Part shown: piece by piece, positions 1 to 64,000 of the stretch
Position numbering within the stretch: position 1 is the first letter of the stretch
Layout: the number at the start of each line of letters is the position of its first letter
DNA from: Candidatus Woesebacteria bacterium
GTDB lineage: Bacteria; Patescibacteriota; Microgenomatia; UBA1400; UBA12028
Length of the DNA stretch: 64,000 nucleotides
Assembly: GCA_040006915.1 (NCBI GenBank)
Contig: JBDTWD010000005.1
Location: forward strand, 23,394 to 87,393
Direction of reading: 5' to 3'
Program-made: the position numbers and the translations under genes
The notes under the pieces: generated by a model
Told to the model about the DNA's origin: nothing
The model's database searches: none
Seen by the model: only the letters and a program-made list of their open reading frames with translations

Positions 1-487
1 GTGTCGAAAGTGGAAGGGTAACATCCAAAGAGTCAAACAATTGCGAGAGTTGCGGGAGTAAGAAATAACTTACTCCTAAACCCACTATAGAGGCGGCTGT
101 CAGGACAATCGCAGGATACAGTAACACACCCTGGATTTTTTTTCGCGATTCATATTCTTTGCGTAGCTGTATGGCAAGATATCCGAGATTTGCATCCAGA
201 GTTCCCGATTCTTCACCAGTCTTAATTAGGCCGATATAGAGTGGATCAAAAACTTTTGGAAATTTGGCGATTGATTGACCGAGTGTATGCCCACCGGCTA
301 CCTCCAAGTACAGAGAAGAAAAAAGATCACGTAAGGCTTTGTTTTGGGTTTGATCACGTAATCCCGCCAACGCATCAGCTAAGGGAATCCCACTTTTGAT
401 CATGATGCTTAAATGTTTGGTAAACAGCAACTTATCTTTAAAGTCGATTCGATTGAAAATCGCAATATTTTGATTGAGTACACTCAT
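1..487 (-). CDS. pilC: Type IV pilus / T2SS inner-membrane platform protein PilC/GspF (N-terminal part; C-terminus lies beyond the window start)
   Basis: Minus-strand translation from the ATG at 487: MSVLNQNIAIFNRIDFKDKLLFTKHLSIMIKSGIPLADALAGLRDQTQNKALRDLFSSLYLEVAGGHTLGQSIAKFPKVFDPLYIGLIKTGEESGTLD, a typical GspF/PilC N-terminal domain. It sits immediately downstream of pilB. Not in the ORF track because no stop falls in the window. Confidence 0.75.
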   Translation of the reverse strand, partial: MSVLNQNIAIFNRIDFKDKLLFTKHLSIMIKSGIPLADALAGLRDQTQNKALRDLFSSLYLEVAGGHTLGQSIAKFPKVFDPLYIGLIKTGEESGTLDANLGYLAIQLRKEYESRKKIQGVLLYPAIVLTAASIVGLGVSYFLLPQLSQLFDSLDVTLPLST

Positions 488-499
488 ACGTAGCTTTTT

Positions 500-2236
500 T
501 CAGGTTTTTGTTGCCCGCAAGACTTCTTCTAAGGTAGTAATGCCACGTTGTACTTTATCGATCCCATCTTCAAACATCGTGGTCATCCCCTCTTGCGCGG
601 CTTTTTGGGCGATAACGTCGGCACTGACTTTCTGATTGATAAGAAGAGAAATAGCGGGACTAATAACGAGCACTTCAAATACACCAATCCGTCCAACGTA
701 CCCAGTTTGGTTACAAACAGAACACCCTTTCCCGTGATACAAGCGAATTTCTGCTTCCGATCCGAAATATTTTTCAATCAGAGCTATATCGACATGTGAG
801 CGTAATTCTTCTCTCGGCATAGCAAAAGAAACTTTACATTTTTCACAAATTTTTCGAACCAGTCTCTGACCGATAACCAAGTTCACCGTCGACGAAACCA
901 GAAAGGGCTCAATATGCATGTCAATCAGTCGAGGTAATGTTGTCGCCGCATTACTGGTATGCAACGTGGACAAAACTAAATGTCCGGTCATGGCTGAATT
1001 GATCGCAATATCAGCTGTTTCATTGTCTCGGATTTCACCCACAAAAATAATGTCAGGATCCTGGCGCAAGATAGAACGTAATCCATCGGCAAAAGTTAAA
1101 TTTGTTTTTGGATTCACTTGAATCTGACCGATTCCATCGATGTCGTACTCTACTGGATTCTCAATAGTGGAGATGTTGCGTTCTCGAACATTTAAAATCT
1201 TCAAAATCGCATAGATACTTGTAGTCTTGCCTGATCCAGTTGGTCCTGTTGATAAAATCATTCCAAACGAACGCGTATAGCTGTGCCGTACTTTCTCCAA
1301 GTCTCGCTCAGACATTCCCAGATCCAAAAGTGAAAATTGGCGACTCTTTGAAGAAAGGAGTCGCATAACAACATTCTCTCCTTTAATCACTGGAACAATC
1401 GAGACGCGAATATCAATATCATCTTCTTCCAAACGGACTTGCAACTTTCCATCTTGGGCACTGAAATGTTCATCTGTCTTTAGTTTTGCAAGAACCTTGA
1501 TTCGTGACACAATTTGCGCATGAAAAGTTTTGGGTACATGTAAGACATCATGCATCACTCCATCAATACGGAAACGTACGACTGTATCGAGTTCCTGCGG
1601 CTCGATGTGAATGTCTGAAGCTTTACTGGTATAGGCATACTCAATGAATAGATCCACCACTTTGGACGCTGGTACTTCTTTTTGCAGTGAGGTTTTTGAT
1701 AATCGTATTTGATCGCTCACGAGTTCACTAAAGGTTTTTTGTAAGCCTTTTTTATAGAGTGATAAGGTCTCCTCAATATCTTTTCTCGTTGCAAAGTAGA
1801 TCTGAACACTCTCGCCAGTTTTTTTAGCAATAAAAGTCACTGGGATTTGAATTTCTGGATTAGACAGCGCAATTTTTATCCCTCGTTCATCTCTCCCAAA
1901 AACCATCAAGCTATGACGCTTCGCCAAAGACTCAGGGATGATATGTAAAAACTCATCGGGGATAGAAATTTTTGATAAGACCACAAATGGAAGTTTCAGA
2001 TGGTCAGCAATGAGCTTGCCTAAATTTTCATCTGCAATCAAATCTTGCCTCAGCAATGTCTCATAAAGCGGTTGCTTGTTCGTCTTTGCAGCAGAATCTG
2101 CGTCTTGCAACTGTTTTTCCGATAGAGATCCGTTCTCTAAAAGGAGCCTATACAATGTTTGATCATCAACACCGTTGTATCGTTCAATTTTGCGTGGAAG
2201 TTCGTCTGTTGGAGTGGCCAGTGGCATACTATCCAC
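500..2236 (-). CDS. pilB: Type IV pilus assembly / type II secretion ATPase PilB/GspE
   Basis: 578 aa. Walker A GPTGSGKTT, GspE signature LRQDPDIIFVGEIRD, C-terminal CxxC...CxxC zinc motif, N-terminal GspE_N-like domain. Confidence 0.9.
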   Translation of the reverse strand: MDSMPLATPTDELPRKIERYNGVDDQTLYRLLLENGSLSEKQLQDADSAAKTNKQPLYETLLRQDLIADENLGKLIADHLKLPFVVLSKISIPDEFLHIIPESLAKRHSLMVFGRDERGIKIALSNPEIQIPVTFIAKKTGESVQIYFATRKDIEETLSLYKKGLQKTFSELVSDQIRLSKTSLQKEVPASKVVDLFIEYAYTSKASDIHIEPQELDTVVRFRIDGVMHDVLHVPKTFHAQIVSRIKVLAKLKTDEHFSAQDGKLQVRLEEDDIDIRVSIVPVIKGENVVMRLLSSKSRQFSLLDLGMSERDLEKVRHSYTRSFGMILSTGPTGSGKTTSIYAILKILNVRERNISTIENPVEYDIDGIGQIQVNPKTNLTFADGLRSILRQDPDIIFVGEIRDNETADIAINSAMTGHLVLSTLHTSNAATTLPRLIDMHIEPFLVSSTVNLVIGQRLVRKICEKCKVSFAMPREELRSHVDIALIEKYFGSEAEIRLYHGKGCSVCNQTGYVGRIGVFEVLVISPAISLLINQKVSADVIAQKAAQEGMTTMFEDGIDKVQRGITTLEEVLRATKT

Positions 2237-2253
2237 TGTAACACATTGGTAAC

Positions 2254-2622
2254 TTATCCGTGAAGTTTAGCTTTGATTTTTTCAACGATTTCATCCAAAG
2301 AAACATCGCTTTTAATGATAAAGTCAGTTGCACCCATTGCCAGAGCTTTCTCAATATCTTCTTTCTGTCCGAGATTAGAGGCAACGATGACAGGAATGCC
2401 ATTCAATTTCTGATCTACTTTCAACTTTGCTAAAACCGCAAAGCCATCCATGGCCGGCATAACCAGGTCAAGCAAGATTAAATCTGGAATTTGTGATTGC
2501 ATTACCAGGAGAGCTTCATTTCCATCAGACGCAATTAGCACTTCAAATCCAGCTTTTGTGAATTTTACTTTATAAGCATTTGATAAGAATTTGTCGTCTT
2601 CAACGACCAATATTTTAGGCAT
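2254..2622 (-). CDS. Single-domain response regulator (CheY-like receiver)
   Basis: 122 aa. Receiver fold with the conserved Asp pocket (VVEDD...LLDLVMP) and a Lys near the C-terminus. No output domain. Confidence 0.85.
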   Translation of the reverse strand: MPKILVVEDDKFLSNAYKVKFTKAGFEVLIASDGNEALLVMQSQIPDLILLDLVMPAMDGFAVLAKLKVDQKLNGIPVIVASNLGQKEDIEKALAMGATDFIIKSDVSLDEIVEKIKAKLHG

Positions 2623-3013
2623 GAGAGGTTTCTTCTATAAGTCCACTGATCATAGGAATAATTTCATCTAAACGATGTTCGGCTTTCAAAATGTATTTTT
2701 TAGCCCCTAACGTCAGCATATTTTTCACTTTGTCTGGACTGGCTGAGTTACTGACTACCATGACGGGTATATTCTCCCACTTCGAACTTTCCTTTATTTT
2801 TTGGAGGAACTCTAAACCGTTCATATCTTTTAAGTAGTAATCAAGCCAAATCGCATTGGGAATCTCATCAATATTCTCCAAGTAGTCCAAAGCCTGCTTT
2901 CCACTGGAACAAGAAAGGACATTAAAATTTGAAAGTTCTAATTTTTTGGTAATTGCATGAAGAAGAAGGTTCTCATCTTCAACAACCATGATCGTCGAAA
3001 TACTTTGCGACAT
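2615..3013 (-). CDS. Single-domain response regulator (receiver domain only)
   Basis: 132 aa. MVVEDENLL...WLDYYLKDMNGLEF receiver motifs. Overlaps the next receiver gene by 8 nt. Confidence 0.8.
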   Translation of the reverse strand: MSQSISTIMVVEDENLLLHAITKKLELSNFNVLSCSSGKQALDYLENIDEIPNAIWLDYYLKDMNGLEFLQKIKESSKWENIPVMVVSNSASPDKVKNMLTLGAKKYILKAEHRLDEIIPMISGLIEETSHA

Positions 3014-3038
3014 AGGCTCACTCTAACACAAGAGTTTA

Positions 3039-5306
3039 TCAAACATCAAGAGCAACCTCTCCTACTTTGGCTGGAGTTCCCGACACAGGTAAGCTAAACC
3101 AAAATGTGGTCCCGTGTTTTTCTTTTGGAACATCCACTTCGTCTTTTGTATGACTCTCGAACCAAATCTTTCCTTGCGATGATTCTACGATCGCTTTTAC
3201 TAAATACAGTCCTAAGCCAGTTCCTTCAGTTTCAATTTTTCTCACATTATCAGCACGGAAAAACCGTTGGAAAAGACGAGACTGCTGCGCTCTTGGTATA
3301 CCGTATCCGTTATCACTGACCTGCGAAATGATCTCTTCGCCTTTGCGGGAGATAAAGACAGTAATATCCCCATCTGCTGGTGTATATTTAATCGCGTTGG
3401 TTAACAAGTTCAGATATACCTGACCTATCAACTTCGGATCGATATTTACCAGTGGGAGATCTTCGTGCACGCTGATCACAAGGTTTTGCTTTTTTTCTTC
3501 CAGTTTTCCTTTCAAATCATTCACGATCTCTTTCACTAATTCTTTCAAATCCGTTGGCTTTGGATCAACGATAATTCTGCCTGATTCTATGCGCGAAATA
3601 TTTAAAAGTGAGTTAACTAATTGAATCATTCGTTCCGTTGATGCTGAAATATTTTTAACAAAATCATTTTGTTCGGTCTCAAGTTTTCCGGCATCTCCGG
3701 CCAGAAGCATTTCTGTAAACCATTTAATTGCTGACAATGGAGTACGCAATTGATGAGACGCAAGTGAAATGAATTCTGTCTTCATTCGATCAATTTCACG
3801 TTCTTTCGTCACATCATGGAAAATTGAAACGGCACCAATTATTTGACCTGCTTTGACGACCGGACTTGAAGTAATATGAATTACTTTTTTTACTCCTCCT
3901 GGACGAATCTCATAGGTTCCTTCGGCCTGTTTTCCGGTGCGCAGCACAATAGATCCAGATCTGTTTTCCGGCAAGATGACATTGCCGTCTATACCATAGT
4001 AGATGTAGGCATCAAACACTTTTTTCCCTACAACGTCCTGATCTTGCAGACCCAGAATTGCAATCAACGATTTGTTTACTTTCAAAATTTCATTTTCAGT
4101 ATTCACTGCCACCATCCCTTCTCCAATACTGGAGAGAATCGCTTCATCTTGGGCATTCGCGTCCAATAGCTCTGCTGTTTTCTCTTGTACTTTCTGTTCC
4201 AATTTCCCATTAAGGTCTTGGAGTGTATCTGCCATATAATCGAAGGCCATAGCCAGTCTTCCGATCTCGTCTCTAGAGGTAACCTTGGCTCGTCGGTTCA
4301 AATCACCTTGAGAAATCTGGATGGCAACGGCCGTAAGGTCATTGATCGGTTTGAGAAATTGAATGAAAAGAAATATAACTGTAGATCCAGAAAGTACCGT
4401 GACGGAAATAATCAATGCCGCAACCTTAAGCGCTGCTGCTACGGCTGGAGCGAAAGCCACCGAAGATGGTTGTTCAATTAACAACACCCACTTATTTCCT
4501 TCATAGGAGAGAAACCCTTTCTCAGTTACCGCAGAACTGAGAGTCTCTATGGTGCTATCAACACTGGTCGTTAGTTCAGAACTCTCTTTCCCTGCTAAAA
4601 CATTCTTCACATTCGAATGTTCTCGATTATTTACCACCAAGATCGCCTCTGGATCATCGTTATTAGCAATTTCTAACCCCTGATGATTATAGATATCTAC
4701 AATGGGACCATGAATGGTATTGAGCACTTCAGAAACTCTAGACCAGGAAAGGTCGGCAACAATCACTCCAATAATTGGTTTCTCTGGATCAAGAATACTT
4801 CGAACCGGGACAGCAAAGTGCATGGTCGGCGTATTTTTTGTGCCTTCTTTTGGTACCACGTCTGAATAATAGACAGAGCCGCTCAAAGCTACAGTAAAAG
4901 CGGCTGTATGTCCAACTTCATTCACAACTTGGGTTCCTATACGCTGAGGATCAGCTGAATACCGAATAACCCCATCAATTCCGATTAAATGAATGTCATC
5001 CCAAGGGCCACTCAGAGACCGCAATTCGCCCACTCGTTTCGAAAGGCTCGAAGAGCCTGAAGCCCCTGGAGTCGAAAGAAAAGTGGTGATCGTTTCATCA
5101 CCAGCCATTGATTGAATATCCAAATACCGTTCATACAGCACGCGATCAACTTTTTCCATAGTCTGACGAGCGAGCTGTTGCTGTTCAGTCTCAATGGACT
5201 GAACCAGGGAAGATTTTACGAGCGCATATGTCGCATATACGAGAAATGATCCTCCGACTAGAACTCCAATTAAAAGACCAAGAATGAATTTATAAATAAG
5301 TTTCAT
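3039..5306 (-). CDS. Sensor histidine kinase (TM – periplasmic Cache-like sensor – TM – HAMP – PAS – HisKA – HATPase)
   Basis: 755 aa. N-terminal TM helix, about 280-aa extracytoplasmic region, second TM. H-box ISLASHQLRTPLSAIKWFTEML. G-boxes DNGYGIP and GTGLGLYLVKAIV. Confidence 0.9.
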   Translation of the reverse strand: MKLIYKFILGLLIGVLVGGSFLVYATYALVKSSLVQSIETEQQQLARQTMEKVDRVLYERYLDIQSMAGDETITTFLSTPGASGSSSLSKRVGELRSLSGPWDDIHLIGIDGVIRYSADPQRIGTQVVNEVGHTAAFTVALSGSVYYSDVVPKEGTKNTPTMHFAVPVRSILDPEKPIIGVIVADLSWSRVSEVLNTIHGPIVDIYNHQGLEIANNDDPEAILVVNNREHSNVKNVLAGKESSELTTSVDSTIETLSSAVTEKGFLSYEGNKWVLLIEQPSSVAFAPAVAAALKVAALIISVTVLSGSTVIFLFIQFLKPINDLTAVAIQISQGDLNRRAKVTSRDEIGRLAMAFDYMADTLQDLNGKLEQKVQEKTAELLDANAQDEAILSSIGEGMVAVNTENEILKVNKSLIAILGLQDQDVVGKKVFDAYIYYGIDGNVILPENRSGSIVLRTGKQAEGTYEIRPGGVKKVIHITSSPVVKAGQIIGAVSIFHDVTKEREIDRMKTEFISLASHQLRTPLSAIKWFTEMLLAGDAGKLETEQNDFVKNISASTERMIQLVNSLLNISRIESGRIIVDPKPTDLKELVKEIVNDLKGKLEEKKQNLVISVHEDLPLVNIDPKLIGQVYLNLLTNAIKYTPADGDITVFISRKGEEIISQVSDNGYGIPRAQQSRLFQRFFRADNVRKIETEGTGLGLYLVKAIVESSQGKIWFESHTKDEVDVPKEKHGTTFWFSLPVSGTPAKVGEVALDV

Positions 5307-5312
5307 AGAGTT

Positions 5313-6632
5313 TTAGCTCTGTGCATTCAGAGGTAAGCTAAACCAAAAGGTAGACCCTTTCCCCTCTTCACTTTCAAATCCGACTTTCCCTCCACAAGCT
5401 TCCACGATCTCTTTGGTGAGATAGAGACCTAATCCTGTCCCTTCTGTATCTATGGAGATGATGTTTTCACCCCGGAAAAATCGAGTGAACACTCTGTGCT
5501 GCATATCCTTGGGGATTCCATACCCCGTATCTTTGAGGGTAGAAACGATATCTGTCGGCGTGGCGCTAATTTGTAAAGTGACATGTCCTCCCTGTGGGGT
5601 ATATTTTAAAGAGTTGCTTAAAAAGTTGACATATGCTTGTTGAATCAGTTTTCTGTCAGTCAAAATAGAGGGAAGGTTCTCGTCTTTGGTAAAGACAAAG
5701 TGAATAGATTTTGCCTGAAAACGCGCAGACATCTCTGCGATGACTTCATCTGCTAGGGTATTCAGATTTGTTGTTTCCGGATGGATTTTAAGTTCTCTGG
5801 CTCCAAGGCGTGAGATATTTAAGAGCGCATCTAAAATAACTCCCATACGATCATTTGACCCTCTCACTTGTGAAAGCATTTTCTGTTGTTTTGGCGAAAG
5901 ATTCTGTACATCCTCATCTTCTAGTAATTCCAAAAGCCAACGCATCTCTGTTAATGGGGTTCGTAACTGATGCGAAGCCAAAGTGATAAACTCCGTCTTC
6001 ATGTGTTCAACTTCTTTTTCCTTCGAAAGAACCGCAGTACTTTGTTCATTTATTGTTTCGTAAATATAAATAAGAACCGTCGATACAAATAAACTTACTG
6101 AGAGTTGACGCAGCACTATGTCTGGATACGGAGTCACGATCGAACCTAAAGATTGGAGTATCCAGGTGCTCAACAGAAGGAAAAAAACCATACTGATCCA
6201 GATAAATCCATCCGCAGCTCCTTCCAAGAAGAATGCTAAAACCGGAAAAGTAAAAAACCAAAAGACTCCAGTATTCGCAATTCCCCCCGTAAAGAGAAGG
6301 ACGGAAAGAACTACGATCATTAAGGTCAGAAGCACTGCAATCGCGGTGTGGAGATGCTTGGTCATGCGCAAAGCAACCACATTCACTAGTCCTAACATCG
6401 CAATGATCACCTCAATGGCTCCGGGTATAACAGCGGCTTCTCGGATATTAATAATCCCGAATAGCAGCAACATACTGCAACCTATGAGAGAGAAAATATT
6501 TAAGAAACGAATTCGACGAGTGCTCAACAGGTCTTCATTGTAGACACCGCCTAACACGTACGAATTCCATAGTGTAGAAAAAAAATGTGGTTTCACTGAT
6601 TCCAGAATAGACTGATTTGTAACCCCATGCAA
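5313..6632 (-). CDS. Membrane-embedded sensor histidine kinase (polytopic TM sensor + HisKA + HATPase)
   Basis: 439 aa. About 6 predicted TM helices in the first 190 aa. H-box ITLASHQLRTPLTEMRWLLELL. GTGLGLYLTKEIVEACGGKVGFESEEGKGSTFWFSLP. Confidence 0.9.
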   Translation of the reverse strand: MHGVTNQSILESVKPHFFSTLWNSYVLGGVYNEDLLSTRRIRFLNIFSLIGCSMLLLFGIINIREAAVIPGAIEVIIAMLGLVNVVALRMTKHLHTAIAVLLTLMIVVLSVLLFTGGIANTGVFWFFTFPVLAFFLEGAADGFIWISMVFFLLLSTWILQSLGSIVTPYPDIVLRQLSVSLFVSTVLIYIYETINEQSTAVLSKEKEVEHMKTEFITLASHQLRTPLTEMRWLLELLEDEDVQNLSPKQQKMLSQVRGSNDRMGVILDALLNISRLGARELKIHPETTNLNTLADEVIAEMSARFQAKSIHFVFTKDENLPSILTDRKLIQQAYVNFLSNSLKYTPQGGHVTLQISATPTDIVSTLKDTGYGIPKDMQHRVFTRFFRGENIISIDTEGTGLGLYLTKEIVEACGGKVGFESEEGKGSTFWFSLPLNAQS

Positions 6633-6667
6633 ACCTTAAATCTCACTTTCCGTCGTATACTATACCC

Positions 6668-7138
6668 ATGCTCACCCGATCCCAGCTTCCTTCTATCCCT
6701 TTTACACAGGGTGCGTATAAAAAGCTTCAACAAGAGCTAGACCGTTTGACCAAACTTCGCGCTGAGGTAGTTATCAGACTTACGACAGCCAGGGAAATGG
6801 GAGATCTCTCAGAAAATGGGGCATATAAATATGCAAAACAAGAGCTTGGTGATATAGGCAGACAATTACGCCAGGTAAATTATCAACTGAAGTTTGGCCA
6901 TGTTGTTACGAGAGCCTCATCAAATAGTATTGATTTTGGCAGTACGGTGACCATAAAAAATGAATCACGAGAACTAACGTTTATGCTGGTCTCTCAATTT
7001 GAATCAAATCCTGCAGAAAACAAGCTTTCTACCGATAGCCCCATAGGTAGTGCTGTTGTAGGAAAAAAAGTTGGCGATACTGTCACCATTACGCTTCCTG
7101 CTGGGGAAACCGAATATACCATCACAAAGGTTTTATAA
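6668..7138 (+). CDS. greA: Transcription elongation factor GreA
   Basis: 156 aa. N-terminal coiled coil with LSENGAYKYAKQELG, FKBP-like C-terminal domain. Length and motif layout match GreA/GreB. Confidence 0.85.
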   Translation: MLTRSQLPSIPFTQGAYKKLQQELDRLTKLRAEVVIRLTTAREMGDLSENGAYKYAKQELGDIGRQLRQVNYQLKFGHVVTRASSNSIDFGSTVTIKNESRELTFMLVSQFESNPAENKLSTDSPIGSAVVGKKVGDTVTITLPAGETEYTITKVL

Positions 7139-7196
7139 GGGAATTTTCTCGTATTCAGAATCATTGCCTAAATTTCAAAGACAGAGCAGATGATAC

Positions 7197-7820
7197 TCAA
7201 ATACTCATGATTTTGTACCAGTCATCCTGTACCCAGAGATACTGATCATCGTTGAGTAAAACAATTTTATATCCTTTTGTATAACAATCTTTCATCGTTA
7301 GTTCATATTCTTTTTTAAAATGATCACTTCCCCAATGCGGGAAAACGACAACATCTGTCATGCCTATGCCTTTTTCATTTTTTAGTTCAGGTGACAGTGC
7401 AGGATCATCTAAGCTCCACGATATTCTGACATCAGGACCGGCTACCAAAGAACCGGCACTCGAACCAATGTAGATCATCCCGTCCTCGACTCTTTGTTTG
7501 AGATATTCAGCACAATTGCTGCGCTGTATTTCTTGTAACAAAAAATAAGTATTCCCTCCAGACATTAAAACTGCATCAACTGGATCTAAAGCTGCTTTTA
7601 CTTCTTCAACGGTTTTATTCGTAACTGAAAAATCTCTCACATCAAATCCCACATCAACGAGCGCTTTACGGTCCGCATGAAGCCAACTTAAGCTCCCAGA
7701 CTCCACTTCTGCCGCTGTGGGTATAAACGCTAACTTCATACCTTTTTTAAAGGTAGGGATATGTTTAATCACATCATGCATCACATCGTAATTGCTGGAC
7801 GTTAAAAACAGATTCTTCAT
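7197..7820 (-). CDS. Peptidase E-like (S51 family, class I glutamine amidotransferase-like) protein
   Basis: SGGNTYFLL and GSSAGS nucleophile-elbow motifs. ATG at 7820 is preferred over the GTG at 7847, which would overlap the upstream VOC gene by 22 nt. Confidence 0.65.
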   Translation of the reverse strand: MKNLFLTSSNYDVMHDVIKHIPTFKKGMKLAFIPTAAEVESGSLSWLHADRKALVDVGFDVRDFSVTNKTVEEVKAALDPVDAVLMSGGNTYFLLQEIQRSNCAEYLKQRVEDGMIYIGSSAGSLVAGPDVRISWSLDDPALSPELKNEKGIGMTDVVVFPHWGSDHFKKEYELTMKDCYTKGYKIVLLNDDQYLWVQDDWYKIMSI

Positions 7821-7825
7821 AGAAG

Positions 7826-8212
7826 TTATTTCTTGATATCTTGCCACAGACCTATTTCATTCCCCTCACTGTCGGTTAAACGTGCGTTCCAACCCATATC
7901 ACCAACTTTGACTTTGGCTTCTGTGATTACGCCACCCATACTCTGAATTTTCGCAATCGTGGCATCTATATCTTCAACACTCATGGTGACGACGGTAGCT
8001 TTCATTTTTGGATCCTGAGTGAGCGCTCCATTAATTTGACCTGGAGTTTGCGGAGAGCGCGTCTCCGGATTGGTTACGCTGGTCGTCGCCATCACATACG
8101 GAACCGTACTGCCTGGATATCCTTCAAGTTTCCAATCAAAAACATCTTGGTAGAATTTTTTCGCTCGTTCAATATCTTGTACCGGGATTTCAAAGTGAAC
8201 TACGGGATTCAT
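7826..8212 (-). CDS. VOC (glyoxalase/bleomycin-resistance) family protein
   Basis: 128 aa. VHFEIPVQD...FYQDVFDW betaalphabetabetabeta module. Typical VOC fold. Confidence 0.65.
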   Translation of the reverse strand: MNPVVHFEIPVQDIERAKKFYQDVFDWKLEGYPGSTVPYVMATTSVTNPETRSPQTPGQINGALTQDPKMKATVVTMSVEDIDATIAKIQSMGGVITEAKVKVGDMGWNARLTDSEGNEIGLWQDIKK

Positions 8213-8221
8213 AATTTCTCC

Positions 8222-8665
8222 TTATTTCCAACGATTAGAACTCGTATATTGTATATCAATTTTTTCGATTTCATCTTTTTTTAGTGCGTCAATACACAAC
8301 GGAATCATCCACTGTAAATTGTGTTTTGTCTCTTCTGGTAGCGCATGAATCGGGAACCAGGCTACTTTCTCATCAGTCATTGTCTGGGCTGTATCAGCAT
8401 CGCCAAGATATACTGCAGTGAGAATGTCCATTTCCCATTCTTCTCCATGTACTTTGCCTATATCTCGCCAAGTTAGCGCACTAATTCGGAGTTGTGATTC
8501 TTCCTCAACTTCTCGGGCAATGCATTCTTGCGCATTCTCGCCTATCTCATATTTCCCACCCAAACCGTTCCATTTTCCTGCTTGGGACGCAGGATGTTCT
8601 TTATGAATGAGCAACACCCGTGAAAAATCAGTAGTAAAAACAAAACCAAGTGTCCAACGTTTCAT
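8222..8665 (-). CDS. NUDIX hydrolase
   Basis: NUDIX box GGKYEIGENAQECIAREVEEESQL (Gx5Ex7REUxEExGU). Confidence 0.8.
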   Translation of the reverse strand: MKRWTLGFVFTTDFSRVLLIHKEHPASQAGKWNGLGGKYEIGENAQECIAREVEEESQLRISALTWRDIGKVHGEEWEMDILTAVYLGDADTAQTMTDEKVAWFPIHALPEETKHNLQWMIPLCIDALKKDEIEKIDIQYTSSNRWK

Positions 8666-8724
8666 GTTTTTGATCTTACACTATTCTGAATTATTTTCAG
8701 TTGGTTTCCAAAGTTGAAAATATT

Positions 8725-8947
8725 TTAAACCACGCCCGAAGTATCTTTTCTCGATTCTACAGGTTTTTTAGGTTTCTTCCGAACTTTCCCTGAGACAACA
8801 CCACCAGCGTGTCCGGCTATTCTTGCCTCCTTTGACGAAAACTCATGCGCAGTTCCCTTTTTATGGGCAGCGATTCCCCCCATTTTGGCAATTTTCCGTC
8901 TCTTCTCCTCATTCATACTTCCAAACCCACGGGTACTTGAACTCATA
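8725..8947 (-). CDS. KGG-repeat general stress protein (YciG/Con-10-like)
   Basis: Repeated GGxxxHKKG / ARxAGHxGG motifs. ATG at 8947 is preceded by GGAGA. The ORF-track start at 8970 is less likely. Confidence 0.6.
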
Positions 8948-8974
8948 CTATCTCCAAAGTGTATTGACAAATAA

Positions 8975-8995
8975 AACTACCCTTTAAGGGTAGGA
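8975..8995 (-). terminator. Hairpin CTACCCTT-TAA-AAGGGTAG followed by a T-rich tract on the minus strand. Probable terminator of the gene ending at 9044.
   Basis: Perfect 7-bp inverted repeat at 8977-8993 with TTTTATTTG downstream on the minus strand. Confidence 0.4.
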
Positions 8996-9043
8996 AAAGT
9001 CCATAATAAATGATGGGCAGCAGGGTAAGAAGTATGCAAGAAC

Positions 9044-9796
9044 CTACGAAATTTTTTTCTTCCAGTCAACAGCCGTCAAAAGCGGAGCAAAAATATCTTC
9101 TTCCATAGAAATTGAAAGTTGTTGCAGTTCCTCCTTTGTCGGATTTCGATCTTGAAAATGCACAAACGGAACCTGTTCGATTGTGGCAAGAGGAGTACAC
9201 TCATCTCCTTCTCCCATACAGACAACGGCAGCCGCTGCCAAACCCTCGGCAATATTACTGTTGGTGACTTTCAGTTTTCGCCCAAAGATATCAGGCTTGC
9301 CAATATAGCTATTCAAGGCTTCAAATCCGCTATGGCCCAGAGAAATTCCCACTGTTCCCCAGCGTAACGGCGTGACATGACTATCAGTAATAAGTACTCC
9401 TACTTCTTTCAGAGAAAAACGCGTACAGAGGTAAGTACGAATTTCGTTGGCCGATTTTTGTACATCTTTTGGCCATAATACGTACTGACCATCTCCATTC
9501 GATAAATCGATTCCTGCCGAGGCAATCATCGTATTGTTTTTGATTGTCATGTGAAAACCATACGGATTTTTGTCTGCTACATAAAAATCAGCTTCGGACG
9601 CTACTAACTTATCCCTATCTGCATCTCCACTCACAACGTTTCCTTCACACAATGAAACAATCTTTGAAGTGATAACTAAAACTTCACGCTCATGAAAATC
9701 AGAGATATATGTATCTATCAACACAATAAGTGTTCGTTCGTTGGCGCGAATAGGAGTGGTTTTAATCGGTGTTACAATCATAGGTATATAGAGCAT
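9044..9796 (-). CDS. CofE-like protein (F420-0:gamma-glutamyl ligase family fold)
   Basis: 250 aa. ITSKIVS..EG and GIDxSN motifs reminiscent of CofE/FbiB-N. Start is uncertain (MLY... or MIVTPIK...). Confidence 0.4.
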   Translation of the reverse strand: MLYIPMIVTPIKTTPIRANERTLIVLIDTYISDFHEREVLVITSKIVSLCEGNVVSGDADRDKLVASEADFYVADKNPYGFHMTIKNNTMIASAGIDLSNGDGQYVLWPKDVQKSANEIRTYLCTRFSLKEVGVLITDSHVTPLRWGTVGISLGHSGFEALNSYIGKPDIFGRKLKVTNSNIAEGLAAAAVVCMGEGDECTPLATIEQVPFVHFQDRNPTKEELQQLSISMEEDIFAPLLTAVDWKKKIS

Positions 9797-9816
9797 TGTA
9801 TCAAAAGGAGTTTCTC

Positions 9817-10461
9817 ATGAAAAAAATCTCTCTCTTTATTGTCAGTATTCTTCTCTTCTCCGCTTGTAAACCAAGCGCAACGGTATCCACTCCAGAAGGA
9901 CAAACAACTCCTGAAGTTAAAAATGAAACCAGTGTTGATGTAAATGCCTTGATTGCCAGCGGTAAACCGGCAAAATGTGAGATCAGTAAAACTGATGGCA
10001 GCATGCATATGACCTCATGGGTCATGGGGAAGAAAATGAAGACTACCGGAATTACGACCAGCACAAAGACGCAATATGATGGTGCCATGATTTCAGATGG
10101 AACGTACATGTACACTTGGGATCAAACAAAGAAAGAGGGAGTAAAAATGAAAATTCCCAGCGAACAAGATCTTAAAGACTTAAGCGCAAAAACCGGACAG
10201 GATATCCCAAACATGGCTGATAGTACGAACCGCCAAAAATGGATGGATCAAGGATATACGGTGAACTGTAGTGCTGCTGACATTTCTGAGAGTGAGTTCG
10301 TTCCTCCAACTGACGTTACATTTACCGATGCCAGTGCCATGATGGATTCAGTCAATCAAATGATGAAACAAAATAACACCGGAACTGCTCCAAGTGCGGC
10401 ACAACAAAAAGAAATGCAAGACAAAGCCCAAGAAATGATGAAGCAATATCAGCAACAGTAA
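9817..10461 (+). CDS. Secreted lipoprotein, hypothetical (Gln/Met-rich C-terminus)
   Basis: AAGGAG RBS 7 nt before the ATG at 9817. Signal peptide MKKISLFIVSILLFSAC with lipobox LFSAC. Confidence 0.6.
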   Translation: MKKISLFIVSILLFSACKPSATVSTPEGQTTPEVKNETSVDVNALIASGKPAKCEISKTDGSMHMTSWVMGKKMKTTGITTSTKTQYDGAMISDGTYMYTWDQTKKEGVKMKIPSEQDLKDLSAKTGQDIPNMADSTNRQKWMDQGYTVNCSAADISESEFVPPTDVTFTDASAMMDSVNQMMKQNNTGTAPSAAQQKEMQDKAQEMMKQYQQQ

Positions 10462-10486
10462 AGAAAGATTGAGAGAACCGTTTTCA

Positions 10487-10723
10487 TTACATTCTGGCAC
10501 AGGCCATACAATCTCGTTTGTGGGTGGCCAAGAGATAGAATGCACTCAAACCGACCAGAATGTAAACAATTTGTTCCAACATTGGATACATCCAGAGAAT
10601 CATGTGCACCATGTTGTAGCCAAACATACCCAGTAGACCCCAGTTAATGCCACCGACGATCACTAAGACGAATGCAACAATATGCACTGTCGACATTCCG
10701 TCCATTCTTTTCGTCATTTTCAT
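10487..10723 (-). CDS. DUF378-family small membrane protein
   Basis: 78 aa, two TM helices. INWGLLGMFGYNMV motif typical of DUF378/YuzA. Confidence 0.55.
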   Translation of the reverse strand: MKMTKRMDGMSTVHIVAFVLVIVGGINWGLLGMFGYNMVHMILWMYPMLEQIVYILVGLSAFYLLATHKRDCMACARM

Positions 10724-10808
10724 AAAAAACCCCTTTACCAGTAAGTAATGTGCTACTGAGTAAGTCTAGGCTGCATGAAGAAAGAAAGTCAAGTAATTAC
10801 GGCTATTG

Positions 10809-10991
10809 TTACTGTTCTGGAATCACTAGCCAACAGGCGACATACAGGATAATTCCTGGAGCTCCACCTGGTAAACCTAAGATAACAAAGAATAAGCGCA
10901 CGAGCGTAATGTCAACGTCAAAGTAATTGGAAAAAGCCAGACAAACACCAGCTACTTTTCTTCCTTTTTTTGGTCTCATTAATTTTTTCAT
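10809..10991 (-). CDS. PspC-domain membrane protein
   Basis: MKKLMRPKKGRKVAGVCLAFSNYFDVDITLVRLFFVILGL...WLVIPE is a PspC domain. Its ATG overlaps the upstream stop (ATGA), so the pair is translationally coupled. Confidence 0.7.
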   Translation of the reverse strand: MKKLMRPKKGRKVAGVCLAFSNYFDVDITLVRLFFVILGLPGGAPGIILYVACWLVIPEQ

Positions 10992-11677
10992 ACGGTCTCC
11001 TTTGGTATAGGGGTAACTACAGGCGGCGCTGGTGGCAAAGGCTGCCTTCTCTTCCATGCGTCATACAATAATGATACCACTTCCAAAACTCCTGCGGCAC
11101 CAATTAACACCATATATTTAGTATTCCGTTGTAACCCCACATGCAAAAATATGAGCCAGAATATGACATAGACTAGTTTATGTAGTCTCTTCCAGTTTTT
11201 CCCGAGTGTCTTGACACTAAAATCATTAGATGTTGATGCCAAAAGCGTGAAGCTTAAGAGAGTTAGAAATCCGAACAATTGAAACGTCGAAAAAGAAAAA
11301 AGATCGCCTCTAATTGCCAGCTGTGGGAAAAAATAAACGATTGAGGCATGCATTAAAGCCAACAGAAATGTACTGATACCTAGGTGCCGACGAAACATAA
11401 TTCCTATGGTAATGAGTGGATGCTTCACTCCAAACCGTCCTAAAATTCCAGGCAGGGTAACGACGATGAACAAATAAATAGCCAGCTCACCACACAACAG
11501 TCCAAAGCGAATGACCGGTCCCAAAAAAGCCCCATCATCTGCGGCAATCTGCCAATACGCAAAACCTAAAAATAGTACACATCCGACATAAAATAGCTGG
11601 AACAAATGGATAATGTTTGAGCGGTTGGGGGCGACAAACTGCAATAGTTTTTGAAACATGATTCTATTGTAGCGCAA
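10988..11677 (-). CDS. Polytopic membrane protein, ferric-reductase-like TM domain (MsrQ/YedZ-like)
   Basis: 229 aa, about 6 TM helices. FRRHLGISTFLLALMHASIVYF with conserved His resembles the YedZ/MsrQ haem-binding core. Confidence 0.4.
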   Translation of the reverse strand: MRYNRIMFQKLLQFVAPNRSNIIHLFQLFYVGCVLFLGFAYWQIAADDGAFLGPVIRFGLLCGELAIYLFIVVTLPGILGRFGVKHPLITIGIMFRRHLGISTFLLALMHASIVYFFPQLAIRGDLFSFSTFQLFGFLTLLSFTLLASTSNDFSVKTLGKNWKRLHKLVYVIFWLIFLHVGLQRNTKYMVLIGAAGVLEVVSLLYDAWKRRQPLPPAPPVVTPIPKETV

Positions 11678-11706
11678 AAAACTGAGAGTCGTGTGAGTGT
11701 AGAGGC

Positions 11707-13203
11707 TTAATGCGTTTCTTGTTGAGCCTCACCATTCATCGTTTTTTGTCGCAAGGGGGATGGATCTATCCCATGCAAATCACTGATTTCTCTGACTGCT
11801 CGAAACACTAGAGACAAGATCATATCCTCAGTCAGCGAATACATATTAAAAGCAATCGTTGGGAGCGCATACTGCAGATATCCCATTTCAGCTTTTCTTG
11901 TTTCTCCTTCTACAAATGAAGGAATTCCAAATGGCAGCATGTGATGGTCAAGAAACTTGGTTCGGGCTGACGCTTCTCCGCCATACGGTTTATAGAGCTT
12001 TCCTTTTTCATCCATGAAAAATCGCATTCCTCCTGGACTTTCGATCGTGCCTCCACCAGCGATACGAGAAACACCAATCCCTGTTGCTCCCAGTGAGAGA
12101 GTGGTAGCAATATGATCACTTCCCCCACCTTCAACAATGACGGGGATTCCGACACTTCCCCGCATACTCCACACCAGTTGCGGCCAATCAATCACACTTC
12201 CACTGCGCACACCAGTGATACATCGCCCTCCTCCTCCAATCCCCACATATAAACCATCAGCTCCAGCTTTCTCTAATTGCATTGCTTGTTCGACACTGAC
12301 AACTTGTCCGGCAAAAATCTCCACATCTCCATCAAATTTTTTGCGCATTGCTTTGACAGTATCGAGTACCGCCGTTCCTGGCTCTGGTGAATAGACGCGA
12401 AAGACTCTGACGCCAGCGTCATACAAAGCTTTTGCCCGCTTTAACGCATGCACGGGTTGAGTCTCTACTACTCCCATTAAGTTTTGCTTCCACAACGACA
12501 GTAACTGCTCTTTGTCACTACGGCCAATCAGCACTTCACTGGCTTGTAAAGCTTGGTGAGTTTGCAAAACCAAATCTACTTGTCTGCCGATGTCATGAAA
12601 TACGCTGTTACGAGGAACTCCAACCAAACTATGTAATTGCGCCATAGTTGAAAGTGCAGAAACACTCCCATAGATATCCGGCATCGCTGAACCCACCAAT
12701 GGGGAACGGGCAAACTTTCCCAGTTTTACAAACGGACCAAAGCGGAGTCGTTCTGCTCGACCCACACGAGCACGCTGGGCTCCAACTACCTGGACTCCAA
12801 GATCCGAAATGGAGAGCGATAATCCTTCTTGCTCGGCAGATTGCATCACTGGAGAGGAAACGAGCGGAGGTGGAATAAACGGCTTTTTACTGATCGCGAC
12901 AAGTTCTTGGATACGATCAGGGTGATTGAACACTTCCAAGATATACTGACGCACTCGCAACGTCTTGATCATCAACTCTGGAGGGAGGACCATGGTCTGG
13001 GTTGAACCTAAGAAATCAAAAGGAGTTTGCAGCAGCCCTTGACTTGGGTACGCAGTTTTTTCATCTCCGCTTTCTAAAAACCAAAACTTCAAATGGGCGG
13101 AGAGATCTTTTTCTAACGGAGCAAGCTTCGCAAGAATATATGCTTCCCACGAAGCTTCGCGGAAAGAAGAAAAAGGAGGAATGGGATTTTTTACTCTAGC
13201 CAT
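11707..13203 (-). CDS. IMP dehydrogenase/GMP reductase-family TIM-barrel protein with a long N-terminal extension
   Basis: 498 aa. C-terminal 260 aa carry an IMPDH-type barrel (VGIGGGGRCITG with the catalytic Cys loop, glycine-rich phosphate-binding loops). The first 240 aa match nothing I recognise. Confidence 0.5.
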   Translation of the reverse strand: MARVKNPIPPFSSFREASWEAYILAKLAPLEKDLSAHLKFWFLESGDEKTAYPSQGLLQTPFDFLGSTQTMVLPPELMIKTLRVRQYILEVFNHPDRIQELVAISKKPFIPPPLVSSPVMQSAEQEGLSLSISDLGVQVVGAQRARVGRAERLRFGPFVKLGKFARSPLVGSAMPDIYGSVSALSTMAQLHSLVGVPRNSVFHDIGRQVDLVLQTHQALQASEVLIGRSDKEQLLSLWKQNLMGVVETQPVHALKRAKALYDAGVRVFRVYSPEPGTAVLDTVKAMRKKFDGDVEIFAGQVVSVEQAMQLEKAGADGLYVGIGGGGRCITGVRSGSVIDWPQLVWSMRGSVGIPVIVEGGGSDHIATTLSLGATGIGVSRIAGGGTIESPGGMRFFMDEKGKLYKPYGGEASARTKFLDHHMLPFGIPSFVEGETRKAEMGYLQYALPTIAFNMYSLTEDMILSLVFRAVREISDLHGIDPSPLRQKTMNGEAQQETH

Positions 13204-13255
13204 TAAAACCCAAGTCTACACTACAAAACGTATTTGACAAGGGAAAAGAAAAACT

Positions 13256-13912
13256 CTATGTGCGTAGAGAGTGTACACTGTGAGAATTTTTCTTAAAATC
13301 ATCTAATAACATTAAACACAGTTTTTTCGGATCAAACCGAGTAGTTCTCTTTAATAAGGAAATTGTATTCTTTTCACTATCAAATTCGAAAATACTTTCT
13401 GCATAGGCCACAAATTTCACTCGTTTTTCTTCTTTTGCTCTTTGTAGTACGGCACGGATAAATTCAGACCATCTTCTGTTCCCCTGAATTTCCATGTCAT
13501 CTGTAAAATCCACATTCGGATCTACGATCGGAACTGACTCTATGCGCTCCAAATCTTTATCTTTGTACCATTGTGGATATTCCCAAACAACTTTCGGACG
13601 AAGAAGAAGTGAAACTATTTGCGAAACCGGCTCTGATAACCTTGCAGCAAACTCTTCCCACTTGCTTGGTGAAGAGAATGAAGCCATCATCAGTTCTTCT
13701 AATCCATCATCGGCAAAGCCAGAATAATTTTTAACGATTCGAACTGGATAGCTTATCCGCTTCGGATCAAAAATGAACAGACAGTCCCCATAGGCTCTAA
13801 AGTAACAGCTACTCTTCATTTTTTTCAGTCTGGCGACAAAATCTAACCATTCTTCACCAAGGTTTTGCGAATACTCTATCGAAGCTGGTTCACTATTTGC
13901 TTCTTTACTCAT
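13256..13912 (-). CDS. Hypothetical protein
   Basis: 218-aa ORF with coding-like composition, co-directional between cysS and the IMPDH-like gene. No recognisable motifs. Confidence 0.4.
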   Translation of the reverse strand: MSKEANSEPASIEYSQNLGEEWLDFVARLKKMKSSCYFRAYGDCLFIFDPKRISYPVRIVKNYSGFADDGLEELMMASFSSPSKWEEFAARLSEPVSQIVSLLLRPKVVWEYPQWYKDKDLERIESVPIVDPNVDFTDDMEIQGNRRWSEFIRAVLQRAKEEKRVKFVAYAESIFEFDSEKNTISLLKRTTRFDPKKLCLMLLDDFKKNSHSVHSLRT

Positions 13913-13913
13913 A

Positions 13914-15335
13914 TTAAAGGGATTTTTTTACTTTCTGCCCTTCAGAGGAATCTTCTACGGTCCATCCCAGTTTAGCGATTTCATCACGCAACATATCACT
14001 GGTCGCAAAATCTTTATTCACCCGAGCTGCTTCACGCTGATCTACCAACATCTGTACCCCGGAAGGAATGTCGTCTTCTTTTTTTGCCGCCATGAGACTG
14101 CAGGCTTTGGCTAAACCTAAACCCAAAACTGAATCAAAATCAATCAAAAGATCATATTTATCAGATCCAGGTATGCTGCTTTTCGCCACTTCCCAGAACA
14201 CACTCATCGCCTCTGGGGTATGCAAATCATTTTCCATTTGCTCAAAAAAACGTTTCCGATACTCGTTTACCTTTCCCAATTTTTCGCTGCTTAAGGTAGT
14301 GCGTTCTACAGTCTGTTTCGCTTGGCACAGAATTCCTATTAATTTATCATACGATTTTTGGGTTGCAGCCAAATTATCCCAAGTGAAATTCAATTCACTG
14401 CGATAATGGCTCCCAAAAAACAGCAACTTTAAAGCCATGGGATCAAAGCCCTTGGCGATTACATCGTCAACGGTATAGATATTCCCTAGAGACTTACTCA
14501 TCTTTTCACCCTCTACCTGCAAGAAATTGTGATGCACCCAGTATTTGACGAATGGACTTTTCCCCGTCGCCCCTTCCGCTTGCGCAATCTCATTGGGATG
14601 GTGCACCGGAATGTGATCGATTCCTCCGGTATGAATTTCAAATTGATCTCCTAAGTACTTCATTGCCATGGCGCTACATTCGATGTGCCATCCCGGAAAA
14701 CCCTTCCCCCATGGGGAATCCCATTCCATTTGCCGTTTTTCATCTTTGGGTGAAAATTTCCAAAGAGCGAAATCAGTCAGATTCTTTTTCCCTGCAACCA
14801 TCTCCACTCTAGCTCCGGCTTTCAAAGCGTCTTTATCTAGACGGGCTAGCGCTCCATAGTTTGGGAATTTACTGGTATCAAAATACACCCCATCGGCAAT
14901 GGTGTATGTGAGCCCATTCTTTTCTAGACGCTGCACCAATTCAATTTGCTCTGGGATATGATCTGTAGCTCTACTACTGATATCAGGACGATGTAATCCC
15001 ATAGCGTCCATGCTCTTCCAGAAAAAATCTTCAAATTCCTTGGCAACATCCCACACTGTTTTTCCGTACTTACGGGCACCCTTCTCCATTTTGTCTTCGC
15101 CCTCGTCTGCATCCGAAACCAGATGTCCTACATCTGTGACATTCTGGACATGTTGTACATCGAGTCCAGAGTGTTTTAGGGTCCGAACCAAAACGTCATC
15201 CATACTGTATTTTCGGGCATGACCGATGTGTGTATAGTCATACACCGTCAATCCACAGGCATATAATCCTATGTGTTTACCCGCAATCGGGATAATCTCT
15301 TCTATAGTTCGTGACATTGTGTTAAAAATTTTCAT
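13914..15335 (-). CDS. cysS: Cysteine--tRNA ligase
   Basis: HIGH motif (YTHIGHARKY), KMSKS (KMSKSLGN), Zn-binding Cys. 473 aa. Confidence 0.95.
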   Translation of the reverse strand: MKIFNTMSRTIEEIIPIAGKHIGLYACGLTVYDYTHIGHARKYSMDDVLVRTLKHSGLDVQHVQNVTDVGHLVSDADEGEDKMEKGARKYGKTVWDVAKEFEDFFWKSMDAMGLHRPDISSRATDHIPEQIELVQRLEKNGLTYTIADGVYFDTSKFPNYGALARLDKDALKAGARVEMVAGKKNLTDFALWKFSPKDEKRQMEWDSPWGKGFPGWHIECSAMAMKYLGDQFEIHTGGIDHIPVHHPNEIAQAEGATGKSPFVKYWVHHNFLQVEGEKMSKSLGNIYTVDDVIAKGFDPMALKLLFFGSHYRSELNFTWDNLAATQKSYDKLIGILCQAKQTVERTTLSSEKLGKVNEYRKRFFEQMENDLHTPEAMSVFWEVAKSSIPGSDKYDLLIDFDSVLGLGLAKACSLMAAKKEDDIPSGVQMLVDQREAARVNKDFATSDMLRDEIAKLGWTVEDSSEGQKVKKSL

Positions 15336-15362
15336 ACATTTCTTCTCTGATTATTTAGATAC

Positions 15363-15388
15363 AAAAAAATCCGCCTCTTGGAGCGGAT
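15363..15388 (-). terminator. Rho-independent terminator of the 15482-15961 gene
   Basis: Hairpin TCCGCTCCAAGAGGCGGA followed by T7 on the minus strand. Confidence 0.7.
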
Positions 15389-15481
15389 ATACATGACAAA
15401 CCGATCCAAGCATCTTCTCTTAGATCTTACAACAAACGAATTCAGTTTGTACGGCTGTCATAGGAGAAGTATACACCTTTT

Positions 15482-15961
15482 TTAACCTGCGCCCACACGC
15501 TTTTCAGCATTCGCACTATCTTTGGCCATTTGAACCTGCAGGTTCTCTTTCTTCTGCTTTTCTAGCTGTTTAATTTCGTATTTCTTTTGACTGTCCTTTT
15601 GTACTGCTACTTGCTTTGCTTGCTCGTCTTGTTGTTGTTTCTCTTTATAGTATCCCAGGCTCTGCTGTTGGATTTGATCATGCAGCTGTTGATGTTGAGT
15701 CTGCTTGTAGGTTACATCCTCCTGTTGCTGTTTTTGCAGAGCGGCAGCCTGGGCCATTGTTCCACCATCAGAAGCCCCTTTCTCTTCAGAAGCTGGTTTG
15801 CTTCCATCGCCAGTTCCCCCAGTCCCTAAAAGTTCCTCCAAAATATCGAGTGGGGTTTTCGCAATCTGTTTGACGGTGTCGCTGGCTGCGGTTTTGGCAG
15901 TATCGACAACACTTGAAGCAACATCAGACACGGCAGAGGCTGCAGATTGTAAAGGATTCAT
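15482..15961 (-). CDS. Hypothetical Gln/Lys-rich low-complexity protein
   Basis: 159 aa. N-terminal Ala/Ser/Thr-rich segment then a QQQ/KQ coiled-coil-like region. Last gene of the recR-hpf transcription unit before the terminator. Confidence 0.4.
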   Translation of the reverse strand: MNPLQSAASAVSDVASSVVDTAKTAASDTVKQIAKTPLDILEELLGTGGTGDGSKPASEEKGASDGGTMAQAAALQKQQQEDVTYKQTQHQQLHDQIQQQSLGYYKEKQQQDEQAKQVAVQKDSQKKYEIKQLEKQKKENLQVQMAKDSANAEKRVGAG

Positions 15962-15964
15962 GCC

Positions 15965-16276
15965 TTAAGAATACTGCTTGGCTTTTTCTTTTGCTAGTCG
16001 GCTTTTCATCTTGGTGATTGCTCCAAAGAACGCTTGATAAAAGGTAGCGCCTTGATCACGAACGGTAATCGGTTTCCCTCCCATATCACCAATAAGCTCG
16101 ACCACTGCATCCTGGGTATCGCCTTTTTTACGTCGATCAATATTTAAAACAACTTGGATTCGGGAAAGTCCTCGGGAAGAAAATTTTGAGAACTTTTGTA
16201 GCTTTGAAAAGATAAAAGCTTGTAGACCATCGGTGAGAAGTATATTTTTACTGGTGAGTGAAACTTGCATTGTCAT
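15965..16276 (-). CDS. hpf: Ribosome hibernation promoting factor / RaiA (sigma-54 modulation protein family)
   Basis: 103 aa. Pattern VxLTSKNIxLTDGLQAFIxSKLQKF...VVLNIDRRK...AVVELIG..GKPITVRDQGATFYQAF matches the YfiA/HPF fold, short form. Confidence 0.7.
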   Translation of the reverse strand: MTMQVSLTSKNILLTDGLQAFIFSKLQKFSKFSSRGLSRIQVVLNIDRRKKGDTQDAVVELIGDMGGKPITVRDQGATFYQAFFGAITKMKSRLAKEKAKQYS

Positions 16277-16314
16277 CTCCTTTGTGTAGTTTGGACACGT
16301 GAAACCTGAACAGT

Positions 16315-16929
16315 TTACATGGTTCTCCTCCCTTCGAGTGCGCGGGCAAGAGTCACCCCGTCTGCGTACTCAATATCGGCTCCAATTGGTAGTCCGTGAC
16401 CGATTCGGCTCACTTGAATATGAGTAGTATCTCCTTGTTGGCTTTGAAAATCCTGAATAAACTGCTGAATATACATTGCGGTTGCCTCACCTTCCATTGT
16501 CGGATTGGTCGCGAGAATGATTTCTTCAACTCCAGACAATCGTTTGCCAATGTCACGTAAATAGAGTTGGTCGGGTCCAATATTATTCAATGGGGAAATA
16601 GCTCCATGTAAAACATGATAGAGACCGGTAAATTTTTCACTGCGCTCGATTGCCAGCAGATCCAATGGTTGCTCTACCACACATAACACTTTTTGATTAC
16701 GAGAGAGATCAGAGCAAATCTCACACGGATCCGCTTCTCCGACGTTATGACAAATACTGCAAATTTTGGTGTTTTTTTTCAAATCGATGAGAGTTTGCGC
16801 AAAATGCTGTAATTCACTCTCTGGGTTGTGGAGCAAATAAAAAACCAGTCGTTGTGCTGACTTTGGTCCAATTCCCGGGAGTTTTTCAAATTGTTCAATG
16901 GTGGCACGCAGGCTTTTAGGAAGTTTCAT
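16315..16929 (-). CDS. recR: Recombination protein RecR
   Basis: MKLPKSLRATIEQFEKLPGIGPKSAQRLVFYLL (HhH), C4 zinc finger CSICHNVGEADPCEIC, Toprim domain. Start set at MKLPKS rather than the upstream in-frame extension. Confidence 0.9.
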   Translation of the reverse strand: MKLPKSLRATIEQFEKLPGIGPKSAQRLVFYLLHNPESELQHFAQTLIDLKKNTKICSICHNVGEADPCEICSDLSRNQKVLCVVEQPLDLLAIERSEKFTGLYHVLHGAISPLNNIGPDQLYLRDIGKRLSGVEEIILATNPTMEGEATAMYIQQFIQDFQSQQGDTTHIQVSRIGHGLPIGADIEYADGVTLARALEGRRTM

Positions 16930-16998
16930 TGACGTTTCGCAAAGACTACCATCTTGCGCGGCCTCTTGCAACCTTGGGGCCTAATCAACTACCATGGA

Positions 16999-18708
16999 AT
17001 GATGCTGTTTCAAACGGGTGAACGTGCTCATTCATTAGCGACCATGCTTGCCAACAAACTTCCAATTCCCTCGGGATTTATTGTGGCCTCCCAAGCGTTT
17101 GAAGCATTCGTGGAAGAAAATGACATCCGCGAGAGCGTCGAGTCCATTCTCAAAGGTCAATCATTTGACTCACCAAAAAGTTTGAAAGCCGCTTCAACCC
17201 AAATACGCCGCCAGATTCTCTCTGGAGAGTTCCCAACAGATATCGCCCACCAAATTCTTTCCATGTACATTAAACTGGGAGAACCGCGAGTCATGTTATT
17301 TCCCAGTATCGCCCTTACAAAAAAAGATCTGGAGAATTTCACCTCACCCGAGAATGCATTGTATGGGTATCAAGGAGACGCAAATCTGTTCGAAGGCATC
17401 AAAGAACTCTGGAGTCACTTTTTCGATCCTCAACCACTCTACTACCGCTTAAAGCACAAAAAAGATCATTTTACGTTACCTTTTGCGATCACCGTACAGT
17501 CCTTTCCTGTGGCCAAAGTGTCAGGCGTGATGTTTACCGATGATGTAACCTCACACACCAAACAAACGGTGCTACTTAAAATTGTGCATGGAGAAGGTGC
17601 GCTGATCGGAGAACTGGATGGAGCTGATTACTACTGGATCAAACGCGGAACGGGAGATGTATATAAATCTTCAACCGATACGCAAAAAACCAGAATCATT
17701 TTTGAGAATGGTGAAGAAGAACAAGAAAAAATTCCGAGTTCATTAAGTAAGAAACGCAAAGCCAGCCAAGATCTCCTTGTACGTTTAGCTAAACTGGCAG
17801 CCAAGCTCCAACAGCACATGTTTTTTCCCCAGCAAGCTACATTTAGTTTTGATGGAGAGAACGTAGCACTTATCGATACCAAACCCGCTCCCACGCACAC
17901 GGGAAGCATCGTGGCTCCATCACCAGTCTTCACTCCATCTTCAAAAACTATGCAGCCAGACCCCACAAAAGCTGGGTTGGTAACGCTAGGACTGCTTCAC
18001 CCACTCCCCCTTGCAGCCCACGCTCCCAAGTTTAACCATATCAGCGGTCACCTTCTCCTAGAATCTCAGTACATACTCTCAGAATTTGCCGGAGAGCTGA
18101 CACTCCAAAAACAACGACTGCTCACACACGAGTTGAAGAGGACTATTTCATTTATCACCACACATTGTAAAGTCGATCACGGATGTATCTATACATTTCC
18201 CAAAGCTCAAAGTTCCTTGCATCATATCGAAGCCCAACTCACGGCACTCCAAGAAATCAGACAAGATTTTCCACTGCTCCCTCTTTTACTGGTGGCTGAA
18301 ACCAGTGAAGCTCAACCCTATAGATTTTGGAACGCTCAATGGAATACTAGAGGATTTATGCGTTCAAGCCAAATCGGACATGCCCTGTTACTCAATACTC
18401 CCGCAAGTATTCATGAACTCACACAAAACCAAGAAAATGGCATCGATGCCGTGGTTGTTGATGTTGATCAACTTGATCTTTTTATGCATGGTGGAGAAGA
18501 ACACACGAACAAGTCAAGCATTACCCCAGCCTTAATGGAACAATTACAGCGGATCTTAAACTGGTGTCAGGAAAATGGAACAGTCGCTTTATTTAGTAGC
18601 AAACGACCTGTTGATTATGCTATGCTGAATGCACTTGCAGGAGAAATTTCTATCGAGTGGCTCACATCTGAGCCGCTCTATGGTCATTTGATTACACAGT
18701 CTGCGTAA
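16999..18708 (+). CDS. PEP synthase / pyruvate phosphate dikinase N-terminal (PPDK_N, ATP-grasp-like) domain protein. No recognisable phosphohistidine domain.
   Basis: The first ~330 aa resemble the nucleotide-binding domain of PpsA/PPDK/rifampin phosphotransferase (PSGFIVASQAFEAF...GEPRVMLFPS...VQSFPVAKVSGVMFT). I cannot find a GGxTSHAAI phosphohistidine motif. First ATG is at 16999; the ORF track uses a TTG at 16954. Confidence 0.55.
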   Translation: MMLFQTGERAHSLATMLANKLPIPSGFIVASQAFEAFVEENDIRESVESILKGQSFDSPKSLKAASTQIRRQILSGEFPTDIAHQILSMYIKLGEPRVMLFPSIALTKKDLENFTSPENALYGYQGDANLFEGIKELWSHFFDPQPLYYRLKHKKDHFTLPFAITVQSFPVAKVSGVMFTDDVTSHTKQTVLLKIVHGEGALIGELDGADYYWIKRGTGDVYKSSTDTQKTRIIFENGEEEQEKIPSSLSKKRKASQDLLVRLAKLAAKLQQHMFFPQQATFSFDGENVALIDTKPAPTHTGSIVAPSPVFTPSSKTMQPDPTKAGLVTLGLLHPLPLAAHAPKFNHISGHLLLESQYILSEFAGELTLQKQRLLTHELKRTISFITTHCKVDHGCIYTFPKAQSSLHHIEAQLTALQEIRQDFPLLPLLLVAETSEAQPYRFWNAQWNTRGFMRSSQIGHALLLNTPASIHELTQNQENGIDAVVVDVDQLDLFMHGGEEHTNKSSITPALMEQLQRILNWCQENGTVALFSSKRPVDYAMLNALAGEISIEWLTSEPLYGHLITQSA

Positions 18709-18716
18709 TAAACCGT

Positions 18717-19970
18717 ATGTCCAAGATTACTTTACTTACTGCTCGTGAGATTTTAGATTCTAGAGGTTTCCCAACGGTTGAGGTGCGTATTGATGTCGAC
18801 ACCGGACAAAGTGTGAGAGCCAGTGTTCCCGGAGGAACCGGTACTGGCAAGCACGAAGCTTTAGAAATTCGCGATGGTGACCCAGCTCGGATGGGGGGGA
18901 AAGGCGTAAAGAAAGTTGTCGCCACTATTAATGAAACCATCGCTCCATTAGTCATTGGCCAAGATCCTATTCGGCAAACGGCTACTGACCAAATGCTCTA
19001 CAATCTTGATGGCACACCGAATAAAAGCAAACTGGGTGCAAATGCGATTTTAGGGGTATCAATGGCGGTGTGCAAAGCAGGAGCCGCAAGTGTCGGAATG
19101 CCTGTCTATAAGTACCTCAAAGAGAAATATGCCATCACCTCTACTTTTCATATCCCTTCGCCAATTTTTAACTTAATTAATGGCGGCGCGCATGGAGCGG
19201 GTAACTTGGACTTTCAAGAATTCCATGTGATTCCGACGAGCAACAAACCGTTTTCAGCTTCACTCCAACTAGGAGTTGAGTTTTTCATGGCCTTAGAGCA
19301 AGTTTTGATTTCTAAAAATGCAATTCACAGTGTGGGAATTGAAGGAGGATTTGCGCCGAATCTATTTACCAATCTTGACGCTCTGGAATTACTCCTTGAA
19401 GCGATGAAACGTACTCCATATCTTTTCGGCCAAGATTTATTCTTTGGATTGGATGTGGCTGCAGACTACTTTTTTAAAAATGGAAAATATCAAATCCGTG
19501 ATCGACAAGATCCGTTCTCAGCCAAAGAATTACTTGAGTATTATAAGGAATTAAACAGTAAGTATCATATATTCTCGATTGAGGATCCATTCCAAGCTGA
19601 TGATTGGCAAGCTTGGAGTGCAATCACCGCAGAATTATCTGATCGAGTCGTGATTGTAGCCGATGATTTGGTGACCACGAATAAAGAGCGACTACAAAAA
19701 GCTATCAGTGAGAAAGCGTGTACCTCAGTTATGGTGAAACCAAATCAGATCGGAACAATCAGTGAAACTGTCGAAGTAGTAAAAATTGCCAAAGACGCCA
19801 AAATGCAGGTCGTCGCATCACATCGAAGTGGAGAAACGAATGATGACTTCATTGCCGACTTTGCGGTGGGACTCGGATGTGATTACGTTAAATTCGGGGC
19901 TCCGATTCGAGGAGAACGTGTTGCTAAATACAATCGACTCCTTGAGATCGAAGCAGAACTTCCAAAATGA
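18717..19970 (+). CDS. eno: Enolase (phosphopyruvate hydratase)
   Basis: MSKITLLTAREILDSRGFPTVEV... is canonical enolase, with conserved SHRSGETED-like motif (SHRSGETND). 417 aa. Confidence 0.95.
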   Translation: MSKITLLTAREILDSRGFPTVEVRIDVDTGQSVRASVPGGTGTGKHEALEIRDGDPARMGGKGVKKVVATINETIAPLVIGQDPIRQTATDQMLYNLDGTPNKSKLGANAILGVSMAVCKAGAASVGMPVYKYLKEKYAITSTFHIPSPIFNLINGGAHGAGNLDFQEFHVIPTSNKPFSASLQLGVEFFMALEQVLISKNAIHSVGIEGGFAPNLFTNLDALELLLEAMKRTPYLFGQDLFFGLDVAADYFFKNGKYQIRDRQDPFSAKELLEYYKELNSKYHIFSIEDPFQADDWQAWSAITAELSDRVVIVADDLVTTNKERLQKAISEKACTSVMVKPNQIGTISETVEVVKIAKDAKMQVVASHRSGETNDDFIADFAVGLGCDYVKFGAPIRGERVAKYNRLLEIEAELPK

Positions 19971-21595
19971 CCAAACCAAAACCGGTAGTACTACTAATCC
20001 TTGATGGCTGGGGAATTGGCCCTGCAAACGCGGGTAATGCCATAACCAGAGCCAATACTCCTAACATGCGTAAGTACTGGGTATCGTTTCCCCACACCCA
20101 ACTCACTGCTTCTGGAGAGGCGGTTGGGCTTCCGCGCGGGGAAGACGGCAATACCGAAACTGGTCACTTAAATATTGGTGCAGGAAAGATCGTGTACCAA
20201 GATTTACCACGCATTAATATGAGTATTGCGGATGGTACGTTCGGGACCAATCGCGTCTTCTTAGAAGCTTTTGAACATGTGAAGAAAAATAATTCCGCGT
20301 TGCATTTGATGGGGTTAGTCGGTTCAGGTGGAGTGCACAGCAATATCGAACATCTCTATGCCCTGCTCTCAGCCGCAAAAAAAAATGGCCTCGGAGAAAA
20401 CGTATTCTTACACTTGTTTACAGACGGCCGCGACTCACCCCCAACATCAGCTATTTCATTTGTGACCCAAATCCAAGAACAATGTAAATCGTTAGGGATC
20501 GGACAGATTGCTACCATTATCGGCAGATATTACGCGATGGATCGAGACAAACGCTGGGATCGGACGCAGCTTGCCTACGATGCGCTGACGGTGGGAAGTG
20601 CCACCTGTACGAGTGATCCGCTTGCTATCATCCAGGAGCGATACAAAGCCGGAGAGACCGATGAGTTTATCAAACCAATTTCCGTCTGTGCTCATGATGG
20701 GAAGCCCAAAGTCATCACTGATAAGGATGCAGTCATTTTTTACAACTTCCGTATCGATCGTCCCCGGGAATTAACAAAGGCTTTCGTGCTTCCCAATTTT
20801 GAGAGCGGAATTTCCTCCGAAGGATTCGATCCCTATACAGTCAAATATCACCACACCCATATTCAGCAACAACCAGCAGCTACCCAAACATTTCAGCGTC
20901 AAAAAATTCTTAAAGATTTATATTTTGTGACTATGACTGAGTATGAACGAGGATTGCCGACCAACATTGCCTATCCTCCTCAGACAGTTGAAATGCCGCT
21001 GGGAAGAGTAATCGAACAACGGGCCTTGAAACAACTACGCATGAGCGAGACTGAAAAAGAACGATTTGTTACCTACTATTTTAACGGCTTACGTGAAGAC
21101 GCGTTCAGTGGCGAAGATCACATTATTATCCCCAGTAAAAAAGTAGCGACCTATGATTTGGCTCCGGAAATGAGTGCTCGAGAAATTACTCAAACATTCC
21201 TTGAGAAACTCAATGGCGATTTCTATGACTTCGTCTGTATTAATCTTGCGAACGCCGATATGGTAGGCCATACCGGGAATTTAACTGCAGCAATGAAAGC
21301 AATCGAGATCGTCGATGAGTGCGTCGGTAAGATCGTCGCCGCTGTCACCATTCGAGGTGGGGTAGTCCTCATTACAGCTGATCACGGAAATGCGGAAGAA
21401 ATGATTAACAATGAAACTGGAGAGATCGATACAGAACACTCTGCTTATCCAGTCCCACTGTATCTTATTGGCAACCAATTCCAGAATCAGTCCACTATGC
21501 TGCAATCGGGAATTCTTGCTGACATCGCCCCGACTATATTAAAGTTGATGGATATTCCTAGGCCTGATAGTATGACGGGGCGAGCGCTTTTTTAA
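19967..21595 (+). CDS. gpmI: 2,3-bisphosphoglycerate-independent phosphoglycerate mutase
   Basis: VLLILDGWGIG N-terminus, metalloenzyme-superfamily motifs ADHGN, 542 aa. 4-nt overlap with eno. Confidence 0.9.
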   Translation: MTKPKPVVLLILDGWGIGPANAGNAITRANTPNMRKYWVSFPHTQLTASGEAVGLPRGEDGNTETGHLNIGAGKIVYQDLPRINMSIADGTFGTNRVFLEAFEHVKKNNSALHLMGLVGSGGVHSNIEHLYALLSAAKKNGLGENVFLHLFTDGRDSPPTSAISFVTQIQEQCKSLGIGQIATIIGRYYAMDRDKRWDRTQLAYDALTVGSATCTSDPLAIIQERYKAGETDEFIKPISVCAHDGKPKVITDKDAVIFYNFRIDRPRELTKAFVLPNFESGISSEGFDPYTVKYHHTHIQQQPAATQTFQRQKILKDLYFVTMTEYERGLPTNIAYPPQTVEMPLGRVIEQRALKQLRMSETEKERFVTYYFNGLREDAFSGEDHIIIPSKKVATYDLAPEMSAREITQTFLEKLNGDFYDFVCINLANADMVGHTGNLTAAMKAIEIVDECVGKIVAAVTIRGGVVLITADHGNAEEMINNETGEIDTEHSAYPVPLYLIGNQFQNQSTMLQSGILADIAPTILKLMDIPRPDSMTGRALF

Positions 21596-21616
21596 TATTT
21601 TTATAAAGGAGAATAT

Positions 21617-21922
21617 ATGGCTATTTCACCTAAACTTGGTGTTGAAGCAACAGGAACTCTGTCAAATGAAGCTTTAGCTTCCATTGCCCTCACAGAAGAT
21701 AATGTAAAAGACATTGTGAAAACCGCTCTTCAAGGAGATGATACAAAATCTTTTATACAAAAGATGGGTCCTTTTATGAATAGACAAGAGGTTCTCACTG
21801 CTCTGCCCAAATTTCTGGCAGAATATGGAAAGACGGATGTGATGAGAAAAAACGAAGCTGCACCAAATATGAGGAAAGTGACAGAGCAAATATTAGCACA
21901 AGCGAAAGCAAAATATAGTTAG
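21617..21922 (+). CDS. Hypothetical small protein
   Basis: 101 aa. GGAGA RBS upstream. Lies between gpmI and the acetyl-CoA synthetase gene. Confidence 0.4.
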   Translation: MAISPKLGVEATGTLSNEALASIALTEDNVKDIVKTALQGDDTKSFIQKMGPFMNRQEVLTALPKFLAEYGKTDVMRKNEAAPNMRKVTEQILAQAKAKYS

Positions 21923-21972
21923 GGTTTTAGTTTTCGCTTTACCCTTCACTCTAGCCCTGCTATTCTGAATGT

Positions 21973-24042
21973 ATGTTGGATTCGCTACTGCATCCCAAAT
22001 CTATTGCTATTGTCGGTGTTTCTTTGGAACCACAAAAAGTAGGGCATCAGGTTTTTGCTAACTTGCTTTCATTCCCAGGAAAGATCTACCCCATTAATCC
22101 AAAACATAAAAAAATATCTGGACATGTTTGTTATCCCGATGTTTTAAGCATTCCTGAACATATAGATTTGGTAATCATTGCTACCCCTGTCCCGACGGTT
22201 GAAGATGTCGTTCATCAATGCGTCGATAAGAAAGTGAAAGCGATAATCATTATCACGGCAGGGTTTGCAGAAAATGGGAAAGCCGGAAAAAAACTCCAAG
22301 ATCGAATTGCAACCACGCTTAAAAATAATGGCATTGCGCTGCTTGGTCCAAATACGTTGGGAGCCATTAATCCCTATGAAGATTTAAACGCTAGTTTTGC
22401 CCCGGCTCATATAGATAAAGGCTCCATCGCCCTTATCAGTCAATCCGGTGCGATGCTGACGACCATCTTTTCGCAGTTTGCTAGCCGTAAAATTGGCTGT
22501 TCATTTGCGCTCTCCTTAGGCAATGGAGCTGGAATTACAGTGAACGATGCACTCTCGTATGCAATGAAAGACCCAAAGACAAAGGTGATTGCATTGTATC
22601 TTGAATCGCTTCCAGATCTTCAGCATTTTTTCTATTTAACCAAAGAAATCAGTCAAACAAAACCAATTTTTCTCTTAAAAGGCGGAGTGACTGATCAAGG
22701 ACAGCATGCGTCACTTTCTCATACAGCAGCCTTAGCAACCGACAGTACGCTACTTCGTGAAGCCCAACATCAGTTTGGCTACACCATGGTTGATACCATT
22801 GAACAATTTATTGAAACCACTTTCTTTGCTGACAAATTAAAAGAGTTGCCTTTGAGCTTAATGATTCTCACCAATGCTGGTGGTCCCGGTGTAAACTCAA
22901 TCGATTTGGCATCGAATGCAGGTATTCGTTTGGCTTCGTGGACACCCGCAACTATCCAACGATTTGCCGCTAGTCTCCCCCGAGTGATTCCTCATAATCC
23001 GACAGATCTATTAGGAGACGCATCGGTTGCTGACATTGAAACAGCTCTCGCCTTTGCAAATGAAGATCCATTAATCGATTCCATCTTACTCATTATTACT
23101 CCCCAAGCGGTGACGGATATTCCCGGGATGGTGAAAATGCTCATCGAGAAGCAAAAAAACAATCGCAAGCCATTAGTTGTGGCTTTAATGACCGGAGAAG
23201 AGTATCGACGTGAACTGGTGAAATTACGGACGGCTGGCATCACCGCTGTCGAATATGCGAACGAAGGCGTTGAAATCTATGCATATCTTTCCCATGCCAG
23301 AGCTTCCGCACATACTGATCGATCGGCAACATTGATGAAAACCTTGGCTCACAACTTAACTGTTAATCCGTCACTTCCAAAAGGCCTTGAGACCAGACGG
23401 TCATTCCCACTGACTGAGAATGAACTTTCACAAGTATATCTGCTTCTCGAAGCCTACGGCTGTACGCTGCCTCGCGCGGCAATTGTCTCAAATCGAAAAC
23501 AACTCGATGACCTTGATGCTCTTGATCCGGCACGAGTCTATCCGTTGATTGCAAAAACTGCCAATTTGACCTTAAAACATAAAGCTATCCTCGGAGCAGT
23601 GATCAAAGATATTCAGAACAAAGATCAAGCCGTGCAGGCATTTGAAAAATTACAAAAATTTGGAAACCAAGTTGTGTTTCAAGAAGTTATTGAAGATGCA
23701 ATTGAAGTGATCATTGGGGTCAGGCGCGATCTGATCTATGGCCCGTTCATTGCGATTGGAACCGGTGGGAGCTTAACGAATATCATCGCTGACAGAGCCT
23801 ACATTTTCTTACCTGCCAGTGGACGGGAGATACGAACGGCCTTCAAACGAACAAAATTGTTTACTCTTCTTACTTCTGCGCAACGAGAGGAAGTTTTAAC
23901 CGTTTTGGAACAATGCCAATCTCTATTCGAAGAGCATTCAGAAATTTTCGAATTAGAAATTAATCCCCTGATGGTAACCAAAGAAAAAAGTTACGTCGCA
24001 GACATCAAAGTGCAGATGCAGAGCAAAGAAGAAAGGGTATAA
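21973..24042 (+). CDS. Acetate--CoA ligase (ADP-forming), fused alpha/beta (NDP-forming acyl-CoA synthetase superfamily)
   Basis: 689 aa. N-terminal CoA-binding Rossmann (SIAIVGVS...), succinyl-CoA-synthetase-like ligase-CoA domain with the phosphohistidine loop region, C-terminal ATP-grasp (beta) domain. Confidence 0.8.
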   Translation: MLDSLLHPKSIAIVGVSLEPQKVGHQVFANLLSFPGKIYPINPKHKKISGHVCYPDVLSIPEHIDLVIIATPVPTVEDVVHQCVDKKVKAIIIITAGFAENGKAGKKLQDRIATTLKNNGIALLGPNTLGAINPYEDLNASFAPAHIDKGSIALISQSGAMLTTIFSQFASRKIGCSFALSLGNGAGITVNDALSYAMKDPKTKVIALYLESLPDLQHFFYLTKEISQTKPIFLLKGGVTDQGQHASLSHTAALATDSTLLREAQHQFGYTMVDTIEQFIETTFFADKLKELPLSLMILTNAGGPGVNSIDLASNAGIRLASWTPATIQRFAASLPRVIPHNPTDLLGDASVADIETALAFANEDPLIDSILLIITPQAVTDIPGMVKMLIEKQKNNRKPLVVALMTGEEYRRELVKLRTAGITAVEYANEGVEIYAYLSHARASAHTDRSATLMKTLAHNLTVNPSLPKGLETRRSFPLTENELSQVYLLLEAYGCTLPRAAIVSNRKQLDDLDALDPARVYPLIAKTANLTLKHKAILGAVIKDIQNKDQAVQAFEKLQKFGNQVVFQEVIEDAIEVIIGVRRDLIYGPFIAIGTGGSLTNIIADRAYIFLPASGREIRTAFKRTKLFTLLTSAQREEVLTVLEQCQSLFEEHSEIFELEINPLMVTKEKSYVADIKVQMQSKEERV

Positions 24043-25877
24043 TGGCGATGAATATGATATTCAATTGGAAAATTGGTGGAAGAGCCGGCGAAGGCATTGC
24101 TGCTACCAGTTTCTTGATGGCTAAAATTGCGCAGCGAGCTGGTCTGTCTGTTTTCGAGTACGGGGAATACCCTTCTCTTATCCGCGGAGGTCATACGACC
24201 GGACAAGTTCATGCCGGCTCAGAACCAATCACTGTGCAGAAAAAAATGGTAGATTTGATGATTGTTCTCAATGAGGACTGTATCAAACTTCATCTCACTG
24301 AATTTGATGAACACACAAAATTTTTGGTTGATACCCAAGACGATAAAATTGATTTCACAAAATATCCAAGCATCAAACCTGAACAAATTGTTTCCGTTCC
24401 CATGGTACAGATTGCGCGAGAAACAACTGGAAAATCTTTAGCTTCAAACATGGTGGCTTTAGCGGTGTCTTGTTCGCTTCTAGGACTTGAGAAACAAGCT
24501 CATATTGAAGTCATTAAAAGCTTCTTCGGTCGCAAGGGACAAGAGGTAGTTGACGAAAATATTCGTGCGGCACAGAAAGGCTACGAATTTATCACTCATC
24601 AAGCAACACCCGCTCCAGAAGCAGCTCCAGCTCCTGAAGTATCTACTTCAGTCGAGGAAAGTACACAAAATTCTACCCCAATGACCGCTGGAAGCAGTGC
24701 TGAAAAAAGTATGGCAACTGAACCTGTTGCAAACACCCCTCAGTCATCCTCAAATACCCTGTTATTGACCGGATCTGAAGCCATTGGTTTTGGAGCGCTT
24801 TCAGCTGGAGTGCAATATTATAGTGCCTACCCCATGACACCATCTTCAGCATTGATGACCTTTATGGCGGATGCACAGCAGCATTACCCCATGGTTCTAA
24901 AACACGCAGAAGATGAAATTGCGGCAATTAACAATGTCTTAGGAGCAGCATTTTCGGGAGCGCGAGCAATGACGGGAACTGCTGGCGGTGGTTTTGCACT
25001 CATGGTCGAAGGCGTGTCTCTAGCTGGGGTGACCGAACTTCCACTCGTAGTTTTAGTTGCCGGTAGACCGGGACCAGCGACCGGACTTCCGACTTGGACA
25101 TCACAGACTGATCTTTCGTATGTCATTTATTCTGGACATGGCGAGTTTCCCAAAGTCGTTTTTACTCCCGGAAATTTGGAGGAGTGTTTTAAACTCACTC
25201 GCATTGCTTTCTTAATTGCGGAAAAATATCAAACTCAAGTGTATATTATTGCGGACAAAATTCTGCTGGAATCTCGCATGACAATTGATCGGAGCTTGAT
25301 TCCCACAGATTTTACCAACCAACGATTTTCATTCGCACAAGATCCATTACCGGAAGATAATTCATACAGACGTTTTGTCGATACCAAAGAAGGATATTCT
25401 CCTCGCTCAGTTCCAGGACAACCACATGGACTGCAACTGACCAACAGTTATGAACATGATGAGTTCGGATATGCAACCGAAGAAGCAGAGATGACCAAGA
25501 AAATGGTGGAAAAACGCATGAGAAAATTAGATGGAATTATAAAAGAGATTCCCGGTCCAATTTTGATTGGGCCACAAGAAGCTGATCTCACTTTTGTCTG
25601 CTGGGGAAGCTCAAGATTGGCTTTGGAAGAGGTGATCAAACATACCAATGCAAACATTATTCATTTGATGACCATGCTGCCATTTAAAGTTGAAGAATTT
25701 AAAAACCTGGCAAGCAAAACAAAAAAGATGATCATGGTTGAAGAAAATATTGGCCGCCAAGCAGAAATGCATATCAAAAAAGAGACAGGGGTTACCTTTG
25801 AACATCGTATCAATCGCTATGATGGCAGACCTTTGTACGCAGAAGAAATTTTAGAAGAGATACAACACCTACATTAA
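24042..25877 (+). CDS. 2-oxoacid:ferredoxin oxidoreductase, fused gamma-alpha subunit
   Basis: N-terminal 190 aa is a POR/KOR gamma domain (GGRAGEGIAATSFLMAKIA). A Pro/Ala/Glu-rich linker follows, then the alpha subunit (LLTGSEAIGFGALSAGVQYYSAYPMTPSS). Start codon overlaps the upstream stop. Confidence 0.85.
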   Translation: MAMNMIFNWKIGGRAGEGIAATSFLMAKIAQRAGLSVFEYGEYPSLIRGGHTTGQVHAGSEPITVQKKMVDLMIVLNEDCIKLHLTEFDEHTKFLVDTQDDKIDFTKYPSIKPEQIVSVPMVQIARETTGKSLASNMVALAVSCSLLGLEKQAHIEVIKSFFGRKGQEVVDENIRAAQKGYEFITHQATPAPEAAPAPEVSTSVEESTQNSTPMTAGSSAEKSMATEPVANTPQSSSNTLLLTGSEAIGFGALSAGVQYYSAYPMTPSSALMTFMADAQQHYPMVLKHAEDEIAAINNVLGAAFSGARAMTGTAGGGFALMVEGVSLAGVTELPLVVLVAGRPGPATGLPTWTSQTDLSYVIYSGHGEFPKVVFTPGNLEECFKLTRIAFLIAEKYQTQVYIIADKILLESRMTIDRSLIPTDFTNQRFSFAQDPLPEDNSYRRFVDTKEGYSPRSVPGQPHGLQLTNSYEHDEFGYATEEAEMTKKMVEKRMRKLDGIIKEIPGPILIGPQEADLTFVCWGSSRLALEEVIKHTNANIIHLMTMLPFKVEEFKNLASKTKKMIMVEENIGRQAEMHIKKETGVTFEHRINRYDGRPLYAEEILEEIQHLH

Positions 25878-25888
25878 CAGGAGCTTTT

Positions 25889-26158
25889 ATGACTGAAAAA
25901 TACGGAGATATCGATACAGAGAAAGAAATATTTAAATTCCTTTCAGTCCATGAGGGTGAGTCCGCCAGCATGGAACAAGTCATTCGTACTATATTAACTG
26001 AGCATGGTGGCTCGCTCTCACCAACAGATCTTGTAGCGGAAGTGAAGAAACGAGTGGAAGCAGCACAGCTGGCATGGAGCCATATGCTTTTTTCTGCAGT
26101 AGTGTCGAGCAAATTTTTCCTCGATTCAGACCTTATTGTTCATCTGAACACACCATAA
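25889..26158 (+). CDS. Hypothetical small acidic protein located between the OFOR alpha and beta genes
   Basis: 89 aa. No Cys clusters, so not a ferredoxin delta subunit. GGAG-like RBS. Confidence 0.35.
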   Translation: MTEKYGDIDTEKEIFKFLSVHEGESASMEQVIRTILTEHGGSLSPTDLVAEVKKRVEAAQLAWSHMLFSAVVSSKFFLDSDLIVHLNTP

Positions 26159-26164
26159 AACTCT

Positions 26165-27022
26165 ATGACAACAAGTGACATTACATTAAAATCCCCTAAC
26201 TTTCCCACCTGGTGTCCAGGATGTGGAGACTATGGAATTTGGAGTGCAATAAAAAAAGCGTTAGTTGAGTCCAATATTCCTGAAGAACAACTGGTGATCG
26301 TTTATGGTGTCGGATGTTCTGGGAACATGGCAGACTTCCTTCGCTGTTATGGATTCCATGCGCTGCACGGTCGGGCACTTCCCGTTGCCGAAGCAATTAA
26401 GCTTGCCAATCATGATTTGAAAGTCCTCGTCATCGCTGGGGATGGTGACACATATGGTGAAGGTATGGGACATTTTGTTGCAGCCTGTCGTGGTAATCAT
26501 GATATTACACTCCTAGTTCATAACAACCAAGTGTATGGTCTGACGACTGGTCAGGCAGCACCTACCACACCCAAAGGCTGGGAAACCAAATCAACTCCTA
26601 CCGGACAGATCGAAGTTCCAGTAAACCCAATTGCTATTGCGGCATCGACAGGAGCCTCATTTATTGCGCGGGGCTATGCCGGTAACATTCCCTTTACATC
26701 AGAACTTATTAAAAAGGCAATTAATCATAAAGGATTTTCCTTAGTCGATACGTTCCAACCCTGTGTTACTTTTAACAAACACAACACGCATGTCTGGTAC
26801 AACGAACACACCAACAAGCTCGATGAAACACGGGATACAAGTGACCCAATGGAAGCAATTAAACTATCCATGGATCCAGAGAAACTGCATTTGGGAGTTT
26901 TGTACGAAAACCAAACAGTGAAACCATATCACGAGTGGGTTCCCAACCTTACCAAAGGTTCACTAGTGAAACAATTTGCAACTCAGGTCTCACTCGCTGA
27001 AAGCTTCAAACAATATCTCTAG
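26165..27022 (+). CDS. 2-oxoacid:ferredoxin oxidoreductase beta subunit (TPP-binding)
   Basis: CPGCGDYG Fe-S/TPP motif, GDGD TPP-binding region. 285 aa. Confidence 0.9.
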   Translation: MTTSDITLKSPNFPTWCPGCGDYGIWSAIKKALVESNIPEEQLVIVYGVGCSGNMADFLRCYGFHALHGRALPVAEAIKLANHDLKVLVIAGDGDTYGEGMGHFVAACRGNHDITLLVHNNQVYGLTTGQAAPTTPKGWETKSTPTGQIEVPVNPIAIAASTGASFIARGYAGNIPFTSELIKKAINHKGFSLVDTFQPCVTFNKHNTHVWYNEHTNKLDETRDTSDPMEAIKLSMDPEKLHLGVLYENQTVKPYHEWVPNLTKGSLVKQFATQVSLAESFKQYL

Positions 27023-27626
27023 GATCGAGTTCTTTTTCTCCACCTCGCATATGAAGGATTGCTGGGATGATTGAAACTACGACAATAATTGCGATGATTG
27101 GTAACAGATATTTGTCAGCATTCGGAATGATACGACCTAAAAAGTATCCTCCCAATACCATCCCTGAGGCCCACAGAGTGCCACCCACGATGTTGTTTAG
27201 GAAGAATTTCTCATAATGCATGTTCGCAATACCGGCGGCGATAGGAGCAAAGGTACGGACGGCAGGGATAAAACGAGCCAAGATTAATGCTTTGCCACCG
27301 TGTTTCTCATAAAATCTTTGAGCTTGAGTCAAATATTTTTTCTTGAAGAAAAAAGAATCTTTCTGACGCATCAACCAGGATCCTAATTTCTTCCCGGTCC
27401 AATATCCAGCATTGTCACCTAAGACAGCAGCCGCCACCAAAAGTGGCACTAATACCCATAAATGGAAAACACCTTGGGATGCCAACAGTCCTGCGGTAAA
27501 AAGCAAACTATCACCAGGAAGAAAGAATCCGAAAAACAAACCAGACTCAGCAAAGACGATACCAAATAGACCGACATATCCCACCGTTTGGATAAGTTCG
27601 ATCAAATCAAAGTGTGGGAAGATCAT
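27006..27626 (-). CDS. DedA/SNARE-associated family membrane protein
   Basis: GLFGIVFAESGLFFGFFLPGDSLL is the DedA signature. 206 aa. Confidence 0.8.
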   Translation of the reverse strand: MIFPHFDLIELIQTVGYVGLFGIVFAESGLFFGFFLPGDSLLFTAGLLASQGVFHLWVLVPLLVAAAVLGDNAGYWTGKKLGSWLMRQKDSFFFKKKYLTQAQRFYEKHGGKALILARFIPAVRTFAPIAAGIANMHYEKFFLNNIVGGTLWASGMVLGGYFLGRIIPNADKYLLPIIAIIVVVSIIPAILHMRGGEKELDPRDIV

Positions 27627-27636
27627 AGAAGAACGA

Positions 27637-28617
27637 TTATACAGGAAGCTCTGGAGTTTTATCTTCCGAATTCTGAGCTAACTGCCGGATATTTGAGAGT
27701 CCACGTTCTAAGGCTCCCAGAGATTGAGCACTGGTTCCAAACATATTCTGCGCATTTGTTAAGTGTTTTCCTAGAGTCATAAAGTTGTCTGAAAATTTCT
27801 CATAATCCTTTTGCACCCCTCGAAGCAATTTAAAGGCTTCTTTGGTTTTGGTTTCGATTTTCTTCCCTTCAAAGGACAGCATAATTGTTTGCAAATGGGC
27901 ATAAAACGTTGTCGGGGAAACCGGATATACCCGCGCATGGCTGGCATATTCAAGGATAGAATCATCAGCGGCAATTTCATAAAACACCGATTCACTGGGA
28001 ACATACATTAATGCAAAGTCCATGGTCCCCTCTTCAGGTAAAATATACTTTTGCGCAATTGCATCAATATGTCTCTTTACATCTCTAGTGAAGTCGCGTT
28101 TGGCCATCTCACGTTCACTTTGTGTTTCTCCTTTGAGCATCGCCTGAAAATGTTCCATTGGGAATTTTGAATCAATGGGTAAAATACCGGCATCGGTTTG
28201 AATTGCAGCATCAACAATTGCTCCTGATTTAAAACGATGTTGTAAGAAAAATTGATGTTTAGGGAAAACTTGACCAATAAGATCTGCCAAAACACGTTCA
28301 CCCATATTCCCTCGCAGTTTTGGAGATTTAAGCAAGGCATCCAAATCCTTCATGGATTGCCCTAATTCTGAGAATTTACCGGCCTCACGCTTGAGTTCTC
28401 CGATTACTTCGGCCGCATGGGTCAAACGGTCATTAATTTCTTTTGTCTGAGTTGAAATACTTTCGGACACGTGTCTGTTTGATTCGGATGCCTGTTGTTG
28501 GCTGGACTTAAGCCATTCAAGCAGTGTCGGATCAATAGCTGATTTTCTCGTTAGTAGATAAGCCACCATACCTAGCAGAGCTAGACATAAGACAGCTAAA
28601 ATAATGGTTAAAAACAT
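27637..28617 (-). CDS. rmuC: DNA recombination protein RmuC
   Basis: N-terminal TM anchor, long coiled coil, C-terminal RmuC nuclease-like region (ILPIDSKFP..., YVPSESVFYE). Confidence 0.8.
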   Translation of the reverse strand: MFLTIILAVLCLALLGMVAYLLTRKSAIDPTLLEWLKSSQQQASESNRHVSESISTQTKEINDRLTHAAEVIGELKREAGKFSELGQSMKDLDALLKSPKLRGNMGERVLADLIGQVFPKHQFFLQHRFKSGAIVDAAIQTDAGILPIDSKFPMEHFQAMLKGETQSEREMAKRDFTRDVKRHIDAIAQKYILPEEGTMDFALMYVPSESVFYEIAADDSILEYASHARVYPVSPTTFYAHLQTIMLSFEGKKIETKTKEAFKLLRGVQKDYEKFSDNFMTLGKHLTNAQNMFGTSAQSLGALERGLSNIRQLAQNSEDKTPELPV

Positions 28618-28675
28618 GGAAAGTCAGTATACCAGTTAGCCTCTGTAGGCTCTAGTATCTCCATTTCTTAAATAA

Positions 28676-28960
28676 ATGCTTGGGTACCTATAAGCCAGAT
28701 TCTGTATTTGTGCAATCATCTATCTAATGCCTGCGACTTTATCACCGAAAAAAGGGAAACGTCCATTGTGGTGAAATTCGTCAGTTGCAGCGGGGAGGAT
28801 TGCCCGTTTCACCCGATACTTAAATCGGCTCGTCTCTGTTGCTCTAACTGTCTTCCGCTAAAAGCGGAACCTCTTGGTATTAACCAAGACACCCTGTTTC
28901 CTGCTGTCTGGACTTTCCTCTCGCCGATATGGCGAGCGACTGCCCGGTACCCAAGCTCTT
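28676..28960 (-). ncRNA. rnpB: RNase P RNA (bacterial, compact)
   Basis: Minus-strand RNA contains GAGGAAAGUCCAGACAGC (P4 5' strand), ACAGAGA, GGGUGAAACGG, and 3' ACAGAAUCUGGCUUAUAGGUACCC (P4 3' strand). The E. coli pair CCGGG/CCCGG is covaried to CCAGA/UCUGG. P1 pairs GCUUGGGUACC at both ends. About 285 nt. Confidence 0.8.
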
Positions 28961-29021
28961 GTATTATAACCCTTTTCGAGGGACAATGAGGCCATAGTAC
29001 TAAAAACCCCAGGAGTTCCTT

Positions 29022-29723
29022 ATGTTTGATCCAGCCGTGTCCTCCTATTCTCTTCAAGATTCTCTCAATGCAAGTGTGACACTTTTTGTTACCCAAATTG
29101 CGGCTTTCCTGCCTCGTTTCTTAGGAGCAATACTTATAGTGATTATTGGAATCTTCATTGCCAGAACTGTTCGCGGTTTGCTCATCGGATCACTGCGACG
29201 CTTAAAACTCTCCGCAAATTTGGAACGGACTCCTTTTGGACAATTCTTACACAATACAGAAGTCAAACACACGGCTGAAGTCGTGGTCAGTAATATTATT
29301 TACTGGATCCTGTTACTGTTTGTTGCTTACACAGCGCTCACAGTCTTAGGTCTTTCCGGCATTTCAGGAATCTTAAATCAAATCCTCCTCTATATTCCCA
29401 AAGTCTTCTCAGCAATCTTGATTCTGATCTTGGGAGTGTTACTTGCAGGTTTTGCCGAAGCATTTGTCAAAGGACTTATCAAGTCAGTTGACTCTCATAC
29501 GGGTCGAATCGTTGGGAAGGTAGCTAGTTACTTAGTCATTGTGCTCTCAGCCATGGCCGCTATCTCAGAGCTTGGAATTGCGCAACAATTTATTCTGATT
29601 CTCTTTACTGGCTTTGTGGTCGCAGTTTCACTCGCACTGGGATTAGCCTTTGGCCTTGGAAGCAAGCACACGGTTGAACGCATGATGTCTGAATGGTATG
29701 ACCGCATGCACAAGGAAGAATAG
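29022..29723 (+). CDS. Polytopic membrane protein with repeated 'conserved TM helix' motifs (mechanosensitive-channel-associated type)
   Basis: 233 aa, 4-5 TM helices, repeated hydrophobic modules. GGAG RBS. Confidence 0.5.
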   Translation: MFDPAVSSYSLQDSLNASVTLFVTQIAAFLPRFLGAILIVIIGIFIARTVRGLLIGSLRRLKLSANLERTPFGQFLHNTEVKHTAEVVVSNIIYWILLLFVAYTALTVLGLSGISGILNQILLYIPKVFSAILILILGVLLAGFAEAFVKGLIKSVDSHTGRIVGKVASYLVIVLSAMAAISELGIAQQFILILFTGFVVAVSLALGLAFGLGSKHTVERMMSEWYDRMHKEE

Positions 29724-29727
29724 CCAA

Positions 29728-30174
29728 CTATGAGCGGGGCTGAACATTCCCACGTCTCTCATTAATAAGAGATTGAACTTTTTCTTCAGTCCACACTGCG
29801 ATTATTTCTTCAAGATCACTTGCATCTATATCTGAGTCAGGACTGTGAACTTCGTCCAGAATCGATTTGATGTGGTCATCATCCGTGAGAAGAGTAAGAA
29901 GCAAAGTTCTGGTTAAATACTCATTCACATACACAGTTACCATTTCAAGTGGTTTCGCAGCTTCATTCAAATATTGTAAGCTTCGAAAAAGGACGTCTTC
30001 GGCACGTTTCCATTGGAGCGCTTCTGTAGCAGCCAAATTGCGATATTCTTGGGCATACGCAAGAAGAACTGCCGGAACTTCTCCTATAATCTCTCGTTCT
30101 TTTCGAATTGCTGAACCACCTAAAACTGCATCAATTCGTCCACGCATCTGCTCTACTTGCTCTTTACTCGGCAT
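29728..30174 (-). CDS. Hypothetical protein co-transcribed downstream of lexA
   Basis: 148 aa. 12-nt gap after the lexA stop. No recognisable domain. Confidence 0.45.
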   Translation of the reverse strand: MPSKEQVEQMRGRIDAVLGGSAIRKEREIIGEVPAVLLAYAQEYRNLAATEALQWKRAEDVLFRSLQYLNEAAKPLEMVTVYVNEYLTRTLLLTLLTDDDHIKSILDEVHSPDSDIDASDLEEIIAVWTEEKVQSLINERRGNVQPRS

Positions 30175-30186
30175 ATTCCCTCTTTC

Positions 30187-30807
30187 TTAGACTGCAAATT
30201 TACGAATGAGTCCCACGCAGCGTCCTTGGATTTTGACACGGGTTGCAAAGATTGGTTGCATCTTGGAGTTCGCTGGCTCCAAACGAATACGTGTGGCTTC
30301 CTTGTAGAACTTCTTTAAGGTAGCAAGACCATTATCCAAGAGAGCGACGACGATATCTCCATTGGCAACATCAATCTGCTCTTCAATGACGACATAGTCT
30401 CCATCCAAAATTCCCTCTTCGATCATTGAGTCACCTTTGACTTGCAAGACATAGGCGCGCTTCTTTCCGGAGATAAGCTCTGGCGAAACTTTAAAGGTCG
30501 CATCAGCGTCTGTGTATGGTTGGATCGGCTGTCCGGCGGCGATGAATCCTAAGAGAGGAAGATCAACAGCATCGGTCAGACGTAAAAACGTGCGATCAAC
30601 GAGTTCGAGACCTCTCACTGTTCCTTCGTACTTCTTTACAACTCCCTTGCGGATCAAGGCAGCAATATGTTCATGTACGGTAGCAAGAGATGACACTCCG
30701 ATTGAATCGGCAATCTCTTGCAATGTCGGAGAAAATCCGTTTTTTTGAATGTATTGGGCAATGAAGTCAACAATTTGGCGTTGGCGCTTGTATAAGGTGA
30801 TAGGCAT
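30187..30807 (-). CDS. lexA: LexA repressor (wHTH + S24 autopeptidase)
   Basis: N-terminal wHTH, cleavage-site AAG, catalytic Ser in VKGDSM and Lys downstream. ATG at 30807 has a GGGAG RBS. Confidence 0.9.
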   Translation of the reverse strand: MPITLYKRQRQIVDFIAQYIQKNGFSPTLQEIADSIGVSSLATVHEHIAALIRKGVVKKYEGTVRGLELVDRTFLRLTDAVDLPLLGFIAAGQPIQPYTDADATFKVSPELISGKKRAYVLQVKGDSMIEEGILDGDYVVIEEQIDVANGDIVVALLDNGLATLKKFYKEATRIRLEPANSKMQPIFATRVKIQGRCVGLIRKFAV

Positions 30808-30996
30808 ATGGGCTCCCTTCGTGACAATAGAATACGAATACAATGGCTGTTTTCCGTAACTTACCCACAATACTCAAAAGAGGTATTCATCGTCAACTGG
30901 ATCTATCCACATCCATATGAATCATTTTGTGTGAAGCTCTTGCATTCACTCCAAAGAACATCGTATTCTGATGATACTCACATCAAAGGAATACCT

Positions 30997-31647
30997 ATGC
31001 GCATACTCAAAATTATATTTCCCCTGCTTTGTTTACTAATCGTTATCGGCTTAAACGGGACTGTCGCTCAAGCAGTTGAAGGAACCTCAGGGATACCGAA
31101 AGCACTCCCGCTTCCCATTCAAATCCCCAATCTTCCTGAGAATTTTAATCCCAGTACAGTCTCACCACAGAGGATGAAAGAACTCGAAAAGAAGTATGGA
31201 GATCAAAATGCTTCCATTAAAGAATTGCAGAAGCGACAACAAGATGAGCTCAAAGCGAAGCGTGAAACAGTCAAAAATGTGTGGAAAATGTGTCAAGAAA
31301 AGATCGCTAGTTACAGAAAAACTCGACTGGCAGCGGCTAAAGCGCTCAGGGAGTCTTCAAACTGCAAATACCAGCCGGTGGATACAACTTTGACTGGAGA
31401 GGCGAAAACTGCTGCGCAAAAGCAAGAAATTCAACGCCTTGCAGATTGTCGGAAAACACTTTTAACAACGCTCACTGATTTTGAAAAAGAGACACGGCTT
31501 CAAGTAATAGTCCTACAAAAAAGTTGCAGCATTGAAACCCAAAAGCCCGTTGTTCTCCGCGCTGCAACTTCGAGCGCAAACGTTCGAGGGATTGAAACAG
31601 ATGAGGTTCCAGTCTATGACTTCACAACTCAGGTGAATGTTCAGTAG
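30997..31647 (+). CDS. Secreted hypothetical protein (signal peptide + coiled coil), divergent from lexA
   Basis: AAAGGA RBS. Signal peptide MRILKIIFPLLCLLIVIGLNGTVAQA. Charged, helical remainder. Confidence 0.5.
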   Translation: MRILKIIFPLLCLLIVIGLNGTVAQAVEGTSGIPKALPLPIQIPNLPENFNPSTVSPQRMKELEKKYGDQNASIKELQKRQQDELKAKRETVKNVWKMCQEKIASYRKTRLAAAKALRESSNCKYQPVDTTLTGEAKTAAQKQEIQRLADCRKTLLTTLTDFEKETRLQVIVLQKSCSIETQKPVVLRAATSSANVRGIETDEVPVYDFTTQVNVQ

Positions 31648-31668
31648 GATGTATGCGATAATAGGTTC

Positions 31669-33786
31669 GTGAAATTTAATTTAAAATCCCCCTACCAGCC
31701 CACCGGTGACCAGCCGCAATGCATTGAGCAGCTCACCACCGGTCTTCAAGAAGACAAGAAAAACCAAGTACTACTTGGAGTGACGGGGAGTGGAAAAACC
31801 TTCACAATCGCCAACGTTATCCAAAAAATTCAACGACCAACTCTGGTTATTGCTCACAATAAAACCTTAGCGGCACAGCTGTATCAAGAGTTTCGTGACT
31901 TCTTTCCAGAAAATGCAGTCAGTTACTTTGTCTCATACTACGACTACTACCAGCCTGAAAGCTACATCCCGAGTACCGACACTTATATCGAGAAAGAAAC
32001 CCAGATTAATGATGAAATTGATAAATTACGTTTGTCATCGACGACAAACCTTTTGACCCGTCCTGACTGCATTGTCGTCGCTTCGGTTTCCTGTATCTAC
32101 AACTTAGGTTCTCCAATCGAATATGGAAAATATATTCTGACGCTGATTGAAGGTGAGCTCATTAGCCGTCAGTCGATCTTGGCCCAACTGGTGAACTTAC
32201 AGTACGAACGCAACGACATAGATCTTGCCCGGGGAAACTTTCGCATTCGCGGTGAAACCATTCAGGTCTGGCCTGCATATGAAGACAATGCTCTGTCTAT
32301 CACTATGCTTGGAAATCAGATTGAGAGTATTGATCGCATCGATCCACTAACAGGGAACAAAATTGAGGGAACATTTTTGGAACGAGATCGAATGAGTGGA
32401 GAAAGAGGAAGTCGCCGCTATATTCTCTACCCTGCCAAGCATTACATGACCAATCCCGTCACTCAAGCAGATTCAATCGCTATGATTGAACGAGATCTAC
32501 AGGAGAGATTGAAGGAATTAAAAGACGCTGGCAAAGTAATTGAAGCATATCGTTTGGAACAGAAAGTTCATTATGATCTTGATATGGTGCAAAACTTGGG
32601 CTTTGTGAATGGAATTGAAAACTATTCTCGCTATTTCGATGGCAGAAATCCAGGTGATCCTCCCTTTACTCTCATGGAATATTTTCATGAAAATGCCAAA
32701 CAGTTTGGTGATGGGTCTTTCCTTACAGTCATTGATGAGTCCCATATCACCATTCCGCAAATTCGCGGCATGTATAACGGTGATCAATCGCGAAAAGGGA
32801 CATTGATTGATTATGGTTTCCGCCTTCCTTCAGCATTAGATAACCGCCCCTTAAAATTTGAAGAGTTTTTGCACAATGTTGATCAGACCATTTATGTTTC
32901 TGCTACTCCAGCTCCTTGGGAATTATCGATGAGTAATGGCGAGGTAGCAGAACAAGTTATCAGACCGACAGGACTGATTGAACCTACGATTGATATTCGC
33001 AAAAGTGAAGGACAAATTGAAGATCTCGTCAAAGAGATTTTTATTCGCACCGCAAAAGGTCAGCGTGTCCTGATTACAACTATTACGAAACGGATGGCTG
33101 AGGTACTCACCGATTATTTAAATGACGAAAAAAAGATGAGAAAAATAGTACCAGACTTTGCATCCAAACTTCCGAAAGTAGCATATCTTCACTCGGATAT
33201 CGTGACGCTTGATCGTTCTGATATTTTAGATGATTTGCGTAGTGGTGTGTACGACGTGCTCGTGGGAATTAACTTGCTGCGTGAAGGACTAGATCTTCCA
33301 GAAGTGACATTGGTAGCCATTCTAGATGCTGACAAAGAAGGATTCTTACGCTCGGCATCTTCTCTGATTCAAATAATGGGCAGAGCTGCCCGTCATCACG
33401 AAGGACATGTGATTTTATATGCGGATCGAGTCACAGGTTCCATGCAACTGGCTTTGGATGAAGTAGAACGACGACGCAAAAAACAACTTGAATTTAACGA
33501 AACCCACGGGATAACTCCTATCACCATTATCAAACCAGTTCGGGAACAACTCATCAAACGAGATCCAAAAGACAAGGATATTGATGTCAAAGGGAAACGA
33601 GGCCTCACTGTCGATTTAAACAAGAAAACCTCGATCAGTATCGACGATCTTGATCCAAATGCCCTCCTTCCAAGTGATCGAGAAAAAATCATCAAACAGT
33701 TAACCAGAAAAATGAATGAAGCGGCAAAAGACTGGAACTTCGAACAGGCTGCGAAATTGCGCGATACGATTGCAAAGCTTTCATAA
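31669..33786 (+). CDS. uvrB: Excinuclease ABC subunit B
   Basis: 705 aa. FKLxSxYQPTGDQP N-terminus, Walker A GVTGSGKT, helicase motifs, C-terminal UVR domain (AAKLRDTIAKL). Confidence 0.95.
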   Translation: MKFNLKSPYQPTGDQPQCIEQLTTGLQEDKKNQVLLGVTGSGKTFTIANVIQKIQRPTLVIAHNKTLAAQLYQEFRDFFPENAVSYFVSYYDYYQPESYIPSTDTYIEKETQINDEIDKLRLSSTTNLLTRPDCIVVASVSCIYNLGSPIEYGKYILTLIEGELISRQSILAQLVNLQYERNDIDLARGNFRIRGETIQVWPAYEDNALSITMLGNQIESIDRIDPLTGNKIEGTFLERDRMSGERGSRRYILYPAKHYMTNPVTQADSIAMIERDLQERLKELKDAGKVIEAYRLEQKVHYDLDMVQNLGFVNGIENYSRYFDGRNPGDPPFTLMEYFHENAKQFGDGSFLTVIDESHITIPQIRGMYNGDQSRKGTLIDYGFRLPSALDNRPLKFEEFLHNVDQTIYVSATPAPWELSMSNGEVAEQVIRPTGLIEPTIDIRKSEGQIEDLVKEIFIRTAKGQRVLITTITKRMAEVLTDYLNDEKKMRKIVPDFASKLPKVAYLHSDIVTLDRSDILDDLRSGVYDVLVGINLLREGLDLPEVTLVAILDADKEGFLRSASSLIQIMGRAARHHEGHVILYADRVTGSMQLALDEVERRRKKQLEFNETHGITPITIIKPVREQLIKRDPKDKDIDVKGKRGLTVDLNKKTSISIDDLDPNALLPSDREKIIKQLTRKMNEAAKDWNFEQAAKLRDTIAKLS

Positions 33787-33788
33787 GA

Positions 33789-34175
33789 TTAAAGTCTTTT
33801 CTCCTCTGAAAAATCCTCCAAACTAGAGACGAATTTCCAATCTCCTTCCCCATCAATCAAAGTAAGCCCAATCCCTGCAGATATCAAAAAAAACTCATAC
33901 GATCCATATATAATAATAATGCACACAGCCATTTCTCTTTCCATTGCTGTTCGCCAGAACGATTCACCATCGTCATCTCTACTCTTTTCACACAAATCGT
34001 TCAACGTATTCCACGCTTTTGAGAATCCCCCAATGAGTCCGTCATTTTCAAGATGTTTTAAAACACGTTGTGAAATGCTTATTTCAGTATCGGTCCCTGA
34101 TAATTTTCGATTTCGGATATATCGTTCGTGGAAAAACCACAGAATTCTTCCTGAAAGTGGAGTCTTTTCCTGCAT
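33789..34175 (-). CDS. Hypothetical protein
   Basis: 128-aa ORF convergent with uvrB. No recognisable motifs. Confidence 0.3.
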   Translation of the reverse strand: MQEKTPLSGRILWFFHERYIRNRKLSGTDTEISISQRVLKHLENDGLIGGFSKAWNTLNDLCEKSRDDDGESFWRTAMEREMAVCIIIIYGSYEFFLISAGIGLTLIDGEGDWKFVSSLEDFSEEKRL

Positions 34176-34205
34176 GGGGTATAGTATATCAAAAACGACT
34201 ACGTC

Positions 34206-35228
34206 TTAATTCTCTTTTGTGCGCAATACTGAATGAATTTCTGGTGAAAATTCTCGAAGTATTACTCGAACGATGATAAATATCGGTATAACAAGTAAGG
34301 CACCTATAACGCTGCCAAAACGCAGCCCTGCCAAGATCAGTACGATTGAGACCAATGGGCTAATACCAACTGTTCGTTTCATTACAAACGGAACGATAAA
34401 GTTATTCTCAATTGATTGAATCAGCCAATATAATAAAGCCGCTAAGACGCCCATAAGCGGAATACCTGTCACCACGTAAGCCACAATCACCGCCGGTATT
34501 GCAGCAATGGTTGGTCCTAAGTTTGGGAGCGCTTCTAAGAAGCCAGCAAGAATGGCCAGCGGCAACGCGTACGGGATCTTCAATAAAGTTAAGCCAACAT
34601 AGGTCATCGTTCCAATCGTCACCATCAATATAAACTCACCTCGAACCCATGTTCCTAACGATTCTTCTATTTCATTAAACAATCTTTGACTTCGCTCTTC
34701 CCGATCCTTGGTTCGAAACAAAAAAGCACTGTATTTGTACAAATGTTCACGTTCCAACAGCAGATACAAGGACATAACTAGGATTGTAAAGAAAGAGAAA
34801 ATGACGGAGAAGGTAGAGGTAATATATGAAAACACCGTTCCAAATGATCCTCCATACGTCGATACGAGCGTAGAGACTTGATCATAGGTAAGTTGCAGCG
34901 ACTTTAAATCTGAAAGGTAAGGAACAGATTGCAGATCAAATTGATGCAACAGATTCAATGTTTGCTCCACTAAAGGTGGAACTAATACTGCAAAGGTAAT
35001 GACAAGTGTCGCTATCAACATCGCATAGACCGACAGCACAGCAGCAACTCGTGAGAATCGTAAACGCTGAAGCCTTAAGACAATAGGGTGTAATGCCGTC
35101 ATCAAAACAAATCCTAAGAGCAATAAAATGACAATATCAAATGTTCGCGATAGGACGAGAAAAAGGAGTCCAAATCCAATAATATACAGGAGAGTTTTGA
35201 CTGAAATTTCAACGCGATAGTTTTGCAT
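34206..35228 (-). CDS. AI-2E family transporter (PerM/YhhT, UPF0118)
   Basis: 340 aa, about 8 TM helices, typical AI-2E topology and conserved C-terminal PLxxIxxIxxA-like motifs. Confidence 0.7.
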   Translation of the reverse strand: MQNYRVEISVKTLLYIIGFGLLFLVLSRTFDIVILLLLGFVLMTALHPIVLRLQRLRFSRVAAVLSVYAMLIATLVITFAVLVPPLVEQTLNLLHQFDLQSVPYLSDLKSLQLTYDQVSTLVSTYGGSFGTVFSYITSTFSVIFSFFTILVMSLYLLLEREHLYKYSAFLFRTKDREERSQRLFNEIEESLGTWVRGEFILMVTIGTMTYVGLTLLKIPYALPLAILAGFLEALPNLGPTIAAIPAVIVAYVVTGIPLMGVLAALLYWLIQSIENNFIVPFVMKRTVGISPLVSIVLILAGLRFGSVIGALLVIPIFIIVRVILREFSPEIHSVLRTKEN

Positions 35229-35229
35229 A

Positions 35230-36129
35230 CTATTTATTGTAGCAGTTTTTTACAAAGCCAAGTACGTCGATTTGTAATGAGGCTGAAGTTGCGTCAAACC
35301 ACTGGATTTGTGGCTCTCGCTTCCACCACTGCATCTGCCGCTTCGCGTACTGAATTTCATGAGTGGTCCAAAGATCGATCAGCTCATCGCCAGAAAGTTC
35401 TCCGCGAACATGTTGTTCTATTTCTTTATATCCTATAGCGGCCTTGGCTTCCAGCTCCCAGCGACGATATTTCTTTTGTATGTTTTCATATTCTTTCACT
35501 GCACCATTTTCCACACGCTCACTCACTCTTCCGGTAATCCGTTTGGCAAGAATTTCTTTCTCTATTTGTAATCCCACCCAAACACAGTCCGACTTCTCCA
35601 GAACGGATTCTTCGAGCGTCGAGGGTACGGGAGATGCTTCAATTTCTATGGCTCGCACCAATCTACGTGGATTCTGACGATCGGACGCATTCATTCTGGC
35701 TAAGCGATCAGCACTCACTTCTTTTTGCAATTGTTCTACCGATAAGTTCTCAAGATATTGCCGCAATGTAGGGTTGACCGGAGTGTGAATGCTTTCCGGT
35801 TGAGAAAAAAGTGAAAGAACATACTGTGGAGTGCCACCGACGATGATTAACAAACGATTTTCTTTTTGAGCATCGGCAATCACGTTCCGGGCATATGCAA
35901 TAAATTGTGAAATCGACCAGTTTTGATCTGGATTTCGGATATCAACTCCAAAAATCCGCGCATTTGTTTCTTCCGTCAAATCCTTACCAGTCACAATATC
36001 TTGATCTCTATATACCTGCTTTGAATCGACCACTAGAATATCAACATCTTTAAAATGTTTAGCCAGAAAAAAAGACAGAGATGTCTTTCCAGATGAAGTT
36101 GGACCGACGATGAGGAGCGGTGGCATCAT
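35230..36129 (-). CDS. miaA: tRNA dimethylallyltransferase
   Basis: P-loop LIVGPTSSGKTSLS at the N-terminus, 299 aa. Overlaps miaB by 4 nt. Confidence 0.85.
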   Translation of the reverse strand: MMPPLLIVGPTSSGKTSLSFFLAKHFKDVDILVVDSKQVYRDQDIVTGKDLTEETNARIFGVDIRNPDQNWSISQFIAYARNVIADAQKENRLLIIVGGTPQYVLSLFSQPESIHTPVNPTLRQYLENLSVEQLQKEVSADRLARMNASDRQNPRRLVRAIEIEASPVPSTLEESVLEKSDCVWVGLQIEKEILAKRITGRVSERVENGAVKEYENIQKKYRRWELEAKAAIGYKEIEQHVRGELSGDELIDLWTTHEIQYAKRQMQWWKREPQIQWFDATSASLQIDVLGFVKNCYNK

Positions 36130-37280
36130 ACGACTTTTGGTCGCACACTTAAGTTATCTTTGTTGATAATTTGATCCAAGATTTCCCAGCGACGTTTTTT
36201 TTCCTTTTGCGGAATGTCATCCGAATACAATTTCCAACCGGCTGTACCAGGACGCGGTGAATATTGAGCCACAAATCCTAGTTTCCAATCCATTTCACGA
36301 GCGAACTCCACCGTTTCATTAAACTCAGCTTCAGTTTCACCGCTAAATCCAACGATAATATCCGTGCCGATAATGACGTCAGGAACGGCTTTACGAAGCT
36401 TACGAATGATTTCACGATAATGCTCTTTAGTATATCCACGATTCATTCGATGTAAGACGCCATTGCTGCCAGATTGAAGCGGAAGGTGAATAAAGCGGTC
36501 AATTTTAGGATTAGTCGCGATTTCATCAATCAAGGAGTCATGGAAGTCCCAAGGGTTACTGGTCAGAAATCGAATCGTTTTAATTTCTGGATATTTTGAT
36601 ATTTCCTGTAAAAGCTTCACAAAGGGAGGAATACCAACTGGTTTTTCATATTGTGAAGAATTGTCAGGAATTTCTTCACGAGTAAATTCCTGCTCTTCTC
36701 GCATCATCATTTTGCGAAGCCCAATTCCCTCTTTTTCCAACCCCCAGCTGTTTACATTTTGTCCAAGCAGGGTAATTTCGCTGTATCCCTCTTTGGCAAG
36801 CCGTTCCACTTCAGTCATGATACTTTCCATAGAACGAGATTGCTCACGTCCACGTGAGTACGGCACAATACAGTAGGTACAAAATGAGTTACAACCGGCT
36901 GAGATTGGAATCCAGGCATGTTTTTTATCTTTACGAACCACAGCACTGTTAAATCCCACTTCATTGATCGGCAGAATCTCGTCAATCATTGGCAGGATTT
37001 CATACAGTTTTTCTTGTCCGTGATGGGTCATGCACCCAGTCAAAATGATCTTCGGCTTAGGTTTTCCGATGGTCTGGAAATGGGTAACAACGTTGTATAA
37101 AAACCCACGCGCTCGATCTTCAGCTGATTGTCGGATTGCGCATGTGTTTACTACAATGTCATCGGCATCGCGCCAATCTGGGGCTTCTGTGTATCCACGA
37201 GCCGCATAATCTCCAGCAACACGCTCGGAATCTGACTTGTTCGACTGGCAACCAAATGTATGAATATAGTATGTCGGCAT
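36126..37280 (-). CDS. miaB: tRNA-2-methylthio-N6-dimethylallyladenosine synthase (radical-SAM methylthiotransferase)
   Basis: UPF0004 N-terminal domain with FGCQSN...C...C cluster, radical-SAM CNSFCTYCIVP, TRAM-like C-terminus. Adjacent to miaA. Confidence 0.8.
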   Translation of the reverse strand: MPTYYIHTFGCQSNKSDSERVAGDYAARGYTEAPDWRDADDIVVNTCAIRQSAEDRARGFLYNVVTHFQTIGKPKPKIILTGCMTHHGQEKLYEILPMIDEILPINEVGFNSAVVRKDKKHAWIPISAGCNSFCTYCIVPYSRGREQSRSMESIMTEVERLAKEGYSEITLLGQNVNSWGLEKEGIGLRKMMMREEQEFTREEIPDNSSQYEKPVGIPPFVKLLQEISKYPEIKTIRFLTSNPWDFHDSLIDEIATNPKIDRFIHLPLQSGSNGVLHRMNRGYTKEHYREIIRKLRKAVPDVIIGTDIIVGFSGETEAEFNETVEFAREMDWKLGFVAQYSPRPGTAGWKLYSDDIPQKEKKRRWEILDQIINKDNLSVRPKVV

Positions 37281-37374
37281 CCCTGTATTTTACCAGAATT
37301 AGCCAAGAACGAACCGCTCAAATCATATTCTTCCCCTTGACCCTTTGGTATTTATCTTTTACCCTTTCTTACTT

Positions 37375-37680
37375 ATGACCAAATATGAAAAATATTACCA
37401 ACAGATGTGGGAAGCGCACAAAGAAGCTCTCTCCGCATTCCAAGATATCCATGACCAATACAAGGCAAAGCAACGAGACATGAAACTCAAAAAAGAATTT
37501 GATGCTGTGGGAAAATCTGCCCGAGCGACTATGGAAGAATGGGATGCAAGATTGTGCCAGCAGATGGAAAAGGGGAAAAACAGTGTTTTTTCTTCGAAAG
37601 TGAGTGAGAAATTCTGGAACGAAGTGAAGAAAGACTTTCCCCTGGTTGATCTGGTAGGAGTTGAAATTAGCTTTGTTTAA
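37375..37680 (+). CDS. Hypothetical small protein
   Basis: 101 aa from the ATG at 37375. Charged and helical. Confidence 0.35.
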   Translation: MTKYEKYYQQMWEAHKEALSAFQDIHDQYKAKQRDMKLKKEFDAVGKSARATMEEWDARLCQQMEKGKNSVFSSKVSEKFWNEVKKDFPLVDLVGVEISFV

Positions 37681-37721
37681 ACTCCAATACTTCTGGGAGA
37701 GAATCTTGCATCAATCATAGA

Positions 37722-38018
37722 CTACAGGAAACTCGTATTCCGCTCCAGAATGGCAAAATGCGTATCTTCACAGTACCAGACTTCTCTTCTGGCGTTAACT
37801 TCAGCTCTTGTAGCTAGCTGCACTCGTTCTTTCTCCTGTTCTGAAGACTCCAAAATTGTCGCTAACTGCACTCGTTCTTTCTTCTGCTCTGGAGATTCCA
37901 ATAATTTAATGCTGTTGGGATATAAGTCCCGAAAAAGCGGTAGGATCGCAATGAAAGCAGGTAGTGTCAGTTTAGGGTCCGTATCAGTCCAAGGCTCTTG
38001 TTCTATCGCAACTGCCAT
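37722..38018 (-). CDS. Hypothetical acidic protein containing a 48-bp in-frame tandem duplication
   Basis: 98 aa. Peptides LESPEQKKERVQLAT / LESSEQEKERVQLAT are encoded by two adjacent 48-bp units. Confidence 0.35.
   Translation of the reverse strand: MAVAIEQEPWTDTDPKLTLPAFIAILPLFRDLYPNSIKLLESPEQKKERVQLATILESSEQEKERVQLATRAEVNARREVWYCEDTHFAILERNTSFL
37813..37908. repeat. 2 x 48-bp tandem direct repeat (about 83% identity), intragenic
   Basis: Units at 37813-37860 and 37861-37908 (GCTAGCTGCACTCGTTCTTTCTCCTGTTCTGAAGACTCCAAAATTGTC vs GCTAACTGCACTCGTTCTTTCTTCTGCTCTGGAGATTCCAATAATTTA). Confidence 0.7.
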
Positions 38019-38085
38019 AGTATCTCCTCATATAGGGTACATTCGATTGTTATCATACACCCGAACCCGAAATATGAAACAAAAT

Positions 38086-38790
38086 CTAATGAATCTGGGT
38101 TCCAACTATATATGCAACAAAAGCGGCAGCCCCACCCAGTACCAGTGTTTCTAATAAAGATCTTCCCAATGGATGCCGCGTCACTCGCCATCGAAGTAAG
38201 CCTAAAATCAGCAGGGCGAGACCGGTACAAAGAAATGAAAAAAGGAACACTTTTTCATGGGTTCGAAAGAAGACATACGGCAAAAGCGGAATGACACCAA
38301 ATATGATGAACGCAAGAAAGGTTACTAAGGCCATAGAAAACACATTCTGCTTTTCGGGATTTGGAATCTGCAACTCGTGATCCATCATGAAATCCAACCA
38401 GTAACTTTCATTGCTTTTGTATAGTGTGGTGAGAGTCTTCGCTTGTTCCTGACTAAAGCCTTCGTTGATTAGAATGGAAAGGGTTTTTGCTTCCTGATCA
38501 GCTTCCTGTTTTTTCAGCAATAATAGCTTCACCTTCTTTTCTCGAGCGTAGACATCTTGCTCTGACCGACTGGAGAGAAAGTTCCCCAGGGCCATAGACA
38601 CCCCATCCGAAAACAAGTTGGCAAACCCAAATAACAGCACTGTTAACAGCGGAATGGTCGTCATGTTTTGCGCTTGCGCCCCAACGAATCCGGCGACAAC
38701 AGCAAAAGTGGTCACTGTTCCATCATTTCCGCCGTAGATAATTTCTTTCAGGTATCTTGAGAGTAGAGACGTTTTTGCCATAGAGTTCAT
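38086..38790 (-). CDS. VIT1/CCC1-family iron/manganese transporter
   Basis: GGNDGTVTTFAVVAG signature, 5 TM helices, cytoplasmic acidic helical loop. Confidence 0.8.
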   Translation of the reverse strand: MNSMAKTSLLSRYLKEIIYGGNDGTVTTFAVVAGFVGAQAQNMTTIPLLTVLLFGFANLFSDGVSMALGNFLSSRSEQDVYAREKKVKLLLLKKQEADQEAKTLSILINEGFSQEQAKTLTTLYKSNESYWLDFMMDHELQIPNPEKQNVFSMALVTFLAFIIFGVIPLLPYVFFRTHEKVFLFSFLCTGLALLILGLLRWRVTRHPLGRSLLETLVLGGAAAFVAYIVGTQIH

Positions 38791-38816
38791 TCTACGCTAC
38801 ACTGATACAAAGCCCT

Positions 38817-39452
38817 ATGCAAAACCCAGTCTTTTCCTTTGTTGTATCAGTTCTTACCATCGCAGTTATCATTAATCTGGTTTTTTTAAATTACGCGGTT
38901 TTTCATCGGCTTCCACAAAAAAGTTTCGCTACACCTCTTCCGATAAGCCAAATTGATTCATGTGGAGAAACGTGCAGACAACAGATCCAGGTTGCACTTG
39001 CAAACACAGATGCCAAGATCGCTACTCTCACTACAAAAGTACAGAATTCCATAAAGCCACAATCACCGGTAGCCTCGACTCCTGTTCCCGGAGTCAAAGA
39101 GTTTTTTATACCAATGGGAAGTGGAAGTACGCAAAAAAGTGATTGGGAAGATGTTGCGGGAACTGACGTGTATATCGATACAAAAAACTTTCCTGGCATA
39201 AAACAGTCGTACTTCGAAGTTAGTATGCACATCCCCACGAAAAACGGGACGATGTATGCAAGACTCTATAACGTCACAGACAAACATCCTATTTGGAATT
39301 CTGATGTTCTCACTGACCTCGATACTAGTACGTTTACTACTTCTAAAATCACTTTAGATCCAGGGAACAAACAATATCGAGTTCAAATGAAAACTACCTT
39401 ACAATATCCATCTATCTTAGATAGTGCACGTGTAAAAATCCTCATACAATAA
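38817..39452 (+). CDS. Hypothetical membrane-anchored extracytoplasmic protein
   Basis: 211 aa, single N-terminal TM helix, beta-rich remainder. Ends 3 nt before the GSDH gene. Confidence 0.4.
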   Translation: MQNPVFSFVVSVLTIAVIINLVFLNYAVFHRLPQKSFATPLPISQIDSCGETCRQQIQVALANTDAKIATLTTKVQNSIKPQSPVASTPVPGVKEFFIPMGSGSTQKSDWEDVAGTDVYIDTKNFPGIKQSYFEVSMHIPTKNGTMYARLYNVTDKHPIWNSDVLTDLDTSTFTTSKITLDPGNKQYRVQMKTTLQYPSILDSARVKILIQ

Positions 39453-39455
39453 GTT

Positions 39456-40667
39456 ATGAAAAAAATATTTCCGATCATCATCATCGCTACACTCCTCGTT
39501 GGTGGCGTTGTGATTGGCAAATACACGGGTGTAATTTCTCCAGCTCAAACACATCTTGAAACTTCACCTACTACCCCGGAAGGAATACCAACTGAAGGCC
39601 TTCTCGATCCATCTGGACAGACCCCAGCTCTGACAAATGCTCCGTGGAAAATAGAAGTCGTTGCGACCAACTTATTTGTCCCTTGGAGTATTGTTTTTAC
39701 TTCCCCTACCCGCATGTTGGTGAGTGAGAGAAATGGGAACGTCCAAGTTATTGAAAATGGAAAAAAACAGGAGCAGCCAATTCACACTTTTTCGCAAGTA
39801 AAAACAGAGCAAGAAGAAGGGCTAATGGGAATGACCGCTGACCCTGATTACACCAACAATAGATATCTATATGTTGTGTATGCATACCCGAATGGAAAAG
39901 CGTATACCGACACAGTGGTTCGATTTACTGATAAAGGCGATCATTTTGATGAAGAAAAAACTCTCCTCGATGGTATTCCCGCAGCCAAAGTCCATGCTGG
40001 AAGTCGGATTAAATTTGGACCAGACAAAAAACTGTACATTACAACTGGTGATGCAACCAACAAAGCACTTCCACAAGATATACATGCTTTGGGTGGAAAA
40101 ATTCTACGCATAAACAATGATGGAACTATTCCCTCTGACAATCCTTTCCCTGGCTCACCAGTTTGGACATACGGACATCGCAACCCCCAAGGATTAGCAT
40201 GGAATCCAATTTCTGGAACTCTGATTGAAACGGAACATGGGCCGAGTGGTTTTGATGGTCCTCTGGGGGGAGATGAAGTGAACGTAATCGAAAAGGGCAG
40301 TAACTATGGTTGGCCAGTGGTATCACACAAAGAACATAAAGACGGAATGGTTGATCCACTGTTAGTCTTCACTCCAGCTGTAGCTCCTGCTGCAGGACTC
40401 TTTTATACCGGAAACGTTTTCCCACAATGGAAAAATCATTTCTTTTTTGCGATGTTAAAAGGTGAAGGAATTATGCACGTTGTTTTTGATAGTAATGATC
40501 CTAAAAAAATTCTGCAGTTTGAAAAAGTTTCCAATATTAACGTTGGAAGAATCCGTGAGCTCGCCCAAGGACCGGATGGAAACATCTATTTTTCTACGAG
40601 TAATGAAGATGGTCGTGGTAACGCCAAAAACGGTGACGATAAAATCTATCGGATCGTAAAGCAATAG
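39456..40667 (+). CDS. PQQ-dependent sugar dehydrogenase family (soluble glucose/sorbosone dehydrogenase-like beta-propeller), membrane-anchored
   Basis: N-terminal TM anchor, then GSDH motifs (GLxxxPDY, RINxDGTIPxDNPF, EHGPSGFDG...NYGWP). Confidence 0.75.
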   Translation: MKKIFPIIIIATLLVGGVVIGKYTGVISPAQTHLETSPTTPEGIPTEGLLDPSGQTPALTNAPWKIEVVATNLFVPWSIVFTSPTRMLVSERNGNVQVIENGKKQEQPIHTFSQVKTEQEEGLMGMTADPDYTNNRYLYVVYAYPNGKAYTDTVVRFTDKGDHFDEEKTLLDGIPAAKVHAGSRIKFGPDKKLYITTGDATNKALPQDIHALGGKILRINNDGTIPSDNPFPGSPVWTYGHRNPQGLAWNPISGTLIETEHGPSGFDGPLGGDEVNVIEKGSNYGWPVVSHKEHKDGMVDPLLVFTPAVAPAAGLFYTGNVFPQWKNHFFFAMLKGEGIMHVVFDSNDPKKILQFEKVSNINVGRIRELAQGPDGNIYFSTSNEDGRGNAKNGDDKIYRIVKQ

Positions 40668-42032
40668 TTATTGTCCGAGTAGTTTTTCCATTCTTGTCTC
40701 TATTGCGTAGGCTCGCTTCTTATTCTTTCCAAAGATGATGTATCCAAACACATTGCGATGTAATGGATTTGCCGCAACAATAACTACGCCTTCTGTACTA
40801 TCTTTATTGTAGAGGACAGGTGTGAGCGTTTCATACAAAGTTGTGAACGTAAATTCTTTCGAAGATGCGATCGTATAGGAATTATTCGATAATGCGTATG
40901 TTTCCTTCATCCATTCTGATCCAAACATGGCAAGAGCGGTATGATAGACATGGGTACCACCAGTACGTCTAACATTTGATTCTGAAATATATACTTTCCC
41001 TGACTTTGAGGCTAAACAATCAACATCGTAATATCCTGCATATCCGTACAAAGCTAGTCCTTCTCCGATTGCATATCCTGCTGTGATAATCTGTTTTGCA
41101 ACAGATTTTGACAGACTCGATTCTCCTATTTCCACGCCCTTAAATGTTCCCTCTTTTGTCACTCGCATTCCACAGAAATATAAGAATTCCACTGTACCGT
41201 TTTTGTGCACCAAAAATTCACTATTCGGAAAACCTCCTCCAATTCTTGGGTCACATTCCACAAATTGTTCAATCAAGATAGGAAATTTTTCCCAATAAGA
41301 ATCTGCCAATCTCTGTTTTATTTCTCTCACATGATCATTTGATTTCAGTTCTCCTGATCTCATCAGTACTACACCAGCTCCAGCATGTCCCTTATTCGTT
41401 TTTATGACCGCAGCTCCCTCTTTGTCATACAAATCAGAAGCTATATGTGCTGCCAGATCTACACCGAAGGTAGAGTAGCCTTCTACAGTTCTAAAGTTGG
41501 GAGTTCCGGCATGGTCAGCTAATTGACGGATTCCAGTTTTGCTTCCAAAAAAATCAACCGACCAAGCATCCTTTTTTTTAGGAGATTCTGGAGTTTGAAT
41601 GGAAGTATGGAATTTTTGCAAACTCTCGAGAAGAACGTAAAACTCAGCACTTGCTGAGTAGCTTGTTAATTGCACATGCTCGTACTGCTTCATCTTCTGA
41701 ACCAAGACTTCAAAAGATTCATTGTCAGCAGCAATATCCAGCGAAATTTCTCCACTATGTTGTGATGGAACGATGACATTGAAATTCTTTTTGGAAAATA
41801 GTTTTTGAAAATATGAAAAGAAATCAGTATTCAGTTGTTTCGGGAGGATGAGAACAACGTCATCATGTTTGGCGAAAGAAAAAATATCTCTGTCTGAAAG
41901 CTCCGCATTTTCATCAATTTCAAATTGTCGGGCTTTTTTATCTGAAATAGTTTGAATGAAATCCCAGACATCTTCGGAAACATTTGACACATGGATATGA
42001 AGCGTGGTTGACTGTTTGAACATAGATCTCAA
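40668..42032 (-). CDS. ATP-grasp domain protein with an N-terminal domain I do not recognise
   Basis: 454 aa. C-terminal half has ATP-grasp features (KTNKGHAGAGVVL, ISESNVRRTGG resembling the E-x-N-x-R catalytic loop). Confidence 0.45.
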   Translation of the reverse strand: MRSMFKQSTTLHIHVSNVSEDVWDFIQTISDKKARQFEIDENAELSDRDIFSFAKHDDVVLILPKQLNTDFFSYFQKLFSKKNFNVIVPSQHSGEISLDIAADNESFEVLVQKMKQYEHVQLTSYSASAEFYVLLESLQKFHTSIQTPESPKKKDAWSVDFFGSKTGIRQLADHAGTPNFRTVEGYSTFGVDLAAHIASDLYDKEGAAVIKTNKGHAGAGVVLMRSGELKSNDHVREIKQRLADSYWEKFPILIEQFVECDPRIGGGFPNSEFLVHKNGTVEFLYFCGMRVTKEGTFKGVEIGESSLSKSVAKQIITAGYAIGEGLALYGYAGYYDVDCLASKSGKVYISESNVRRTGGTHVYHTALAMFGSEWMKETYALSNNSYTIASSKEFTFTTLYETLTPVLYNKDSTEGVVIVAANPLHRNVFGYIIFGKNKKRAYAIETRMEKLLGQ

Positions 42033-42067
42033 CTATAACCTATTCTATTTTCTCGTCAAACACTCCT

Positions 42068-42643
42068 ATGATTGGACGCACACATGACCTTGCCGCGCTA
42101 ACGGCTTTAAATATTGCTTTTCTTATCTTGCCTCTGATGCAAATGTCACTGGCAACTGCAGCCACAGCTTTTTTTGCAAATTTTATCGGTGGGTTATTCC
42201 CTGACATCGATCAACCAACCTCTGATCTTTGGGATAACTTTCGTGGAGGAGAACTGATCTCAAAGTATGTATGTAAACTGCTTGGAGGACATCGAAACTT
42301 TTCCCATTCAATTGTCGGAGTCATAGCCATCGGAGCAGTTTCTGCATTTACGCTGCAGAAACTGTCTACAATCGTTTTAATCGATATGCAAATTGTCTGG
42401 CTTTGTTTTATGATTGGCGTCCTAAGTCACATTCTGGCGGACATGCCAACCAAGGAAGGAGTTCCTCTCTTCTGGCCGATCATGTTTAAGGTGGGAATCC
42501 CTCCCTTTCGATTTATGCGGATTCGAAGTGGATTTTTCGTTGAAAAATTAATTGTTTTTCCCGGATTACTTGCTCTCAATGCGTATTTAATCTATGCCAA
42601 TTATGGTAAATACATAGATCTTGTCCACTCGCTTCGAAAATAA
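42068..42643 (+). CDS. Membrane-bound metal-dependent hydrolase (YdjM/DUF457 family)
   Basis: HRNFSHS...HILADMPTKEGVPLFWP motifs, 4 TM helices. This family is LexA-regulated in E. coli. Confidence 0.65.
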   Translation: MIGRTHDLAALTALNIAFLILPLMQMSLATAATAFFANFIGGLFPDIDQPTSDLWDNFRGGELISKYVCKLLGGHRNFSHSIVGVIAIGAVSAFTLQKLSTIVLIDMQIVWLCFMIGVLSHILADMPTKEGVPLFWPIMFKVGIPPFRFMRIRSGFFVEKLIVFPGLLALNAYLIYANYGKYIDLVHSLRK

Positions 42644-42701
42644 ATAAAGGTAAACTTGACTCTCCTAGATCAACCCTCTACAACAGTAGTTTAAGCCTTT
42701 T

Positions 42702-45302
42702 ATGTCACAAGAGTTTTCGACCCCCATGATGAAACAGTATCTTGGTATTAAGCAAAAATATCCAGACTGCTTGCTCTTCTATCGCATGGGAGATTTTTAC
42801 GAACTATTTTTAGATGATGCCCTTGTGGGAGCGAAAATCTTAGGAATTACCCTAACCAGTAGAAGTAAGGGAAAAGATGGTCGTATTCCAATGGCAGGTG
42901 TTCCATATCATGCGGTTGACTCGTATCTTACCAAGCTTGTAAAAGCTGGATATAAAGTAGCTATCTGTGAACAACTATCTCCACCAAATAAAAAAGGCTT
43001 GGTCGATCGCGATGTGGTACGAATCATCACTCCTGGAACCATCATGGACGAGAAAGCTCTGGAGACGAAGGAAAACAACTATATCGTCTCTATCACAAAA
43101 AAGGATTCAAAAATTGGCATCGCTTTTGCAGATATCTCAACAGGAGAGTTTGTCGTCGATCAACAGGATGTTCCCGATCCTCTCCTTGTGCTTCATCAAC
43201 TCATAGAGCACTACCGGCCAGTCGAGTGTTTACTTTCCTCTTCCCTCTATGAAGACAGTGAATTTATAAAAGAACTTCGTAAACATCCAACAATGCATAT
43301 TACGCACATTAGTAGTTGGATGTCACAAGTGCGACAAGCGCATAAAACACTGACATCTCACTTTGGATTACATACGTTAGAGAGTTTTGAAATTCATTCT
43401 CTTCTGTTTGCACAGGAAGCAGCAGCCGTTCTTTTAACCTATCTCTCAGACACACAAAAAGGAAATATTTCTCATATCAGACGTATTACTCGTATCTCTC
43501 ATGGAGATCATGTCATTTTAGACCGAGCAACTCAAATAAACCTTGAACTCTTTTCAACGATCAGAGAACACGATCAACGTGGAAGTGTTCTCTCCATTCT
43601 TGACCGCACCGATACTGCCATGGGAGGTCGCATGCTGAAGCGCTGGATGATGGAACCGCTCTGCGATCACGATGCAATTTGTGAACGGCTCGATAGTGTA
43701 GAGGAACTTTTGCTGCATCAAAAGAATAAGAAACTTATTAATTCTCACCTAGAACGGATCCATGACGTCGAACGAATGCTGTCACGACTTTCGGTAGGAA
43801 TCGGAAATGCCAGAGATTTAGTAAATCTCATGAACGCGTTACAAGAGATATCAGAAATTGCTCTCATTAGCGATACGTGTACATCAAGTCTTTTAAAAAA
43901 CTTATTTCCCATCGAAACAAGAGAGCATGTTCAATCAGTCATCAGTGAAATTCGAACATCTATCCTCCCAGAACCAAAGATCACTTTAAAAGAAGGTGGC
44001 ATTATTTGTGATGGTGTACACCCACGACTTGATACGCTTCGAGAACTTTTATCCACGGGTGAAGAATGGCTTAAGAAATTTGAAACCGCGCAACGAGAAC
44101 AAACCAACATTAATTCCTTAAAAGTTCGATTTAATAGTGTCTTTGGATATTACATCGAAATTACAAATGCCAATATCCATCGAGCACCATCGGGGTACAT
44201 CCGAAAACAAACATTGATAAATGGAGAACGATTTATTACTGCAGAGTTAAAAGCCCACGAAGAGAAAATTTTAACCGCACAAGAAGAAATCTATCGTATT
44301 GAATATGATCTCTATCAGCAAACATTAGAAAAAGTGCTTTCAGAAACAAGTCATATGCAGTCTGTAGCGCAAACAATTGGGGTTCTTGATTGTTTGTGTT
44401 CATTTGCCACTAATGCCACAGAATATTCGTATTGCAAACCAAAGATTTTATTTTCTAATGAACTTCGAATTCAAGATGGTCGTCACCCTGTCGTTGAAAA
44501 GCTCTTGACTGACACTCCATTCGTTCCTAATTCCGTAACTCTTGATCCGATCAAGCAACAACTGCTGATTATTACTGGACCGAATATGGCTGGAAAATCT
44601 GTATTTGTTCGGCAAGTTGCATTACTTGTATTGCTTGCACATATCGGCTCATTTGTTCCTGCCAGAAGTGCTCATATCGGAGTTGTTGATAGAATATTTG
44701 TGCGCAGCGGCGCTTCAGACATGATCACTTCCGGACTTTCGACCTTTATGGTGGAAATGGTAGAAACAGCTGCAATTTTACATAATGCTACCGAAAAAAG
44801 CTTGGTGATTATGGATGAGATTGGTCGAGGAACCAGTACCTATGATGGAATCAGTATCGCCTGGGCGGTAGCGTCGTATTTAGCGATAAATGAAGCATCA
44901 CATGCAAAAACACTTTTTGCAACGCATTATCATGAACTGCAAGAATTAGCAGAGCTTTTCCCTACCCGTATTCAAAACTATCACATGGAAGTCATTGAAG
45001 AAAAAGACGGACCTCGTTTCGTACATACGTTACTCCAAGGAAAATCGACCAGTAGCTTTGGTATTGCTGTCGCCAAACGTGCAGGCGTTCCTGAAAAAGT
45101 CATTGAAATAGCAACCCAGAAGCTTCAAGAATTGGAGAAAGATCGAGATTATTCGGCGGATGAGAAAACACATCAGCTTAAGCAAGATGATCCAAAACTG
45201 AACGCTTTAAAAACTGAGCTTCTGTCTTTGCATCTCTCTACGATGACGCCTTTACAGGCACTCAACACACTCGCGGCTTTACAAGAACGGATGAAACAGT
45301 AA
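42702..45302 (+). CDS. mutS: DNA mismatch repair protein MutS
   Basis: TPMMKQYLxIKxxYPDxLLFYRMGDFYELF N-terminus, Walker A GPNMAGKS, 866 aa. Confidence 0.95.
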   Translation: MSQEFSTPMMKQYLGIKQKYPDCLLFYRMGDFYELFLDDALVGAKILGITLTSRSKGKDGRIPMAGVPYHAVDSYLTKLVKAGYKVAICEQLSPPNKKGLVDRDVVRIITPGTIMDEKALETKENNYIVSITKKDSKIGIAFADISTGEFVVDQQDVPDPLLVLHQLIEHYRPVECLLSSSLYEDSEFIKELRKHPTMHITHISSWMSQVRQAHKTLTSHFGLHTLESFEIHSLLFAQEAAAVLLTYLSDTQKGNISHIRRITRISHGDHVILDRATQINLELFSTIREHDQRGSVLSILDRTDTAMGGRMLKRWMMEPLCDHDAICERLDSVEELLLHQKNKKLINSHLERIHDVERMLSRLSVGIGNARDLVNLMNALQEISEIALISDTCTSSLLKNLFPIETREHVQSVISEIRTSILPEPKITLKEGGIICDGVHPRLDTLRELLSTGEEWLKKFETAQREQTNINSLKVRFNSVFGYYIEITNANIHRAPSGYIRKQTLINGERFITAELKAHEEKILTAQEEIYRIEYDLYQQTLEKVLSETSHMQSVAQTIGVLDCLCSFATNATEYSYCKPKILFSNELRIQDGRHPVVEKLLTDTPFVPNSVTLDPIKQQLLIITGPNMAGKSVFVRQVALLVLLAHIGSFVPARSAHIGVVDRIFVRSGASDMITSGLSTFMVEMVETAAILHNATEKSLVIMDEIGRGTSTYDGISIAWAVASYLAINEASHAKTLFATHYHELQELAELFPTRIQNYHMEVIEEKDGPRFVHTLLQGKSTSSFGIAVAKRAGVPEKVIEIATQKLQELEKDRDYSADEKTHQLKQDDPKLNALKTELLSLHLSTMTPLQALNTLAALQERMKQ

Positions 45303-45305
45303 TGT

Positions 45306-46988
45306 ATGTCAATTATTCATGAATTATCACCTGAGGTGGTGTCTCTTATTGCTGCAGGTGAGATTATCGAGCGGCCAGCCTTCGCTCTTAAAGAGCTGAT
45401 TGAGAATGCTATCGATGCGAATGCGGGTCAAATTAGTATTTCGTTAACCCACAATGGCTTAACGCAAATGATTGTCGAAGATGATGGAAAGGGAATGGAT
45501 TCACAAGATGTACTATTGAGTTGGAAATTGCATACTACCAGCAAACTTCATACTCCAGATGAATTACATTCAATTCACACACAAGGATTTCGTGGCGAAG
45601 CCCTAGCTAGTATCGCAGCAACGGGAACACTCACAATCCAAAGTAGACAAAAAAACTCCCAACTGGGGTACGAAATAGTTATTCGGAAACAAAAGCGTGT
45701 CAAAGAAGGAAAAATTGGAATGCCGGTCGGTACTCGAATGATTGTCGAAAATTTATTTGAATCACTACCAGCAAGACAGAAATTTTTACAAAGCCCCCAA
45801 ACTGAACTCCGTCACTGTATTGAAGTCGTTACAACCTATGCTATCTCTCATCCTGGGATTCGGTTTATTTTAAAACATAATGGACATATCCTGATACAAG
45901 TCTCCACTACTACCGATCCTCTTGAACGACTGACTGCCCTGTTTGACCAGGATCTGGTTGACTCTTTATTACCAGTGAACTATCAAGAATCGTATGTAAC
46001 TCTTCAGGGATTTATCTCCCATCCATCAAAAGCCACTTCATCCTCATCAAAGCAATTTATTTTTTTAAATCATAGACCAATTAAGGATTCCCTTATTTCC
46101 GGAAGCATAAAAGAGGCGATGAGAGAGCTGCTTCCCCAGAATAAAAATTCAGTTTTCTTTTTAAATTTTACGATTCCCAATGAATTGATTGATGTAAATG
46201 TTCATCCTCGCAAAGAAATAGTTCGATTCGCTTCTCCTACCACAGTCTATTCAGCCGTACAGAGTGCCATTCAGGAGATGCTCCTGTCAAATTCACTTAC
46301 CTTTCAATCAACGTTGCAAAACAACCAAACAACCGCAAAAATTACCGATTCTCTTGCTGGGGCTTTTCTAAAGGAAATCAAAAAAAACGGTGAGATAGAA
46401 CTCTTCAAGAAAATCGTATGCACCCAAATTCATAACACCTATATTGTCTTTGAAACGAAAACTGGGTTCATGTTTGTTGATCAACATGCAGCACAAGAGA
46501 GAACTCTCTATGAACAATTAAAAATAAAATTCCAAGCTGAACAGAAGAAAAACAAAACGGTGCAGATTCGGGCAGCGCTCTCTCTTTCCAAAGCAGAGAT
46601 TCTTCTGGTTGATGAATATGAAGCGGTATTTAAAACTTTTGGCTTTACGTTTGAAAAGAAGAAGAATAAAAATAAAGAGAAAATGTATCTTATCTCTGTA
46701 CCAGCTCTTTTCTCTGATCGTGATCCAATTCCCATCTTTGAAGAAATACTCTCTGACGTTGAAAATGGAATTGCCATTCGAACGACAGATACACTCACCC
46801 ATCAAATGCTTACCTACATTGCTTGTCATCAAAGCGTTAAAGCAGGAGATGTGCTTACCCAAAAGCAGATGCAAGGAATTGTACACGAATTACAAAAAGT
46901 GCCAAACAAGTTCACATGCCCACATGGACGACCAACGATGATTGAGATTCCCCTGCACGATCTCCACAAACGTTTCCAGCGAATTTAA
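45306..46988 (+). CDS. mutL: DNA mismatch repair protein MutL
   Basis: GHKL ATPase motifs (ELIENAIDA, DDGKGM), C-terminal dimerisation domain with endonuclease-type motifs. 560 aa. Confidence 0.9.
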   Translation: MSIIHELSPEVVSLIAAGEIIERPAFALKELIENAIDANAGQISISLTHNGLTQMIVEDDGKGMDSQDVLLSWKLHTTSKLHTPDELHSIHTQGFRGEALASIAATGTLTIQSRQKNSQLGYEIVIRKQKRVKEGKIGMPVGTRMIVENLFESLPARQKFLQSPQTELRHCIEVVTTYAISHPGIRFILKHNGHILIQVSTTTDPLERLTALFDQDLVDSLLPVNYQESYVTLQGFISHPSKATSSSSKQFIFLNHRPIKDSLISGSIKEAMRELLPQNKNSVFFLNFTIPNELIDVNVHPRKEIVRFASPTTVYSAVQSAIQEMLLSNSLTFQSTLQNNQTTAKITDSLAGAFLKEIKKNGEIELFKKIVCTQIHNTYIVFETKTGFMFVDQHAAQERTLYEQLKIKFQAEQKKNKTVQIRAALSLSKAEILLVDEYEAVFKTFGFTFEKKKNKNKEKMYLISVPALFSDRDPIPIFEEILSDVENGIAIRTTDTLTHQMLTYIACHQSVKAGDVLTQKQMQGIVHELQKVPNKFTCPHGRPTMIEIPLHDLHKRFQRI

Positions 46989-47036
46989 TTACGCACCAAT
47001 GTTGCAAAATTAAAGCAAATAAGAGACAATGGAACT

Positions 47037-47948
47037 ATGAAACAGAAAATGGTCGTCGTCTTGGGTATTCTCGTGGGTGCAGTCGGCTTCTTTTTATTTG
47101 CACAGAATCAACCGAAAACCGAACAATCTCAAGAGATTTCTGTAGTCGTCTCTTTTTATCCGTTGGCAGAATTCTCCAAGGAAATCGGTGGGAATCTGAT
47201 TTCTGTCACAACTCTTACTCCGCCTGGAAGTGAACCCCATGACTTCGAACCAAACGCCAAAGATCTCATTGCTCTGCAAAAGGCAAAACTGTTTGTGTAT
47301 AACGGCGCAGGCTTGGAAATTTGGCTCGACAAGATCGGAGCAGATGTTAAAGCTCACACCAGCCTCATAAATAGCAGTCAAGGAATTTCACTCCATACAG
47401 GAAATACAGAAGGGCAAGAAATGACCGATCCCCATATTTGGATGGATCCGGTTCTAGCCAGCACGCAAGTTGAGAATATTAAAAATGGTTTGATTCAAGT
47501 TGATCCCACACATACCACTGTGTATGAGACGAATGCAAAAGCATATCAACAAGAACTTATGACTTTAGATCATGAGTTCTTCACAGGTTTATCAAACTGT
47601 GCACGGCACGAAATTGTCACTTCCCATAACGCCTTTGGATACTTGGCTCAAAGATACGGATTGACCGTCCAATCTGTATCTGGATTGTCTCCTGATGAAG
47701 AACCTTCCCCAAAAAAGCTCGCTGAAGTTGTACAATTTATACGGAAACAGAACGTCAAATATATTTTCTTTGAGACCTTATTGAGTCCAAAACTAGCTCA
47801 AACACTGGCAAGTGAAACTGGAACAAAGACAATCGTGTTTAACCCTTTAGAGGGATTGACCACTGACGAAATAGCACAAGGAAAAACGTATCTCTCTGTT
47901 CAAAGAGAAAATTTAGCCGCCCTAAAGACAGCGTTAGGATGCCAATGA
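47037..47948 (+). CDS. Metal (Zn/Mn) ABC transporter substrate-binding protein (TroA/ZnuA family)
   Basis: Signal/anchor sequence, cluster-9 SBP fold motifs (FYPLAEF, HDFEP, DPHIWMDP). Confidence 0.8.
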   Translation: MKQKMVVVLGILVGAVGFFLFAQNQPKTEQSQEISVVVSFYPLAEFSKEIGGNLISVTTLTPPGSEPHDFEPNAKDLIALQKAKLFVYNGAGLEIWLDKIGADVKAHTSLINSSQGISLHTGNTEGQEMTDPHIWMDPVLASTQVENIKNGLIQVDPTHTTVYETNAKAYQQELMTLDHEFFTGLSNCARHEIVTSHNAFGYLAQRYGLTVQSVSGLSPDEEPSPKKLAEVVQFIRKQNVKYIFFETLLSPKLAQTLASETGTKTIVFNPLEGLTTDEIAQGKTYLSVQRENLAALKTALGCQ

Positions 47949-48697
47949 CAGACACACCACTTATAAAAGTCGACAATCTTAGCTTCCGATATGGATCTGA
48001 AAACGTTCTAGAGAACGTGAGCTTTGATATCCACGCTGGAGAATTCGTGGGAATCATCGGGCCCAATGGAAGTGGCAAGACAACTCTTTTAAAACTTCTG
48101 CTTGGACTCTTGCCAACTCAGCAAGGAAGTATTCAAATTTTTGGAAAATCGGTTCAGATCGGAACCTACGGGAAATATGTCGGGTATATTCCACAGAAAG
48201 TAACCCAAAGTGAAACACGATTTCCAATCACCGTACGAGAAGTTGTCGCCCTTGGAAGAGTTCACCCAGATCGAATCTTGCAACCGTTAGGCACCAAAGA
48301 CAAAAAACTCATTTCTGAAGCAATTAGCGCAGTTGAGTTGTCAGATTTCTCCAATCGATTACTCAGTGAGCTTTCTGGAGGACAACAACAGCGAGTCTTT
48401 ATAGCCAAAGCGCTTGCCTCGGAACCAAAACTGCTCATTTTGGATGAACCAACGGTTGGGATCGACGTTCAATCACAAGAAACGTTTTATCGTCTGCTCT
48501 CCAGTCTTAATAAAGACAAAGGTTTGACGATCGTCATCGTTTCTCATGACGTCGATGTCGTCATGAACGAAGTTACAACTGTTCTCTGCTTGAATAAAAC
48601 GCTTATTTATCATGGCAATCCCAAAACTTTTTTGAAAGAAGAATATTTGGAACAGTTATACGGAAAAAATCGACGCTTTATTATTCACGGTCACTAA
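47939..48697 (+). CDS. Metal ABC transporter ATP-binding protein
   Basis: Walker A GPNGSGKTT, signature LSGGQQQR, Walker B LILDEP. Confidence 0.9.
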   Translation: MPMTDTPLIKVDNLSFRYGSENVLENVSFDIHAGEFVGIIGPNGSGKTTLLKLLLGLLPTQQGSIQIFGKSVQIGTYGKYVGYIPQKVTQSETRFPITVREVVALGRVHPDRILQPLGTKDKKLISEAISAVELSDFSNRLLSELSGGQQQRVFIAKALASEPKLLILDEPTVGIDVQSQETFYRLLSSLNKDKGLTIVIVSHDVDVVMNEVTTVLCLNKTLIYHGNPKTFLKEEYLEQLYGKNRRFIIHGH

Positions 48698-48698
48698 T

Positions 48699-49502
48699 AT
48701 GCTAGAGATTTTTAACTACAGTTTCATGATCCGCGCTTTCATTGCCGGCGGCATTGTTGCCCTCATCGCTCCTGTAATTGGAACATTTTTAGTGGCTAAA
48801 CGCTATTCTCTCATGGCAGATAGTTTGGCACATGTATCACTAGCTGGAGTCGCGCTCGGACTCCTGCTTGGAATCTATCCAGTCATCACAGCAATCCTGG
48901 TTGCAGTTGCAACCGCATTGATCATTGAATACTTACGTACCAAACGAGGAGTTTCTGGGGAGATTGCTTTGGCCATGTTTTTATCAGGAGGCTTAAGTAT
49001 TGCCATCGTTTTAATCGGTCTTGGCAAAGGGTTTTCAGTAGATTTATTCTCTTATCTATTTGGGAGCATTACGACCGTATCACAGACTGATCTTTGGGTA
49101 ATAGGAAGTGTCGGGATCGTCGTTTTAGCAACAGTTGTGCTGCTATACAAGGAGTTTGTGTATATTGCCTTTGATGAAGACGCGGCTCGCGTCAGTGGAA
49201 TTCCCACTTCGATGCTAAATATGCTGCTCATGGTACTCACCGCTGTTACGGTTAGTCTTGCCATGCGAATCGTCGGTATTCTTCTTATTGGAGCCTTGAT
49301 GGTAATCCCTGTTGTAACGGCAATGCAGCTGCGAAAAAGCTTTGCGAAGACCATTCAATTTGCGATCGGATATAGTCTTTTGTCCGTCTTCTCTGGCTTA
49401 TTCCTTTCCTACTATCTCAACTTAGCGGCAGGCGGCATCATTGTGGTTGTAGCATTGCTGTTATTTGGAGTAACACTCCTGTTAAATACCCGTAAATCTT
49501 GA
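48699..49502 (+). CDS. Metal ABC transporter permease (ZnuB/TroC-like)
   Basis: 267 aa, 8 TM helices, ABC-3 family topology. Confidence 0.8.
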   Translation: MLEIFNYSFMIRAFIAGGIVALIAPVIGTFLVAKRYSLMADSLAHVSLAGVALGLLLGIYPVITAILVAVATALIIEYLRTKRGVSGEIALAMFLSGGLSIAIVLIGLGKGFSVDLFSYLFGSITTVSQTDLWVIGSVGIVVLATVVLLYKEFVYIAFDEDAARVSGIPTSMLNMLLMVLTAVTVSLAMRIVGILLIGALMVIPVVTAMQLRKSFAKTIQFAIGYSLLSVFSGLFLSYYLNLAAGGIIVVVALLLFGVTLLLNTRKS

Positions 49503-49537
49503 TATCTCAACAAGCAAGCGTTTATTTACTCGGTAAT

Positions 49538-49804
49538 TTATCTTTTTTTTTTGTGAAAATTGATTAGTAATTCTTCTTTTTCTGGTCGCTCAAGTCTTTT
49601 TATTTCCGCTTCCCTAGCACGTGATTGAGCAAAAGATTCACATTCTTCTGTGTATACCAATGTCACCGGCCTTCGAATTTTTGTGTAGTGTGCACCAGAT
49701 TTTAAGGAATTATGTTGATGAAGTCGTTTCGAAACGTCCTGCGTTGAGCCAGTGTAATATGTATTATCGGCACACTTCAAAATGTAAACAAAGTACATAT
49801 ACAT
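49538..49804 (-). CDS. GIY-YIG nuclease family protein (UPF0213/YhbQ-like)
   Basis: FVYILKC...YYTGSTQDVSKRLHQHN is a GIY-YIG motif. 88 aa. Confidence 0.75.
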   Translation of the reverse strand: MYMYFVYILKCADNTYYTGSTQDVSKRLHQHNSLKSGAHYTKIRRPVTLVYTEECESFAQSRAREAEIKRLERPEKEELLINFHKKKR

Positions 49805-49826
49805 TCACCCTTTTTCTGGCATATAT

Positions 49827-51317
49827 TTACTCCGATTCAATAATACTAACCTGGTCTAACAAATCAGATGTCCAGAACGTGATACGTTGCTTTGGAAGAA
49901 TGAGCGCTCTAGATGGCTGCAATTCTTTCACGAATTCTTCTGTGTGACTTACGATTAACATCGTTCCTGTATAGGCTTTGAGTGCCTCTAGAATAATTCG
50001 TTGACTTAACACGTCCAAATACGTTGTTGGTTCATCTAGAATTAATACATTGTAAGGATAAAGCATGATCAAGGCGATTGCCAACCTTGTCTTCTCACCA
50101 CCAGAAAGAGTTCCGATTTTTTGATTCAGTCGGTCTACAGAAAATAAAAACCGTTTTAGGAAGCCATATATTTTGTCACGCGCTAACATCTGAGTATTTT
50201 CTACAACATCTTGAATTGTAAGCGTATCGTCAAAGTTTGTACTCTCTTGGGAGTAATACCCCACACTCAGACTCTCGGAACGGATCACTTCACCACTATC
50301 TGGTTCCAACGTACCTGTGAGCAATTTTATCAGCGTCGTTTTCCCAACTCCATTAGGGCCGAGTAAGGCTAGTCGTTCTCCTCGTAATAGTTCAAATGAA
50401 AGATCTTGAAGAACCGTATGATTGCCATATTTTTTAGAAAGATGTTGCACTCGTATAGGCACCCGTCCGATGGCGATTGGCTCCGAGAATTTCGCCTTAA
50501 AGGTCGATAATTCTTTGGGTAGCTCTGGTAACTTATCTTTGAGCCGGACAATCTTTCTCTCTTGCATGACACGCTGTCTGACACCTTTTTTTGATGTCAA
50601 TTTACGCAAATTGCCCAGACCTGCCTCCATACGTTTAATATGTTTTTGCTCATTTACCACTTTGCGAGTAAGAAGAGCATCTTGCTGCTGCTTCGTTTTT
50701 ATAAAAGCGGTGTAGTTTCCAGTATATGTATCAATTTTTTTCGTGTGCTGATTTAAAAACAATACACGCTGGATATGCTTGTCCAGCAAATCTAAATCAT
50801 GGGAAACAATCAAAACCGTATGTGGGTATGCAGCGATCCACTGCATCACCCACTTTTTACCGGCTGCATCTAAGAAATTGGTAGGCTCATCCAACAACAA
50901 AATTTCAGGTTCTGACAAAAAAGCTTTTGTAAGCGCTAATTTGGTTTTTTGACCTCCACTCAAGTGAGAAAGATCATGACTCATTTTCTGCCATTCAAGT
51001 TCCAATCCATTAAAAATTTCGTGGATTTTTGCCTCTGAATGGAGATGCTCAGGATCTACATACTCATACATCGTTGCAGCTTCCAGTAATGCCTGGTCGT
51101 ACTTTACTTCTTGGGGCATTATAGTAAGTGTCCCATCAATACGAATTGTTCCTTCTGAAGGAAGTTCTTCTCTTGTGAGAAGTTTAAACAGAGTAGATTT
51201 TCCAGCTCCGTTCGGGCCGACAAGCCCAGCTTTATCATTTCTTCCCACCAAAAAACTCACGTCTTCAAAAACGGGTTCGTATCCATAGGAGAAAGAAATA
51301 TTTTTTACGGTGATCAT
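49827..51317 (-). CDS. ABC-F family ATPase (tandem ABC domains, no TM domain)
   Basis: Two Walker A (GPNGAGKST, GPNGVGKTT), two signature motifs (LSGGQKTKL, LSGGEKTRL), an inter-domain linker. ATG at 51317. Confidence 0.85.
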   Translation of the reverse strand: MITVKNISFSYGYEPVFEDVSFLVGRNDKAGLVGPNGAGKSTLFKLLTREELPSEGTIRIDGTLTIMPQEVKYDQALLEAATMYEYVDPEHLHSEAKIHEIFNGLELEWQKMSHDLSHLSGGQKTKLALTKAFLSEPEILLLDEPTNFLDAAGKKWVMQWIAAYPHTVLIVSHDLDLLDKHIQRVLFLNQHTKKIDTYTGNYTAFIKTKQQQDALLTRKVVNEQKHIKRMEAGLGNLRKLTSKKGVRQRVMQERKIVRLKDKLPELPKELSTFKAKFSEPIAIGRVPIRVQHLSKKYGNHTVLQDLSFELLRGERLALLGPNGVGKTTLIKLLTGTLEPDSGEVIRSESLSVGYYSQESTNFDDTLTIQDVVENTQMLARDKIYGFLKRFLFSVDRLNQKIGTLSGGEKTRLAIALIMLYPYNVLILDEPTTYLDVLSQRIILEALKAYTGTMLIVSHTEEFVKELQPSRALILPKQRITFWTSDLLDQVSIIESE

Positions 51318-51347
51318 GTCACCCAATTATCTCATATGACTCTATTT

Positions 51348-51524
51348 TCAGCGTTGTGACGGAACTTTATCTCCTTCTTTTCTAGCTTCTGAGATTCCGA
51401 TTGCGACTGCTTGTTTCCGACTTGTTACTTTAGTATCACTTTTTCCGCTTTTCAATTTTCCTTCTTTAAACTCTTCCATGACTTTATGGATTTTTGATTG
51501 AGCTTGCTTCCCATATTTTGGCAT
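51348..51524 (-). CDS. Small conserved-looking basic protein (58 aa), hypothetical
   Basis: Minus-strand ORF MPKYGKQAQSKIHKVMEEFKEGKLKSGKSDTKVTSRKQAVAIGISEARKEGDKVPSQR. Below the ORF-track length cutoff, with coding-like lysine-rich composition. Confidence 0.35.
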   Translation of the reverse strand: MPKYGKQAQSKIHKVMEEFKEGKLKSGKSDTKVTSRKQAVAIGISEARKEGDKVPSQR

Positions 51525-51639
51525 ATCATCCTTTCTTTATTCATAAATACAAGGAAAATGTACTGCTTTAACTGAATAAAAACATATAAAGAGAGTATCA
51601 AAAAAGTAAGAAAAATGACGGCACCAATACAAAATTTTT

Positions 51640-52488
51640 CTATTCAAACAATTTCGCATCTATAAAGTATTGCGCCAGTTTATCTTGGATGAAGTTCACT
51701 CCCAGCTGCGAGGGATGAATATGATCAGTAGGGTTTATATACTTTAACACCCCACTTCCAGTCTTGTCCTTTGTTTGATTATAGATATCGACCAACGGAA
51801 TATTGTGCTCTTTGGCAAAGGCAATGTGATTTTCGATATATTGATCCCGTTCAGAGGCCCAACTCTCCCTGGCCGCTAAATCAAGTTCCACTGCTCCAAC
51901 CCCATACATAGTGTGTGAAGGAGCTATGGTTGCCAAAAAAACCACCAAAGCACTTGGCTGCTCCCGATTTAACAGACGCATAGTAGTGAATAATGATTCA
52001 TTGGCTTTATCGATTCCTTCAGTTCTGCCTAAATGTGACAACGGGTTGTACCCAAAAGATTCAATCACAATAATATCGAACGGTTTTCCTAAAACTGGCT
52101 CATAGGTAGCATTCGCTTCTGTGGCTTTCGTAAGCAGTCTATCCTGTAAACTTTCGACATTGGATGAGGGAGCACTTTGATTCTCGATGATCAAATCGAC
52201 ATCGGGATATTTCTTTTTTACTACTAAACGCAGTTCATCAGCATATGGACCGAGTGCGGCTGTCATTGAATCACCCAACAAAATAATTCTGTAGGCTTTC
52301 TTTACTGGAAGCTCTGGTGGCTCATAGTGAACGAAAGGGACCTGGGGTTCTGGAGTAGGACTTGAAACGATAGCATCAGATTGCAAAAGTGTTGGGCCAG
52401 ATAACGATCCAACTGGGGTACGACGCATGTAAACGGCAAGTGAAGCAATACAAATCCCAAGTACGGCAAGAAAAATAATCAGACGCAT
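51640..52488 (-). CDS. SGNH/GDSL-family hydrolase, membrane-anchored
   Basis: N-terminal TM anchor. GDSM block I (LLGDSMTAALG), DxxH catalytic block near the C-terminus (PTDHIHPS). Confidence 0.7.
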   Translation of the reverse strand: MRLIIFLAVLGICIASLAVYMRRTPVGSLSGPTLLQSDAIVSSPTPEPQVPFVHYEPPELPVKKAYRIILLGDSMTAALGPYADELRLVVKKKYPDVDLIIENQSAPSSNVESLQDRLLTKATEANATYEPVLGKPFDIIVIESFGYNPLSHLGRTEGIDKANESLFTTMRLLNREQPSALVVFLATIAPSHTMYGVGAVELDLAARESWASERDQYIENHIAFAKEHNIPLVDIYNQTKDKTGSGVLKYINPTDHIHPSQLGVNFIQDKLAQYFIDAKLFE

Positions 52489-52520
52489 GCTGTAACTTTA
52501 CCATGACTCGGAAAATAGTA

Positions 52521-53897
52521 CTAACGTGTTACTTCAGGAAGCTCTTCAATCGGAGTTCTCACTTGGAAACGCCAATTAGGATCGTCTGTCGGTGTTTCTG
52601 TACCAGGTATATTAATTCGCTCTGTTGTTTGTAACCAGTCTTGGATAGGAACAATGACTGTTTGGGCAGGGGAAGAGATCACTGCTTGAATTAATTTTTG
52701 AATGTAGAGATGGTCATCTACGGTATATTCAATTTGAGCCGCTTGGGCAATCTTTTGTTTCTCTTCTCTGGTCTGATTTTCAATGAATGAACATAATGTC
52801 TCCGTATCGTGTGTGGAGGTATAGATGACAGAGAGGGCTGGAATTTGGGTCATACTTTCGGTGGCACTAAAACGGAAAATACGAATACTTGGACAGCGAA
52901 ATTTTTGTAAAGATTGCTTCATCTCGGCTGTTTGAGTTCCACTATCCTCAGCAAAGATTGAAATTCCCAGAAGTCCTGCGAGTTTCATTAGCTTCTCAAA
53001 GACAGGAGATCCAGGTCCCACCACATCTTGATCATGACGAGGATGACGCATATCCATACGACCATAATGATAAAAGGCTTCAGCGTAATCAAACCGCAGC
53101 GAACCAAATAGTGAAGCCATATATTCAAGTCGAAGAGTCCAAATAAACAACACAGACTGACAACCAGTTTTTGATTCCCAGTGATAGAGTGGGTGTCCCC
53201 AAACTTGTCGTCCAAAAAAAGATGGAGGAGAATCGGTAACTCCTGACACAACTTGTAAAGATCCATCCGCTTCAATCTCAAATGCGTCCTGATGTGCCCA
53301 AACTAATGGACTATGGAGTGCCAAATAAAAAGGTAAATCTCCACTCAGTGTAATTCCCAATCTTGCTGCTTTTTGTTTCAGTTCTTCAAACGCGGCATGG
53401 AGTCTCCATTGCATGATAATATGTTGATCAATTTCTTTAGCCAGAATTCTACTCCATTTTTCGATTGCTTCTGGTTCATGTTCACACACCTCTTTGTCCC
53501 ATTCTCGCCAGTTGTCGGTTTGGAAATAATCACGTAACGCACAAAACAAAGCATACTTATGAATCCAGTTTTCATGTTGAGAAATGAAAGCACTTTTCTG
53601 TTCTTGAGTCGGGAAGCTCGAAGCAAACTTCTCCGGGAGATACTTGGGATCCAGTCCGATGCCGTATCCTTTATACGGTGAAGAAACTTGTTTTTGCGTA
53701 TGCGGTTCAAATTCACTGGTATGGAGTGGAAGAAATTGCCAAAGAGACTGTTTGGTTTTGTGTAACCAATCTAAGAAATACAAACCCGTGGCTAACGTTC
53801 CCTTGTCATGAACAACATCATTGACACTGTGGAGTGAAGAAAGAGGAGCTACTGTTCCGAGTCGTTTTTTAGTGGATATATCAATATATATCTTCAT
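52521..53897 (-). CDS. malQ: 4-alpha-glucanotransferase (amylomaltase, GH77)
   Basis: GH77 motifs (LPLHTSEF...SPY, FRFDYAEAF, catalytic Asp/Glu blocks). ATG at 53897 is preferred over the TTG at 53951. Confidence 0.75.
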   Translation of the reverse strand: MKIYIDISTKKRLGTVAPLSSLHSVNDVVHDKGTLATGLYFLDWLHKTKQSLWQFLPLHTSEFEPHTQKQVSSPYKGYGIGLDPKYLPEKFASSFPTQEQKSAFISQHENWIHKYALFCALRDYFQTDNWREWDKEVCEHEPEAIEKWSRILAKEIDQHIIMQWRLHAAFEELKQKAARLGITLSGDLPFYLALHSPLVWAHQDAFEIEADGSLQVVSGVTDSPPSFFGRQVWGHPLYHWESKTGCQSVLFIWTLRLEYMASLFGSLRFDYAEAFYHYGRMDMRHPRHDQDVVGPGSPVFEKLMKLAGLLGISIFAEDSGTQTAEMKQSLQKFRCPSIRIFRFSATESMTQIPALSVIYTSTHDTETLCSFIENQTREEKQKIAQAAQIEYTVDDHLYIQKLIQAVISSPAQTVIVPIQDWLQTTERINIPGTETPTDDPNWRFQVRTPIEELPEVTR

Positions 53898-53917
53898 TAT
53901 AACAGGTTGTCTGAAGT

Positions 53918-54319
53918 TTACTTGAGGGTTTTCATTTGAACCAAATCCCAAAGATTCCCATAGAGGTCCTCAAATACTGCAACTGTACCGTAATCGGCTT
54001 CTTTTGGTTCTCGGATAAATTTGATTCCTACAGATACCATCTCTTTGTAATCACGCCAGAAATCATCAGTATTCAAAAATAAGAATACTCGTCCCCCGGC
54101 TTGATTTCCAACAAATGGTTCCTGTATCGGTTTTGAAGCCCGAGCCAACAGCAGATGAGTTCCCGTCGCATTTGGTGGAGCGACTACCACCCAACGTTTG
54201 TCCTGTTCAGGTTGGTAGGTATCTTCAACCAAAGTGAAGTGTAATTTTTTGGTATAAAACTCAATCGCTTCATCATAGTCTCTGACCACCAAGGCGATGA
54301 GAAAAATCGATTGCTTCAT
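53918..54319 (-). CDS. VOC (glyoxalase/bleomycin-resistance) family protein
   Basis: 133 aa. IALVVRDYDEAIEFYTKKLHF...VAVFEDLYGNLWDLV VOC modules. Confidence 0.65.
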   Translation of the reverse strand: MKQSIFLIALVVRDYDEAIEFYTKKLHFTLVEDTYQPEQDKRWVVVAPPNATGTHLLLARASKPIQEPFVGNQAGGRVFLFLNTDDFWRDYKEMVSVGIKFIREPKEADYGTVAVFEDLYGNLWDLVQMKTLK

Positions 54320-54906
54320 AGATGGGAAATGTTATGACAATCTACTAAAGTGAATTTATCTCCATCTTTTTGAATAGTTGTGATCGAGCATTCCTTGACG
54401 GAATAATCTCTCCCTTCGGGAAAGGCCTGTACAAGATGAACCAATTCATCTTCTGAAAATTCGTTTCGCAAGAAATCAGAAATGGCGCCCCCATGCGTAA
54501 CGAGAGCAATATACATATCCTGATTAGAGTCTAACTCTTCAATTATACTTCTGATGCGCTTCCCTGTGGCATAGGAAGACATTCCGTGCAGAGGAGCACT
54601 CATACGGTTCCACGATGCTTTTACCCAATCGTGAAAGAATTCGTCACGAGTTTTACCGATATAGTCTGCAAAGTCCATTCGTTCCTTTAGTCGTTCATCC
54701 GTATGAATTGGTAATGAAAGAGTGGCAGCTATATGTCCTGCCGTTTGTTGAGTCCTCAGTTTTGGACTCGCAATAATGTACGAAATTGGAAATTTCTTTA
54801 AGAATTCTCCGGTCTTTTGCGCTTGTTGATGTCCAAGTTCGGTAAGCTCAGGATCATAGTGGCTTTCCTGCTTTTGTCCGTGGCGAATAAGGTAAAAAGT
54901 GGTCAT
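54316..54906 (-). CDS. Histidine phosphatase family protein (phosphoglycerate-mutase-like)
   Basis: LIRHGQ N-terminal catalytic RHG motif, second His in the VTHGG block. Confidence 0.8.
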   Translation of the reverse strand: MTTFYLIRHGQKQESHYDPELTELGHQQAQKTGEFLKKFPISYIIASPKLRTQQTAGHIAATLSLPIHTDERLKERMDFADYIGKTRDEFFHDWVKASWNRMSAPLHGMSSYATGKRIRSIIEELDSNQDMYIALVTHGGAISDFLRNEFSEDELVHLVQAFPEGRDYSVKECSITTIQKDGDKFTLVDCHNISHL

Positions 54907-55334
54907 TATTCATTTCCTTCCATCTTTCGTATGTAATCAAACACTTCATCAAAAATAATTTTGACTGTTGGTACTGTTTTTAGCAGCTGCGTTGCTTCCA
55001 AAGAAAAAAGGCCTATGTCATCGCCTTCCTGCTGTTTACTTTTCAATACCTCCAACGATTCTTTTATGGGTGATAGGAATACAAAACGTTCACATAAACC
55101 ATCTTCTTCCTGTATCTCGTACCGTTTGAACAAGCGAGCATTACTCAACTTAATTTGTAACTCTTCTGAAATCTCTCTTATTACTGCTTCCTCAGGTGTC
55201 TCATTTCCTTCAATACCGCCACCAAAAAATCCCCAGTATCCTGGATAGTAAGATGCATTCGCATCTCTGTGTTGTAAGAGTATTTCCTCGTGAGGATTGT
55301 AGAAGATCAAAATAGCGATGCGTCTTTTGTACAT
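54906..55334 (-). CDS. NUDIX hydrolase
   Basis: NUDIX box GGGIEGNETPEEAVIREISEELQI. An alternative ATG at 55394 would overlap the upstream GNAT gene by 53 nt. Confidence 0.7.
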   Translation of the reverse strand: MYKRRIAILIFYNPHEEILLQHRDANASYYPGYWGFFGGGIEGNETPEEAVIREISEELQIKLSNARLFKRYEIQEEDGLCERFVFLSPIKESLEVLKSKQQEGDDIGLFSLEATQLLKTVPTVKIIFDEVFDYIRKMEGNE

Positions 55335-55341
55335 AAAGTTA

Positions 55342-55845
55342 CTATAGCGGAAGCACCATTTCAATTTCTTTGGGTGTGAAACCATATTTTTCATACAGTT
55401 TCACGGCATCACTATTGTCTGAGTGAACAAGTAAACGCACGGTTTCACAATGTTGTTCTTTAAAATATTCTTTTATCGTGTCTATGAGCTTTTTCCCAGT
55501 TCCTCTTCCTCTATAGTCAGGATTCACAAAGAGTAAACCAATCCATCCTTCTTTGCTTTTTTTGTGTCCAAGTGTGTGCATGACTTCACCCTCATGGGTG
55601 GTAATAATACCTTGGATAAAGCCAATGACTGTTTCACCGATCTTTGCTACATATGTAGCACCCTGCATTTCTTGCACATCTTTTAAACCTTGATCGAAGT
55701 ATGCATTTGCTTCTTCTCGTGACTGAAATGTCCGCAGTTCACCCATTGAGTCAACATTGGCAAAGTGCGTCTGGAGCGAACTCATCAATGTAACAACCGC
55801 TTCGTAATCATCTGAAGAATATTTCTTGATTTCTGCATCGTTCAT
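55342..55845 (-). CDS. GNAT family N-acetyltransferase
   Basis: Acetyl-CoA binding motif A region RGRGTGKKLID. 167 aa. Confidence 0.75.
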   Translation of the reverse strand: MNDAEIKKYSSDDYEAVVTLMSSLQTHFANVDSMGELRTFQSREEANAYFDQGLKDVQEMQGATYVAKIGETVIGFIQGIITTHEGEVMHTLGHKKSKEGWIGLLFVNPDYRGRGTGKKLIDTIKEYFKEQHCETVRLLVHSDNSDAVKLYEKYGFTPKEIEMVLPL

Positions 55846-55940
55846 ACTCTGATTCTATGCAGAAAAAAAGAAAAAGCAATGTAAACACGTGCGGTTCTGC
55901 TAGAATTATGGAACAATCTATAACGTAAAGGAGACTTGGT

Positions 55941-56276
55941 ATGGCAAAGTACATGGTGTTATACAACTCAACAGCATCTGCAAGTGAACTGATGGCCAAA
56001 GCCAGCCCTGAAGAAATGAAAGCCAGTATGGATGAGTGGATGAAGTGGAAAGATGAGGCAACGAAAAGCGTTAAATTTGAGTGGGGTTTGCCGTTGCAAA
56101 TCACAACCAGACTCACACCTACCGGCCCAACCACAAGTGACTCACCTGTTTCTGGTTACGCAATCATGGAAGGTGAAAAAGAGGCCGTTCTGGATGCTTT
56201 AGCAACTCACCCGAATTTAAAACGCGAAGGGGCTTCAATTGATGTCCTGGAAATGATTTCGATGCCGGGGATGTAA
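55941..56276 (+). CDS. Hypothetical protein (possible small alpha+beta-fold protein)
   Basis: 111-aa ORF with AAAGGAGA RBS. No confident family assignment. Confidence 0.35.
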   Translation: MAKYMVLYNSTASASELMAKASPEEMKASMDEWMKWKDEATKSVKFEWGLPLQITTRLTPTGPTTSDSPVSGYAIMEGEKEAVLDALATHPNLKREGASIDVLEMISMPGM

Positions 56277-56280
56277 AAAA

Positions 56281-56757
56281 TCATTCTCTCAGACGGATAT
56301 AATTTTCAATATCTTTGCGAATTCCCTCAACTGATATTAGCTCGAGTGCTTCTTCCGGCGTAACCCATCGATATGCCTGATGCTCATGTGAAATTGAGAC
56401 TTTCTGCGCCGTAGTTTCACATACGTAGGTGATTCCTATCAACTCATTTTCTGCAGTTTCTGGTCCTCTATATATATGCCAAACACGCAAAACTCCTTTG
56501 ATCGCAAGATCATCAATGCCATTTTCCTCTGAAACTTCACGCTTCAACCCTTTCTCGGTCCCTTCGTGCTGATCGATACGGCCATAGGTAATCTCCCATT
56601 CATTTGGATGCCAATCTTCTGAACTAGCTCGTTGGGTAATTAAAATTTTCCCGGTGTCTTTCTGAACTATCACTGCCCCAACGGCGACCATGAAACGACC
56701 AACTGGGTTTTTCTCGGTATGAGTATTATTTGGTTGAGAGATTTTTTCATTTTCCAT
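56281..56757 (-). CDS. NUDIX hydrolase
   Basis: NUDIX box region GRIDQHEGTEKGLKREVSEENGI with REVxEExG core. 158 aa. Confidence 0.7.
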   Translation of the reverse strand: MENEKISQPNNTHTEKNPVGRFMVAVGAVIVQKDTGKILITQRASSEDWHPNEWEITYGRIDQHEGTEKGLKREVSEENGIDDLAIKGVLRVWHIYRGPETAENELIGITYVCETTAQKVSISHEHQAYRWVTPEEALELISVEGIRKDIENYIRLRE

Positions 56758-56785
56758 ATATCGGCAGTATATCAGGAAAAAAAAT

Positions 56786-57379
56786 CTACTCTAAAGATCC
56801 TGTCTTGACCTTCCCTGCACGTTTAAATGAAGCGAAGATTACTCCACTGGGTGATGTTTTAGATTGAGTCAACGTAAAAGCAGCAGGGACCGTCCCGGTA
56901 TCAAACAATTTCTTCCCTGTTCCTAGAGTGATCGGGAATATTTTCAACCACAATTCATCGACCAAGTCATCCTTTAACAACGTTTGAATGAGCTTACCGC
57001 TCCCATGCACCTGCAAATCTGGACCGTTTGAGTTTTTTAGCTTTATTAATTCTTTTGTGTCTTTTACCACCACTGTGTTTTCCCAGGTTGGGTTTTTTAA
57101 GGTTTTTGAGACAACATATTTTGTAATTTTATTTACTTGTGGCCATCCCTCTGTATGCTCTGGCCAATATCCGGCAAAAATGTCATAGGTTATATGCCCA
57201 AGAAGCAGATCATATTTCCCTTTCATCTGCTTACCCATTTCTTTCCCCGCCATTTCATCAAAATAGGGTGCCGTCCATCCACCATATTTGAAGTTACCAC
57301 TTGTATCTTCTTTAGGTCCACCCGGGGCCTGCATGACGCCATCAAGGGTAATGAAAGAGAGGACAATGATTTTTCTCAT
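56786..57379 (-). CDS. Dihydrofolate reductase-family protein (RibD C-terminal-domain-like)
   Basis: IIVLSFITLDGVMQAPGGP N-terminus typical of YwjB/RibD_C-type reductases. 197 aa. Confidence 0.65.
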   Translation of the reverse strand: MRKIIVLSFITLDGVMQAPGGPKEDTSGNFKYGGWTAPYFDEMAGKEMGKQMKGKYDLLLGHITYDIFAGYWPEHTEGWPQVNKITKYVVSKTLKNPTWENTVVVKDTKELIKLKNSNGPDLQVHGSGKLIQTLLKDDLVDELWLKIFPITLGTGKKLFDTGTVPAAFTLTQSKTSPSGVIFASFKRAGKVKTGSLE

Positions 57380-57476
57380 AGACTATTATTCTATCAAATT
57401 GAATAAGTCAAGGAAAGTTATTTTTTATTGTAGCGAAGATAAATTATTTAAAAGGGTGCGATTTTAGATACTATAT

Positions 57477-57505
57477 TTGGTTCCGGACAATGTTTGGTAT
57501 ATACT
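57477..57505 (+). promoter_or_regulatory. Candidate sigma70-type promoter TTGGTT-N17-TATACT
   Basis: -35 at 57477-57482 and -10 at 57500-57505 with a 17-nt spacer, immediately upstream of the leader ORF and attenuator hairpins. Confidence 0.4.
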
Positions 57506-57513
57506 CAACTTGT

Positions 57514-57639
57514 ATGACCACCAATTTCTGTCACTTCCATTACTTTATTCAGATCCAAAGCGGGAGGTGTTCGCATGCAACATAGCAGAAGAAAAAGTCA
57601 GCAAGAAACGAACAACCTCCCACAGTCGGAGGTTTTTTT
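57514..57639 (+). promoter_or_regulatory. Putative leader-peptide transcription attenuator upstream of the M20 peptidase/epimerase pair
   Basis: Leader ORF 57514-57585 (MTTNFCHFHYFIQIQSGRCSHAT). Antiterminator stem GGGAGGTGTTCG (57562-57573) pairs with CGAACAACCTCCC (57609-57621). Terminator CCTCC(57616-57620)-CACAGTC-GGAGG(57628-57632) is followed by T7. The CCTCC segment is shared by both stems, so they are mutually exclusive. Confidence 0.5.
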
Positions 57640-57661
57640 ATATTAAAATTTGAAAGGAAAT

Positions 57662-58774
57662 ATGCTTACAACACAACAATTAAAAACACAGCTCGGTACT
57701 CTAGTCGGGTTTCAAACATTAACTGGGAATGTCAGTGAAAATGCCAAAGCTCTTGATTATGTCGAATCACTCCTCTCCCCTCAAGCCAAGGTTAAACGGA
57801 TTAAAAATAAAACAACAGAAATCCTCTTAGCGAGTACGAATGATTCGCTTACTCCTGAAATTGGATATATGGTTCACATGGATGTAGTTTCAGCCTCCCC
57901 CGCCCTCTTTTCTCTGAAAGAAAAGAACGGGAAGCTCTATGGTCGGGGTGTAAGTGATATGAAATTTTCCATCCCTTTGGGGGTTTCGATCCTAAATGAA
58001 CTGATCGAGACACACAGTCCAATCTCTTTTACACTTGCCATAACCACCGATGAAGAAGTCGGAGGATATGATGGGGGCGCGTATCTAGCAGAAACGATTG
58101 GGTGGAAACCAAAAGCCTTAATTGTCCCTGACGGAGGAGACAATATGCAGTTTGTGAACAAAGCCAAAGGAGTGTGCCAACTCATCGTGACTGCAAGTGG
58201 AAGATCCGCGCACGCATCCCGACCATGGGAAGGGAAAAATGCATTAGTTCCCATTGCCAAGCTCATAACAGAGCTTGAAAAACGGTATGGGGGAAATAAT
58301 CAGACCGAGGGTTGGAAAACTACTCTAAACTTTGGCAAGCTGATCGGAGGAATTTCTATCAATCAAGTATGTGATAAAGCAGTATTGAATATGGACTTTC
58401 GCTATCCGGAGACTGACTCAGTACAACGAATTACTGATGAAGTATCACAGCTCGTCAAAGCCATAGAGCCGACGATGAAGATCACTAAAGGTTTAACCGG
58501 ACTTCCAACATATACGGACGTTAATTTGCCCGTCGTGAAACGGTTCTTAAACTGTATTGGAGACAAAGTCGGAAAACCAATCATAGTAGCACCAACCTAT
58601 GGAGCGTCCGATGCCAGGCATTTTGCCAAAGATAATATTCCAGTATTGATGATCAAGCCAATGGGCGGTGATATTCATTGTGAGACTGAATGGCTGGATA
58701 TTCAATCGACATTGGATCTCTATCAAGGGTTGCGAACCTTCTTACAGTTATCCAAAGAAAAAGTGATGATATGA
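57662..58774 (+). CDS. M20-family metallopeptidase (ArgE/DapE/peptidase T-like)
   Basis: AAAGGAAA RBS. M20 metal-binding motifs HMDVV and TTDEEVGG, conserved Glu/His in the C-terminal half. Confidence 0.75.
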   Translation: MLTTQQLKTQLGTLVGFQTLTGNVSENAKALDYVESLLSPQAKVKRIKNKTTEILLASTNDSLTPEIGYMVHMDVVSASPALFSLKEKNGKLYGRGVSDMKFSIPLGVSILNELIETHSPISFTLAITTDEEVGGYDGGAYLAETIGWKPKALIVPDGGDNMQFVNKAKGVCQLIVTASGRSAHASRPWEGKNALVPIAKLITELEKRYGGNNQTEGWKTTLNFGKLIGGISINQVCDKAVLNMDFRYPETDSVQRITDEVSQLVKAIEPTMKITKGLTGLPTYTDVNLPVVKRFLNCIGDKVGKPIIVAPTYGASDARHFAKDNIPVLMIKPMGGDIHCETEWLDIQSTLDLYQGLRTFLQLSKEKVMI

Positions 58775-59880
58775 AATCACCAACCATAACGGCAGCCTCA
58801 CTTTTAGAGGTGGCATTACCCTTAAACAAACCATTCACGACTGGCTTCGGCACACTGTATGATCGAAACACCTTGTTGGTTAGGCTCGAGTCAGAGACGG
58901 GAAAAGTGGGATGGGGTGAAGCAGCCATACTTAAAGATCCCATTTACTTAGAAGAATGGCTCAATGGCAGCTACCAGTTCATCCAAGAATATCTTCTCCC
59001 AGTCGTTATGAAAGAGACGATAAGCTCTTTGGAGTTTTCGCAAAAGATTGCCGGACTGCGACGAAATAACATTTCAAAATTCGCTGTGGAAACGGCTCTA
59101 TGGTCTTTGGAAGCGAGCGAATCTCTAATTCCTGAATGGAAACTCCTGGGAGGAGAGCGAGCCAAAATCCAAACTGGTGCCAGTATCGGAATGCAGCCCA
59201 GTATTGAAAGAACACTGATAGAAGTAAAAGAAGCGCTGAACCAAGGATTAACGCGGATAAAATTGAAGATTGAACCTGGTTGGGATTTCGAACTTGTACG
59301 AGCCGTACGAGAGAAGTATCCGGATATCATGCTCATGGTCGACGCTAATTCTTCCTATACCCTAAAGGATATCGCAACGCTGCAGTCATTAGATGAGTTT
59401 AATCTCATCATGATGGAGCAACCGCTTGCATATGATGACATCATTGACCATGCAAAATTAGCGAAAGTACTCAAAACGCCGATTTGTTTGGACGAGAGTA
59501 TATGTTCATCCGAAGACGCGAGAAAAGCAATCGAGATTGGTGCATGTAAAATCATCAACGTAAAACCTGCCCGAGTAGGAAGTCTGTACGAAGTCCAACG
59601 TATAAATGAACTGGCGCGAGAAAATGGAATACAGCTTTGGTGTGGGGGAATGCTTGAATCAGACATAGGAAAGATTCCGAATCTCGCCTGTGCAAGTCTC
59701 TCGGAATTTTCTCTTCCTGCAGATATTTCTTCGTGGCAAACGTATTTTAGTAGTACCTGTACAGATTTAGATACATCCTATTCTCACGGAATTTTCACTT
59801 TAGATGATCAAACAGGACTTACCACGCATGTAGATGAGGAATGGATACGTCGATATACAGTGCGAAGAGTTGATCTGTAG
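58771..59880 (+). CDS. Enolase-superfamily enzyme, MLE/OSBS/dipeptide-epimerase subgroup
   Basis: KxK in IKLKIEP, metal ligands MVDANSSY / LDES / CGGMLESDIG. Capping N-terminal domain. The start ATGA overlaps the peptidase stop. Confidence 0.75.
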   Translation: MKSPTITAASLLEVALPLNKPFTTGFGTLYDRNTLLVRLESETGKVGWGEAAILKDPIYLEEWLNGSYQFIQEYLLPVVMKETISSLEFSQKIAGLRRNNISKFAVETALWSLEASESLIPEWKLLGGERAKIQTGASIGMQPSIERTLIEVKEALNQGLTRIKLKIEPGWDFELVRAVREKYPDIMLMVDANSSYTLKDIATLQSLDEFNLIMMEQPLAYDDIIDHAKLAKVLKTPICLDESICSSEDARKAIEIGACKIINVKPARVGSLYEVQRINELARENGIQLWCGGMLESDIGKIPNLACASLSEFSLPADISSWQTYFSSTCTDLDTSYSHGIFTLDDQTGLTTHVDEEWIRRYTVRRVDL

Positions 59881-59925
59881 ACGTAACAATTGCAAAATAA
59901 AGATTTGGCTGAAGTTCATGGGATG

Positions 59926-59996
59926 CTGCCGGACTTGGATTCGGACCAAGATAAACAGATTCAGAGTCTGTTGGCCTACCATTAGCCGATCCGGCA
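59926..59996 (-). tRNA. tRNA-Gln (anticodon CUG)
   Basis: Minus-strand fold: acceptor TGCCGGA/TCCGGCA (U1-A72), U8, D-arm GGCT-AATGGTA-GGCC, anticodon arm ACAGA-CTCTGAA-TCTGT (U33, CUG, A37), variable TTAT, T-arm CTTGG-TCCGAAT-CCAAG, discriminator G73. The T-loop has C55 instead of U. Confidence 0.65.
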
Positions 59997-60145
59997 AAGA
60001 TACCTGCCTATTTTACCAGAGTAGACCAAATCAAACAGTAGCCTCTTTAAGCCTCCCCTCAGTTCCACTGGTTACGATCCAAAAATAGAAAGGAGGTTTA
60101 GCCACAGAACAGTGGAACGCGTATTCAATGTAAGGAGGAAACAAT

Positions 60146-60640
60146 ATGGTAAGTAAAGCAAAAAGAATGATTTTTGTCTCGGCTCTAGCAATCTCGATTA
60201 TTGGAGCGGGAATGTATGGAACTCGAAGTGTATTTGCACAAGATTCAACCGTGCAATCAACCATTGTGCAAAAGATTGCACAGAAATTTAGCTTGAAGAC
60301 TGAGGAAGTACAAGCAGTCTTTGATCAAGAACGGGCTGATCGTGAGAAGGAAATGGAGGCAAAATATGAGCAAAGGCTCACAGATGCTGTCTCCAAAGGA
60401 GAGCTCACCGAAGAAAAAAAACAACTCATCCTCACCAAACACAAAGAACTTATCTCTAACCGAACAACCAACATGGAGAAATTCAAAGCCATGACCGCAC
60501 AGGAACGGAAAGCGGCAATGCAAAAAGCCAAGACTGATCTTGAAACTTGGGCAAAAGAGAACGGGATCGATGTAAAGTACCTGATGGGAAGAATGGGAAA
60601 TAGAGGTGGATTTGGAAAACACTTTGGAGGGAATAAATAA
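60146..60640 (+). CDS. Secreted hypothetical protein (signal peptide; Lys/Glu-rich helical)
   Basis: TAAGGAGG RBS. Signal peptide MVSKAKRMIFVSALAISIIGAGMYGTRSVFAQD. Confidence 0.5.
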   Translation: MVSKAKRMIFVSALAISIIGAGMYGTRSVFAQDSTVQSTIVQKIAQKFSLKTEEVQAVFDQERADREKEMEAKYEQRLTDAVSKGELTEEKKQLILTKHKELISNRTTNMEKFKAMTAQERKAAMQKAKTDLETWAKENGIDVKYLMGRMGNRGGFGKHFGGNK

Positions 60641-60666
60641 GACAATAACAGTCTTGTTTGTTTGGA

Positions 60667-60700
60667 GGCGCCCTTCTCACTTGAGGAGGGCGTTTTTTTT
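60667..60700 (+). terminator. Rho-independent terminator after the 60146-60640 gene
   Basis: GGAGGCGCCCTTCTCACTTGAGGAGGGCG hairpin followed by T9. Confidence 0.7.
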
Positions 60701-60752
60701 TGAGTTCGTGCTTGACAAAATTGTAAGAATTTCTTACGCTTGCTCCTAAACT

Positions 60753-63700
60753 ATGATTCAAATCACTCGTTCGTTTAAACACTTTTCTTTTTCTTTTATT
60801 CTCTCTCTCTTTCTTCTCCTTCCTCTCTTAGTCAATCCAGTTCATGTTCATGCCGTACAAACCACGTCGACTTATCAGATCTCTGCTTCAGCCAATGATG
60901 TCAATGAGGTTGGAACAACATATCAAGACACGACTACTCCAGGATGGATTGGCACAGGAGGATCAGCAACAGCTAGCTTCTTGGGATTACGATTTACGAA
61001 TGTCACCGTCCCTCAGAACGCCACAATTGTCTCGGCATACCTACAATTCTTCTCGACCCAATCACAGTGGTTAACGATTGGCTATGATTTAAATGCCGAG
61101 AACGCAGGAAACAGTGCTGCTTTTTCCACTGCCGCAAAGCCATCGGCACGCACGTTAACGACTCAAAAAGTTTCACACAATTCTGACGCGCAGTGGCTCG
61201 CCAACACTTGGTACTCTTCCGATGAACTGAATAGTATTGTCACTGCGGTCACCAGTCGAGCTGATTGGACTTCAGGAAATAGTATGAGTTTTGTTCTCAA
61301 AGGTACGGTTGGTACCTGGGGAAGAAAATTCTTGGCAAGCTACGATACCAGTAGTACAAACGCTCCTAAATTGGTGGTCATCTATGACAGTGCAGGAGGT
61401 ACTCCAACCCCTACCCCGACTGCCACTCCAATCCCTACACCTACTCCAACACCGACAGCAACCCCCGTTCCGACTCCAACTCCTACACCAGTGCCCACCC
61501 CTACACCGACACCAACTCCAGCAGGATTTCAAAACCAAAAAATCATTGTTGGTTTAACTCAACCGACCACTGTAAATTTCACCCCAGATGGTCGTATGTT
61601 AATTGCGGAACGTTTGGGTGCGATCAAAGTTGTGCCAGCCGGACAGACCGCGGTACTTTCTACCCCAGTTTTACAACTGACCAATATCAACATTGATCAA
61701 GGTGAACGAGGACTCGATGGAATGACCGTAGATCCTGACTTTGCCAACAATGGATACATTTATATTTTCTATACTGCCAATTCTCCGCTGCGTGATCGTG
61801 TATCCCGCTTTACCATGGTCGGGAATACCGCAAGCTTGGCAACCGAAACCGTCATTTGGGAGGATAACGTTGATGCGTTCTTTTGGCATCACGGAGGAAC
61901 TCCGGCGTTTGGACCAGATGGCAAACTGTATATCTCAATTGGAGATCATTTTGACCAAACAGCAGGAAGTGGACATGCAGCCCAACGATTAGATAGTTAC
62001 CATGGGAAAATTTTGCGCTTAAACAAAGACGGAAGTGTTCCTACAGACAATCCATTTTTTGATGGAGCCGGTCCAAACCTCGACGCCATCTGGGCAAGAG
62101 GACTGCGAAACCCTTTCCGTATCACTTTTGATTCCACTGCCGGAACAATGTATATCGGTGATGTCGGCGGAAATGATCCAGCTGCCTCCATTGAAGAATT
62201 AAACAAAGGAGTAGCGGGTGCAAACTATGGTTGGCCAATCTGCGAAGGAAGTTGTGCCACTTCAGGAATGACAAACCCCATCTTTAGTTACGGACACGGA
62301 AATCGTGACGCTTCGATTACGGCAGGATTCATTTACCGTGGTACACAGTTCCCGGCCTCATTCGTAGGAAACTTTTTCTACGCTGACTATGCACAAAACT
62401 GGATCAAGCGTTTGGTCTTAAATCCAGACGGATCAGTTGCCAGCAACAATAACTTTGATCCAGCCAATGGAGCCGCAGATACTGCCGAAGGCGATATCAC
62501 TGATGTGAAAGTTGGACCAGAAGGCTCGCTCTATTATGTCGACATCGCTTTGGATAACAATGGCGTGCAAACCGGACCAGGTTCTATCCACAAGATCAGC
62601 TACAACTCAGGGAATTTGCCACCGGTGGTTGCAACAACCTCGGCAACTCCAAACTTTGGAACTGCTCCACTAGCGGTCAATTTCTCGGTAACCGCTACTG
62701 ATCCCGATAACGATGTCCTCTCGTATTTATGGGATTTTGGAGATGGACAAACGGCAACCACAGCATCTGCCTCACATACTTATGCCACCAGCGGTGGATA
62801 TAGTGCCCGAGTCAAAGTTTCTGATCCGACACACGATACGTTCTCAAACCCAATCCAAATTAATGTTGGTGAACCACCAGTTGCGACCATTAGTTCACCG
62901 CTCAATAATGCCACCTTCGTCGGAAATGACGTCATCACCTATACGGGAGATGCCACTGATCCCAATGAAACACTCCAAGACAATCAATTTTCTTGGACGA
63001 TTCTCTTCCATCATGATACGCACGTTCACCCAGCCGCTGGACCTGTGAGTGGAAAAACCGGAACGTTTACTATTCCAACCACCGGACATGATTTTACCGG
63101 AAATGTTTGGTATGAATTAATTCTGACGGTCACTGATAGTACCGGTTTGACCGATACGAAATCGGTGTTTATTTATCCGCAGAAAGTGGCAATTAGTGTG
63201 CAAAGTAATCCTGCAGGAATTCCCTTAAGTTTGGATGTGACGACCTCATCGTCGCCAATCAATGTCAATACATTGATTAATTTCCAGCATAATCTGTCGG
63301 CTCCGACCCAATACGTGCTCGCAGGCAAAACCTATCAATTCACTTCTTGGTCTGATGGTGGAGCCGCAACGCATACCGCTACCATTCCCGCGACCGACAG
63401 AACCTATATTGCAAATTATCAGGAAGTCACCTCAACAGTCAGTGGAAAAGTATTTATTGATACCAATACCAACGGAATTTTAGATGCTGGTGAATCTGGA
63501 TACCAAGGAGCCACCGTCACATTGAGTGGGGCGGCCGGGACGCAAGTGTCGGATGCGACTGGATCATATACGTTTGCAAATCAATCCTTAGGAGCCAAAA
63601 CCGTCACGCTCACCGTTCCCAATGGATATGGATCAACGAGCACCAATCCAGTTTCTCTCACACTCAGCGCGTCACCTGCGACTGCTAATTTCGGAATTGT

Positions 63701-64000
63701 GGTTGCCAATACCCCGGTGACCAAAACCTTTCAAGTCAGTTCCAGTGGAGATGATGTCAATGAAGTAACTGCAGTATTAGATACCACTTCAACGACTGCT
63801 TGGCTTGGAACTGGTGGATCAGCGACTGCAAGCTATACAGGCTTTCGCTTTACCAATGTCACTATCCCGCCGAATGCGACCATCACCTCAGCAAAACTTG
63901 AAGTCTATTCTACTCAGTCCCAATGGATTTCCTTTGGATTCACCATGAAAGCTGATAACGTCGGCAATAGCGCGGTCTTTAGCACCAGTAGTAAGCCATC
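60753..64000 (+). CDS. Giant secreted multidomain surface protein (3'-truncated by the window): signal peptide, novel domain A, Thr/Pro linker, GSDH-type beta-propeller, PKD domain, Ig-like and SdrD-B/Cna-B-like domains, second copy of domain A
   Basis: Single open frame from the ATG at 60753 to the window end (more than 1080 codons). Signal peptide MIQITRSFKHFSFSFILSLFLLLPLLVNPVHVHA. TPTPTPT linker 61398-61522. GSDH motifs (RLNKDGSVPTDNPFF, NYGWP). PKD motif (WDFGDGQTAT...HTYATSGGY). Domain A at about 60885-61150 recurs at 63745 onward. Absent from the ORF track only because it has no stop in the window. Confidence 0.8.
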   Translation, partial: MIQITRSFKHFSFSFILSLFLLLPLLVNPVHVHAVQTTSTYQISASANDVNEVGTTYQDTTTPGWIGTGGSATASFLGLRFTNVTVPQNATIVSAYLQFFSTQSQWLTIGYDLNAENAGNSAAFSTAAKPSARTLTTQKVSHNSDAQWLANTWYSSDELNSIVTAVTSRADWTSGNSMSFVLKGTVGTWGRKFLASYDTSSTNAPKLVVIYDSAGGTPTPTPTATPIPTPTPTPTATPVPTPTPTPVPTPTPTPTPAGFQNQKIIVGLTQPTTVNFTPDGRMLIAERLGAIKVVPAGQTAVLSTPVLQLTNINIDQGERGLDGMTVDPDFANNGYIYIFYTANSPLRDRVSRFTMVGNTASLATETVIWEDNVDAFFWHHGGTPAFGPDGKLYISIGDHFDQTAGSGHAAQRLDSYHGKILRLNKDGSVPTDNPFFDGAGPNLDAIWARGLRNPFRITFDSTAGTMYIGDVGGNDPAASIEELNKGVAGANYGWPICEGSCATSGMTNPIFSYGHGNRDASITAGFIYRGTQFPASFVGNFFYADYAQNWIKRLVLNPDGSVASNNNFDPANGAADTAEGDITDVKVGPEGSLYYVDIALDNNGVQTGPGSIHKISYNSGNLPPVVATTSATPNFGTAPLAVNFSVTATDPDNDVLSYLWDFGDGQTATTASASHTYATSGGYSARVKVSDPTHDTFSNPIQINVGEPPVATISSPLNNATFVGNDVITYTGDATDPNETLQDNQFSWTILFHHDTHVHPAAGPVSGKTGTFTIPTTGHDFTGNVWYELILTVTDSTGLTDTKSVFIYPQKVAISVQSNPAGIPLSLDVTTSSSPINVNTLINFQHNLSAPTQYVLAGKTYQFTSWSDGGAATHTATIPATDRTYIANYQEVTSTVSGKVFIDTNTNGILDAGESGYQGATVTLSGAAGTQVSDATGSYTFANQSLGAKTVTLTVPNGYGSTSTNPVSLTLSASPATANFGIVVANTPVTKTFQVSSSGDDVNEVTAVLDTTSTTAWLGTGGSATASYTGFRFTNVTIPPNATITSAKLEVYSTQSQWISFGFTMKADNVGNSAVFSTSSKP

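Follow-up and report, generated by a model that had tools for sequence, protein, structure and literature searches.

In Pseudomonas aeruginosa, the Pil-Chp system controls extension and retraction of the type IV pilus through two CheY-like single-domain receivers, PilG and PilH, and it needs a CheA-like hybrid kinase (ChpA), an MCP (PilJ) and a CheW protein (PilI). In Xanthomonas oryzae pv. oryzicola, the single-domain receiver EmvR binds to PilB and inhibits its ATPase (PMC11973254). DrdR, a tandem-receiver protein, binds both PilB and PilT (PMC13507683). In the Tax1 system of Synechocystis, the kinase PixL feeds two receivers with divided roles: PixG binds PilB1 only when phosphorylated, and the receiver-only protein PixH antagonises it (PMC11181946). 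A second pilus of Saccharibacteria, encoded at a locus without PilT, is used to bind the host (PMC11623550). Among described machines, the nearest to the present one is T4P-2 of TM7x, a Patescibacteria PilB2/PilC2 pilus for host binding without a retraction ATPase of its own, whose locus also has PilM2/N2/O2 and recA/X; the terms response regulator, two-component and kinase do not occur in that paper (PMC11623550).

Here, we describe a six-gene block at the start of a 64-kb stretch of DNA (the window, the whole of the DNA analysed) from a MAG of Candidatus Woesebacteria, an ultra-small member of the CPR/Patescibacteria. It encodes two sensor histidine kinases (HK1 and HK2), two stand-alone receivers (RR1 and RR2), and PilB and PilC (Table 1). 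Our preferred reading, to which we give a probability of about one half, is that the block is a Patescibacteria-specific signalling module within a minimal type IV filament operon, in which the kinases would phosphorylate RR1 and RR2, and phosphorylated RR2 would act directly on PilB.

How does this locus compare with the systems above? With Pil-Chp it shares a pair of single-domain receivers tied to a type IV pilus, but the block, like the related loci that were inspected, showed no CheA-type kinase (Hpt + CheW-like), MCP or CheW. EmvR offers a parallel in function: it lacks an output domain, has a working phospho-Asp, takes its input from a HisKA-class kinase, and alters the PilB ATPase without Chp or PilR. 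However, EmvR is encoded by an orphan gene apart from pilB, and its host is a diderm proteobacterium whose T4aP is complete (PilT, PilQ, PilMNOP), whereas the Woesebacteria receiver is embedded in the pilus operon and conserved there across the phylum; this likeness is one of function and not of sequence comparison. Functionally, the RR1/RR2 pair is most like the two Tax1 receivers, but the Tax1 kinase PixL is of the CheA type and works together with CheW and an MCP-like photoreceptor, and the Tax1 genes lie outside the pilB operon, whereas the kinases in the window are HisKA-class transmembrane sensors. In addition, PixG and PixE (bioRxiv 10.1101/2021.06.11.447907) carry a PATAN domain before the receiver, whereas RR1 and RR2 are bare. 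T4P-2 of TM7x is likened to the present machine by gene content, not by PilB orthology. By analogy, the action of RR2 on PilB would most likely resemble that of EmvR, DrdR and PixG, which belong to other phyla.

Organisation of the block, its kinases and its receivers

All six minus-strand ORFs were found where the initial annotation had placed them, and its picture of one tight co-directional block holds. The spacing, taken from the sequence, is 6 nt between HK1 and HK2, 25 nt between HK2 and RR1, an 8-nt overlap between RR1 and RR2, 17 nt (GTG start) or 26 nt (ATG 2227, the start of the public 575-aa gene call) between RR2 and pilB, and 12 nt between pilB and pilC. A signal scan found no terminator at any of the block's junctions; terminator-like and promoter-like matches did not exceed the shuffle expectation, and none fell inside a junction. 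We infer that the six genes are co-transcribed. The start of pilB is uncertain, and a later one at TTG 2156 would leave a gap of 97 nt after RR2, space sufficient for an internal promoter. HK1 probably starts at GTG 6557, as in the public gene call (414 aa), instead of at 6632. The likeliest candidate place for the operon promoter is the intergenic region shared with the divergent greA gene (6668-7138, + strand, by profile assignment), because this is the sole non-coding stretch of at least 100 nt adjoining the block; it has no match to the sigma-70 consensus used in the scan, which does not cover CPR promoters. The operon continues past the window edge, where pilC is truncated.

Table 1. Features of the six-gene block and its flank, in window coordinates.
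Feature	Coordinates	Strand	Basis
HK1, polytopic MASE6 sensor histidine kinase	5313..6632	-	Pfam MASE6 + HisKA + HATPase_c
HK2, Cache-like/HAMP/PAS sensor histidine kinase	3039..5306	-	Pfam; HisKA + HATPase_c
RR1, stand-alone receiver, 132 aa	2615..3013	-	Pfam Response_reg
RR2, stand-alone receiver, 122 aa	2254..2622	-	Pfam Response_reg
PilB-type assembly ATPase, MshEN + T2SSE	500..2236	-	Pfam, NCBIfam
PilC/GspF-type platform protein, N-terminal 162 aa	1..487	-	Translation; Pfam T2SSF
Divergent intergenic region, kinase operon / greA	6558..6667	.	Sequence

Both kinases are of the HisKA class and are not CheA-like: behind their MASE6 or Cache-like/HAMP/PAS sensors, HisKA and HATPase_c score above the Pfam cut-offs, and the H-box SHQLRTPL occurs in both. 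HK1 scores 40.2 bits for MASE6 (cut-off 27.4), 51.2 for HisKA and 93.2 for HATPase_c, and HK2 scores 54.7 for HAMP, 37 for PAS, 65.6 for HisKA and 97.6 for HATPase_c. HK2 has two membrane-spanning segments and comprises, in order, an extracytoplasmic Cache-like domain, HAMP, PAS, HisKA and HATPase_c. Its dCache_1 match of 26.9 bits lies under the 45-bit cut-off, making the Cache assignment weak; the Cache-like call gains support from a dCache_1-HAMP protein, encoded separately in a related locus (L086), at 40% identity. The kinase cores of HK1 and HK2 are 43% identical, and their extended H-box (MKTEFI[TS]LASHQLRTPL) is identical save one T/S position, which fits common receiver partners. PAS-HisKA-HATPase homologues of HK2 (36-56% identity) lie directly 5′ of receivers in related loci (L003, L014, L085, L086, L089, L094-L098, L105 and L168), and this comparison marks HK2 as the module's putative cognate kinase, conserved together with the receivers. 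HK1 is missing from most related loci, which usually have a single PAS-HisKA kinase, and is mostly a lineage-specific addition. The two-kinase feature stressed in the initial annotation is rare in relatives.

The receiver domain spans residues 8-113 of 132 in RR1 and 4-116 of 122 in RR2, leaving no space for a cryptic output domain. It is the sole Pfam domain in both proteins, and the AlphaFold model of RR2 (pLDDT 96.4) is a plain (beta-alpha)5 receiver, in agreement with their description as output-less; a sigma54/HTH response regulator of the PilR type is likewise absent from the block. Residues of the phospho-site (D13, E14, D58, S, K and Y in RR1; D9, D10, D52, S82, K104 and F/Y101 in RR2) are conserved in the respective clades. 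Both proteins have the acidic pair, the phospho-acceptor Asp, the Thr/Ser and the Lys of a receiver, and these together with the aromatic switch residue are kept across the RR1 clade, the RR2 clade and a third clade found in the order PilB>REC>PilT. Database homologues of RR2 (59-69% identity) are receiver-only throughout. Counting against a direct link of RR2 to PilB, no receiver-PilB fusion occurs among the best 120 PilB or the best 120 RR2 homologues.

RR1 and RR2 had been called CheY/PilG/PilH-like. This is right at the superfamily level, but profile and structure comparison revealed no specific affinity for PilG or PilH, and RR468-type receivers are closer. The nearest solved relatives are T. 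maritima RR468, the PleD receiver and the PhoB/YycF receivers, RR468 being the best structural match of RR2 (TM 0.96, 38% identity); the PDB matches of RR1 are generic receivers. HK853-RR468 of Thermotoga maritima also joins a stand-alone receiver to a co-transcribed HisKA/HATPase kinase, a resemblance that is structural only, and to our knowledge the output of RR468 is not known.

The filament machine

The PilB of the window scores 417.6 bits for Pfam T2SSE, the hexameric ATPase part, and 37.6 bits for MshEN, the N-domain, and the public entry for the identical protein is named 'GspE/PulE family protein [Candidatus Woesebacteria bacterium]'. Against NCBIfam it reaches 508.5 bits for PilB (TIGR02538; equivalog cut-off 675.65) and 505.9 bits for GspE (TIGR02533; cut-off 630.25). 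Clear superfamily membership with scores below these cut-offs makes it a PilB/GspE-family ATPase outside any curated equivalog. The MshEN c-di-GMP-binding motif (NF053729, cut-off 38) scores only 19.8 bits; four of the five receiver-linked PilB relatives scanned score 19.5-33.5, the fifth (L014) has no match, and neither has any of the five PilB>PilT-type relatives scanned. At the motif position the N-terminal alignment has xLY in place of the RLG of the c-di-GMP motif.

The PilC fragment scores 96.8 bits for Pfam T2SSF. In relatives the complete orthologue is a short protein of 338-363 aa, and N_methyl pilins come after it. The stretches 3′ in relatives contain neither PilT nor any PilM/N/O that Pfam can recognise; the operons there code for pilin-like proteins of very large size that carry LVIVD or Laminin_G_3 (lectin-like) domains. 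The order PilB-PilT-PilC of a retractile system occurs in other Patescibacteria PilB clades; here pilC follows pilB directly, and the operons of this PilB clade contain no PilT-like ORF.

Is this machine a pilus at all? The alternative that survives best, although we consider it unlikely, keeps the signalling logic but takes the machine for a competence-type or secretion-type pseudopilus (ComG- or T2SS-like), whose receivers would gate DNA uptake or protein export. It would account for an operon without PilT or PilM/N/O, the platform is about the size of ComGB, the run of small N_methyl pilins is comG-like, and the GspE and PilB models score the ATPase equally well. However, ComGA is short, whereas this ATPase is of the long PilB/MshE type and has MshEN at its N terminus, and the ComG models fall below their cut-offs (ComGA, NF041000, 243.7 bits against 300; ComGB, NF041012, 54.1 against 240, scored on the N-terminal PilC fragment only). 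The large pilin-like proteins suggest an adhesive tip, and the Saccharibacteria precedent shows a PilT-less pilus locus serving in host binding (PMC11623550).

Conservation of the receiver-pilB linkage

The linkage was followed in loci chosen solely by PilB similarity (1.31 Mb) and in loci chosen by RR2 similarity only. Among the former, a receiver-only gene lies directly 5′ of pilB in 9 of the 14 loci of the window's PilB group. Over all the PilB-selected loci, such a gene was seen in L003, L004, L008, L009, L011-L014, L016, L035, L058 and L069, and the order HK-RR-RR-PilB-PilC in L003, L011, L013 and L014. Fourteen of the 22 receiver-only ORFs in the 1.31 Mb directly adjoin a PilB/PilT-family gene on the same strand, against about 7% expected (P~1e-11 in a rough binomial model, the loci being phylogenetically non-independent). 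Among the RR2-selected loci, pilB comes next in all nine with at least 58% identity, and a PilB/PilT-family ATPase is directly 3′ in 33 of the 62 evaluable ones. For RR2 orthologues proper, pilB follows in 23 of 24 evaluable cases; an exception is L097, where a Peptidase_S51-like gene takes its place. Five of five independent database contexts, found via RR2 homologues (P0002, P0013 and P0042) or via PilB (P0169, Daviesbacteria; P0191, Curtissbacteria), show the linkage and read (HK)-RR(-RR)-PilB; contigs that extend further go on with a short PilC followed by pilins. The lineage labels include Woese-, Davies-, Curtiss- and Levyi-/Shapiro-related bacteria and 'Saccharimonadales', with PilB identity of only about 50%.

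In the receiver tree, RR1, RR2 and the third group, encoded between pilB and pilT, form separate clades that match gene context; all 15 members of the RR1 clade (NJ tree) stand in the order HK>RR1>RR. In the PilB tree, the receiver-preceded PilBs with a short PilC form one contiguous block including that of the window. Conservation is often higher in the receivers than in the motor, as in L086 (RR1 72% and RR2 66% identity, against 50% for PilB and 53% for HK2). The receiver-pilB adjacency noted initially in this one genome is preserved in many lineages of Patescibacteria and follows the trees of PilB and of the receivers alike, which we regard as good comparative evidence for a functional link. 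Five PilBs in the same tree block have no receiver directly 5′ (L005, L006, L007, L015 and L059); L005, L007 and L015 were inspected and have no adjoining two-component genes, so that the module is dispensable there or encoded elsewhere.

It is improbable, in our judgement, that RR1 and RR2 are Spo0F-like shuttles that hand phosphate to a DNA-binding regulator through an Hpt protein whose gene lies elsewhere, or serve only in autoregulation of the operon, with the pilus genes co-expressed and not a direct target. Sequence and structure searches with RR2 do match Spo0F and DivK, tandem receiver pairs are typical of relays, and direct contact with PilB is our inference. Yet it is RR468, PleD and PhoB-type receivers that match best, not Spo0F. 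Neither an Hpt protein nor a DNA-binding response regulator is encoded in the block, and a search of the remaining 57 kb of the window gave no additional receiver or kinase. About 30 related loci (5-10 kb flanks, screened for HK, REC, PilB and PilC, with Pfam on selected ORFs) also gave no Hpt protein or DNA-binding regulator. The strict position of RR2 before pilB and the third clade between pilB and pilT fit a motor-directed role better.

Slightly less probable still is that the module governs other things, such as envelope or nutrient responses, and adjoins pilB through genome compactness and block inheritance: related HK-RR-RR modules do adjoin the housekeeping genes fpg/holA, ddl and uvrA in other Patescibacteria (some accompanied by HAMP-only and FIST proteins), some same-clade PilB operons have no adjoining two-component genes and HK1 is rare in relatives, but the non-pilus modules use a distinct receiver clade, another receiver clade has independently come to lie between pilB and pilT, the linkage persists across lineages with such divergent PilBs, RR2 orthologues precede pilB in 23 of 24 evaluable cases, and the roughly estimated enrichment over random placement is P~1e-11.

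A predicted phospho-switch on the pilus motor

The direct action of RR2 on PilB that we prefer can be outlined as follows. HK2 would detect an extracytoplasmic or membrane cue through its Cache-like/HAMP/PAS region and autophosphorylate on the HisKA histidine, and HK1, the extra MASE6 kinase, would play the same role in this genome. The phosphoryl group would be passed to both small output-less receivers. Phosphorylated RR2 would most likely bind the PilB ATPase or the PilB-PilC complex to switch filament assembly on or off post-translationally, and RR1 would most likely act as a phosphate sink or antagonist, or tune the response. The machine under control would consist of PilB and the short PilC together with several pilins, some of which, in relatives, are large and adhesin-like; as the operon has no retraction ATPase, the controlled step would be extension or assembly. 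All of this is prediction: the phosphotransfer pairs, a contact between RR2 and PilB, and regulation in either direction.

The initial annotation had regarded the arrangement as lying outside the standard pil architectures. In one respect this stands: our literature search found no description of a kinase/receiver-pilus motor arrangement in CPR, and the CPR pilus literature examined is silent on response regulators and kinases. In the other it does not, as EmvR (PMC11973254), DrdR (PMC13507683) and PixG (PMC11181946) are precedents for the principle. The arrangement is real and conserved, and apparently undescribed in CPR, but the regulatory principle itself was already known.

Since the receiver-then-motor layout recurs across the phylum, it probably represents an undescribed on/off control of attachment pili. 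More tentatively, and with somewhat less confidence than in the preferred reading itself, Patescibacteria may have evolved families of bare receivers hard-wired to pilus motors, with RR2 placed before pilB where the adhesion operon lacks PilT, and with another, distinct clade of receivers inserted between pilB and pilT where the operon is retractile. If this is true, a direct phospho-switch would link an external sensor kinase to pilus deployment in ultra-small episymbionts without a chemosensory array, and it may be a missing link between the sensing of host or environment and attachment.

Gene content and junctions of the motor block

The initial annotation had proposed an operon of six minus-strand genes in which two sensor kinases (HK1 and HK2) and two output-less receivers (RR1 and RR2) drive the pilus proteins PilB and PilC. 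All six open reading frames are indeed present as one tight block, with 6 nt between HK1 and HK2, 25 nt between HK2 and RR1, an 8-nt overlap of RR1 and RR2, 17 nt from RR2 to pilB when the latter starts at GTG or 26 nt when it starts at ATG 2227, and 12 nt between pilB and pilC. The block, which extends past the window edge, would be co-transcribed. A consensus scan detected no terminator-like site in any junction, including those between the receiver genes and pilB, and the counts of promoter- and terminator-like sites in such scans, which are uninformative here, are no higher than in shuffled sequences. The sole sizeable non-coding stretch is the gap between HK1 and greA, which is 35 nt long, or 110 nt with the 414-aa public call of HK1; the true start of HK1 is probably at 6557. 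On the side of window 6633-7847 the operon is flanked by divergent greA and a Peptidase_S51 (PepE-like) gene. A 141-aa open reading frame rich in K, R, T and I lies antisense within HK1 (6118-6543, plus strand) and is most likely spurious because it is wholly inside a well-supported gene.

Features of the motor block and of other bare-receiver modules in Patescibacteria (Lnnn, related genome or metagenome loci)
Feature	Locus and position	Strand	Content
HK1	window 5313-6632	-	Pfam MASE6, HisKA, HATPase_c
HK2	window 3039-5306	-	Pfam HAMP, PAS, HisKA, HATPase_c; dCache_1 sub-threshold in extracytoplasmic loop
RR1	window 2615-3013	-	132 aa; Pfam Response_reg only
RR2	window 2254-2622	-	122 aa; Pfam Response_reg only
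PilB	window 500-2236	-	Pfam MshEN, T2SSE
PilC fragment	window 1-487	-	Pfam T2SSF; open reading frame runs off window edge
Receiver between pilB and pilT	L027 11721-12083; L033 5209-5499; L121 6078-6440
Receiver between pilB and pilT, same position	L122, L136, L146, L151, L152, L158, L159, L167
Two-receiver module	L103 3133-8244		HAMP-only membrane protein, FIST-domain protein, HisKA kinase, two bare receivers
Same two-receiver module	L114, L119, L138, L109, equivalent positions

NCBI lists identical RR2 and PilB proteins from a Candidatus Woesebacteria MAG, an identical 7-kb metagenomic contig (Logan) ends in pilB, and the nearest relatives of the window PilB belong to Microgenomates/Patescibacteria. 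When every window ORF was screened by BLAST and HMM, the other 57 kb gave neither another homologue of the kinases, receivers, PilB/PilT or PilC nor a pilin-like N-terminal motif; a Pfam scan of ten ORFs located between 11.7 and 27 kb showed all ten to be housekeeping genes.

Both receivers are output-less, as had been claimed: Response_reg is their sole domain, and cryptic output domains were ruled out by Pfam and, for RR2, by a predicted model (pLDDT 96.4) whose best superposition is on RR468 (TM 0.96). Their likeness to PilG and PilH goes no further than the superfamily. Profile and structure searches gave no specific PilG/PilH signal, and a PilG-, PilH- or CheY-specific identity was ruled out, since PDB, NCBIfam and, for RR2, fold searches point to generic receivers, with RR468, PleD and PhoB-type receivers as top matches; the closest solved relatives in the PDB sequence search are RR468 and the PleD receiver, with matches at the PhoB/YycF/DivK/CheY level. 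RR1 and RR2 are 37% identical to each other.

Linkage of receivers to pilB in related genomes

The association was sampled in three ways. Among eighty genome loci picked by PilB similarity alone, a receiver-only gene immediately precedes pilB, in the same orientation, at L003, L004, L008, L009, L011, L012, L013, L014, L016, L035, L058 and L069. A PilB/PilT-family gene is touched by 14 of the 22 receiver-only ORFs in the 1.31 Mb of these loci, against a random-placement expectation of about 7% (rough P~1e-11, the loci not being phylogenetically independent). Eighty metagenome loci were picked by RR2 similarity alone: a PilB/PilT-family ATPase lies directly 3' of the receiver in 33 of 62 evaluable loci, and pilB comes next in 9/9 at 58% identity or above. 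Finally, five database contexts, for which the gene calls and Pfam labels were those supplied by the collection and which were entered through three RR2 homologues and two PilB homologues (Daviesbacteria, Curtissbacteria), all have the order (HK)-RR(-RR)-PilB, followed by short PilC and pilins where the contig goes on. The six-gene synteny recurs in part: the full HK-RR-RR-PilB-PilC order is found in four PilB-picked loci (L003, L011, L013, L014), but HK1 is missing from most related loci.

Neighbour-joining analysis of 137 receiver-only ORFs resolved four groups. Every member of the RR1 clade has the order HK>RR1>RR, and pilB comes next in 23 of the 24 evaluable members of the RR2 clade. In the exception, L097, a Peptidase_S51-like gene (7439-8002) follows the RR2 orthologue, which could reflect deletion of pilus genes in that lineage. 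A distinct clade sits between pilB and pilT (PilB>REC>PilT>PilC), in other Patescibacteria including some labelled Saccharibacteria, and suggests that a bare receiver was wired independently to the retractile pilus motor pair. The fourth clade belongs to HK-RR-RR modules beside housekeeping genes, fpg/holA, ddl and uvrA among them. The module with HAMP-only and FIST-domain proteins lies 5' of fpg and holA (DNA polymerase III delta subunit) rather than of pilus genes, and has receivers that group in a clade by themselves; in Patescibacteria, two output-less receivers in one system therefore seem to be a widespread signalling format. In the PilB tree, receiver-preceded PilBs accompanied by short PilC form one contiguous block that includes the window PilB, while PilBs of the PilB>REC>PilT order form another and receiver-less PilB>PilT a third. 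Among PilB-picked loci in the window's block, nine have an upstream receiver and five have none (L005, L006, L007, L015, L059); L006 carries a receiver and a kinase within the operon, 3' of pilC, and no adjacent two-component genes were found at L005, L007 and L015.

The acidic pair, phospho-Asp, Ser, Lys and aromatic switch residue are kept in all three pilus-linked clades; these proteins are competent receivers and not pseudo-receivers. The receivers are often better conserved than the accompanying motor: RR2 of L083 is 69% identical to that of the window as against 49% for PilB, and L086 has 72% for RR1 and 66% for RR2 as against 50% for PilB. For small signalling proteins such conservation is unusual; it points to constraint on several interaction surfaces. 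No receiver-PilB fusion occurs among the best 120 RR2 and best 120 PilB homologues. A receiver-preceded PilB ORF of 1324 aa (L134, 7354-11328), which could be either a genuine fusion or an artefact of ORF calling, has MshEN and T2SSE confined to its C-terminal 520 aa, and its 800-aa N-terminal extension has no Pfam match and no receiver domain. L164 and L166 (6983-7819) encode a 278-aa protein of two tandem receiver domains, distantly related to RR2 and with no pilus genes adjacent, whose architecture is DrdR-like.

Sensor kinases and the pilus machine

The description of HK2 as a Cache/HAMP/PAS kinase holds for HAMP and PAS, but its Cache part is weak (dCache_1, 26.9 bits against a Pfam cut-off of 45). 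The PAS-HisKA-HATPase core of HK2 is 36-56% identical in relatives and is probably the conserved partner kinase, while the N-terminal sensor varies: in L003 and L014 the PAS kinase is soluble. In L086 (68-4438), a HAMP-PAS-HisKA kinase is preceded by a 421-aa dCache_1-HAMP protein without kinase and by a periplasmic protein that binds phosphonate, so that the sensor is split across proteins, whereas HK2 has Cache-like and kinase parts fused; the difference gives a hint of the class of ligand and of sensors being exchanged as modules. HK1 may be a lineage-specific second input to the same receivers, because it is rare in relatives and its core is 43% identical to that of HK2, with a near-identical H-box.

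In relatives, the genes 3' of pilB encode a short platform protein (338-363 aa), between four and six N_methyl pilins and one large pilin-like protein of 476-1399 aa, with LVIVD or Laminin_G_3 domains at some loci. Neither PilT nor Pfam-recognizable PilM/N/O was found among the 3' genes examined, several of which have no Pfam match. This gene content is that of a minimal, monoderm-type type IV filament system. The controlled machine is possibly, though less probably, a competence- or secretion-type pseudopilus. The window PilB scores alike against the NCBIfam PilB model (508.5 bits) and the GspE model (505.9), and no protein of the block passes an equivalog cut-off.

Proposed control of PilB and its meaning

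In the best-supported reading, whose central mechanism is a proposal, the sensor kinase(s) would phosphorylate RR1 and RR2, RR2~P would gate filament assembly by direct action on PilB or PilB-PilC, and RR1 would be a phosphate sink or modulator. What the sequences establish is the make-up and spacing of the block, the preserved phospho-sites, the missing output domains and a linkage to pilB that is conserved and co-phylogenetic; co-transcription, the partners in phosphotransfer, contact of RR2 with PilB and the sign of control are inferred. The RR2-PilB step has experimental precedent in other bacteria: EmvR binds PilB and represses its ATPase (PMC11973254), DrdR binds PilB and PilT (PMC13507683), and phosphorylated PixG binds PilB1, with receiver-only PixH as its antagonist (PMC11181946). 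A phosphorelay from these output-less receivers to a distant regulator is possible. It is also possible that a kinase-receiver module merely neighbours the pilus genes without functional link, as the modules beside housekeeping genes might illustrate, but adjacency in three independent samplings indicates more than local packing.

Input of c-di-GMP through MshEN was rejected as an alternative. With the NCBIfam c-di-GMP motif model, whose cut-off is 38 bits, the window PilB reaches 19.8, and the motif is likewise sub-threshold in 10/10 CPR PilB relatives, so that it neither discriminates nor supports such control. Residues ~24-80 (window 2000-2227) keep the hydrophobic pattern of two c-di-GMP-binding repeats, with TLY and PLY in place of the canonical RLG. 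Alignment revealed no N-terminal docking peptide shared by receiver-linked PilBs; the N-terminal extension that the window PilB carries lacks conservation.

The arrangement had been regarded as a non-standard pil regulatory architecture. It appears undescribed, because literature searches on CPR/Patescibacteria pili and two-component regulation yielded nothing relevant to it, and the CPR pilus papers examined, including PMC11623550, do not mention regulators; the principle of a bare receiver acting on PilB, however, is already known from EmvR, DrdR and PixG. What differs here is that the motor operon itself includes the receiver gene, in a monoderm-like minimal pilus system, to which the theme of output-less receivers on PilB, found in Xanthomonas and cyanobacteria, would extend. 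CPR/Patescibacteria have few conserved surface machines, and type IV pili are one of them; cultured Saccharibacteria use these pili for host binding, competition and twitching (PMC11623550, PMC9894109). The kinase-bare receiver-PilB module is a concrete, testable candidate for control of CPR pilus deployment: RR2, RR1 and the HK2 core are defined, expressible and assayable proteins, and the related pilB-pilT receiver occurs in MAGs labelled Saccharibacteria, a lineage some of whose members are genetically tractable. The module would offer a handle on attachment-organelle control in episymbiotic ultra-small bacteria.

Follow-up and report, generated by a model that had tools for sequence, protein, structure and literature searches.

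A PEP-synthase-derived protein lacking the phosphohistidine domain is retained in a conserved fermentative operon of Candidatus Woesebacteria

Gene Content and Recurrence of the Locus

The window analysed here is the whole 64-kb stretch (64,000 nucleotides) of a Candidatus Woesebacteria contig. A module at positions 16999-27022 on the + strand contains a PpsA-like gene (termed ppsL here), eno, gpmI, a 101-aa ORF, acd, oforA, an 89-aa ORF and oforB. The packing is tight, with spacers of -4 to 50 nt, and 8 nt separate the ppsL stop from eno. The gene calls were checked with Pfam and NCBIfam and every call holds. The features are as follows.

16315-16971, - strand: recR, divergent, bordering the module at the ppsL side
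16999-18708, + strand: ppsL, ATG start, 569-aa protein derived from PEP synthase, lacking the phosphohistidine swivel domain
16999-17895, + strand: ppsL N-terminal ATP-grasp (PPDK_N) domain, residues 1-299
17896-17979, + strand: ppsL inter-domain linker, residues 300-327, replacing the swivel His domain of PpsA
17980-18708, + strand: ppsL C-terminal degenerate PEP-utilizers_C TIM barrel, residues 328-569
18717-19970, + strand: eno, enolase (2-PG to PEP); TIGR01060 493 bits, cutoff 300; SHRSGET motif in the translation
19967-21595, + strand: gpmI, cofactor-independent phosphoglycerate mutase; TIGR01307 621 bits, cutoff 331
21617-21922, + strand: 101-aa ORF, no Pfam or NCBIfam match
21973-24042, + strand: acd, fused alpha-beta NDP(ADP)-forming acyl-CoA synthetase; five Pfam domain matches, including CoA_binding, Succ_CoA_lig, Ligase_CoA_2 and ATP-grasp_5
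24042-25877, + strand: oforA, 2-oxoacid:ferredoxin oxidoreductase (OFOR) gamma-alpha fusion; POR and POR_N; TIGR03710 552 bits, cutoff 483; YPMTPSS motif
25889-26158, + strand: 89-aa ORF between oforA and oforB, no family match, lineage-specific
26165-27022, + strand: oforB, OFOR beta (TPP/[4Fe-4S]) subunit; TPP_enzyme_C and PFO_beta_C; TIGR02177 321 bits, cutoff 262; CPGCGD and GDGD...NN motifs in the translation
27006-27626, - strand: VTT-domain gene, convergent, bordering the module beyond oforB

The gene content and the gamma-alpha/beta architecture of the OFOR described in a first-pass annotation match the Pfam and NCBIfam families; the 89-aa ORF had been missed, the remaining gene list being correct. 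In gpmI, Thr replaces the catalytic Ser at the Ser62 position, as displayed by alignment to 1ejj/1o99, and the GNTETGH motif is kept in 11 of 11 related loci. The acd product scores 416 bits against TIGR02717, under the cutoff of 567; within the PDB it is closest to 8wzu and 4xyl, its catalytic His motif being SLSHTAALA, aligned with AMSHTGALM, and its reaction is probably acetyl-CoA + ADP + Pi to acetate + ATP. The slot of the 101-aa ORF, whose translation contains no His, is not conserved, being empty in loci L012 and L013 and holding in L001 a 97-aa ORF without similarity to it. L009 has at the position of the 89-aa ORF a 99-aa ORF that shows no similarity to it, and in L001, L012, L013 and a JGI contig the OFOR alpha and beta genes are adjacent, with no intervening ORF.

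The gene order is shared by at least seven independent contigs (L001/L008, L009, L012, L013, L015, L016 and the JGI contig), indicating that the arrangement did not arise by chance. The locus is a conserved Woesebacteria operon representing two working halves of a fermentative route. During the first half, GpmI and enolase would convert 3-PG to 2-PG and then to PEP. During the second half, OFOR would convert a 2-oxoacid, presumably pyruvate, to acyl-CoA and reduced ferredoxin, and the ADP-forming acyl-CoA synthetase would subsequently convert acyl-CoA to the acid with formation of ATP. The eno/gpmI and OFOR/ACD module is ordinary and not in itself novel, since the route through POR/OFOR and ADP-forming acetyl-CoA synthetase has already been described in Microgenomates, where a complete genome was reported to carry it together with pyruvate kinase (PK) (PMC7143001). 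Searches of the window revealed no PK, Pta, AckA or PPDK, and PK is reported in only about one third of CPR genomes (PMC7304191), so that a real hole in the pathway between PEP and pyruvate is possible. ppsL sits exactly where an enzyme for this step would be expected.

Domain Architecture of ppsL

The 569-aa form of ppsL is 100% identical to NCBI protein P0001, [quoted passage not shown]. Translation could instead begin at a TTG at 16954, which would yield 584 aa and overlap the start of recR. The sole Pfam match is PPDK_N (130.6 bits), covering residues 24-313 when counted from that TTG, and the score against the equivalog TIGR01418 is 115 bits, the cutoff being 740. The AF2 model displays an ATP-grasp domain, a disordered linker (residues 300-324) and a barrel of 8 beta/alpha units; the pTM of the full-length model is 0.46, and therefore the packing between the domains is not confidently predicted. 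The top Foldseek match is PpsA 2ols, spanning both domains. The ATP-grasp domain matches 2ols and the RPH ATP-grasp 5hv6, with an hhalign probability of 99.8%.

The C-terminal half, previously described as uncharacterised, is a divergent, degenerate PEP-utilizers_C TIM barrel, as hhalign, HMMER, Foldseek and a bridging alignment agree. Its model has 8 beta/alpha units with a pLDDT of 89.5 and a pTM of 0.88, and Foldseek also matches it to the PEP-binding domains of PpsA (9dae/8a8e), to HpcH/HpaI aldolases and to the EI C-domain. Comparison with PpsA by hhalign gives a probability of 90% (E 1.6e-6), and comparison with PDB 8a8e (PpsA) gives E 2e-5. An exhaustive HMMER profile search with the C-domain reached three-domain PpsA-like proteins at E 1.5e-19, which themselves match PF02896, and the bridging alignment supports the homology to PEP-utilizers_C end to end.

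The swivel His domain of PpsA comprises about 100 aa. In ppsL it is truly gone, consistent with what the first-pass annotation had reported: the mobile domain PF00391 has no Pfam match in ppsL, the GGxTSHAA motif is missing, and a purpose-built HMM of the canonical mobile domain finds no match. Profile HMM and structure prediction likewise detected no bona fide GGxTSHAAI His domain in 16999-18708. Furthermore, a six-frame search of the window and 14 related loci yielded no stand-alone PF00391-like ORF. An unconstrained linker of 25-45 aa stands in its place, with a pLDDT of approximately 30 in ppsL, zero invariant columns between G286 and G331 of the family and a dN of 0.61 between close orthologues, essentially unconstrained.

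Stepwise Loss of Catalytic Residues and Selection

ppsL is an orthologue of the CPR-type PEP synthase gene. Its nearest canonical relative among the sequences compared is a Microgenomates PpsA, and adjacency to eno is retained in two different operon types. Ordinary CPR PpsA is fully canonical, with the His kept in 118 of 120 and each of the other catalytic residues in at least 97%, save conservative T138S and Q185 changes. In three-domain orthologues occupying the same operon slot, the catalytic His is already substituted. In P0079 (730 aa) it is replaced by Asp, the gene lying between recR and eno and followed by gpmI-acd-oforA-oforB; in P0078 (722 aa) it is replaced by Ala, the gene adjoining recR at the point where the contig terminates. 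These orthologues have lost the His yet keep the domain, indicating that the phosphocarrier role was abandoned before the domain was deleted.

In the ATP-grasp domain, the basic residue equivalent to Lys22 is retained as R/K, and other residues stand at the positions of Arg117, Thr136 and the DIEW acidic pair. Productive transfer in RPH requires Lys22, Arg117 and Thr136 (PMC4844700), and ppsL is without two of these three important residues, only the Lys22 equivalent remaining. It should be noted that the Mg-ligand mutant Glu297Ala of RPH is still active (PMC4844700), so loss of the DIEW Glu alone does not prove the ATP-grasp dead. In the barrel, according to the bridging alignment, which for the first half of the barrel maps residues via intermediates and not superposed structures, the canonical R491, R538, E635, D660, R670 and C707 (P0013 numbering) have given way to other residues, and a deletion has removed 34 aa that include the NPMxGxRG motif and R568. 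The replaced classes of PEP/pyruvate-site residues are thus Arg, Glu, Asn/Asp and Cys, and the replacements vary from orthologue to orthologue. A new invariant D488-x-D490, sitting where the beta strand with the canonical N-D pair ends, is common to the two-domain family and the three-domain His-less relatives. Together with R97, R150, K152, K188, K194, E199, D210 and R253-K254 it belongs to the many polar or charged residues that the family keeps invariant, a pattern that fits a site for ligand binding or catalysis better than a scaffold alone.

Selection on ppsL is purifying but relaxed, 3-10 times weaker than on the neighbouring enzymes. The dN/dS is 0.099 for ppsL (N-domain 0.056, C-domain 0.103), compared with 0.009 for eno, 0.017 for gpmI, 0.022 for oforB and 0.039 for acd, absolute values that are rough because dS is approximately 1-3, near saturation. 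At the protein level ppsL is 30-41% identical to its counterparts in orthologous loci and its neighbours are 56-87% identical to theirs, so no gene of the neighbourhood evolves faster than ppsL. Intact ORFs of 552-582 aa occur in about 17 sequence clusters, and 79 columns are invariant over 12 members with as little as 35% identity to the first sequence. Purifying selection on both domains implies that the protein does something.

Proposed Role of ppsL

ppsL is not a dikinase, and it cannot be the PEP/pyruvate enzyme of its annotation, because the His domain and nearly all known catalytic residues have been lost; the earlier statement that it cannot act as a canonical dikinase is upheld on the same grounds. 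It is most likely a retained pseudo-enzyme or a neofunctionalised protein. From its architecture, orthology, residue losses and selection we infer the former, with a probability of roughly 0.55: a non-dikinase ligand-binding, structural or regulatory partner, with PEP converted to pyruvate by some other enzyme. The swivel domain has been deleted, leaving a short unconstrained tether. The TIM barrel has lost the Arg, Glu, Asn/Asp and Cys for binding and turnover of PEP/pyruvate, together with the NPMxGxRG segment, and the ATP-grasp has lost the Arg and Thr by which ATP is positioned for transfer, together with the DIEW acidic pair. The place beside eno would be inherited from the ancestral PpsA gene of the same operon slot, and PEP would be converted most simply by a pyruvate kinase encoded outside the window. 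Regarding the complete route from 3-PG to acetate proposed previously, the flanking steps are retained, and the PEP to pyruvate step is not, since with the loss of the canonical PEP/pyruvate-site residues and the His domain from ppsL the locus contains no credible catalyst for it.

A neofunctionalised enzyme for some other substrate, with a remodelled basic ATP-grasp pocket and D488-x-D490 as a new metal site at the mouth of the barrel, is possible but unlikely. Purifying selection on both domains, the many family-specific invariant charged residues, the D-x-D motif shared with the three-domain His-less relatives and a barrel fold that matches metal-dependent HpcH/HpaI aldolases as well are all consistent with such an enzyme. 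However, ppsL evolves much faster than any neighbouring enzyme, the genomic context suggests no substrate, and the low full-length pTM leaves the inter-domain packing uncertain. As for the further residues of the putative site, the three-domain orthologues do not keep H334 and H497, and S534 is shared by P0081 and P0083 alone among them.

Decidedly less probable is a new phosphohistidine-independent enzyme for PEP to pyruvate, operating by direct transfer between barrel and ATP-grasp or by PEP hydrolysis. ppsL is first in an operon encoding the steps before PEP and after pyruvate, its adjacency to eno is held in both operon types, PK is missing from the window and patchy in CPR (PMC7304191), and a glycolytic PpsA occurs in Thermococcus (cited in PMC7304191). 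Against this, all canonical barrel ligands are replaced or deleted, the Arg and Thr positioning ATP are lost, and the replacements vary from orthologue to orthologue, which points to relaxed constraint and not to a redesigned site. Moreover, ppsL evolves fastest in its neighbourhood, and the adjacency to eno is explained by descent. The suggestion of a novel PEP-handling enzyme is possible but disfavoured.

That ppsL is a remnant without function, in decay and with its reading frame preserved only through polarity or translational coupling with eno, might be supposed from its rapid evolution, its missing catalytic residues and the 8 nt separating the two genes. It is very improbable, as the dN/dS of about 0.1 (0.056 in the N-domain) is far under 1, the invariant columns persist at low identity, length is conserved throughout the clusters, and a linker that evolves freely between constrained domains marks a protein that folds and is under selection. 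Split dikinases with the ATP-grasp and His/substrate modules on separate polypeptides exist (PMC12167813), and HpeI (9goj) is at Foldseek rank 3. Nevertheless, there is very little likelihood that ppsL is half of such an HpeHI- or phenylphosphate synthase-like system with a small phosphohistidine carrier encoded elsewhere: the six-frame search of the window and 14 related loci yielded no carrier ORF, the 101-aa ORF of the operon lacks His, the loss of His before the domain indicates a phosphocarrier function already abandoned, and the donor and acceptor sites of ppsL are degenerate. A rifampin-phosphotransferase-like enzyme, suggested previously along with a regulatory kinase, or a VadK-like regulatory His kinase is effectively refuted, despite weak N-domain similarity to RPH models (NCBIfam) and the precedent of VadK as a PPDK relative turned regulator (PMC13400623), by the missing swivel domain on whose catalytic His RPH and VadK rely (PMC4844700, PMC13400623), and ppsL moreover has no rifampin-binding domain, its C-domain being a PEP-utilizers_C barrel.

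Comparison with Known Systems

The second half of the operon resembles the fermentative route that Archaea, amitochondriate protists and CPR (Microgenomates Ch65, PMC7143001) run with POR/OFOR and ADP-forming acetyl-CoA synthetase. In both, OFOR adjoins an NDP-forming acyl-CoA synthetase and ATP is obtained by substrate-level phosphorylation without Pta-Ack; nothing essential differs. The present OFOR is of the two-subunit (gamma-alpha and beta) type, and the substrate specificities of OFOR and acd are those suggested by context.

HpeHI (PMC12167813) and RPH (PMC4844700) share the ATP-grasp fold of ppsL (Foldseek 9goj, E 1e-18; 5hv1, E 5e-19). Both depend on a His swivel module, supplied in trans by HpeH and present in cis in RPH, and on a small-molecule-binding domain, whereas ppsL has neither. 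VadK (Rv1127c) of Mycobacterium tuberculosis likewise belongs to the PPDK/PpsA superfamily, has lost one of three domains and is retained although the canonical reaction is impossible; this PPDK-derived regulatory kinase acts on metabolism by other means (PMC13400623). VadK lost the PEP/pyruvate barrel, kept the His domain and autophosphorylates (PMC13400623), whereas ppsL displays the reverse, a degenerate barrel without the His domain, so a His-kinase mechanism of the VadK type is impossible for it.

The metal-dependent, pyruvate-handling barrels of HpcH/HpaI class II aldolases (2v5k, 4b5s) superpose on the C-domain nearly as well as the C-domains of PpsA, but detectable sequence homology is to PEP-utilizers_C only. 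PpsA (2ols, 8a8e; CPR-type, for example Microgenomates P0320) differs from ppsL in possessing the swivel domain, the canonical barrel residues, the NPMxGxRG segment and the ATP-grasp Arg, Thr and DIEW pair, differences reflected in the score far below the equivalog cutoff. Both have a PPDK_N ATP-grasp followed by a PEP-utilizers_C barrel in the same order, and the PpsA-like genes of CPR share with ppsL the position adjoining eno.

Organization and Conservation of the Operon

The operon that begins with ppsL, the gene for a PpsA-like protein of 569 aa, consists of co-directional, close-packed genes, the spacers of which vary between -4 nt (an overlap) and 50 nt in the ORF listing. It is flanked by divergent recR on one side and by a convergent VTT-domain gene on the other. 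The genes are as follows.

Genes of the operon (position in the window, strand, product and family match)
16999-18708, +, ppsL, PPDK_N only (Pfam, NCBIfam)
18717-19970, +, eno, TIGR01060, 493 bits
19967-21595, +, gpmI, TIGR01307, 621 bits
21617-21922, +, 101-aa ORF, no family match
21973-24042, +, acd, fused alpha-beta NDP-forming acyl-CoA synthetase (ACD), Pfam
24042-25877, +, oforA, OFOR gamma-alpha fusion, TIGR03710, 552 bits, above cutoff
25889-26158, +, 89-aa ORF, absent from the list in the first-pass annotation
26165-27022, +, oforB, OFOR beta, TIGR02177, above cutoff

The same gene order is repeated on seven independent contigs. The single-strand gene row reported in the first-pass annotation is borne out by the ORF listing, the Pfam and NCBIfam scans and this recurrence, and the gene cluster is real and conserved. 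A scan for promoter and terminator consensus sequences inside the operon returned nothing above the shuffle expectation.

It can be observed that the position between gpmI and acd varies: it holds the 101-aa ORF, which is free of His, in the window, an Acetyltransf_7 gene and an unrelated 97-aa ORF in the related locus L001, and a 292-aa ORF in a JGI contig, and is empty in L012 and L013. The 89-aa ORF lies within the 288 nt that separate oforA from oforB, two genes that abut or overlap in most orthologous loci. As a conserved OFOR delta-like subunit it was rejected, being missing from most of these loci and unrelated to the 99-aa ORF that fills this position elsewhere. In L009, L015 and L016 the same position carries an unrelated ORF of 99-101 aa (62% identity and dN/dS of 0.18 between L015 and L016), and small genes specific to a lineage seem to accumulate at this intergenic site. 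Several public MAG records (L006-L009 and L011) are titled “uncultured Pseudomonadales bacterium” despite their CPR-type operon; these titles are likely a placeholder or a mislabel, as they agree neither with the genes present nor with the name Woesebacteria given to L010 and to P0001, the NCBI protein identical to ppsL.

Other features of the window were also noted. In the conserved syntenic block upstream of the operon, an IMPDH-family protein (11707-13203, -) gave a partial match only (76 bits, residues 168-415 of 498), and an F420_ligase-domain protein (9044-9796, -) a weak or partial one, the host not being expected to make F420. A 196-aa protein of histidine phosphatase superfamily branch 1 (54316-54906, -; His_Phos_1, which includes cofactor-dependent PGM and phosphatases) is possibly a second mutase or phosphatase alongside gpmI in the genome. 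The region 60.7-64 kb, taken for an ORF-free, GC-richer stretch, was a false alarm: it is one long ORF (60750-63998, +) of more than 1083 aa that runs past the window end, with a hydrophobic N-terminal stretch and a GC content of 0.47-0.48, and probably encodes a large secreted or surface protein.

Two Half-Pathways Encoded by the Operon

The ACD presents the five-subdomain architecture (CoA-binding, flavodoxin-like ligase, Ligase_CoA_2 and ATP-grasp_5), with Pfam matches over residues 8-681 and a full-length alignment to 8wzu, and its catalytic phospho-His motif is present (SLSHTAALA versus AMSHTGALM of 8wzu). Against TIGR02717, the acetate-CoA ligase equivalog, it scores 415.7 bits with a cutoff of 567, and its closest solved relative is 4-hydroxybutyrate-CoA ligase. 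From the adjacency of the OFOR genes only, we infer specificity for acetyl-CoA and acetate. The OFOR alpha subunit belongs to the TIGR03710 subfamily (551.7 bits versus a cutoff of 482.75) and contains PF01558 (POR) and PF01855 (POR_N), while the beta subunit matches TIGR02177 with 321 bits versus a cutoff of 261.9 and displays CPGCGD, GVGCSG, QPC and GDGD...NN in translation, the motifs for TPP and one [4Fe-4S] cluster. The enzyme is of the two-subunit type, without a delta subunit. In some organisms, two-subunit OFORs are broad-specificity or 2-oxoglutarate enzymes; here, adjacency to the ACD suggests pyruvate as the substrate. Regarding gpmI, residue 63 is Thr at the position of the catalytic Ser62 of the B. 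stearothermophilus enzyme (GNTETGH versus GNSEVGH), and this Thr is kept in 11 of 11 related Woesebacteria-type loci (L001, L002, L006-L010, L012, L013, L015 and L016); PDB 1o99 is a variant with Ala at the Ser62 position. Compared with 1ejj, gpmI of the window also carries an extra stretch of about 35 aa (residues 279-312).

The operon encodes the conversion of 3-PG to PEP, and that of a 2-oxoacid to acyl-CoA and then to acid with ATP. These two segments of the continuous route from 3-PG to acetate proposed earlier stand; the step meant to join them would fall to ppsL, which is without a canonical PEP/pyruvate site. Pyruvate kinase (PK), Pta, AckA and PPDK were all missing from the window when all ORFs of at least 250 aa and most smaller ones were inspected, in keeping with the earlier suggestion to look for PK, Pta and AckA, none of which is encoded in these 64 kb. 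Genes for ferredoxin, hydrogenase and PSRP were likewise not found in the window. It should be noted that a complete Microgenomates genome encodes enolase, PK, “PEPS”, POR and acetyl-CoA synthetase leading to acetate and ATP (PMC7143001), so that the fermentative POR/acetyl-CoA synthetase route is already known for this group. The novelty lies in the ppsL protein.

Domain Architecture and Family Size of ppsL

The ppsL product is 100% identical to a protein of a Candidatus Woesebacteria MAG in NCBI. Its N-terminal part is a PPDK_N ATP-grasp domain (PF01326, 130.6 bits versus a cutoff of 27; hhalign probability 99.8%; Foldseek in agreement). The whole protein reaches 115.4 bits against TIGR01418 (PEP synthase, EC 2.7.9.2), below the equivalog cutoff of 739.75, and in searches of PDB chains and NCBIfam only residues ~20-315 align; the matches are PEP synthases, RPH and prodigiosin ligases, and none scores anywhere near the equivalog cutoff. 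Identity as a rifampin phosphotransferase was rejected: the N-domain alone aligns to NF041857 (83.8 bits versus a cutoff of 999), the His swivel and the rifampin-binding domain are lacking, and the C-domain is a PEP-utilizers_C barrel.

The C-terminal 270 aa gave zero Pfam matches above noise with a threshold of E up to 10, and this half had been described as uncharacterised. That description no longer applies. AlphaFold2 with the 12-sequence alignment models an ATP-grasp domain (1-299), a disordered linker (300-324, pLDDT ~30) and a C-domain with eight beta/alpha units, which reaches pLDDT 89.5 and pTM 0.88 when modelled alone. A Foldseek search with the full-length model, from which the evidence on the C-domain fold is drawn, ranked Neisseria PpsA 2ols first against PDB, spanning both domains, and matched the C-domain to the PEP-binding domains of PpsA (9dae and 8a8e), HpcH/HpaI aldolases and the C-domain of enzyme I. 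Homology to PEP-utilizers_C, beyond likeness of fold, is shown four ways: the C-domain aligns with canonical PpsA (hhalign probability 90%, E 1.6e-6); the next-best matches of its profile (E 1.5e-19 and weaker) are proteins of 720-750 aa that are themselves PF02896-positive; the profile matches PDB 8a8e (E 2e-5); and the alignment of ppsL to canonical PpsA is bridged end to end via three-domain intermediates. A divergent TIM barrel of the PEP/pyruvate type therefore makes up the C-terminal half, and the missing part of ppsL is exactly the swivel domain of ~100 aa between the ATP-grasp and the barrel. In PpsA it is the C-domain that promotes multimer formation.

The two-domain family is very small. 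A database search recovered just 12 full-length homologues (565-582 aa, 35-100% identity). Exhaustive HMMER with the profile of the C-terminal half over 1.84 billion cluster representatives gave 10 matches at E < 1e-30; nine measure 552-582 aa and the tenth is a 379-aa fragment. Scanning 185,579 species genomes, a procedure that depends on the family motifs, returned 6 loci: five belong to the family, and the sixth (L011) encodes a canonical PpsA. Carriers of the family include GCA_964509365.1, GCA_964492495.1 and the assemblies of L009, L012, L015 and L016.

Loss of the Phosphohistidine Domain

The absence of the phosphohistidine domain noted in the first-pass annotation held up when a cryptic swivel domain was sought by profile HMM. 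Neither Pfam nor a custom mobile-domain HMM detected in ppsL the PF00391 swivel domain with its GGxTSHAA His motif, and among family members the canonical mobile-domain HMM yielded no significant match, the best of a few weak ones having an E of 0.24. The position of the domain is filled by a variable, disordered linker of 25-45 aa, with zero invariant columns from G286 to G331 (ppsL numbering) in the family alignment. Neither a stand-alone mobile-domain ORF nor a second PpsA/PPDK was found when the window and 14 related loci were searched in six frames. The 101-aa ORF of the operon was rejected as a His carrier, having zero His residues and no homologue in L001.

The closest relatives of the family have all three domains; they keep the mobile domain, but its catalytic His is substituted, by Ala in P0078, Asp in P0079 and Tyr in P0084. 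P0079 lies in the identical operon slot (recR, then ppsL-eno-gpmI-acd-oforA-oforB), P0078 adjoins recR, matching the upstream synteny, and P0082, another two-domain variant that keeps some of a segment missing from the family, occupies the same slot. P0078, P0079 and P0082, which share the operon slot or the recR synteny, are orthologues of ppsL. The likely order of events would be loss of the His, followed by degeneration and finally by deletion of the domain. Among the canonical sequences compared, the closest is a Microgenomates PpsA.

Substitution of the His extends beyond the operon. The mobile domain could be aligned in 81 three-domain representatives out of the best 150 matches of the C-domain profile, and the His is missing from 52 of these 81. 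The motif is often otherwise intact, for example GGRTSPIALLARD or GGQSSYIATISRE, and many such proteins are also substituted at other catalytic positions. In the three-domain clusters at 50% identity (P0078-P0217; L003, L004, L005, L013 and L014) the His has given way to Q, Y, P, D, F, E, A and others, in many cases within an otherwise intact GGxTS-x-AA. The His-less clusters at 50% identity, at least 52, come from a set chosen by similarity to a degenerate profile, which explains the enrichment, and give no measure of frequency. P0081 (His to Gln) and P0083 both lie in a pgm-manC-pgi-ppsL-eno row; in P0083, whose other sites are degenerate, a His can still be aligned. The proteins closest to P0081, 119 in number, carry the full canonical set and, under the name PEP synthase, come from Parcubacteria, Levybacteria, Gottesmanbacteria, Shapirobacteria and Microgenomates. 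Hence PpsA of the ordinary CPR type is a normal dikinase, the idea that most CPR PEPS are dead is rejected on the same evidence, and the degenerate forms appear, from their sequences, to form a derived minority. The searchable literature library yielded no paper on His-less PpsA proteins of this kind, nor on any in CPR.

Remodelling of Both Active Sites

Active-site residues were compared in the numbering of P0013, a canonical PpsA. In 120 ordinary CPR PpsA each surveyed position is at least 97% conserved, except for conservative T138S and Q185 changes. In the barrel of the ppsL family, R491 is replaced by E/D/Q, R538 by T/V and others, and E635 by N/K/S; a 34-aa segment, NEY...NPMxGxRG, which carries R568, is deleted; R670 is lost, and D660 and C707 are variable. 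ppsL does not retain the PEP/pyruvate-site set of a PEP synthase, namely three Arg, the Mg-binding Glu and Asp, Asn and the proton-donor Cys. A new invariant Asp is present at both G657 and N659 (D488-x-D490 in ppsL), a motif common to the three-domain His-less relatives.

In the ATP-grasp domain the equivalent of Lys22 is kept as R/K. The Arg of VRSSATAED (Arg92/117) is changed to F/S/T, the SFAGQxxT loop (Thr136 region) is degenerate and poorly modelled, both D and E of the DIEW motif are replaced, and in QxR, Q319 becomes D/E and R321 mostly K. Taken as a set, Lys22, Arg92/117, Thr136, DIEW and QxR do not correspond to those of a PEP synthase. In RPH-Lm, productive phosphotransfer requires Lys22, Arg117 and Thr136, and the Mg-ligand mutant Glu297Ala is still active (PMC4844700); the ATP-grasp of ppsL is therefore treated as remodelled, not as proven dead.

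Selection on ppsL

In four orthologous loci, identity to the window proteins is 76-87% for eno, 68-83% for gpmI, 76-84% for recR, 67-82% for oforB and 56-70% for acd (56-87% for the neighbours), and only 30-41% for ppsL. Nei-Gojobori dN/dS, computed between L015 and L016, which are closely related genomes, is approximate, as dS is ~1-3; it amounts to 0.099 for ppsL (N-domain 0.056, C-domain 0.103; linker dN 0.61), compared with 0.009 for eno, 0.017 for gpmI, 0.023 for recR, 0.022 for oforB, and 0.039 for both acd and oforA. The contrast is large despite the approximate values. Both ppsL domains are under purifying selection 3-10 times weaker than that on the neighbouring enzymes, and the tether drifts freely. 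Purifying selection, together with intact ORFs in ~17 clusters, rules out a pseudogene, and indicates a folded protein on which selection continues to act.

Function and Implications

As judged by sequence comparison, ppsL is a PpsA orthologue that has neither the phosphocarrier domain nor a canonical PEP/pyruvate site and is missing key residues for positioning ATP, and selection still maintains it. It probably no longer interconverts PEP and pyruvate. The protein has probably been kept as a ligand-binding, structural or regulatory pseudo-enzyme, its position beside eno would be inherited, and PEP would be converted to pyruvate elsewhere, most simply by pyruvate kinase. PK is patchy in CPR and is reported from just one genome in three or so (PMC7304191). 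We consider it improbable, though worth stating, that the two-domain protein, and possibly the wider His-less PpsA set, represents a phosphohistidine-independent enzyme for PEP to pyruvate or another phosphoryl/2-oxoacid reaction in Woesebacteria without pyruvate kinase, acting via a tether that joins the remodelled ATP-grasp to a D-x-D metal site in the barrel. If PK is absent, lower glycolysis would have an unexplained gap that ppsL may fill via new chemistry.

The losses in ppsL also bear on annotation. In metabolic reconstructions of CPR, any match to PPDK_N or “PEP synthase” is routinely counted as a working PEP/pyruvate step and invoked where PK is missing, and a gene of the present family is annotated “phosphoenolpyruvate synthase/pyruvate phosphate dikinase” by JGI. 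Here is a whole orthologous lineage in which the PEP synthase call is wrong, the phosphocarrier domain and catalytic residues being gone. If PK is present, ppsL would provide a clean natural case of a central-metabolic enzyme turned into a selected pseudo-enzyme, the mirror image of VadK of M. tuberculosis. VadK is the closest precedent, a domain-truncated PPDK/PpsA relative with a non-canonical role (PMC13400623); it lost the opposite domain and keeps its His (PMC13400623), whereas in ppsL it is the His domain that is gone.

What the first reader, a model, noticed from the sequence alone, without database searches (positions are those of the whole stretch)
57477..57662. Leader-peptide attenuator in front of an M20 peptidase and enolase-superfamily epimerase operon
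A TTGGTT-N17-TATACT promoter is followed about 10 nt later by a 23-codon ORF rich in Phe/His/Tyr/Cys (FCHFHYF). Its stop codon lies in the loop of a 12-bp stem. The 3' arm of that stem (CCTCC) is also the 5' arm of a GGAGG-T7 intrinsic terminator, giving the textbook antiterminator/terminator alternative. A ribosome stalled early would allow read-through, and a ribosome completing the peptide would favour termination. The regulated genes are a translationally coupled M20 peptidase and a MLE/dipeptide-epimerase-type enzyme, plausibly for peptide or murein-peptide salvage.
Basis: partly seen in the sequence, partly recalled or inferred. Interest (0 to 1): 0.6.

Follow-up and report, generated by a model that had tools for sequence, protein, structure and literature searches.

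The report
Leaderless leader-peptide attenuator in CPR bacterium
A 23-codon mini-gene rich in His/Phe/Tyr/Cys codons, with a switchable terminator behind it, very probably turns on an M20 hydrolase and N-acyl-amino-acid racemase operon when those amino acids run short; the same device recurs in about 50 places in other Patescibacteria, a group where this classical mechanism seems not to have been described.

Summary
The window comes from a Candidatus Woesebacteria (Patescibacteria/CPR) MAG.

- **Anatomy.** A -10 box (TATACT, 57500-57505) lies 8 nt before an ATG with no Shine-Dalgarno, so the ORF is effectively leaderless. The ORF (57514-57585) encodes MTTNFCHFHYFIQIQSGRCSHAT. Region 2 (57562-57573) pairs with region 3 (57609-57621) as an antiterminator of about -20 kcal/mol. 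Region 3 is also the 5' arm of the terminator (57614-57634 plus T7, about -9 kcal/mol).
- **Conservation.** A scan of 80 related loci finds 40 elements with the same architecture, against 0-1 in reversed or shuffled controls.
- **Specificity.** Leaders before pheS carry 6-7 Phe codons. Leaders before the M20 gene and hisS mix His, Trp, Tyr and Phe codons.
- **Context.** Elsewhere the M20 gene sits next to tyrS, hisS, tRNA-Tyr, TrpR-like, GNAT and racemase genes.
- **Corrections.** The second enzyme is of the N-acylamino-acid racemase (NSAR/OSBS) type, not a dipeptide epimerase. Murein-peptide salvage is not supported. A 1:2 anti-antiterminator is not established.

No Rfam family or paper covers this element. 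I rate it a new member of a known kind.

The parts
57477..57482 (+). -35-like hexamer TTGGTT (weak, 3/6 match to TTGACA)
   Evidence: Read directly. It lies 17 nt upstream of TATACT. It falls below the threshold of the promoter scan. Only 20 of 44 related elements have a -35 match of at least 4/6.
57495..57505 (+). -10 region: TATACT at 57500-57505, or alternatively an extended -10 TGgTATATA at 57495-57503
   Evidence: In 42 of 44 related elements a TAnnnT box ends 6-9 nt (mode 7) before the leader ATG. In 24 of 44 it carries a TGn extension, where about 3 would be expected by chance.
57514..57585 (+). Leader ORF of 23 codons plus TAG (MTTNFCHFHYFIQIQSGRCSHAT); no Shine-Dalgarno; ATG 8 nt after the -10 box, so predicted leaderless
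   Evidence: Homologous ORFs are found in more than 40 loci. Covariance model R1 scores this element at 68 bits, but it was one of the 16 sequences the model was built from, so that score is not independent; the non-seed hits are the test.
57526..57546 (+). Regulatory codon cluster, codons 5-11: TTC TGT CAC TTC CAT TAC TTT = F C H F H Y F
   Evidence: Seven of seven consecutive codons are H/W/Y/F/C. The mean best 8-residue window is 5.3 in frame, against 2.0 and 2.3 in the other two frames. Both synonymous codons of His, Phe and Tyr are used across the family.
57532..57538 (+). Possible region 1 (CACTTCC), which can pair with GGAGGTG (57563-57569) as an anti-antiterminator; weakly supported
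   Evidence: Present in the minimum-free-energy fold and in the terminator-state fold. However, 24 of 100 shuffles pair as well, and it is absent in the nearest relative L081.
57562..57573 (+). Region 2: 5' arm of the antiterminator (GGGAGGTGTTCG), lying inside the leader ORF
   Evidence: The family-wide 2:3 duplex averages -12.9 kcal/mol against -6.1 for shuffled sequence (p = 8e-9) and -10.7 for a swapped region 3 (p = 7e-6). On the Infernal alignment 81% of cells are paired, against 27-69% when the partner is slid.
57609..57621 (+). Region 3: CGAAC-A-ACCTCCC, the 3' arm of the antiterminator, overlapping the 5' arm of the terminator
57614..57639 (+). Intrinsic terminator: AACCTCC (57614-57620), loop CACAGTC, GGAGGTT (57628-57634), T7 run at 57633-57639
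   Evidence: The hairpin alone is -8.8 kcal/mol. On alignment A6, 94% of terminator cells are paired and the covariation score is 0.316 against 0.199 for shuffles (0 of 500 reach it). That alignment was fitted to this structure, so it leans towards it.
57653..57659 (+). Shine-Dalgarno of the M20 gene (AAAGGAA), not sequestered by the terminator
   Evidence: The same GAAAGGAAA-ATG arrangement is seen in orthologous loci.
57662..58774 (+). M20 metallohydrolase, ArgE/DapE-like deacylase, 370 aa; first regulated gene
   Evidence: Pfam PF01546 plus PF07687. It falls below the cut-off of every NCBIfam equivalog. It is 100% identical to a Candidatus Woesebacteria MAG protein. His72, Asp99, Glu131, Glu132 and His339 are invariant in 33 homologues.
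58771..59880 (+). Enolase-superfamily enzyme of the NSAR/OSBS (N-acylamino-acid racemase) subfamily, 369 aa; overlaps the M20 stop codon in ATGA
   Evidence: TIGR01928 at 316 bits, cut-off 200.65. Best PDB hits are N-acylamino acid racemases, E = 1e-86 to 1e-75. The overlap was read.

Best explanation
This is a ribosome-mediated (leader-peptide) transcription attenuator of the trp/his/pheST type, built on a leaderless mini-ORF.

**Proposed mechanism.**
1. Transcription starts at or within about 3 nt of the ATG at 57514, and a ribosome initiates on the 5' AUG.
2. If charged tRNA-His, -Phe, -Tyr or -Cys is scarce, the ribosome stalls on codons 5-11 (57526-57546). Region 2 (57562-57573) stays free and pairs with region 3 (57609-57621) as soon as region 3 is made. 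The terminator cannot form, and RNA polymerase reads into the M20 hydrolase and NSAR-type racemase genes.
3. If these tRNAs are charged, the ribosome runs through region 2 to the TAG at 57583-57585 and covers region 2. Region 3 then pairs with region 4 (57628-57634), and transcription ends in the T7 run.

**Likely role of the regulated enzymes.** They most probably release free L-aromatic amino acids or His from N-acyl or D-derived precursors. This would suit an organism of a group that, as far as I know, generally lacks amino-acid biosynthesis.

**Shown versus inferred.** Shown by sequence and comparison: the anatomy, its conservation, the alternative pairings, the ribosome geometry, and the match between codon content and aaRS identity. 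Inferred: the transcription start, translation of the ORF, the starvation response, and the enzyme substrates.
For: 1. **Complete anatomy in the window**. The antiterminator is -20.2 kcal/mol and the terminator -8.8 to -9.7. With the ribosome at the stop codon only the terminator forms.
2. **Conservation.** A strict filter finds the element directly upstream of the M20 orthologue in 24 sequences (23 loci plus the window). Six more loci were seen by eye or by relaxed search, as was the nearest relative L081. There are 44 curated elements in all, and 40 pass the blind scan against 0-1 in controls. Covariance model R1, built from 16 elements, recovers 20 non-seed elements at E < 0.01.
3. **Signs of translation.** The ATG is fixed 6-9 nt after a TGn-TAnnnT box in 42 of 44 elements. 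ORFs with such a box are bimodal: 43 of 76 have at least 5 of 8 H/W/Y/F/C residues, against 11 of 83 ORFs without a box. The enrichment is frame-specific (5.3 versus 2.0 and 2.3), and the other frames usually contain stop codons. Synonymous codons alternate. Region 2 is read in different frames in different elements, which fits an RNA constraint there and an amino-acid constraint upstream.
4. **Alternative pairing.** The 2:3 duplex averages -12.9 kcal/mol against -6.1 for shuffled sequence (p = 8e-9) and -10.7 for a swapped region 3 (p = 7e-6). With the GGAGG/CCTCC core removed, the own flanks still pair better than swapped flanks (p = 0.002). Region 3 differs between clades (CCTCCC, CCTCCG, CACCCTTCG, CTCTCC, ACTCCCC) and region 2 changes to match. 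Tool counts give 81% of cells paired against 27-69% slid, with a covariation score reached by 12 of 500 shuffles.
5. **Geometry.** A ribosome at the stop codon covers 71% of region 2 on average (at least 50% in 34 of 44 elements) and 0% of region 3. A ribosome at the first cluster codon covers 0% of region 2.
6. **Amino-acid specificity.** Elements in front of pheS carry 6-7 Phe and no His or Trp codons. Elements in front of M20 or hisS-M20 carry mixed His, Trp, Tyr and Phe codons.
7. **Gene context.** In other loci the M20 gene adjoins TyrRS (10 loci), HisRS (8), TrpR-like (3), tRNA-Tyr (1), GNAT (8) and NSAR (8, plus the window).
8. **Terminator placement.** The terminator is not needed for an upstream gene, because the upstream gene is divergent.
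Against: - There are no transcript or translation data. The transcription start is inferred only from promoter geometry, and the -35 element is weak.
- A pause or anti-antiterminator hairpin (1:2), which in classical systems couples polymerase and ribosome, is not significant in the window (24 of 100 shuffles pair as well). Across the family it is only weakly supported (13 of 44 elements).
- Without any ribosome the antiterminator is far more stable than the terminator. The 'no translation' state is therefore unclear: the whole-transcript terminator state is -25.5 kcal/mol, against -22.0 when region 4 is kept unpaired, which gives the antiterminator fold.
- The sensed set is heterogeneous (His, Phe, Tyr, Cys here; Trp in most relatives), unlike the single-residue runs of textbook leaders.
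- In clade C the motif N-N-W-H-H is also conserved at the nucleotide level, so a sequence-specific peptide or RNA role is not excluded.
- Within-clade covariation is not significant.
- The substrate of the M20 enzyme is unknown, so the physiological loop is inferred.
Confidence: 0.8

Rival explanations
1. The leader ORF is translated, but it acts as a sequence-specific arrest peptide of the TnaC or Erm-leader type. The nascent aromatic/His motif would stall the ribosome in response to a small molecule, for example a free amino acid or an N-acyl amino acid, rather than in response to uncharged tRNA.
For: In clade C the motif N-(N/S/T)-W-H-H-x-H is nearly invariant in 13 leaders, and codons AAT (position 9), TGG and CAT (position 13) are invariant even at the nucleotide level. 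Trp is present in 21 of 23 leaders placed directly before the M20 gene, although it is a rare residue.
Against: Across clades the order and identity of the residues are scrambled: FCHFHYF, HHHAWYF, CYALIWF, NWHYHY, GYHYFFF. The same scaffold carries plain Phe runs in front of pheS, which is the signature of hungry-codon sensing. The C-terminal part of the peptide is dictated by RNA region 2 and is read in different frames in different elements.
Confidence: 0.1
2. The switch is RNA-only or protein-mediated. It could be a riboswitch, a T-box-like tRNA sensor, or the target of an RNA-binding protein such as a TRAP- or PyrR-type factor. On this view the short ORF is fortuitous.
For: The terminator/antiterminator pair alone would fit any such mechanism. 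TrpR-like genes sit next to the M20 gene in three loci that lack a leader.
Against: No Rfam family matches on the + strand at E <= 10, and no T-box was found in 141 kb that includes several aaRS genes. The segment upstream of region 2 shows no conserved structure; it shows a conserved ATG, an open frame and frame-specific amino-acid content. The element is only about 125 nt long, too short for a T-box.
Confidence: 0.05
3. The hairpin plus T-run is a constitutive terminator or insulator, for example a remnant or a shield against read-through, and the M20 gene is expressed from elsewhere. The apparent attenuator would then be coincidental.
For: In L082/L083 (67% identical M20) a similar terminator directly follows a polA-like gene and precedes the M20 gene with no leader.
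Against: In the window and in many other loci the upstream gene is divergent, so there is nothing to terminate. There is no room for a promoter between the terminator and the M20 ATG (22 nt). Region 2, which competes with the terminator, is conserved and changes to match region 3 between clades.
Confidence: 0.03
4. The relevant small ORF is instead the one led by a Shine-Dalgarno sequence at 57575-57646 (MQHSRRKSQQETNNLPQSEVFLY). GGGAGG at 57562-57567 would serve as its ribosome-binding site, and its translation through the terminator would control read-through.
For: A perfect SD (GGGAGG) lies 7 nt before the ATG at 57575, and the ORF spans the terminator.
Against: An ATG lies 4-10 nt after the SD-like core in only 6 of 44 elements. 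The nearest relative L081 has no such ATG. GGGAGG is explained by its pairing with CCTCCC.
Confidence: 0.02

Closest known systems
Classical leader-peptide transcription attenuators of Proteobacteria: trpL, hisL, pheL and especially pheM-pheST (own knowledge of these systems)
   Same: A short ORF with a cluster of regulatory codons, mutually exclusive antiterminator and terminator hairpins that share one strand, and an intrinsic terminator just before the first structural gene. The ribosome position decides the outcome. As at pheST, related copies here precede pheS and carry Phe runs.
   Different: No Shine-Dalgarno; the ORF is predicted to be leaderless. The ORF runs through region 2 instead of stopping before it. 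The codon set is mixed (His, Phe, Tyr, Cys and, in most relatives, Trp). The 1:2 pause hairpin is not established. The regulated genes are a hydrolase and a racemase, not a biosynthetic operon. There is no sequence match to any Rfam leader family.
Leaderless or leader-peptide attenuators of Actinobacteria: the mycobacterial polycysteine leaderless sORFs (10.1101/834739) and the predicted attenuators before trp, ilvB, trpS and leuS (PMC1262725)
   Same: A sensory mini-ORF that begins at the 5' end of the mRNA. Several loci share the same sensed amino acids, forming a 'ribulon'. Attenuators placed in front of aaRS genes have precedent at Streptomyces trpS and leuS.
   Different: [quoted passage not shown] Here a canonical intrinsic terminator is the output and the M20 Shine-Dalgarno is free. 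The phylum and the amino-acid set are also different.
T-box riboswitches (the usual aaRS regulators in Firmicutes)
   Same: They answer the same physiological question, namely tRNA charging. They give the same output, terminator versus antiterminator, in front of tyrS, hisS, pheS and amino-acid supply genes.
   Different: They sense uncharged tRNA directly through RNA, need 200 nt or more with Stem I and the T-box sequence, and have no ORF. No T-box match was found here.
[quoted passage not shown]
   Same: The window pairs an M20 hydrolase with an NSAR/OSBS-family gene in one operon. In clade C loci a GNAT gene follows the M20 gene.
   Different: No GNAT gene was found in the window. The M20 protein is ArgE/DapE-like and its orthology to the Geobacillus desuccinylase was not tested. 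Most relatives have the M20 gene without the racemase. As far as I know, a leader-peptide attenuator has not been reported for that pathway.

Membership tests
Ribosome-mediated (leader-peptide) transcription attenuator | Short ORF at the 5' end of the transcript, upstream of the structural genes | tested here: met
   The ORF at 57514-57585 lies 8 nt after the -10 box. It is conserved in more than 40 related elements, with the ATG 6-9 nt after the box in 42 of 44.
Ribosome-mediated (leader-peptide) transcription attenuator | Cluster of codons for the sensed amino acid(s) inside the ORF | tested here: met
   F-C-H-F-H-Y-F occupies codons 5-11. The enrichment is frame-specific across the family. 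The scan finds 40 elements against 0-1 in controls.
Ribosome-mediated (leader-peptide) transcription attenuator | Intrinsic terminator between the leader ORF and the first structural gene | tested here: met
   The stem at 57614-57634 plus T7 ends 22 nt before the M20 ATG. On alignment A6, 94% of terminator cells are paired and 0 of 500 shuffles reach the covariation score.
Ribosome-mediated (leader-peptide) transcription attenuator | Antiterminator that shares a strand with the terminator (mutually exclusive folds) | tested here: met
   A 12-bp 2:3 helix of -20 kcal/mol. Family-wide, own pairing is stronger than shuffled (p = 8e-9), swapped (p = 7e-6) and flank-only swapped (p = 0.002). 81% of cells are paired against 27-69% slid.
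Ribosome-mediated (leader-peptide) transcription attenuator | Geometry: a stalled ribosome leaves region 2 free, and a terminating ribosome masks region 2 but not region 3 | tested here: met
   With a 30-nt footprint model, a ribosome at the stop codon covers 54% of region 2 in the window and 71% on average, and 0% of region 3. A ribosome at the first cluster codon covers 0% of region 2.
Ribosome-mediated (leader-peptide) transcription attenuator | Region 1:2 pause / anti-antiterminator hairpin | tested here: inconclusive
   CACTTCC/GGAGGTG can pair, but 24 of 100 shuffles pair as well. Across the family the mean is -11.2 against -9.3 kcal/mol (p = 6e-4), and only 13 of 44 elements are individually significant.
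Ribosome-mediated (leader-peptide) transcription attenuator | Regulated genes are functionally tied to the sensed amino acids | tested here: inconclusive
   The evidence is indirect. pheS leaders are Phe-only. The M20 gene neighbours TyrRS, HisRS, tRNA-Tyr and TrpR-like genes. The enzyme substrates are unknown.
Ribosome-mediated (leader-peptide) transcription attenuator | Read-through rises when the cognate amino acid is scarce, and this depends on translation of the leader | not testable with these tools
   This needs Term-seq or 5'-RACE, or a reporter or coupled in vitro system.
Curated Rfam cis-regulatory families (T-box, His/Trp/Thr/Leu leaders, riboswitches) | Match to the family covariance model | tested here: not met
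   There is no + strand match at E <= 10 in 56800-58200. Nothing but tRNAs reaches the gathering score in the window plus 9 loci, 141 kb in all.
NSAR/OSBS subfamily of the enolase superfamily (gene 58771-59880) | Sequence membership in the subfamily | tested here: met
   TIGR01928 at 316 bits, cut-off 200.65. The best solved relatives are N-acylamino acid racemases at E = 1e-86, against 5e-30 for L-Ala-D/L-Glu epimerase.
NSAR/OSBS subfamily of the enolase superfamily (gene 58771-59880) | Racemase rather than OSBS as the biological activity (no menaquinone context; racemase activity on N-succinyl amino acids) | not tested
   Only the operon partner (M20) argues for NSAR. The rest of the genome and the enzyme activity were not examined.
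[quoted passage not shown] | All three enzymes encoded together | tested here: not met
   M20 and NSAR are present. No GNAT was found in the 64-kb window (tblastn), and orf164 is not a GNAT. A GNAT follows the M20 gene only in clade C loci.
Leaderless sensory sORFs (mycobacterial Cys 'ribulon' type) | mRNA begins with the start codon of the sORF | tested here: inconclusive
   The promoter geometry fits: the -10 box ends 6-9 nt before the ATG and is enriched in TGn. No 5'-end data are available.

The most novel reading that the evidence does not exclude
Patescibacteria (CPR) may use a phylum-wide 'ribulon' of leaderless leader-peptide attenuators in place of T-boxes. One scaffold (TGn-TAnnnT, a 5' AUG, a codon cluster, then a GGGAGG/CCTCCC switch) carries Phe runs before pheST. 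It carries mixed His/Trp/Tyr/Phe clusters before a conserved, uncharacterised M20 deacylase, hisS, tyrS, tRNA-Tyr and enzymes that process D- or N-acyl amino acids. This would mark the M20 family as an aromatic/His amino-acid salvage enzyme that is switched on by ribosome stalling in organisms of a group that, as far as I know, generally lacks amino-acid biosynthesis.
Probability: 0.5. Interest if true: 0.72.

Novelty: new member of a known kind. Interest (0 to 1): 0.6.

Why it matters
- **A testable regulatory mechanism in CPR bacteria.** Gene regulation in CPR/Patescibacteria is, to my knowledge, little studied, because these organisms are largely uncultured. Four full-text searches found no paper on attenuation, leader peptides, T-boxes or riboswitches in this group. 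This element gives a concrete mechanism, tRNA-charging control by ribosome stalling, that can be checked in metatranscriptomes or in heterologous and in vitro systems.
- **A functional label for an unannotated enzyme.** The codon content of the leaders attaches a functional hint to a widespread M20 hydrolase. His, Trp, Tyr and Phe point to supply of aromatic amino acids and His, possibly from N-acyl or D-forms through NSAR, GNAT or racemase partners.
- **aaRS regulation.** It shows how aaRS genes (pheS, hisS, tyrS) may be regulated in a lineage where no T-box was seen in the loci examined.
- **Annotation.** These mini-ORFs are below the size that gene callers usually report, so they are probably unannotated; I did not check any record's annotation.

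Tried and rejected
1. **Rfam.** A permissive search of 56800-58200 gave only two weak minus-strand terminator look-alikes, STnc370 and rimP, both far below their gathering scores. A gathering search of the window plus 9 loci gave only tRNAs.
2. **SD-led ORF at 57575-57646.** It is not conserved: 6 of 44 elements have a comparable ATG.
3. **MAFFT/RNAalifold on the antiterminator hairpins of clade A.** The alignment cannot register the variable inner helix. Only 4 invariant outer pairs were predicted, with no covariation. I used per-sequence duplex tests with shuffled and swapped controls instead.
4. **Within-clade covariation in clade C.** 86% of cells are paired against 36-52% slid, but the covariation score is not significant (80 of 500 shuffles reach it).
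5. **trp-like 1:2 hairpin.** Not significant in the window.
6. **orf164 (60146-60640) as the missing GNAT.** It has no Pfam or NCBIfam hit and no similarity to the clade C GNAT.
7. **Companion genes in the window.** tblastn for HisRS, TyrRS, PheS, GNAT, TrpR-like, amidoligase-like, HAD-like hydrolase, LMW-phosphatase-like, Asp/Glu-racemase-like and aminotransferase genes found nothing.
8. **Metagenome scan for closer relatives.** It returned only one 5'-truncated locus.
9. **Context of deltaproteobacterial M20 homologues (L076).** Uninformative.
10. **Literature.** Searches on CPR/Patescibacteria combined with attenuation, leader peptide, T-box or riboswitch returned nothing.
Full report
**What is in the window**

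- **Promoter.** TTGGTT (57477-57482), a 17-nt spacer, then TATACT (57500-57505). An alternative extended -10, TGgTATATA, lies at 57495-57503.
- **Leader ORF.** ATG at 57514 opens a 23-codon ORF, MTTNFCHFHYFIQIQSGRCSHAT, with TAG at 57583-57585.
- **Antiterminator.** GGGAGGTGTTCG (57562-57573) is complementary to CGAAC-A-ACCTCCC (57609-57621).
- **Terminator.** AACCTCC (57614-57620) pairs with GGAGGTT (57628-57634), followed by T7 (57633-57639).
- **First gene.** The Shine-Dalgarno AAAGGAA and the M20 ATG at 57662 follow.

The consensus scan lists the terminator but not the promoter, whose -35 matches in only 3 of 6 positions. The region folds better than shuffles (z = -2.41). There is no Shine-Dalgarno in front of the leader ATG; it sits 8 nt after the -10 hexamer, where transcription should start.

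**The genes and the organism**

- The first gene (57662-58774) is an M20 metallohydrolase with the M20 dimerisation domain. It is ArgE/DapE-like but falls below the cut-off of every NCBIfam equivalog.
- It is 100% identical to a protein of a Candidatus Woesebacteria MAG, and all of its close homologues that carry a reliable organism label come from Patescibacteria.
- The second gene (58771-59880) overlaps the first in ATGA. It belongs to the NSAR/OSBS subfamily of the enolase superfamily: TIGR01928 at 316 bits against a cut-off of 200.65.
- Its best solved relatives are N-acylamino acid racemases at E = 1e-86, against 5e-30 for L-Ala-D/L-Glu epimerase. The 'dipeptide epimerase / murein peptide' idea is therefore not supported.
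[quoted passage not shown] The window has two of the three; no GNAT was found.
- The upstream gene (RibD_C domain, 56786-57379) is divergent. The terminator at 57614-57639 therefore terminates nothing except transcripts that start at the leader promoter.

**Folding with ribosome masks (ViennaRNA)**

- The transcript truncated before region 4 forms the 12-bp 2:3 antiterminator (-21.5 kcal/mol).
- With a ribosome placed on the aromatic/His codons the antiterminator still forms (-20.2) and wins over the terminator in the full-length RNA.
- With a ribosome at the stop codon only the terminator remains (-9.7).
- A 1:2 pairing (CACTTCC 57532-57538 with GGAGGTG 57563-57569) is possible. It makes the terminator state slightly more stable overall (-25.5 against -22.0). 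It is no better than 24 of 100 shuffles, and it is absent in the nearest relative.

**Comparative evidence**

I fetched 80 loci encoding relatives of the M20 protein.
- In 24 sequences (23 loci plus the window) a strict filter finds the same device directly upstream of the M20 gene. The filter requires a TAnnnT box, an ATG 5-11 nt later, an ORF of 13-28 codons with 4-7 of 8 consecutive residues in H/W/Y/F/C, a stop codon 20-47 nt before a terminator hairpin, and a terminator ending from 45 nt before the M20 ATG to 3 nt past its first base; L047, where a tRNA-Tyr gene intervenes at 129 nt, is the exception.
- Six more loci were found by eye or by relaxed search.
- The nearest relative, L081 (67% identical M20), has MQAHSWYPHFFVYIHSGRCSFVA with an identical region 2.
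- A blind scan of all loci on both strands finds 40 elements with at least 5 of 8 such residues, against 1, 1 and 0 in reversed or shuffled sequence.
- A covariance model built from 16 elements recovers 20 further ones at E < 0.01. It finds exactly one hit in the window, the element itself.

**Evidence that the ORF is read**

- The ATG lies 6-9 nt (mode 7) after the -10 hexamer in 42 of 44 elements. The hexamer carries a TGn extension in 24 of 44.
- ORFs that end before terminators and have such a box are bimodal in aromatic/His content: 43 of 76 have at least 5 of 8. Those without a box are not: 11 of 83.
- The enrichment is frame-specific (5.3 against 2.0 and 2.3), and the other frames mostly contain stop codons.
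- Both synonymous codons of His, Phe, Tyr, Cys and Asn are used. In 13 clade C leaders CAC and CAT alternate at two of the three conserved His positions.
- The G-rich region 2 is read in different frames in different elements (GR, RGG, KGG, KEV). It is conserved as RNA, whereas the upstream part is conserved as amino-acid content.

**Evidence for the switch**

- The best duplex between region 3 and the segment after the codon cluster averages -12.9 kcal/mol. The average is -6.1 after shuffling that segment (p = 8e-9; at most 1 of 50 shuffles reach it in 34 of 44 elements). It is -10.7 with region 3 taken from other elements (p = 7e-6).
- With the GGAGG/CCTCC core removed, the flanking helix still prefers its own partner (p = 0.002).
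- Between clades region 3 changes (CCTCCC, CCTCCG, CACCCTTCG, CTCTCC, ACTCCCC, CCCGC) and region 2 follows.
- On the Infernal alignment, which was fitted to the terminator and not to the antiterminator, the outer antiterminator helix is paired in 81% of cells, against 27-69% for slid partners. Its covariation score is reached by 12 of 500 shuffles.
- The terminator itself is paired in 94% of cells, and no shuffle reaches its covariation score; that alignment was fitted to the terminator, so this figure leans towards it.
- Within clade C alone there is too little variation for significance.
- Geometry is conserved. A ribosome at the stop codon covers on average 71% of region 2 and none of region 3. 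A ribosome at the first regulatory codon covers none of region 2.

**What is sensed**

- Elements in front of pheS (L028, L045) encode MFTNKYFTGFFFNFQK and MLSNKFFTGFFFFFQE. They have 6-7 Phe and no His or Trp, which parallels the E. coli pheM-pheST case.
- Elements in front of the M20 gene, or of hisS-M20 operons, mix His (1-5), Trp (at least 1 in 21 of 23 M20-proximal leaders), Tyr and Phe. The window's copy is one of the two without Trp; it has two Cys codons instead.
- In L040 a C-H-H-Y-Y-F-H leader precedes hisS-M20-tyrS.
- In L047 a G-Y-H-Y-F-F-F leader precedes tRNA-Tyr, M20 and tyrS.
- Counting same-strand neighbours within about 1.4 kb, the M20 gene adjoins TyrRS in 10 loci, HisRS in 8, GNAT in 8, amidoligase-like genes in 8, a TrpR-like gene in 3, and NSAR in 8 loci plus the window.

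This is why I favour hungry-codon sensing of aromatic and His tRNA charging. It is also why I read the M20 enzyme as a supplier of these amino acids. Its substrate is not known, and this step is inference.

**Rivals**

- **Ligand-dependent arrest peptide.** This is the main alternative, because clade C conserves N-N-W-H-H even at the nucleotide level. Against it, the residues are scrambled between clades and the pheS copies carry plain Phe runs.
- **RNA-only or protein-mediated switch.** This is unlikely. There is no Rfam match, the element is about 125 nt, and the conserved features upstream of region 2 are an ATG, an open frame and amino-acid content.
- **Constitutive terminator.** This does not explain region 2.
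- **SD-led ORF at 57575-57646.** It is not conserved.

**Novelty and verdict**

The mechanism is the classical one. Leaderless sensory ORFs are known in mycobacteria and corynebacteria, and attenuators before aaRS genes are known or predicted in E. coli and Streptomyces.

Three things are new.
- The host lineage is CPR/Patescibacteria, with no literature or Rfam record found.
- The sensor is a mixed aromatic/His codon cluster.
- The regulated target is a conserved, uncharacterised M20 hydrolase, accompanied here by an NSAR-type racemase.

I rate it a new member of a known kind, with interest of about 0.6. Confidence that it is a translation-coupled attenuator responding to aromatic/His supply is about 0.8. 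No transcript or protein data exist for any copy.

Noticed in passing
L028:772-883 and L045:214-322: Leaderless Phe-run leaders (MFTNKYFTGFFFNFQK and MLSNKFFTGFFFFFQE) with an antiterminator/terminator lie directly upstream of pheS, followed by a 663-677 aa ORF that is probably pheT. This is a CPR counterpart of the E. coli pheM-pheST attenuator.
   Followed up: partly
L047:3776-3958: The leader MINKAFGYHYFFF and its terminator are followed by a tRNA-Tyr(GTA) gene (3875-3958), then M20, TyrRS and HisRS. Here the attenuator appears to control a tRNA gene as well.
   Followed up: partly
L029:2631, L030:2531, L040:2556, L041:2656, L050:2560: In Collierbacteria-type loci the aromatic/His leader sits in front of hisS, with the M20 gene as the next gene. 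L040 has hisS-M20-tyrS behind the leader MLSLCHHYYFHLP.
   Followed up: partly
L038, L042, L043 (upstream of the M20 gene): Where the M20 gene has no leader, a TrpR-like (PF01371) gene immediately precedes it. This may be a protein-based replacement for the attenuator.
   Followed up: no
L029:6107-6221(-), L038:5092-5214, L041:5086-5204, L042:1233-1354: A 295-312 aa protein without a Pfam match lies downstream of the M20 gene. A related clade C protein weakly matches Amidoligase_2. It has its own His/Tyr/Phe leader, for example MNIQIKKHHHYNFSLLERELF.
   Followed up: partly
L005:7705-7831(-), L026:7478-7592(-), L007:6594-6716: M20 paralogues (25-29% identity) and a HAD hydrolase also carry leaders of this type: MIAKSIFASVYYASYTKAEVAMYC, MFVRNYWHHFTHFVPAGMPLG and MQTNNMHHHFWFNRPGRCLLVMP.
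   Followed up: no
L018:3160-3265 and L010:3464-3584: Here the leader precedes a two-gene unit. In L018 it is an ORF that looks like an Asp/Glu-racemase family member by eye (not scanned against Pfam) followed by M20. In L010 it is an ORF that looks like a low-molecular-weight phosphatase by eye, followed by M20. L018 would be another racemase partner for the M20 enzyme.
   Followed up: no
L059:~2606, L065:~2666, L072:~2792; L057:~2500, L073:~2852: Other leaderless mini-ORFs with terminators occur in Saccharimonadales-type loci. Examples are MTKQTITASYFWLIAVLFMKRDRFVFVQN, apparently in two tandem copies, and the Leu/Ile-rich MSNYRVNNQLFLLIIILSRGVPAEVI. They lie upstream of ORFs that I took by eye for ATP-grasp- or amidoligase-like genes (no family search run). 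They may be further attenuator classes.
   Followed up: no
L048:5151, L049:5119, L052:6755: Phe-run leaders (for example MTSVVNFFSFFFRLPQGRS) precede a small ORF of 53-58 aa of unknown function.
   Followed up: no
window 59925-59996 (- strand): A tRNA-Gln(CTG) gene lies convergent with the M20-racemase operon. It fills most of the 266-nt gap before orf164 (60146-60640). That ORF has its own SD (AAGGAGG), a hydrophobic N-terminus and no family match.
   Followed up: partly
L015:3895-4003: The T-run of the terminator abuts the M20 ATG. The 3' arm of the terminator (GGAGG) therefore doubles as the Shine-Dalgarno of the M20 gene, which could combine transcriptional and translational control.
   Followed up: no
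L082/L083:2440-2500: In the lineage of P0003 (67% identical M20) the leader is absent. A polA-like gene ends about 50 nt upstream, and only a terminator (AACCTCCatctaGGAGGTTTTTTT) precedes the M20 gene.
   Followed up: no
Titles of L002-L006, L009, L011-L015 and others: Many TPA_asm MAGs titled 'uncultured Pseudomonadales' or 'Gammaproteobacteria' carry M20 orthologues 50-62% identical to the Woesebacteria protein, in Patescibacteria-type gene context. These organism labels look wrong.
   Followed up: no
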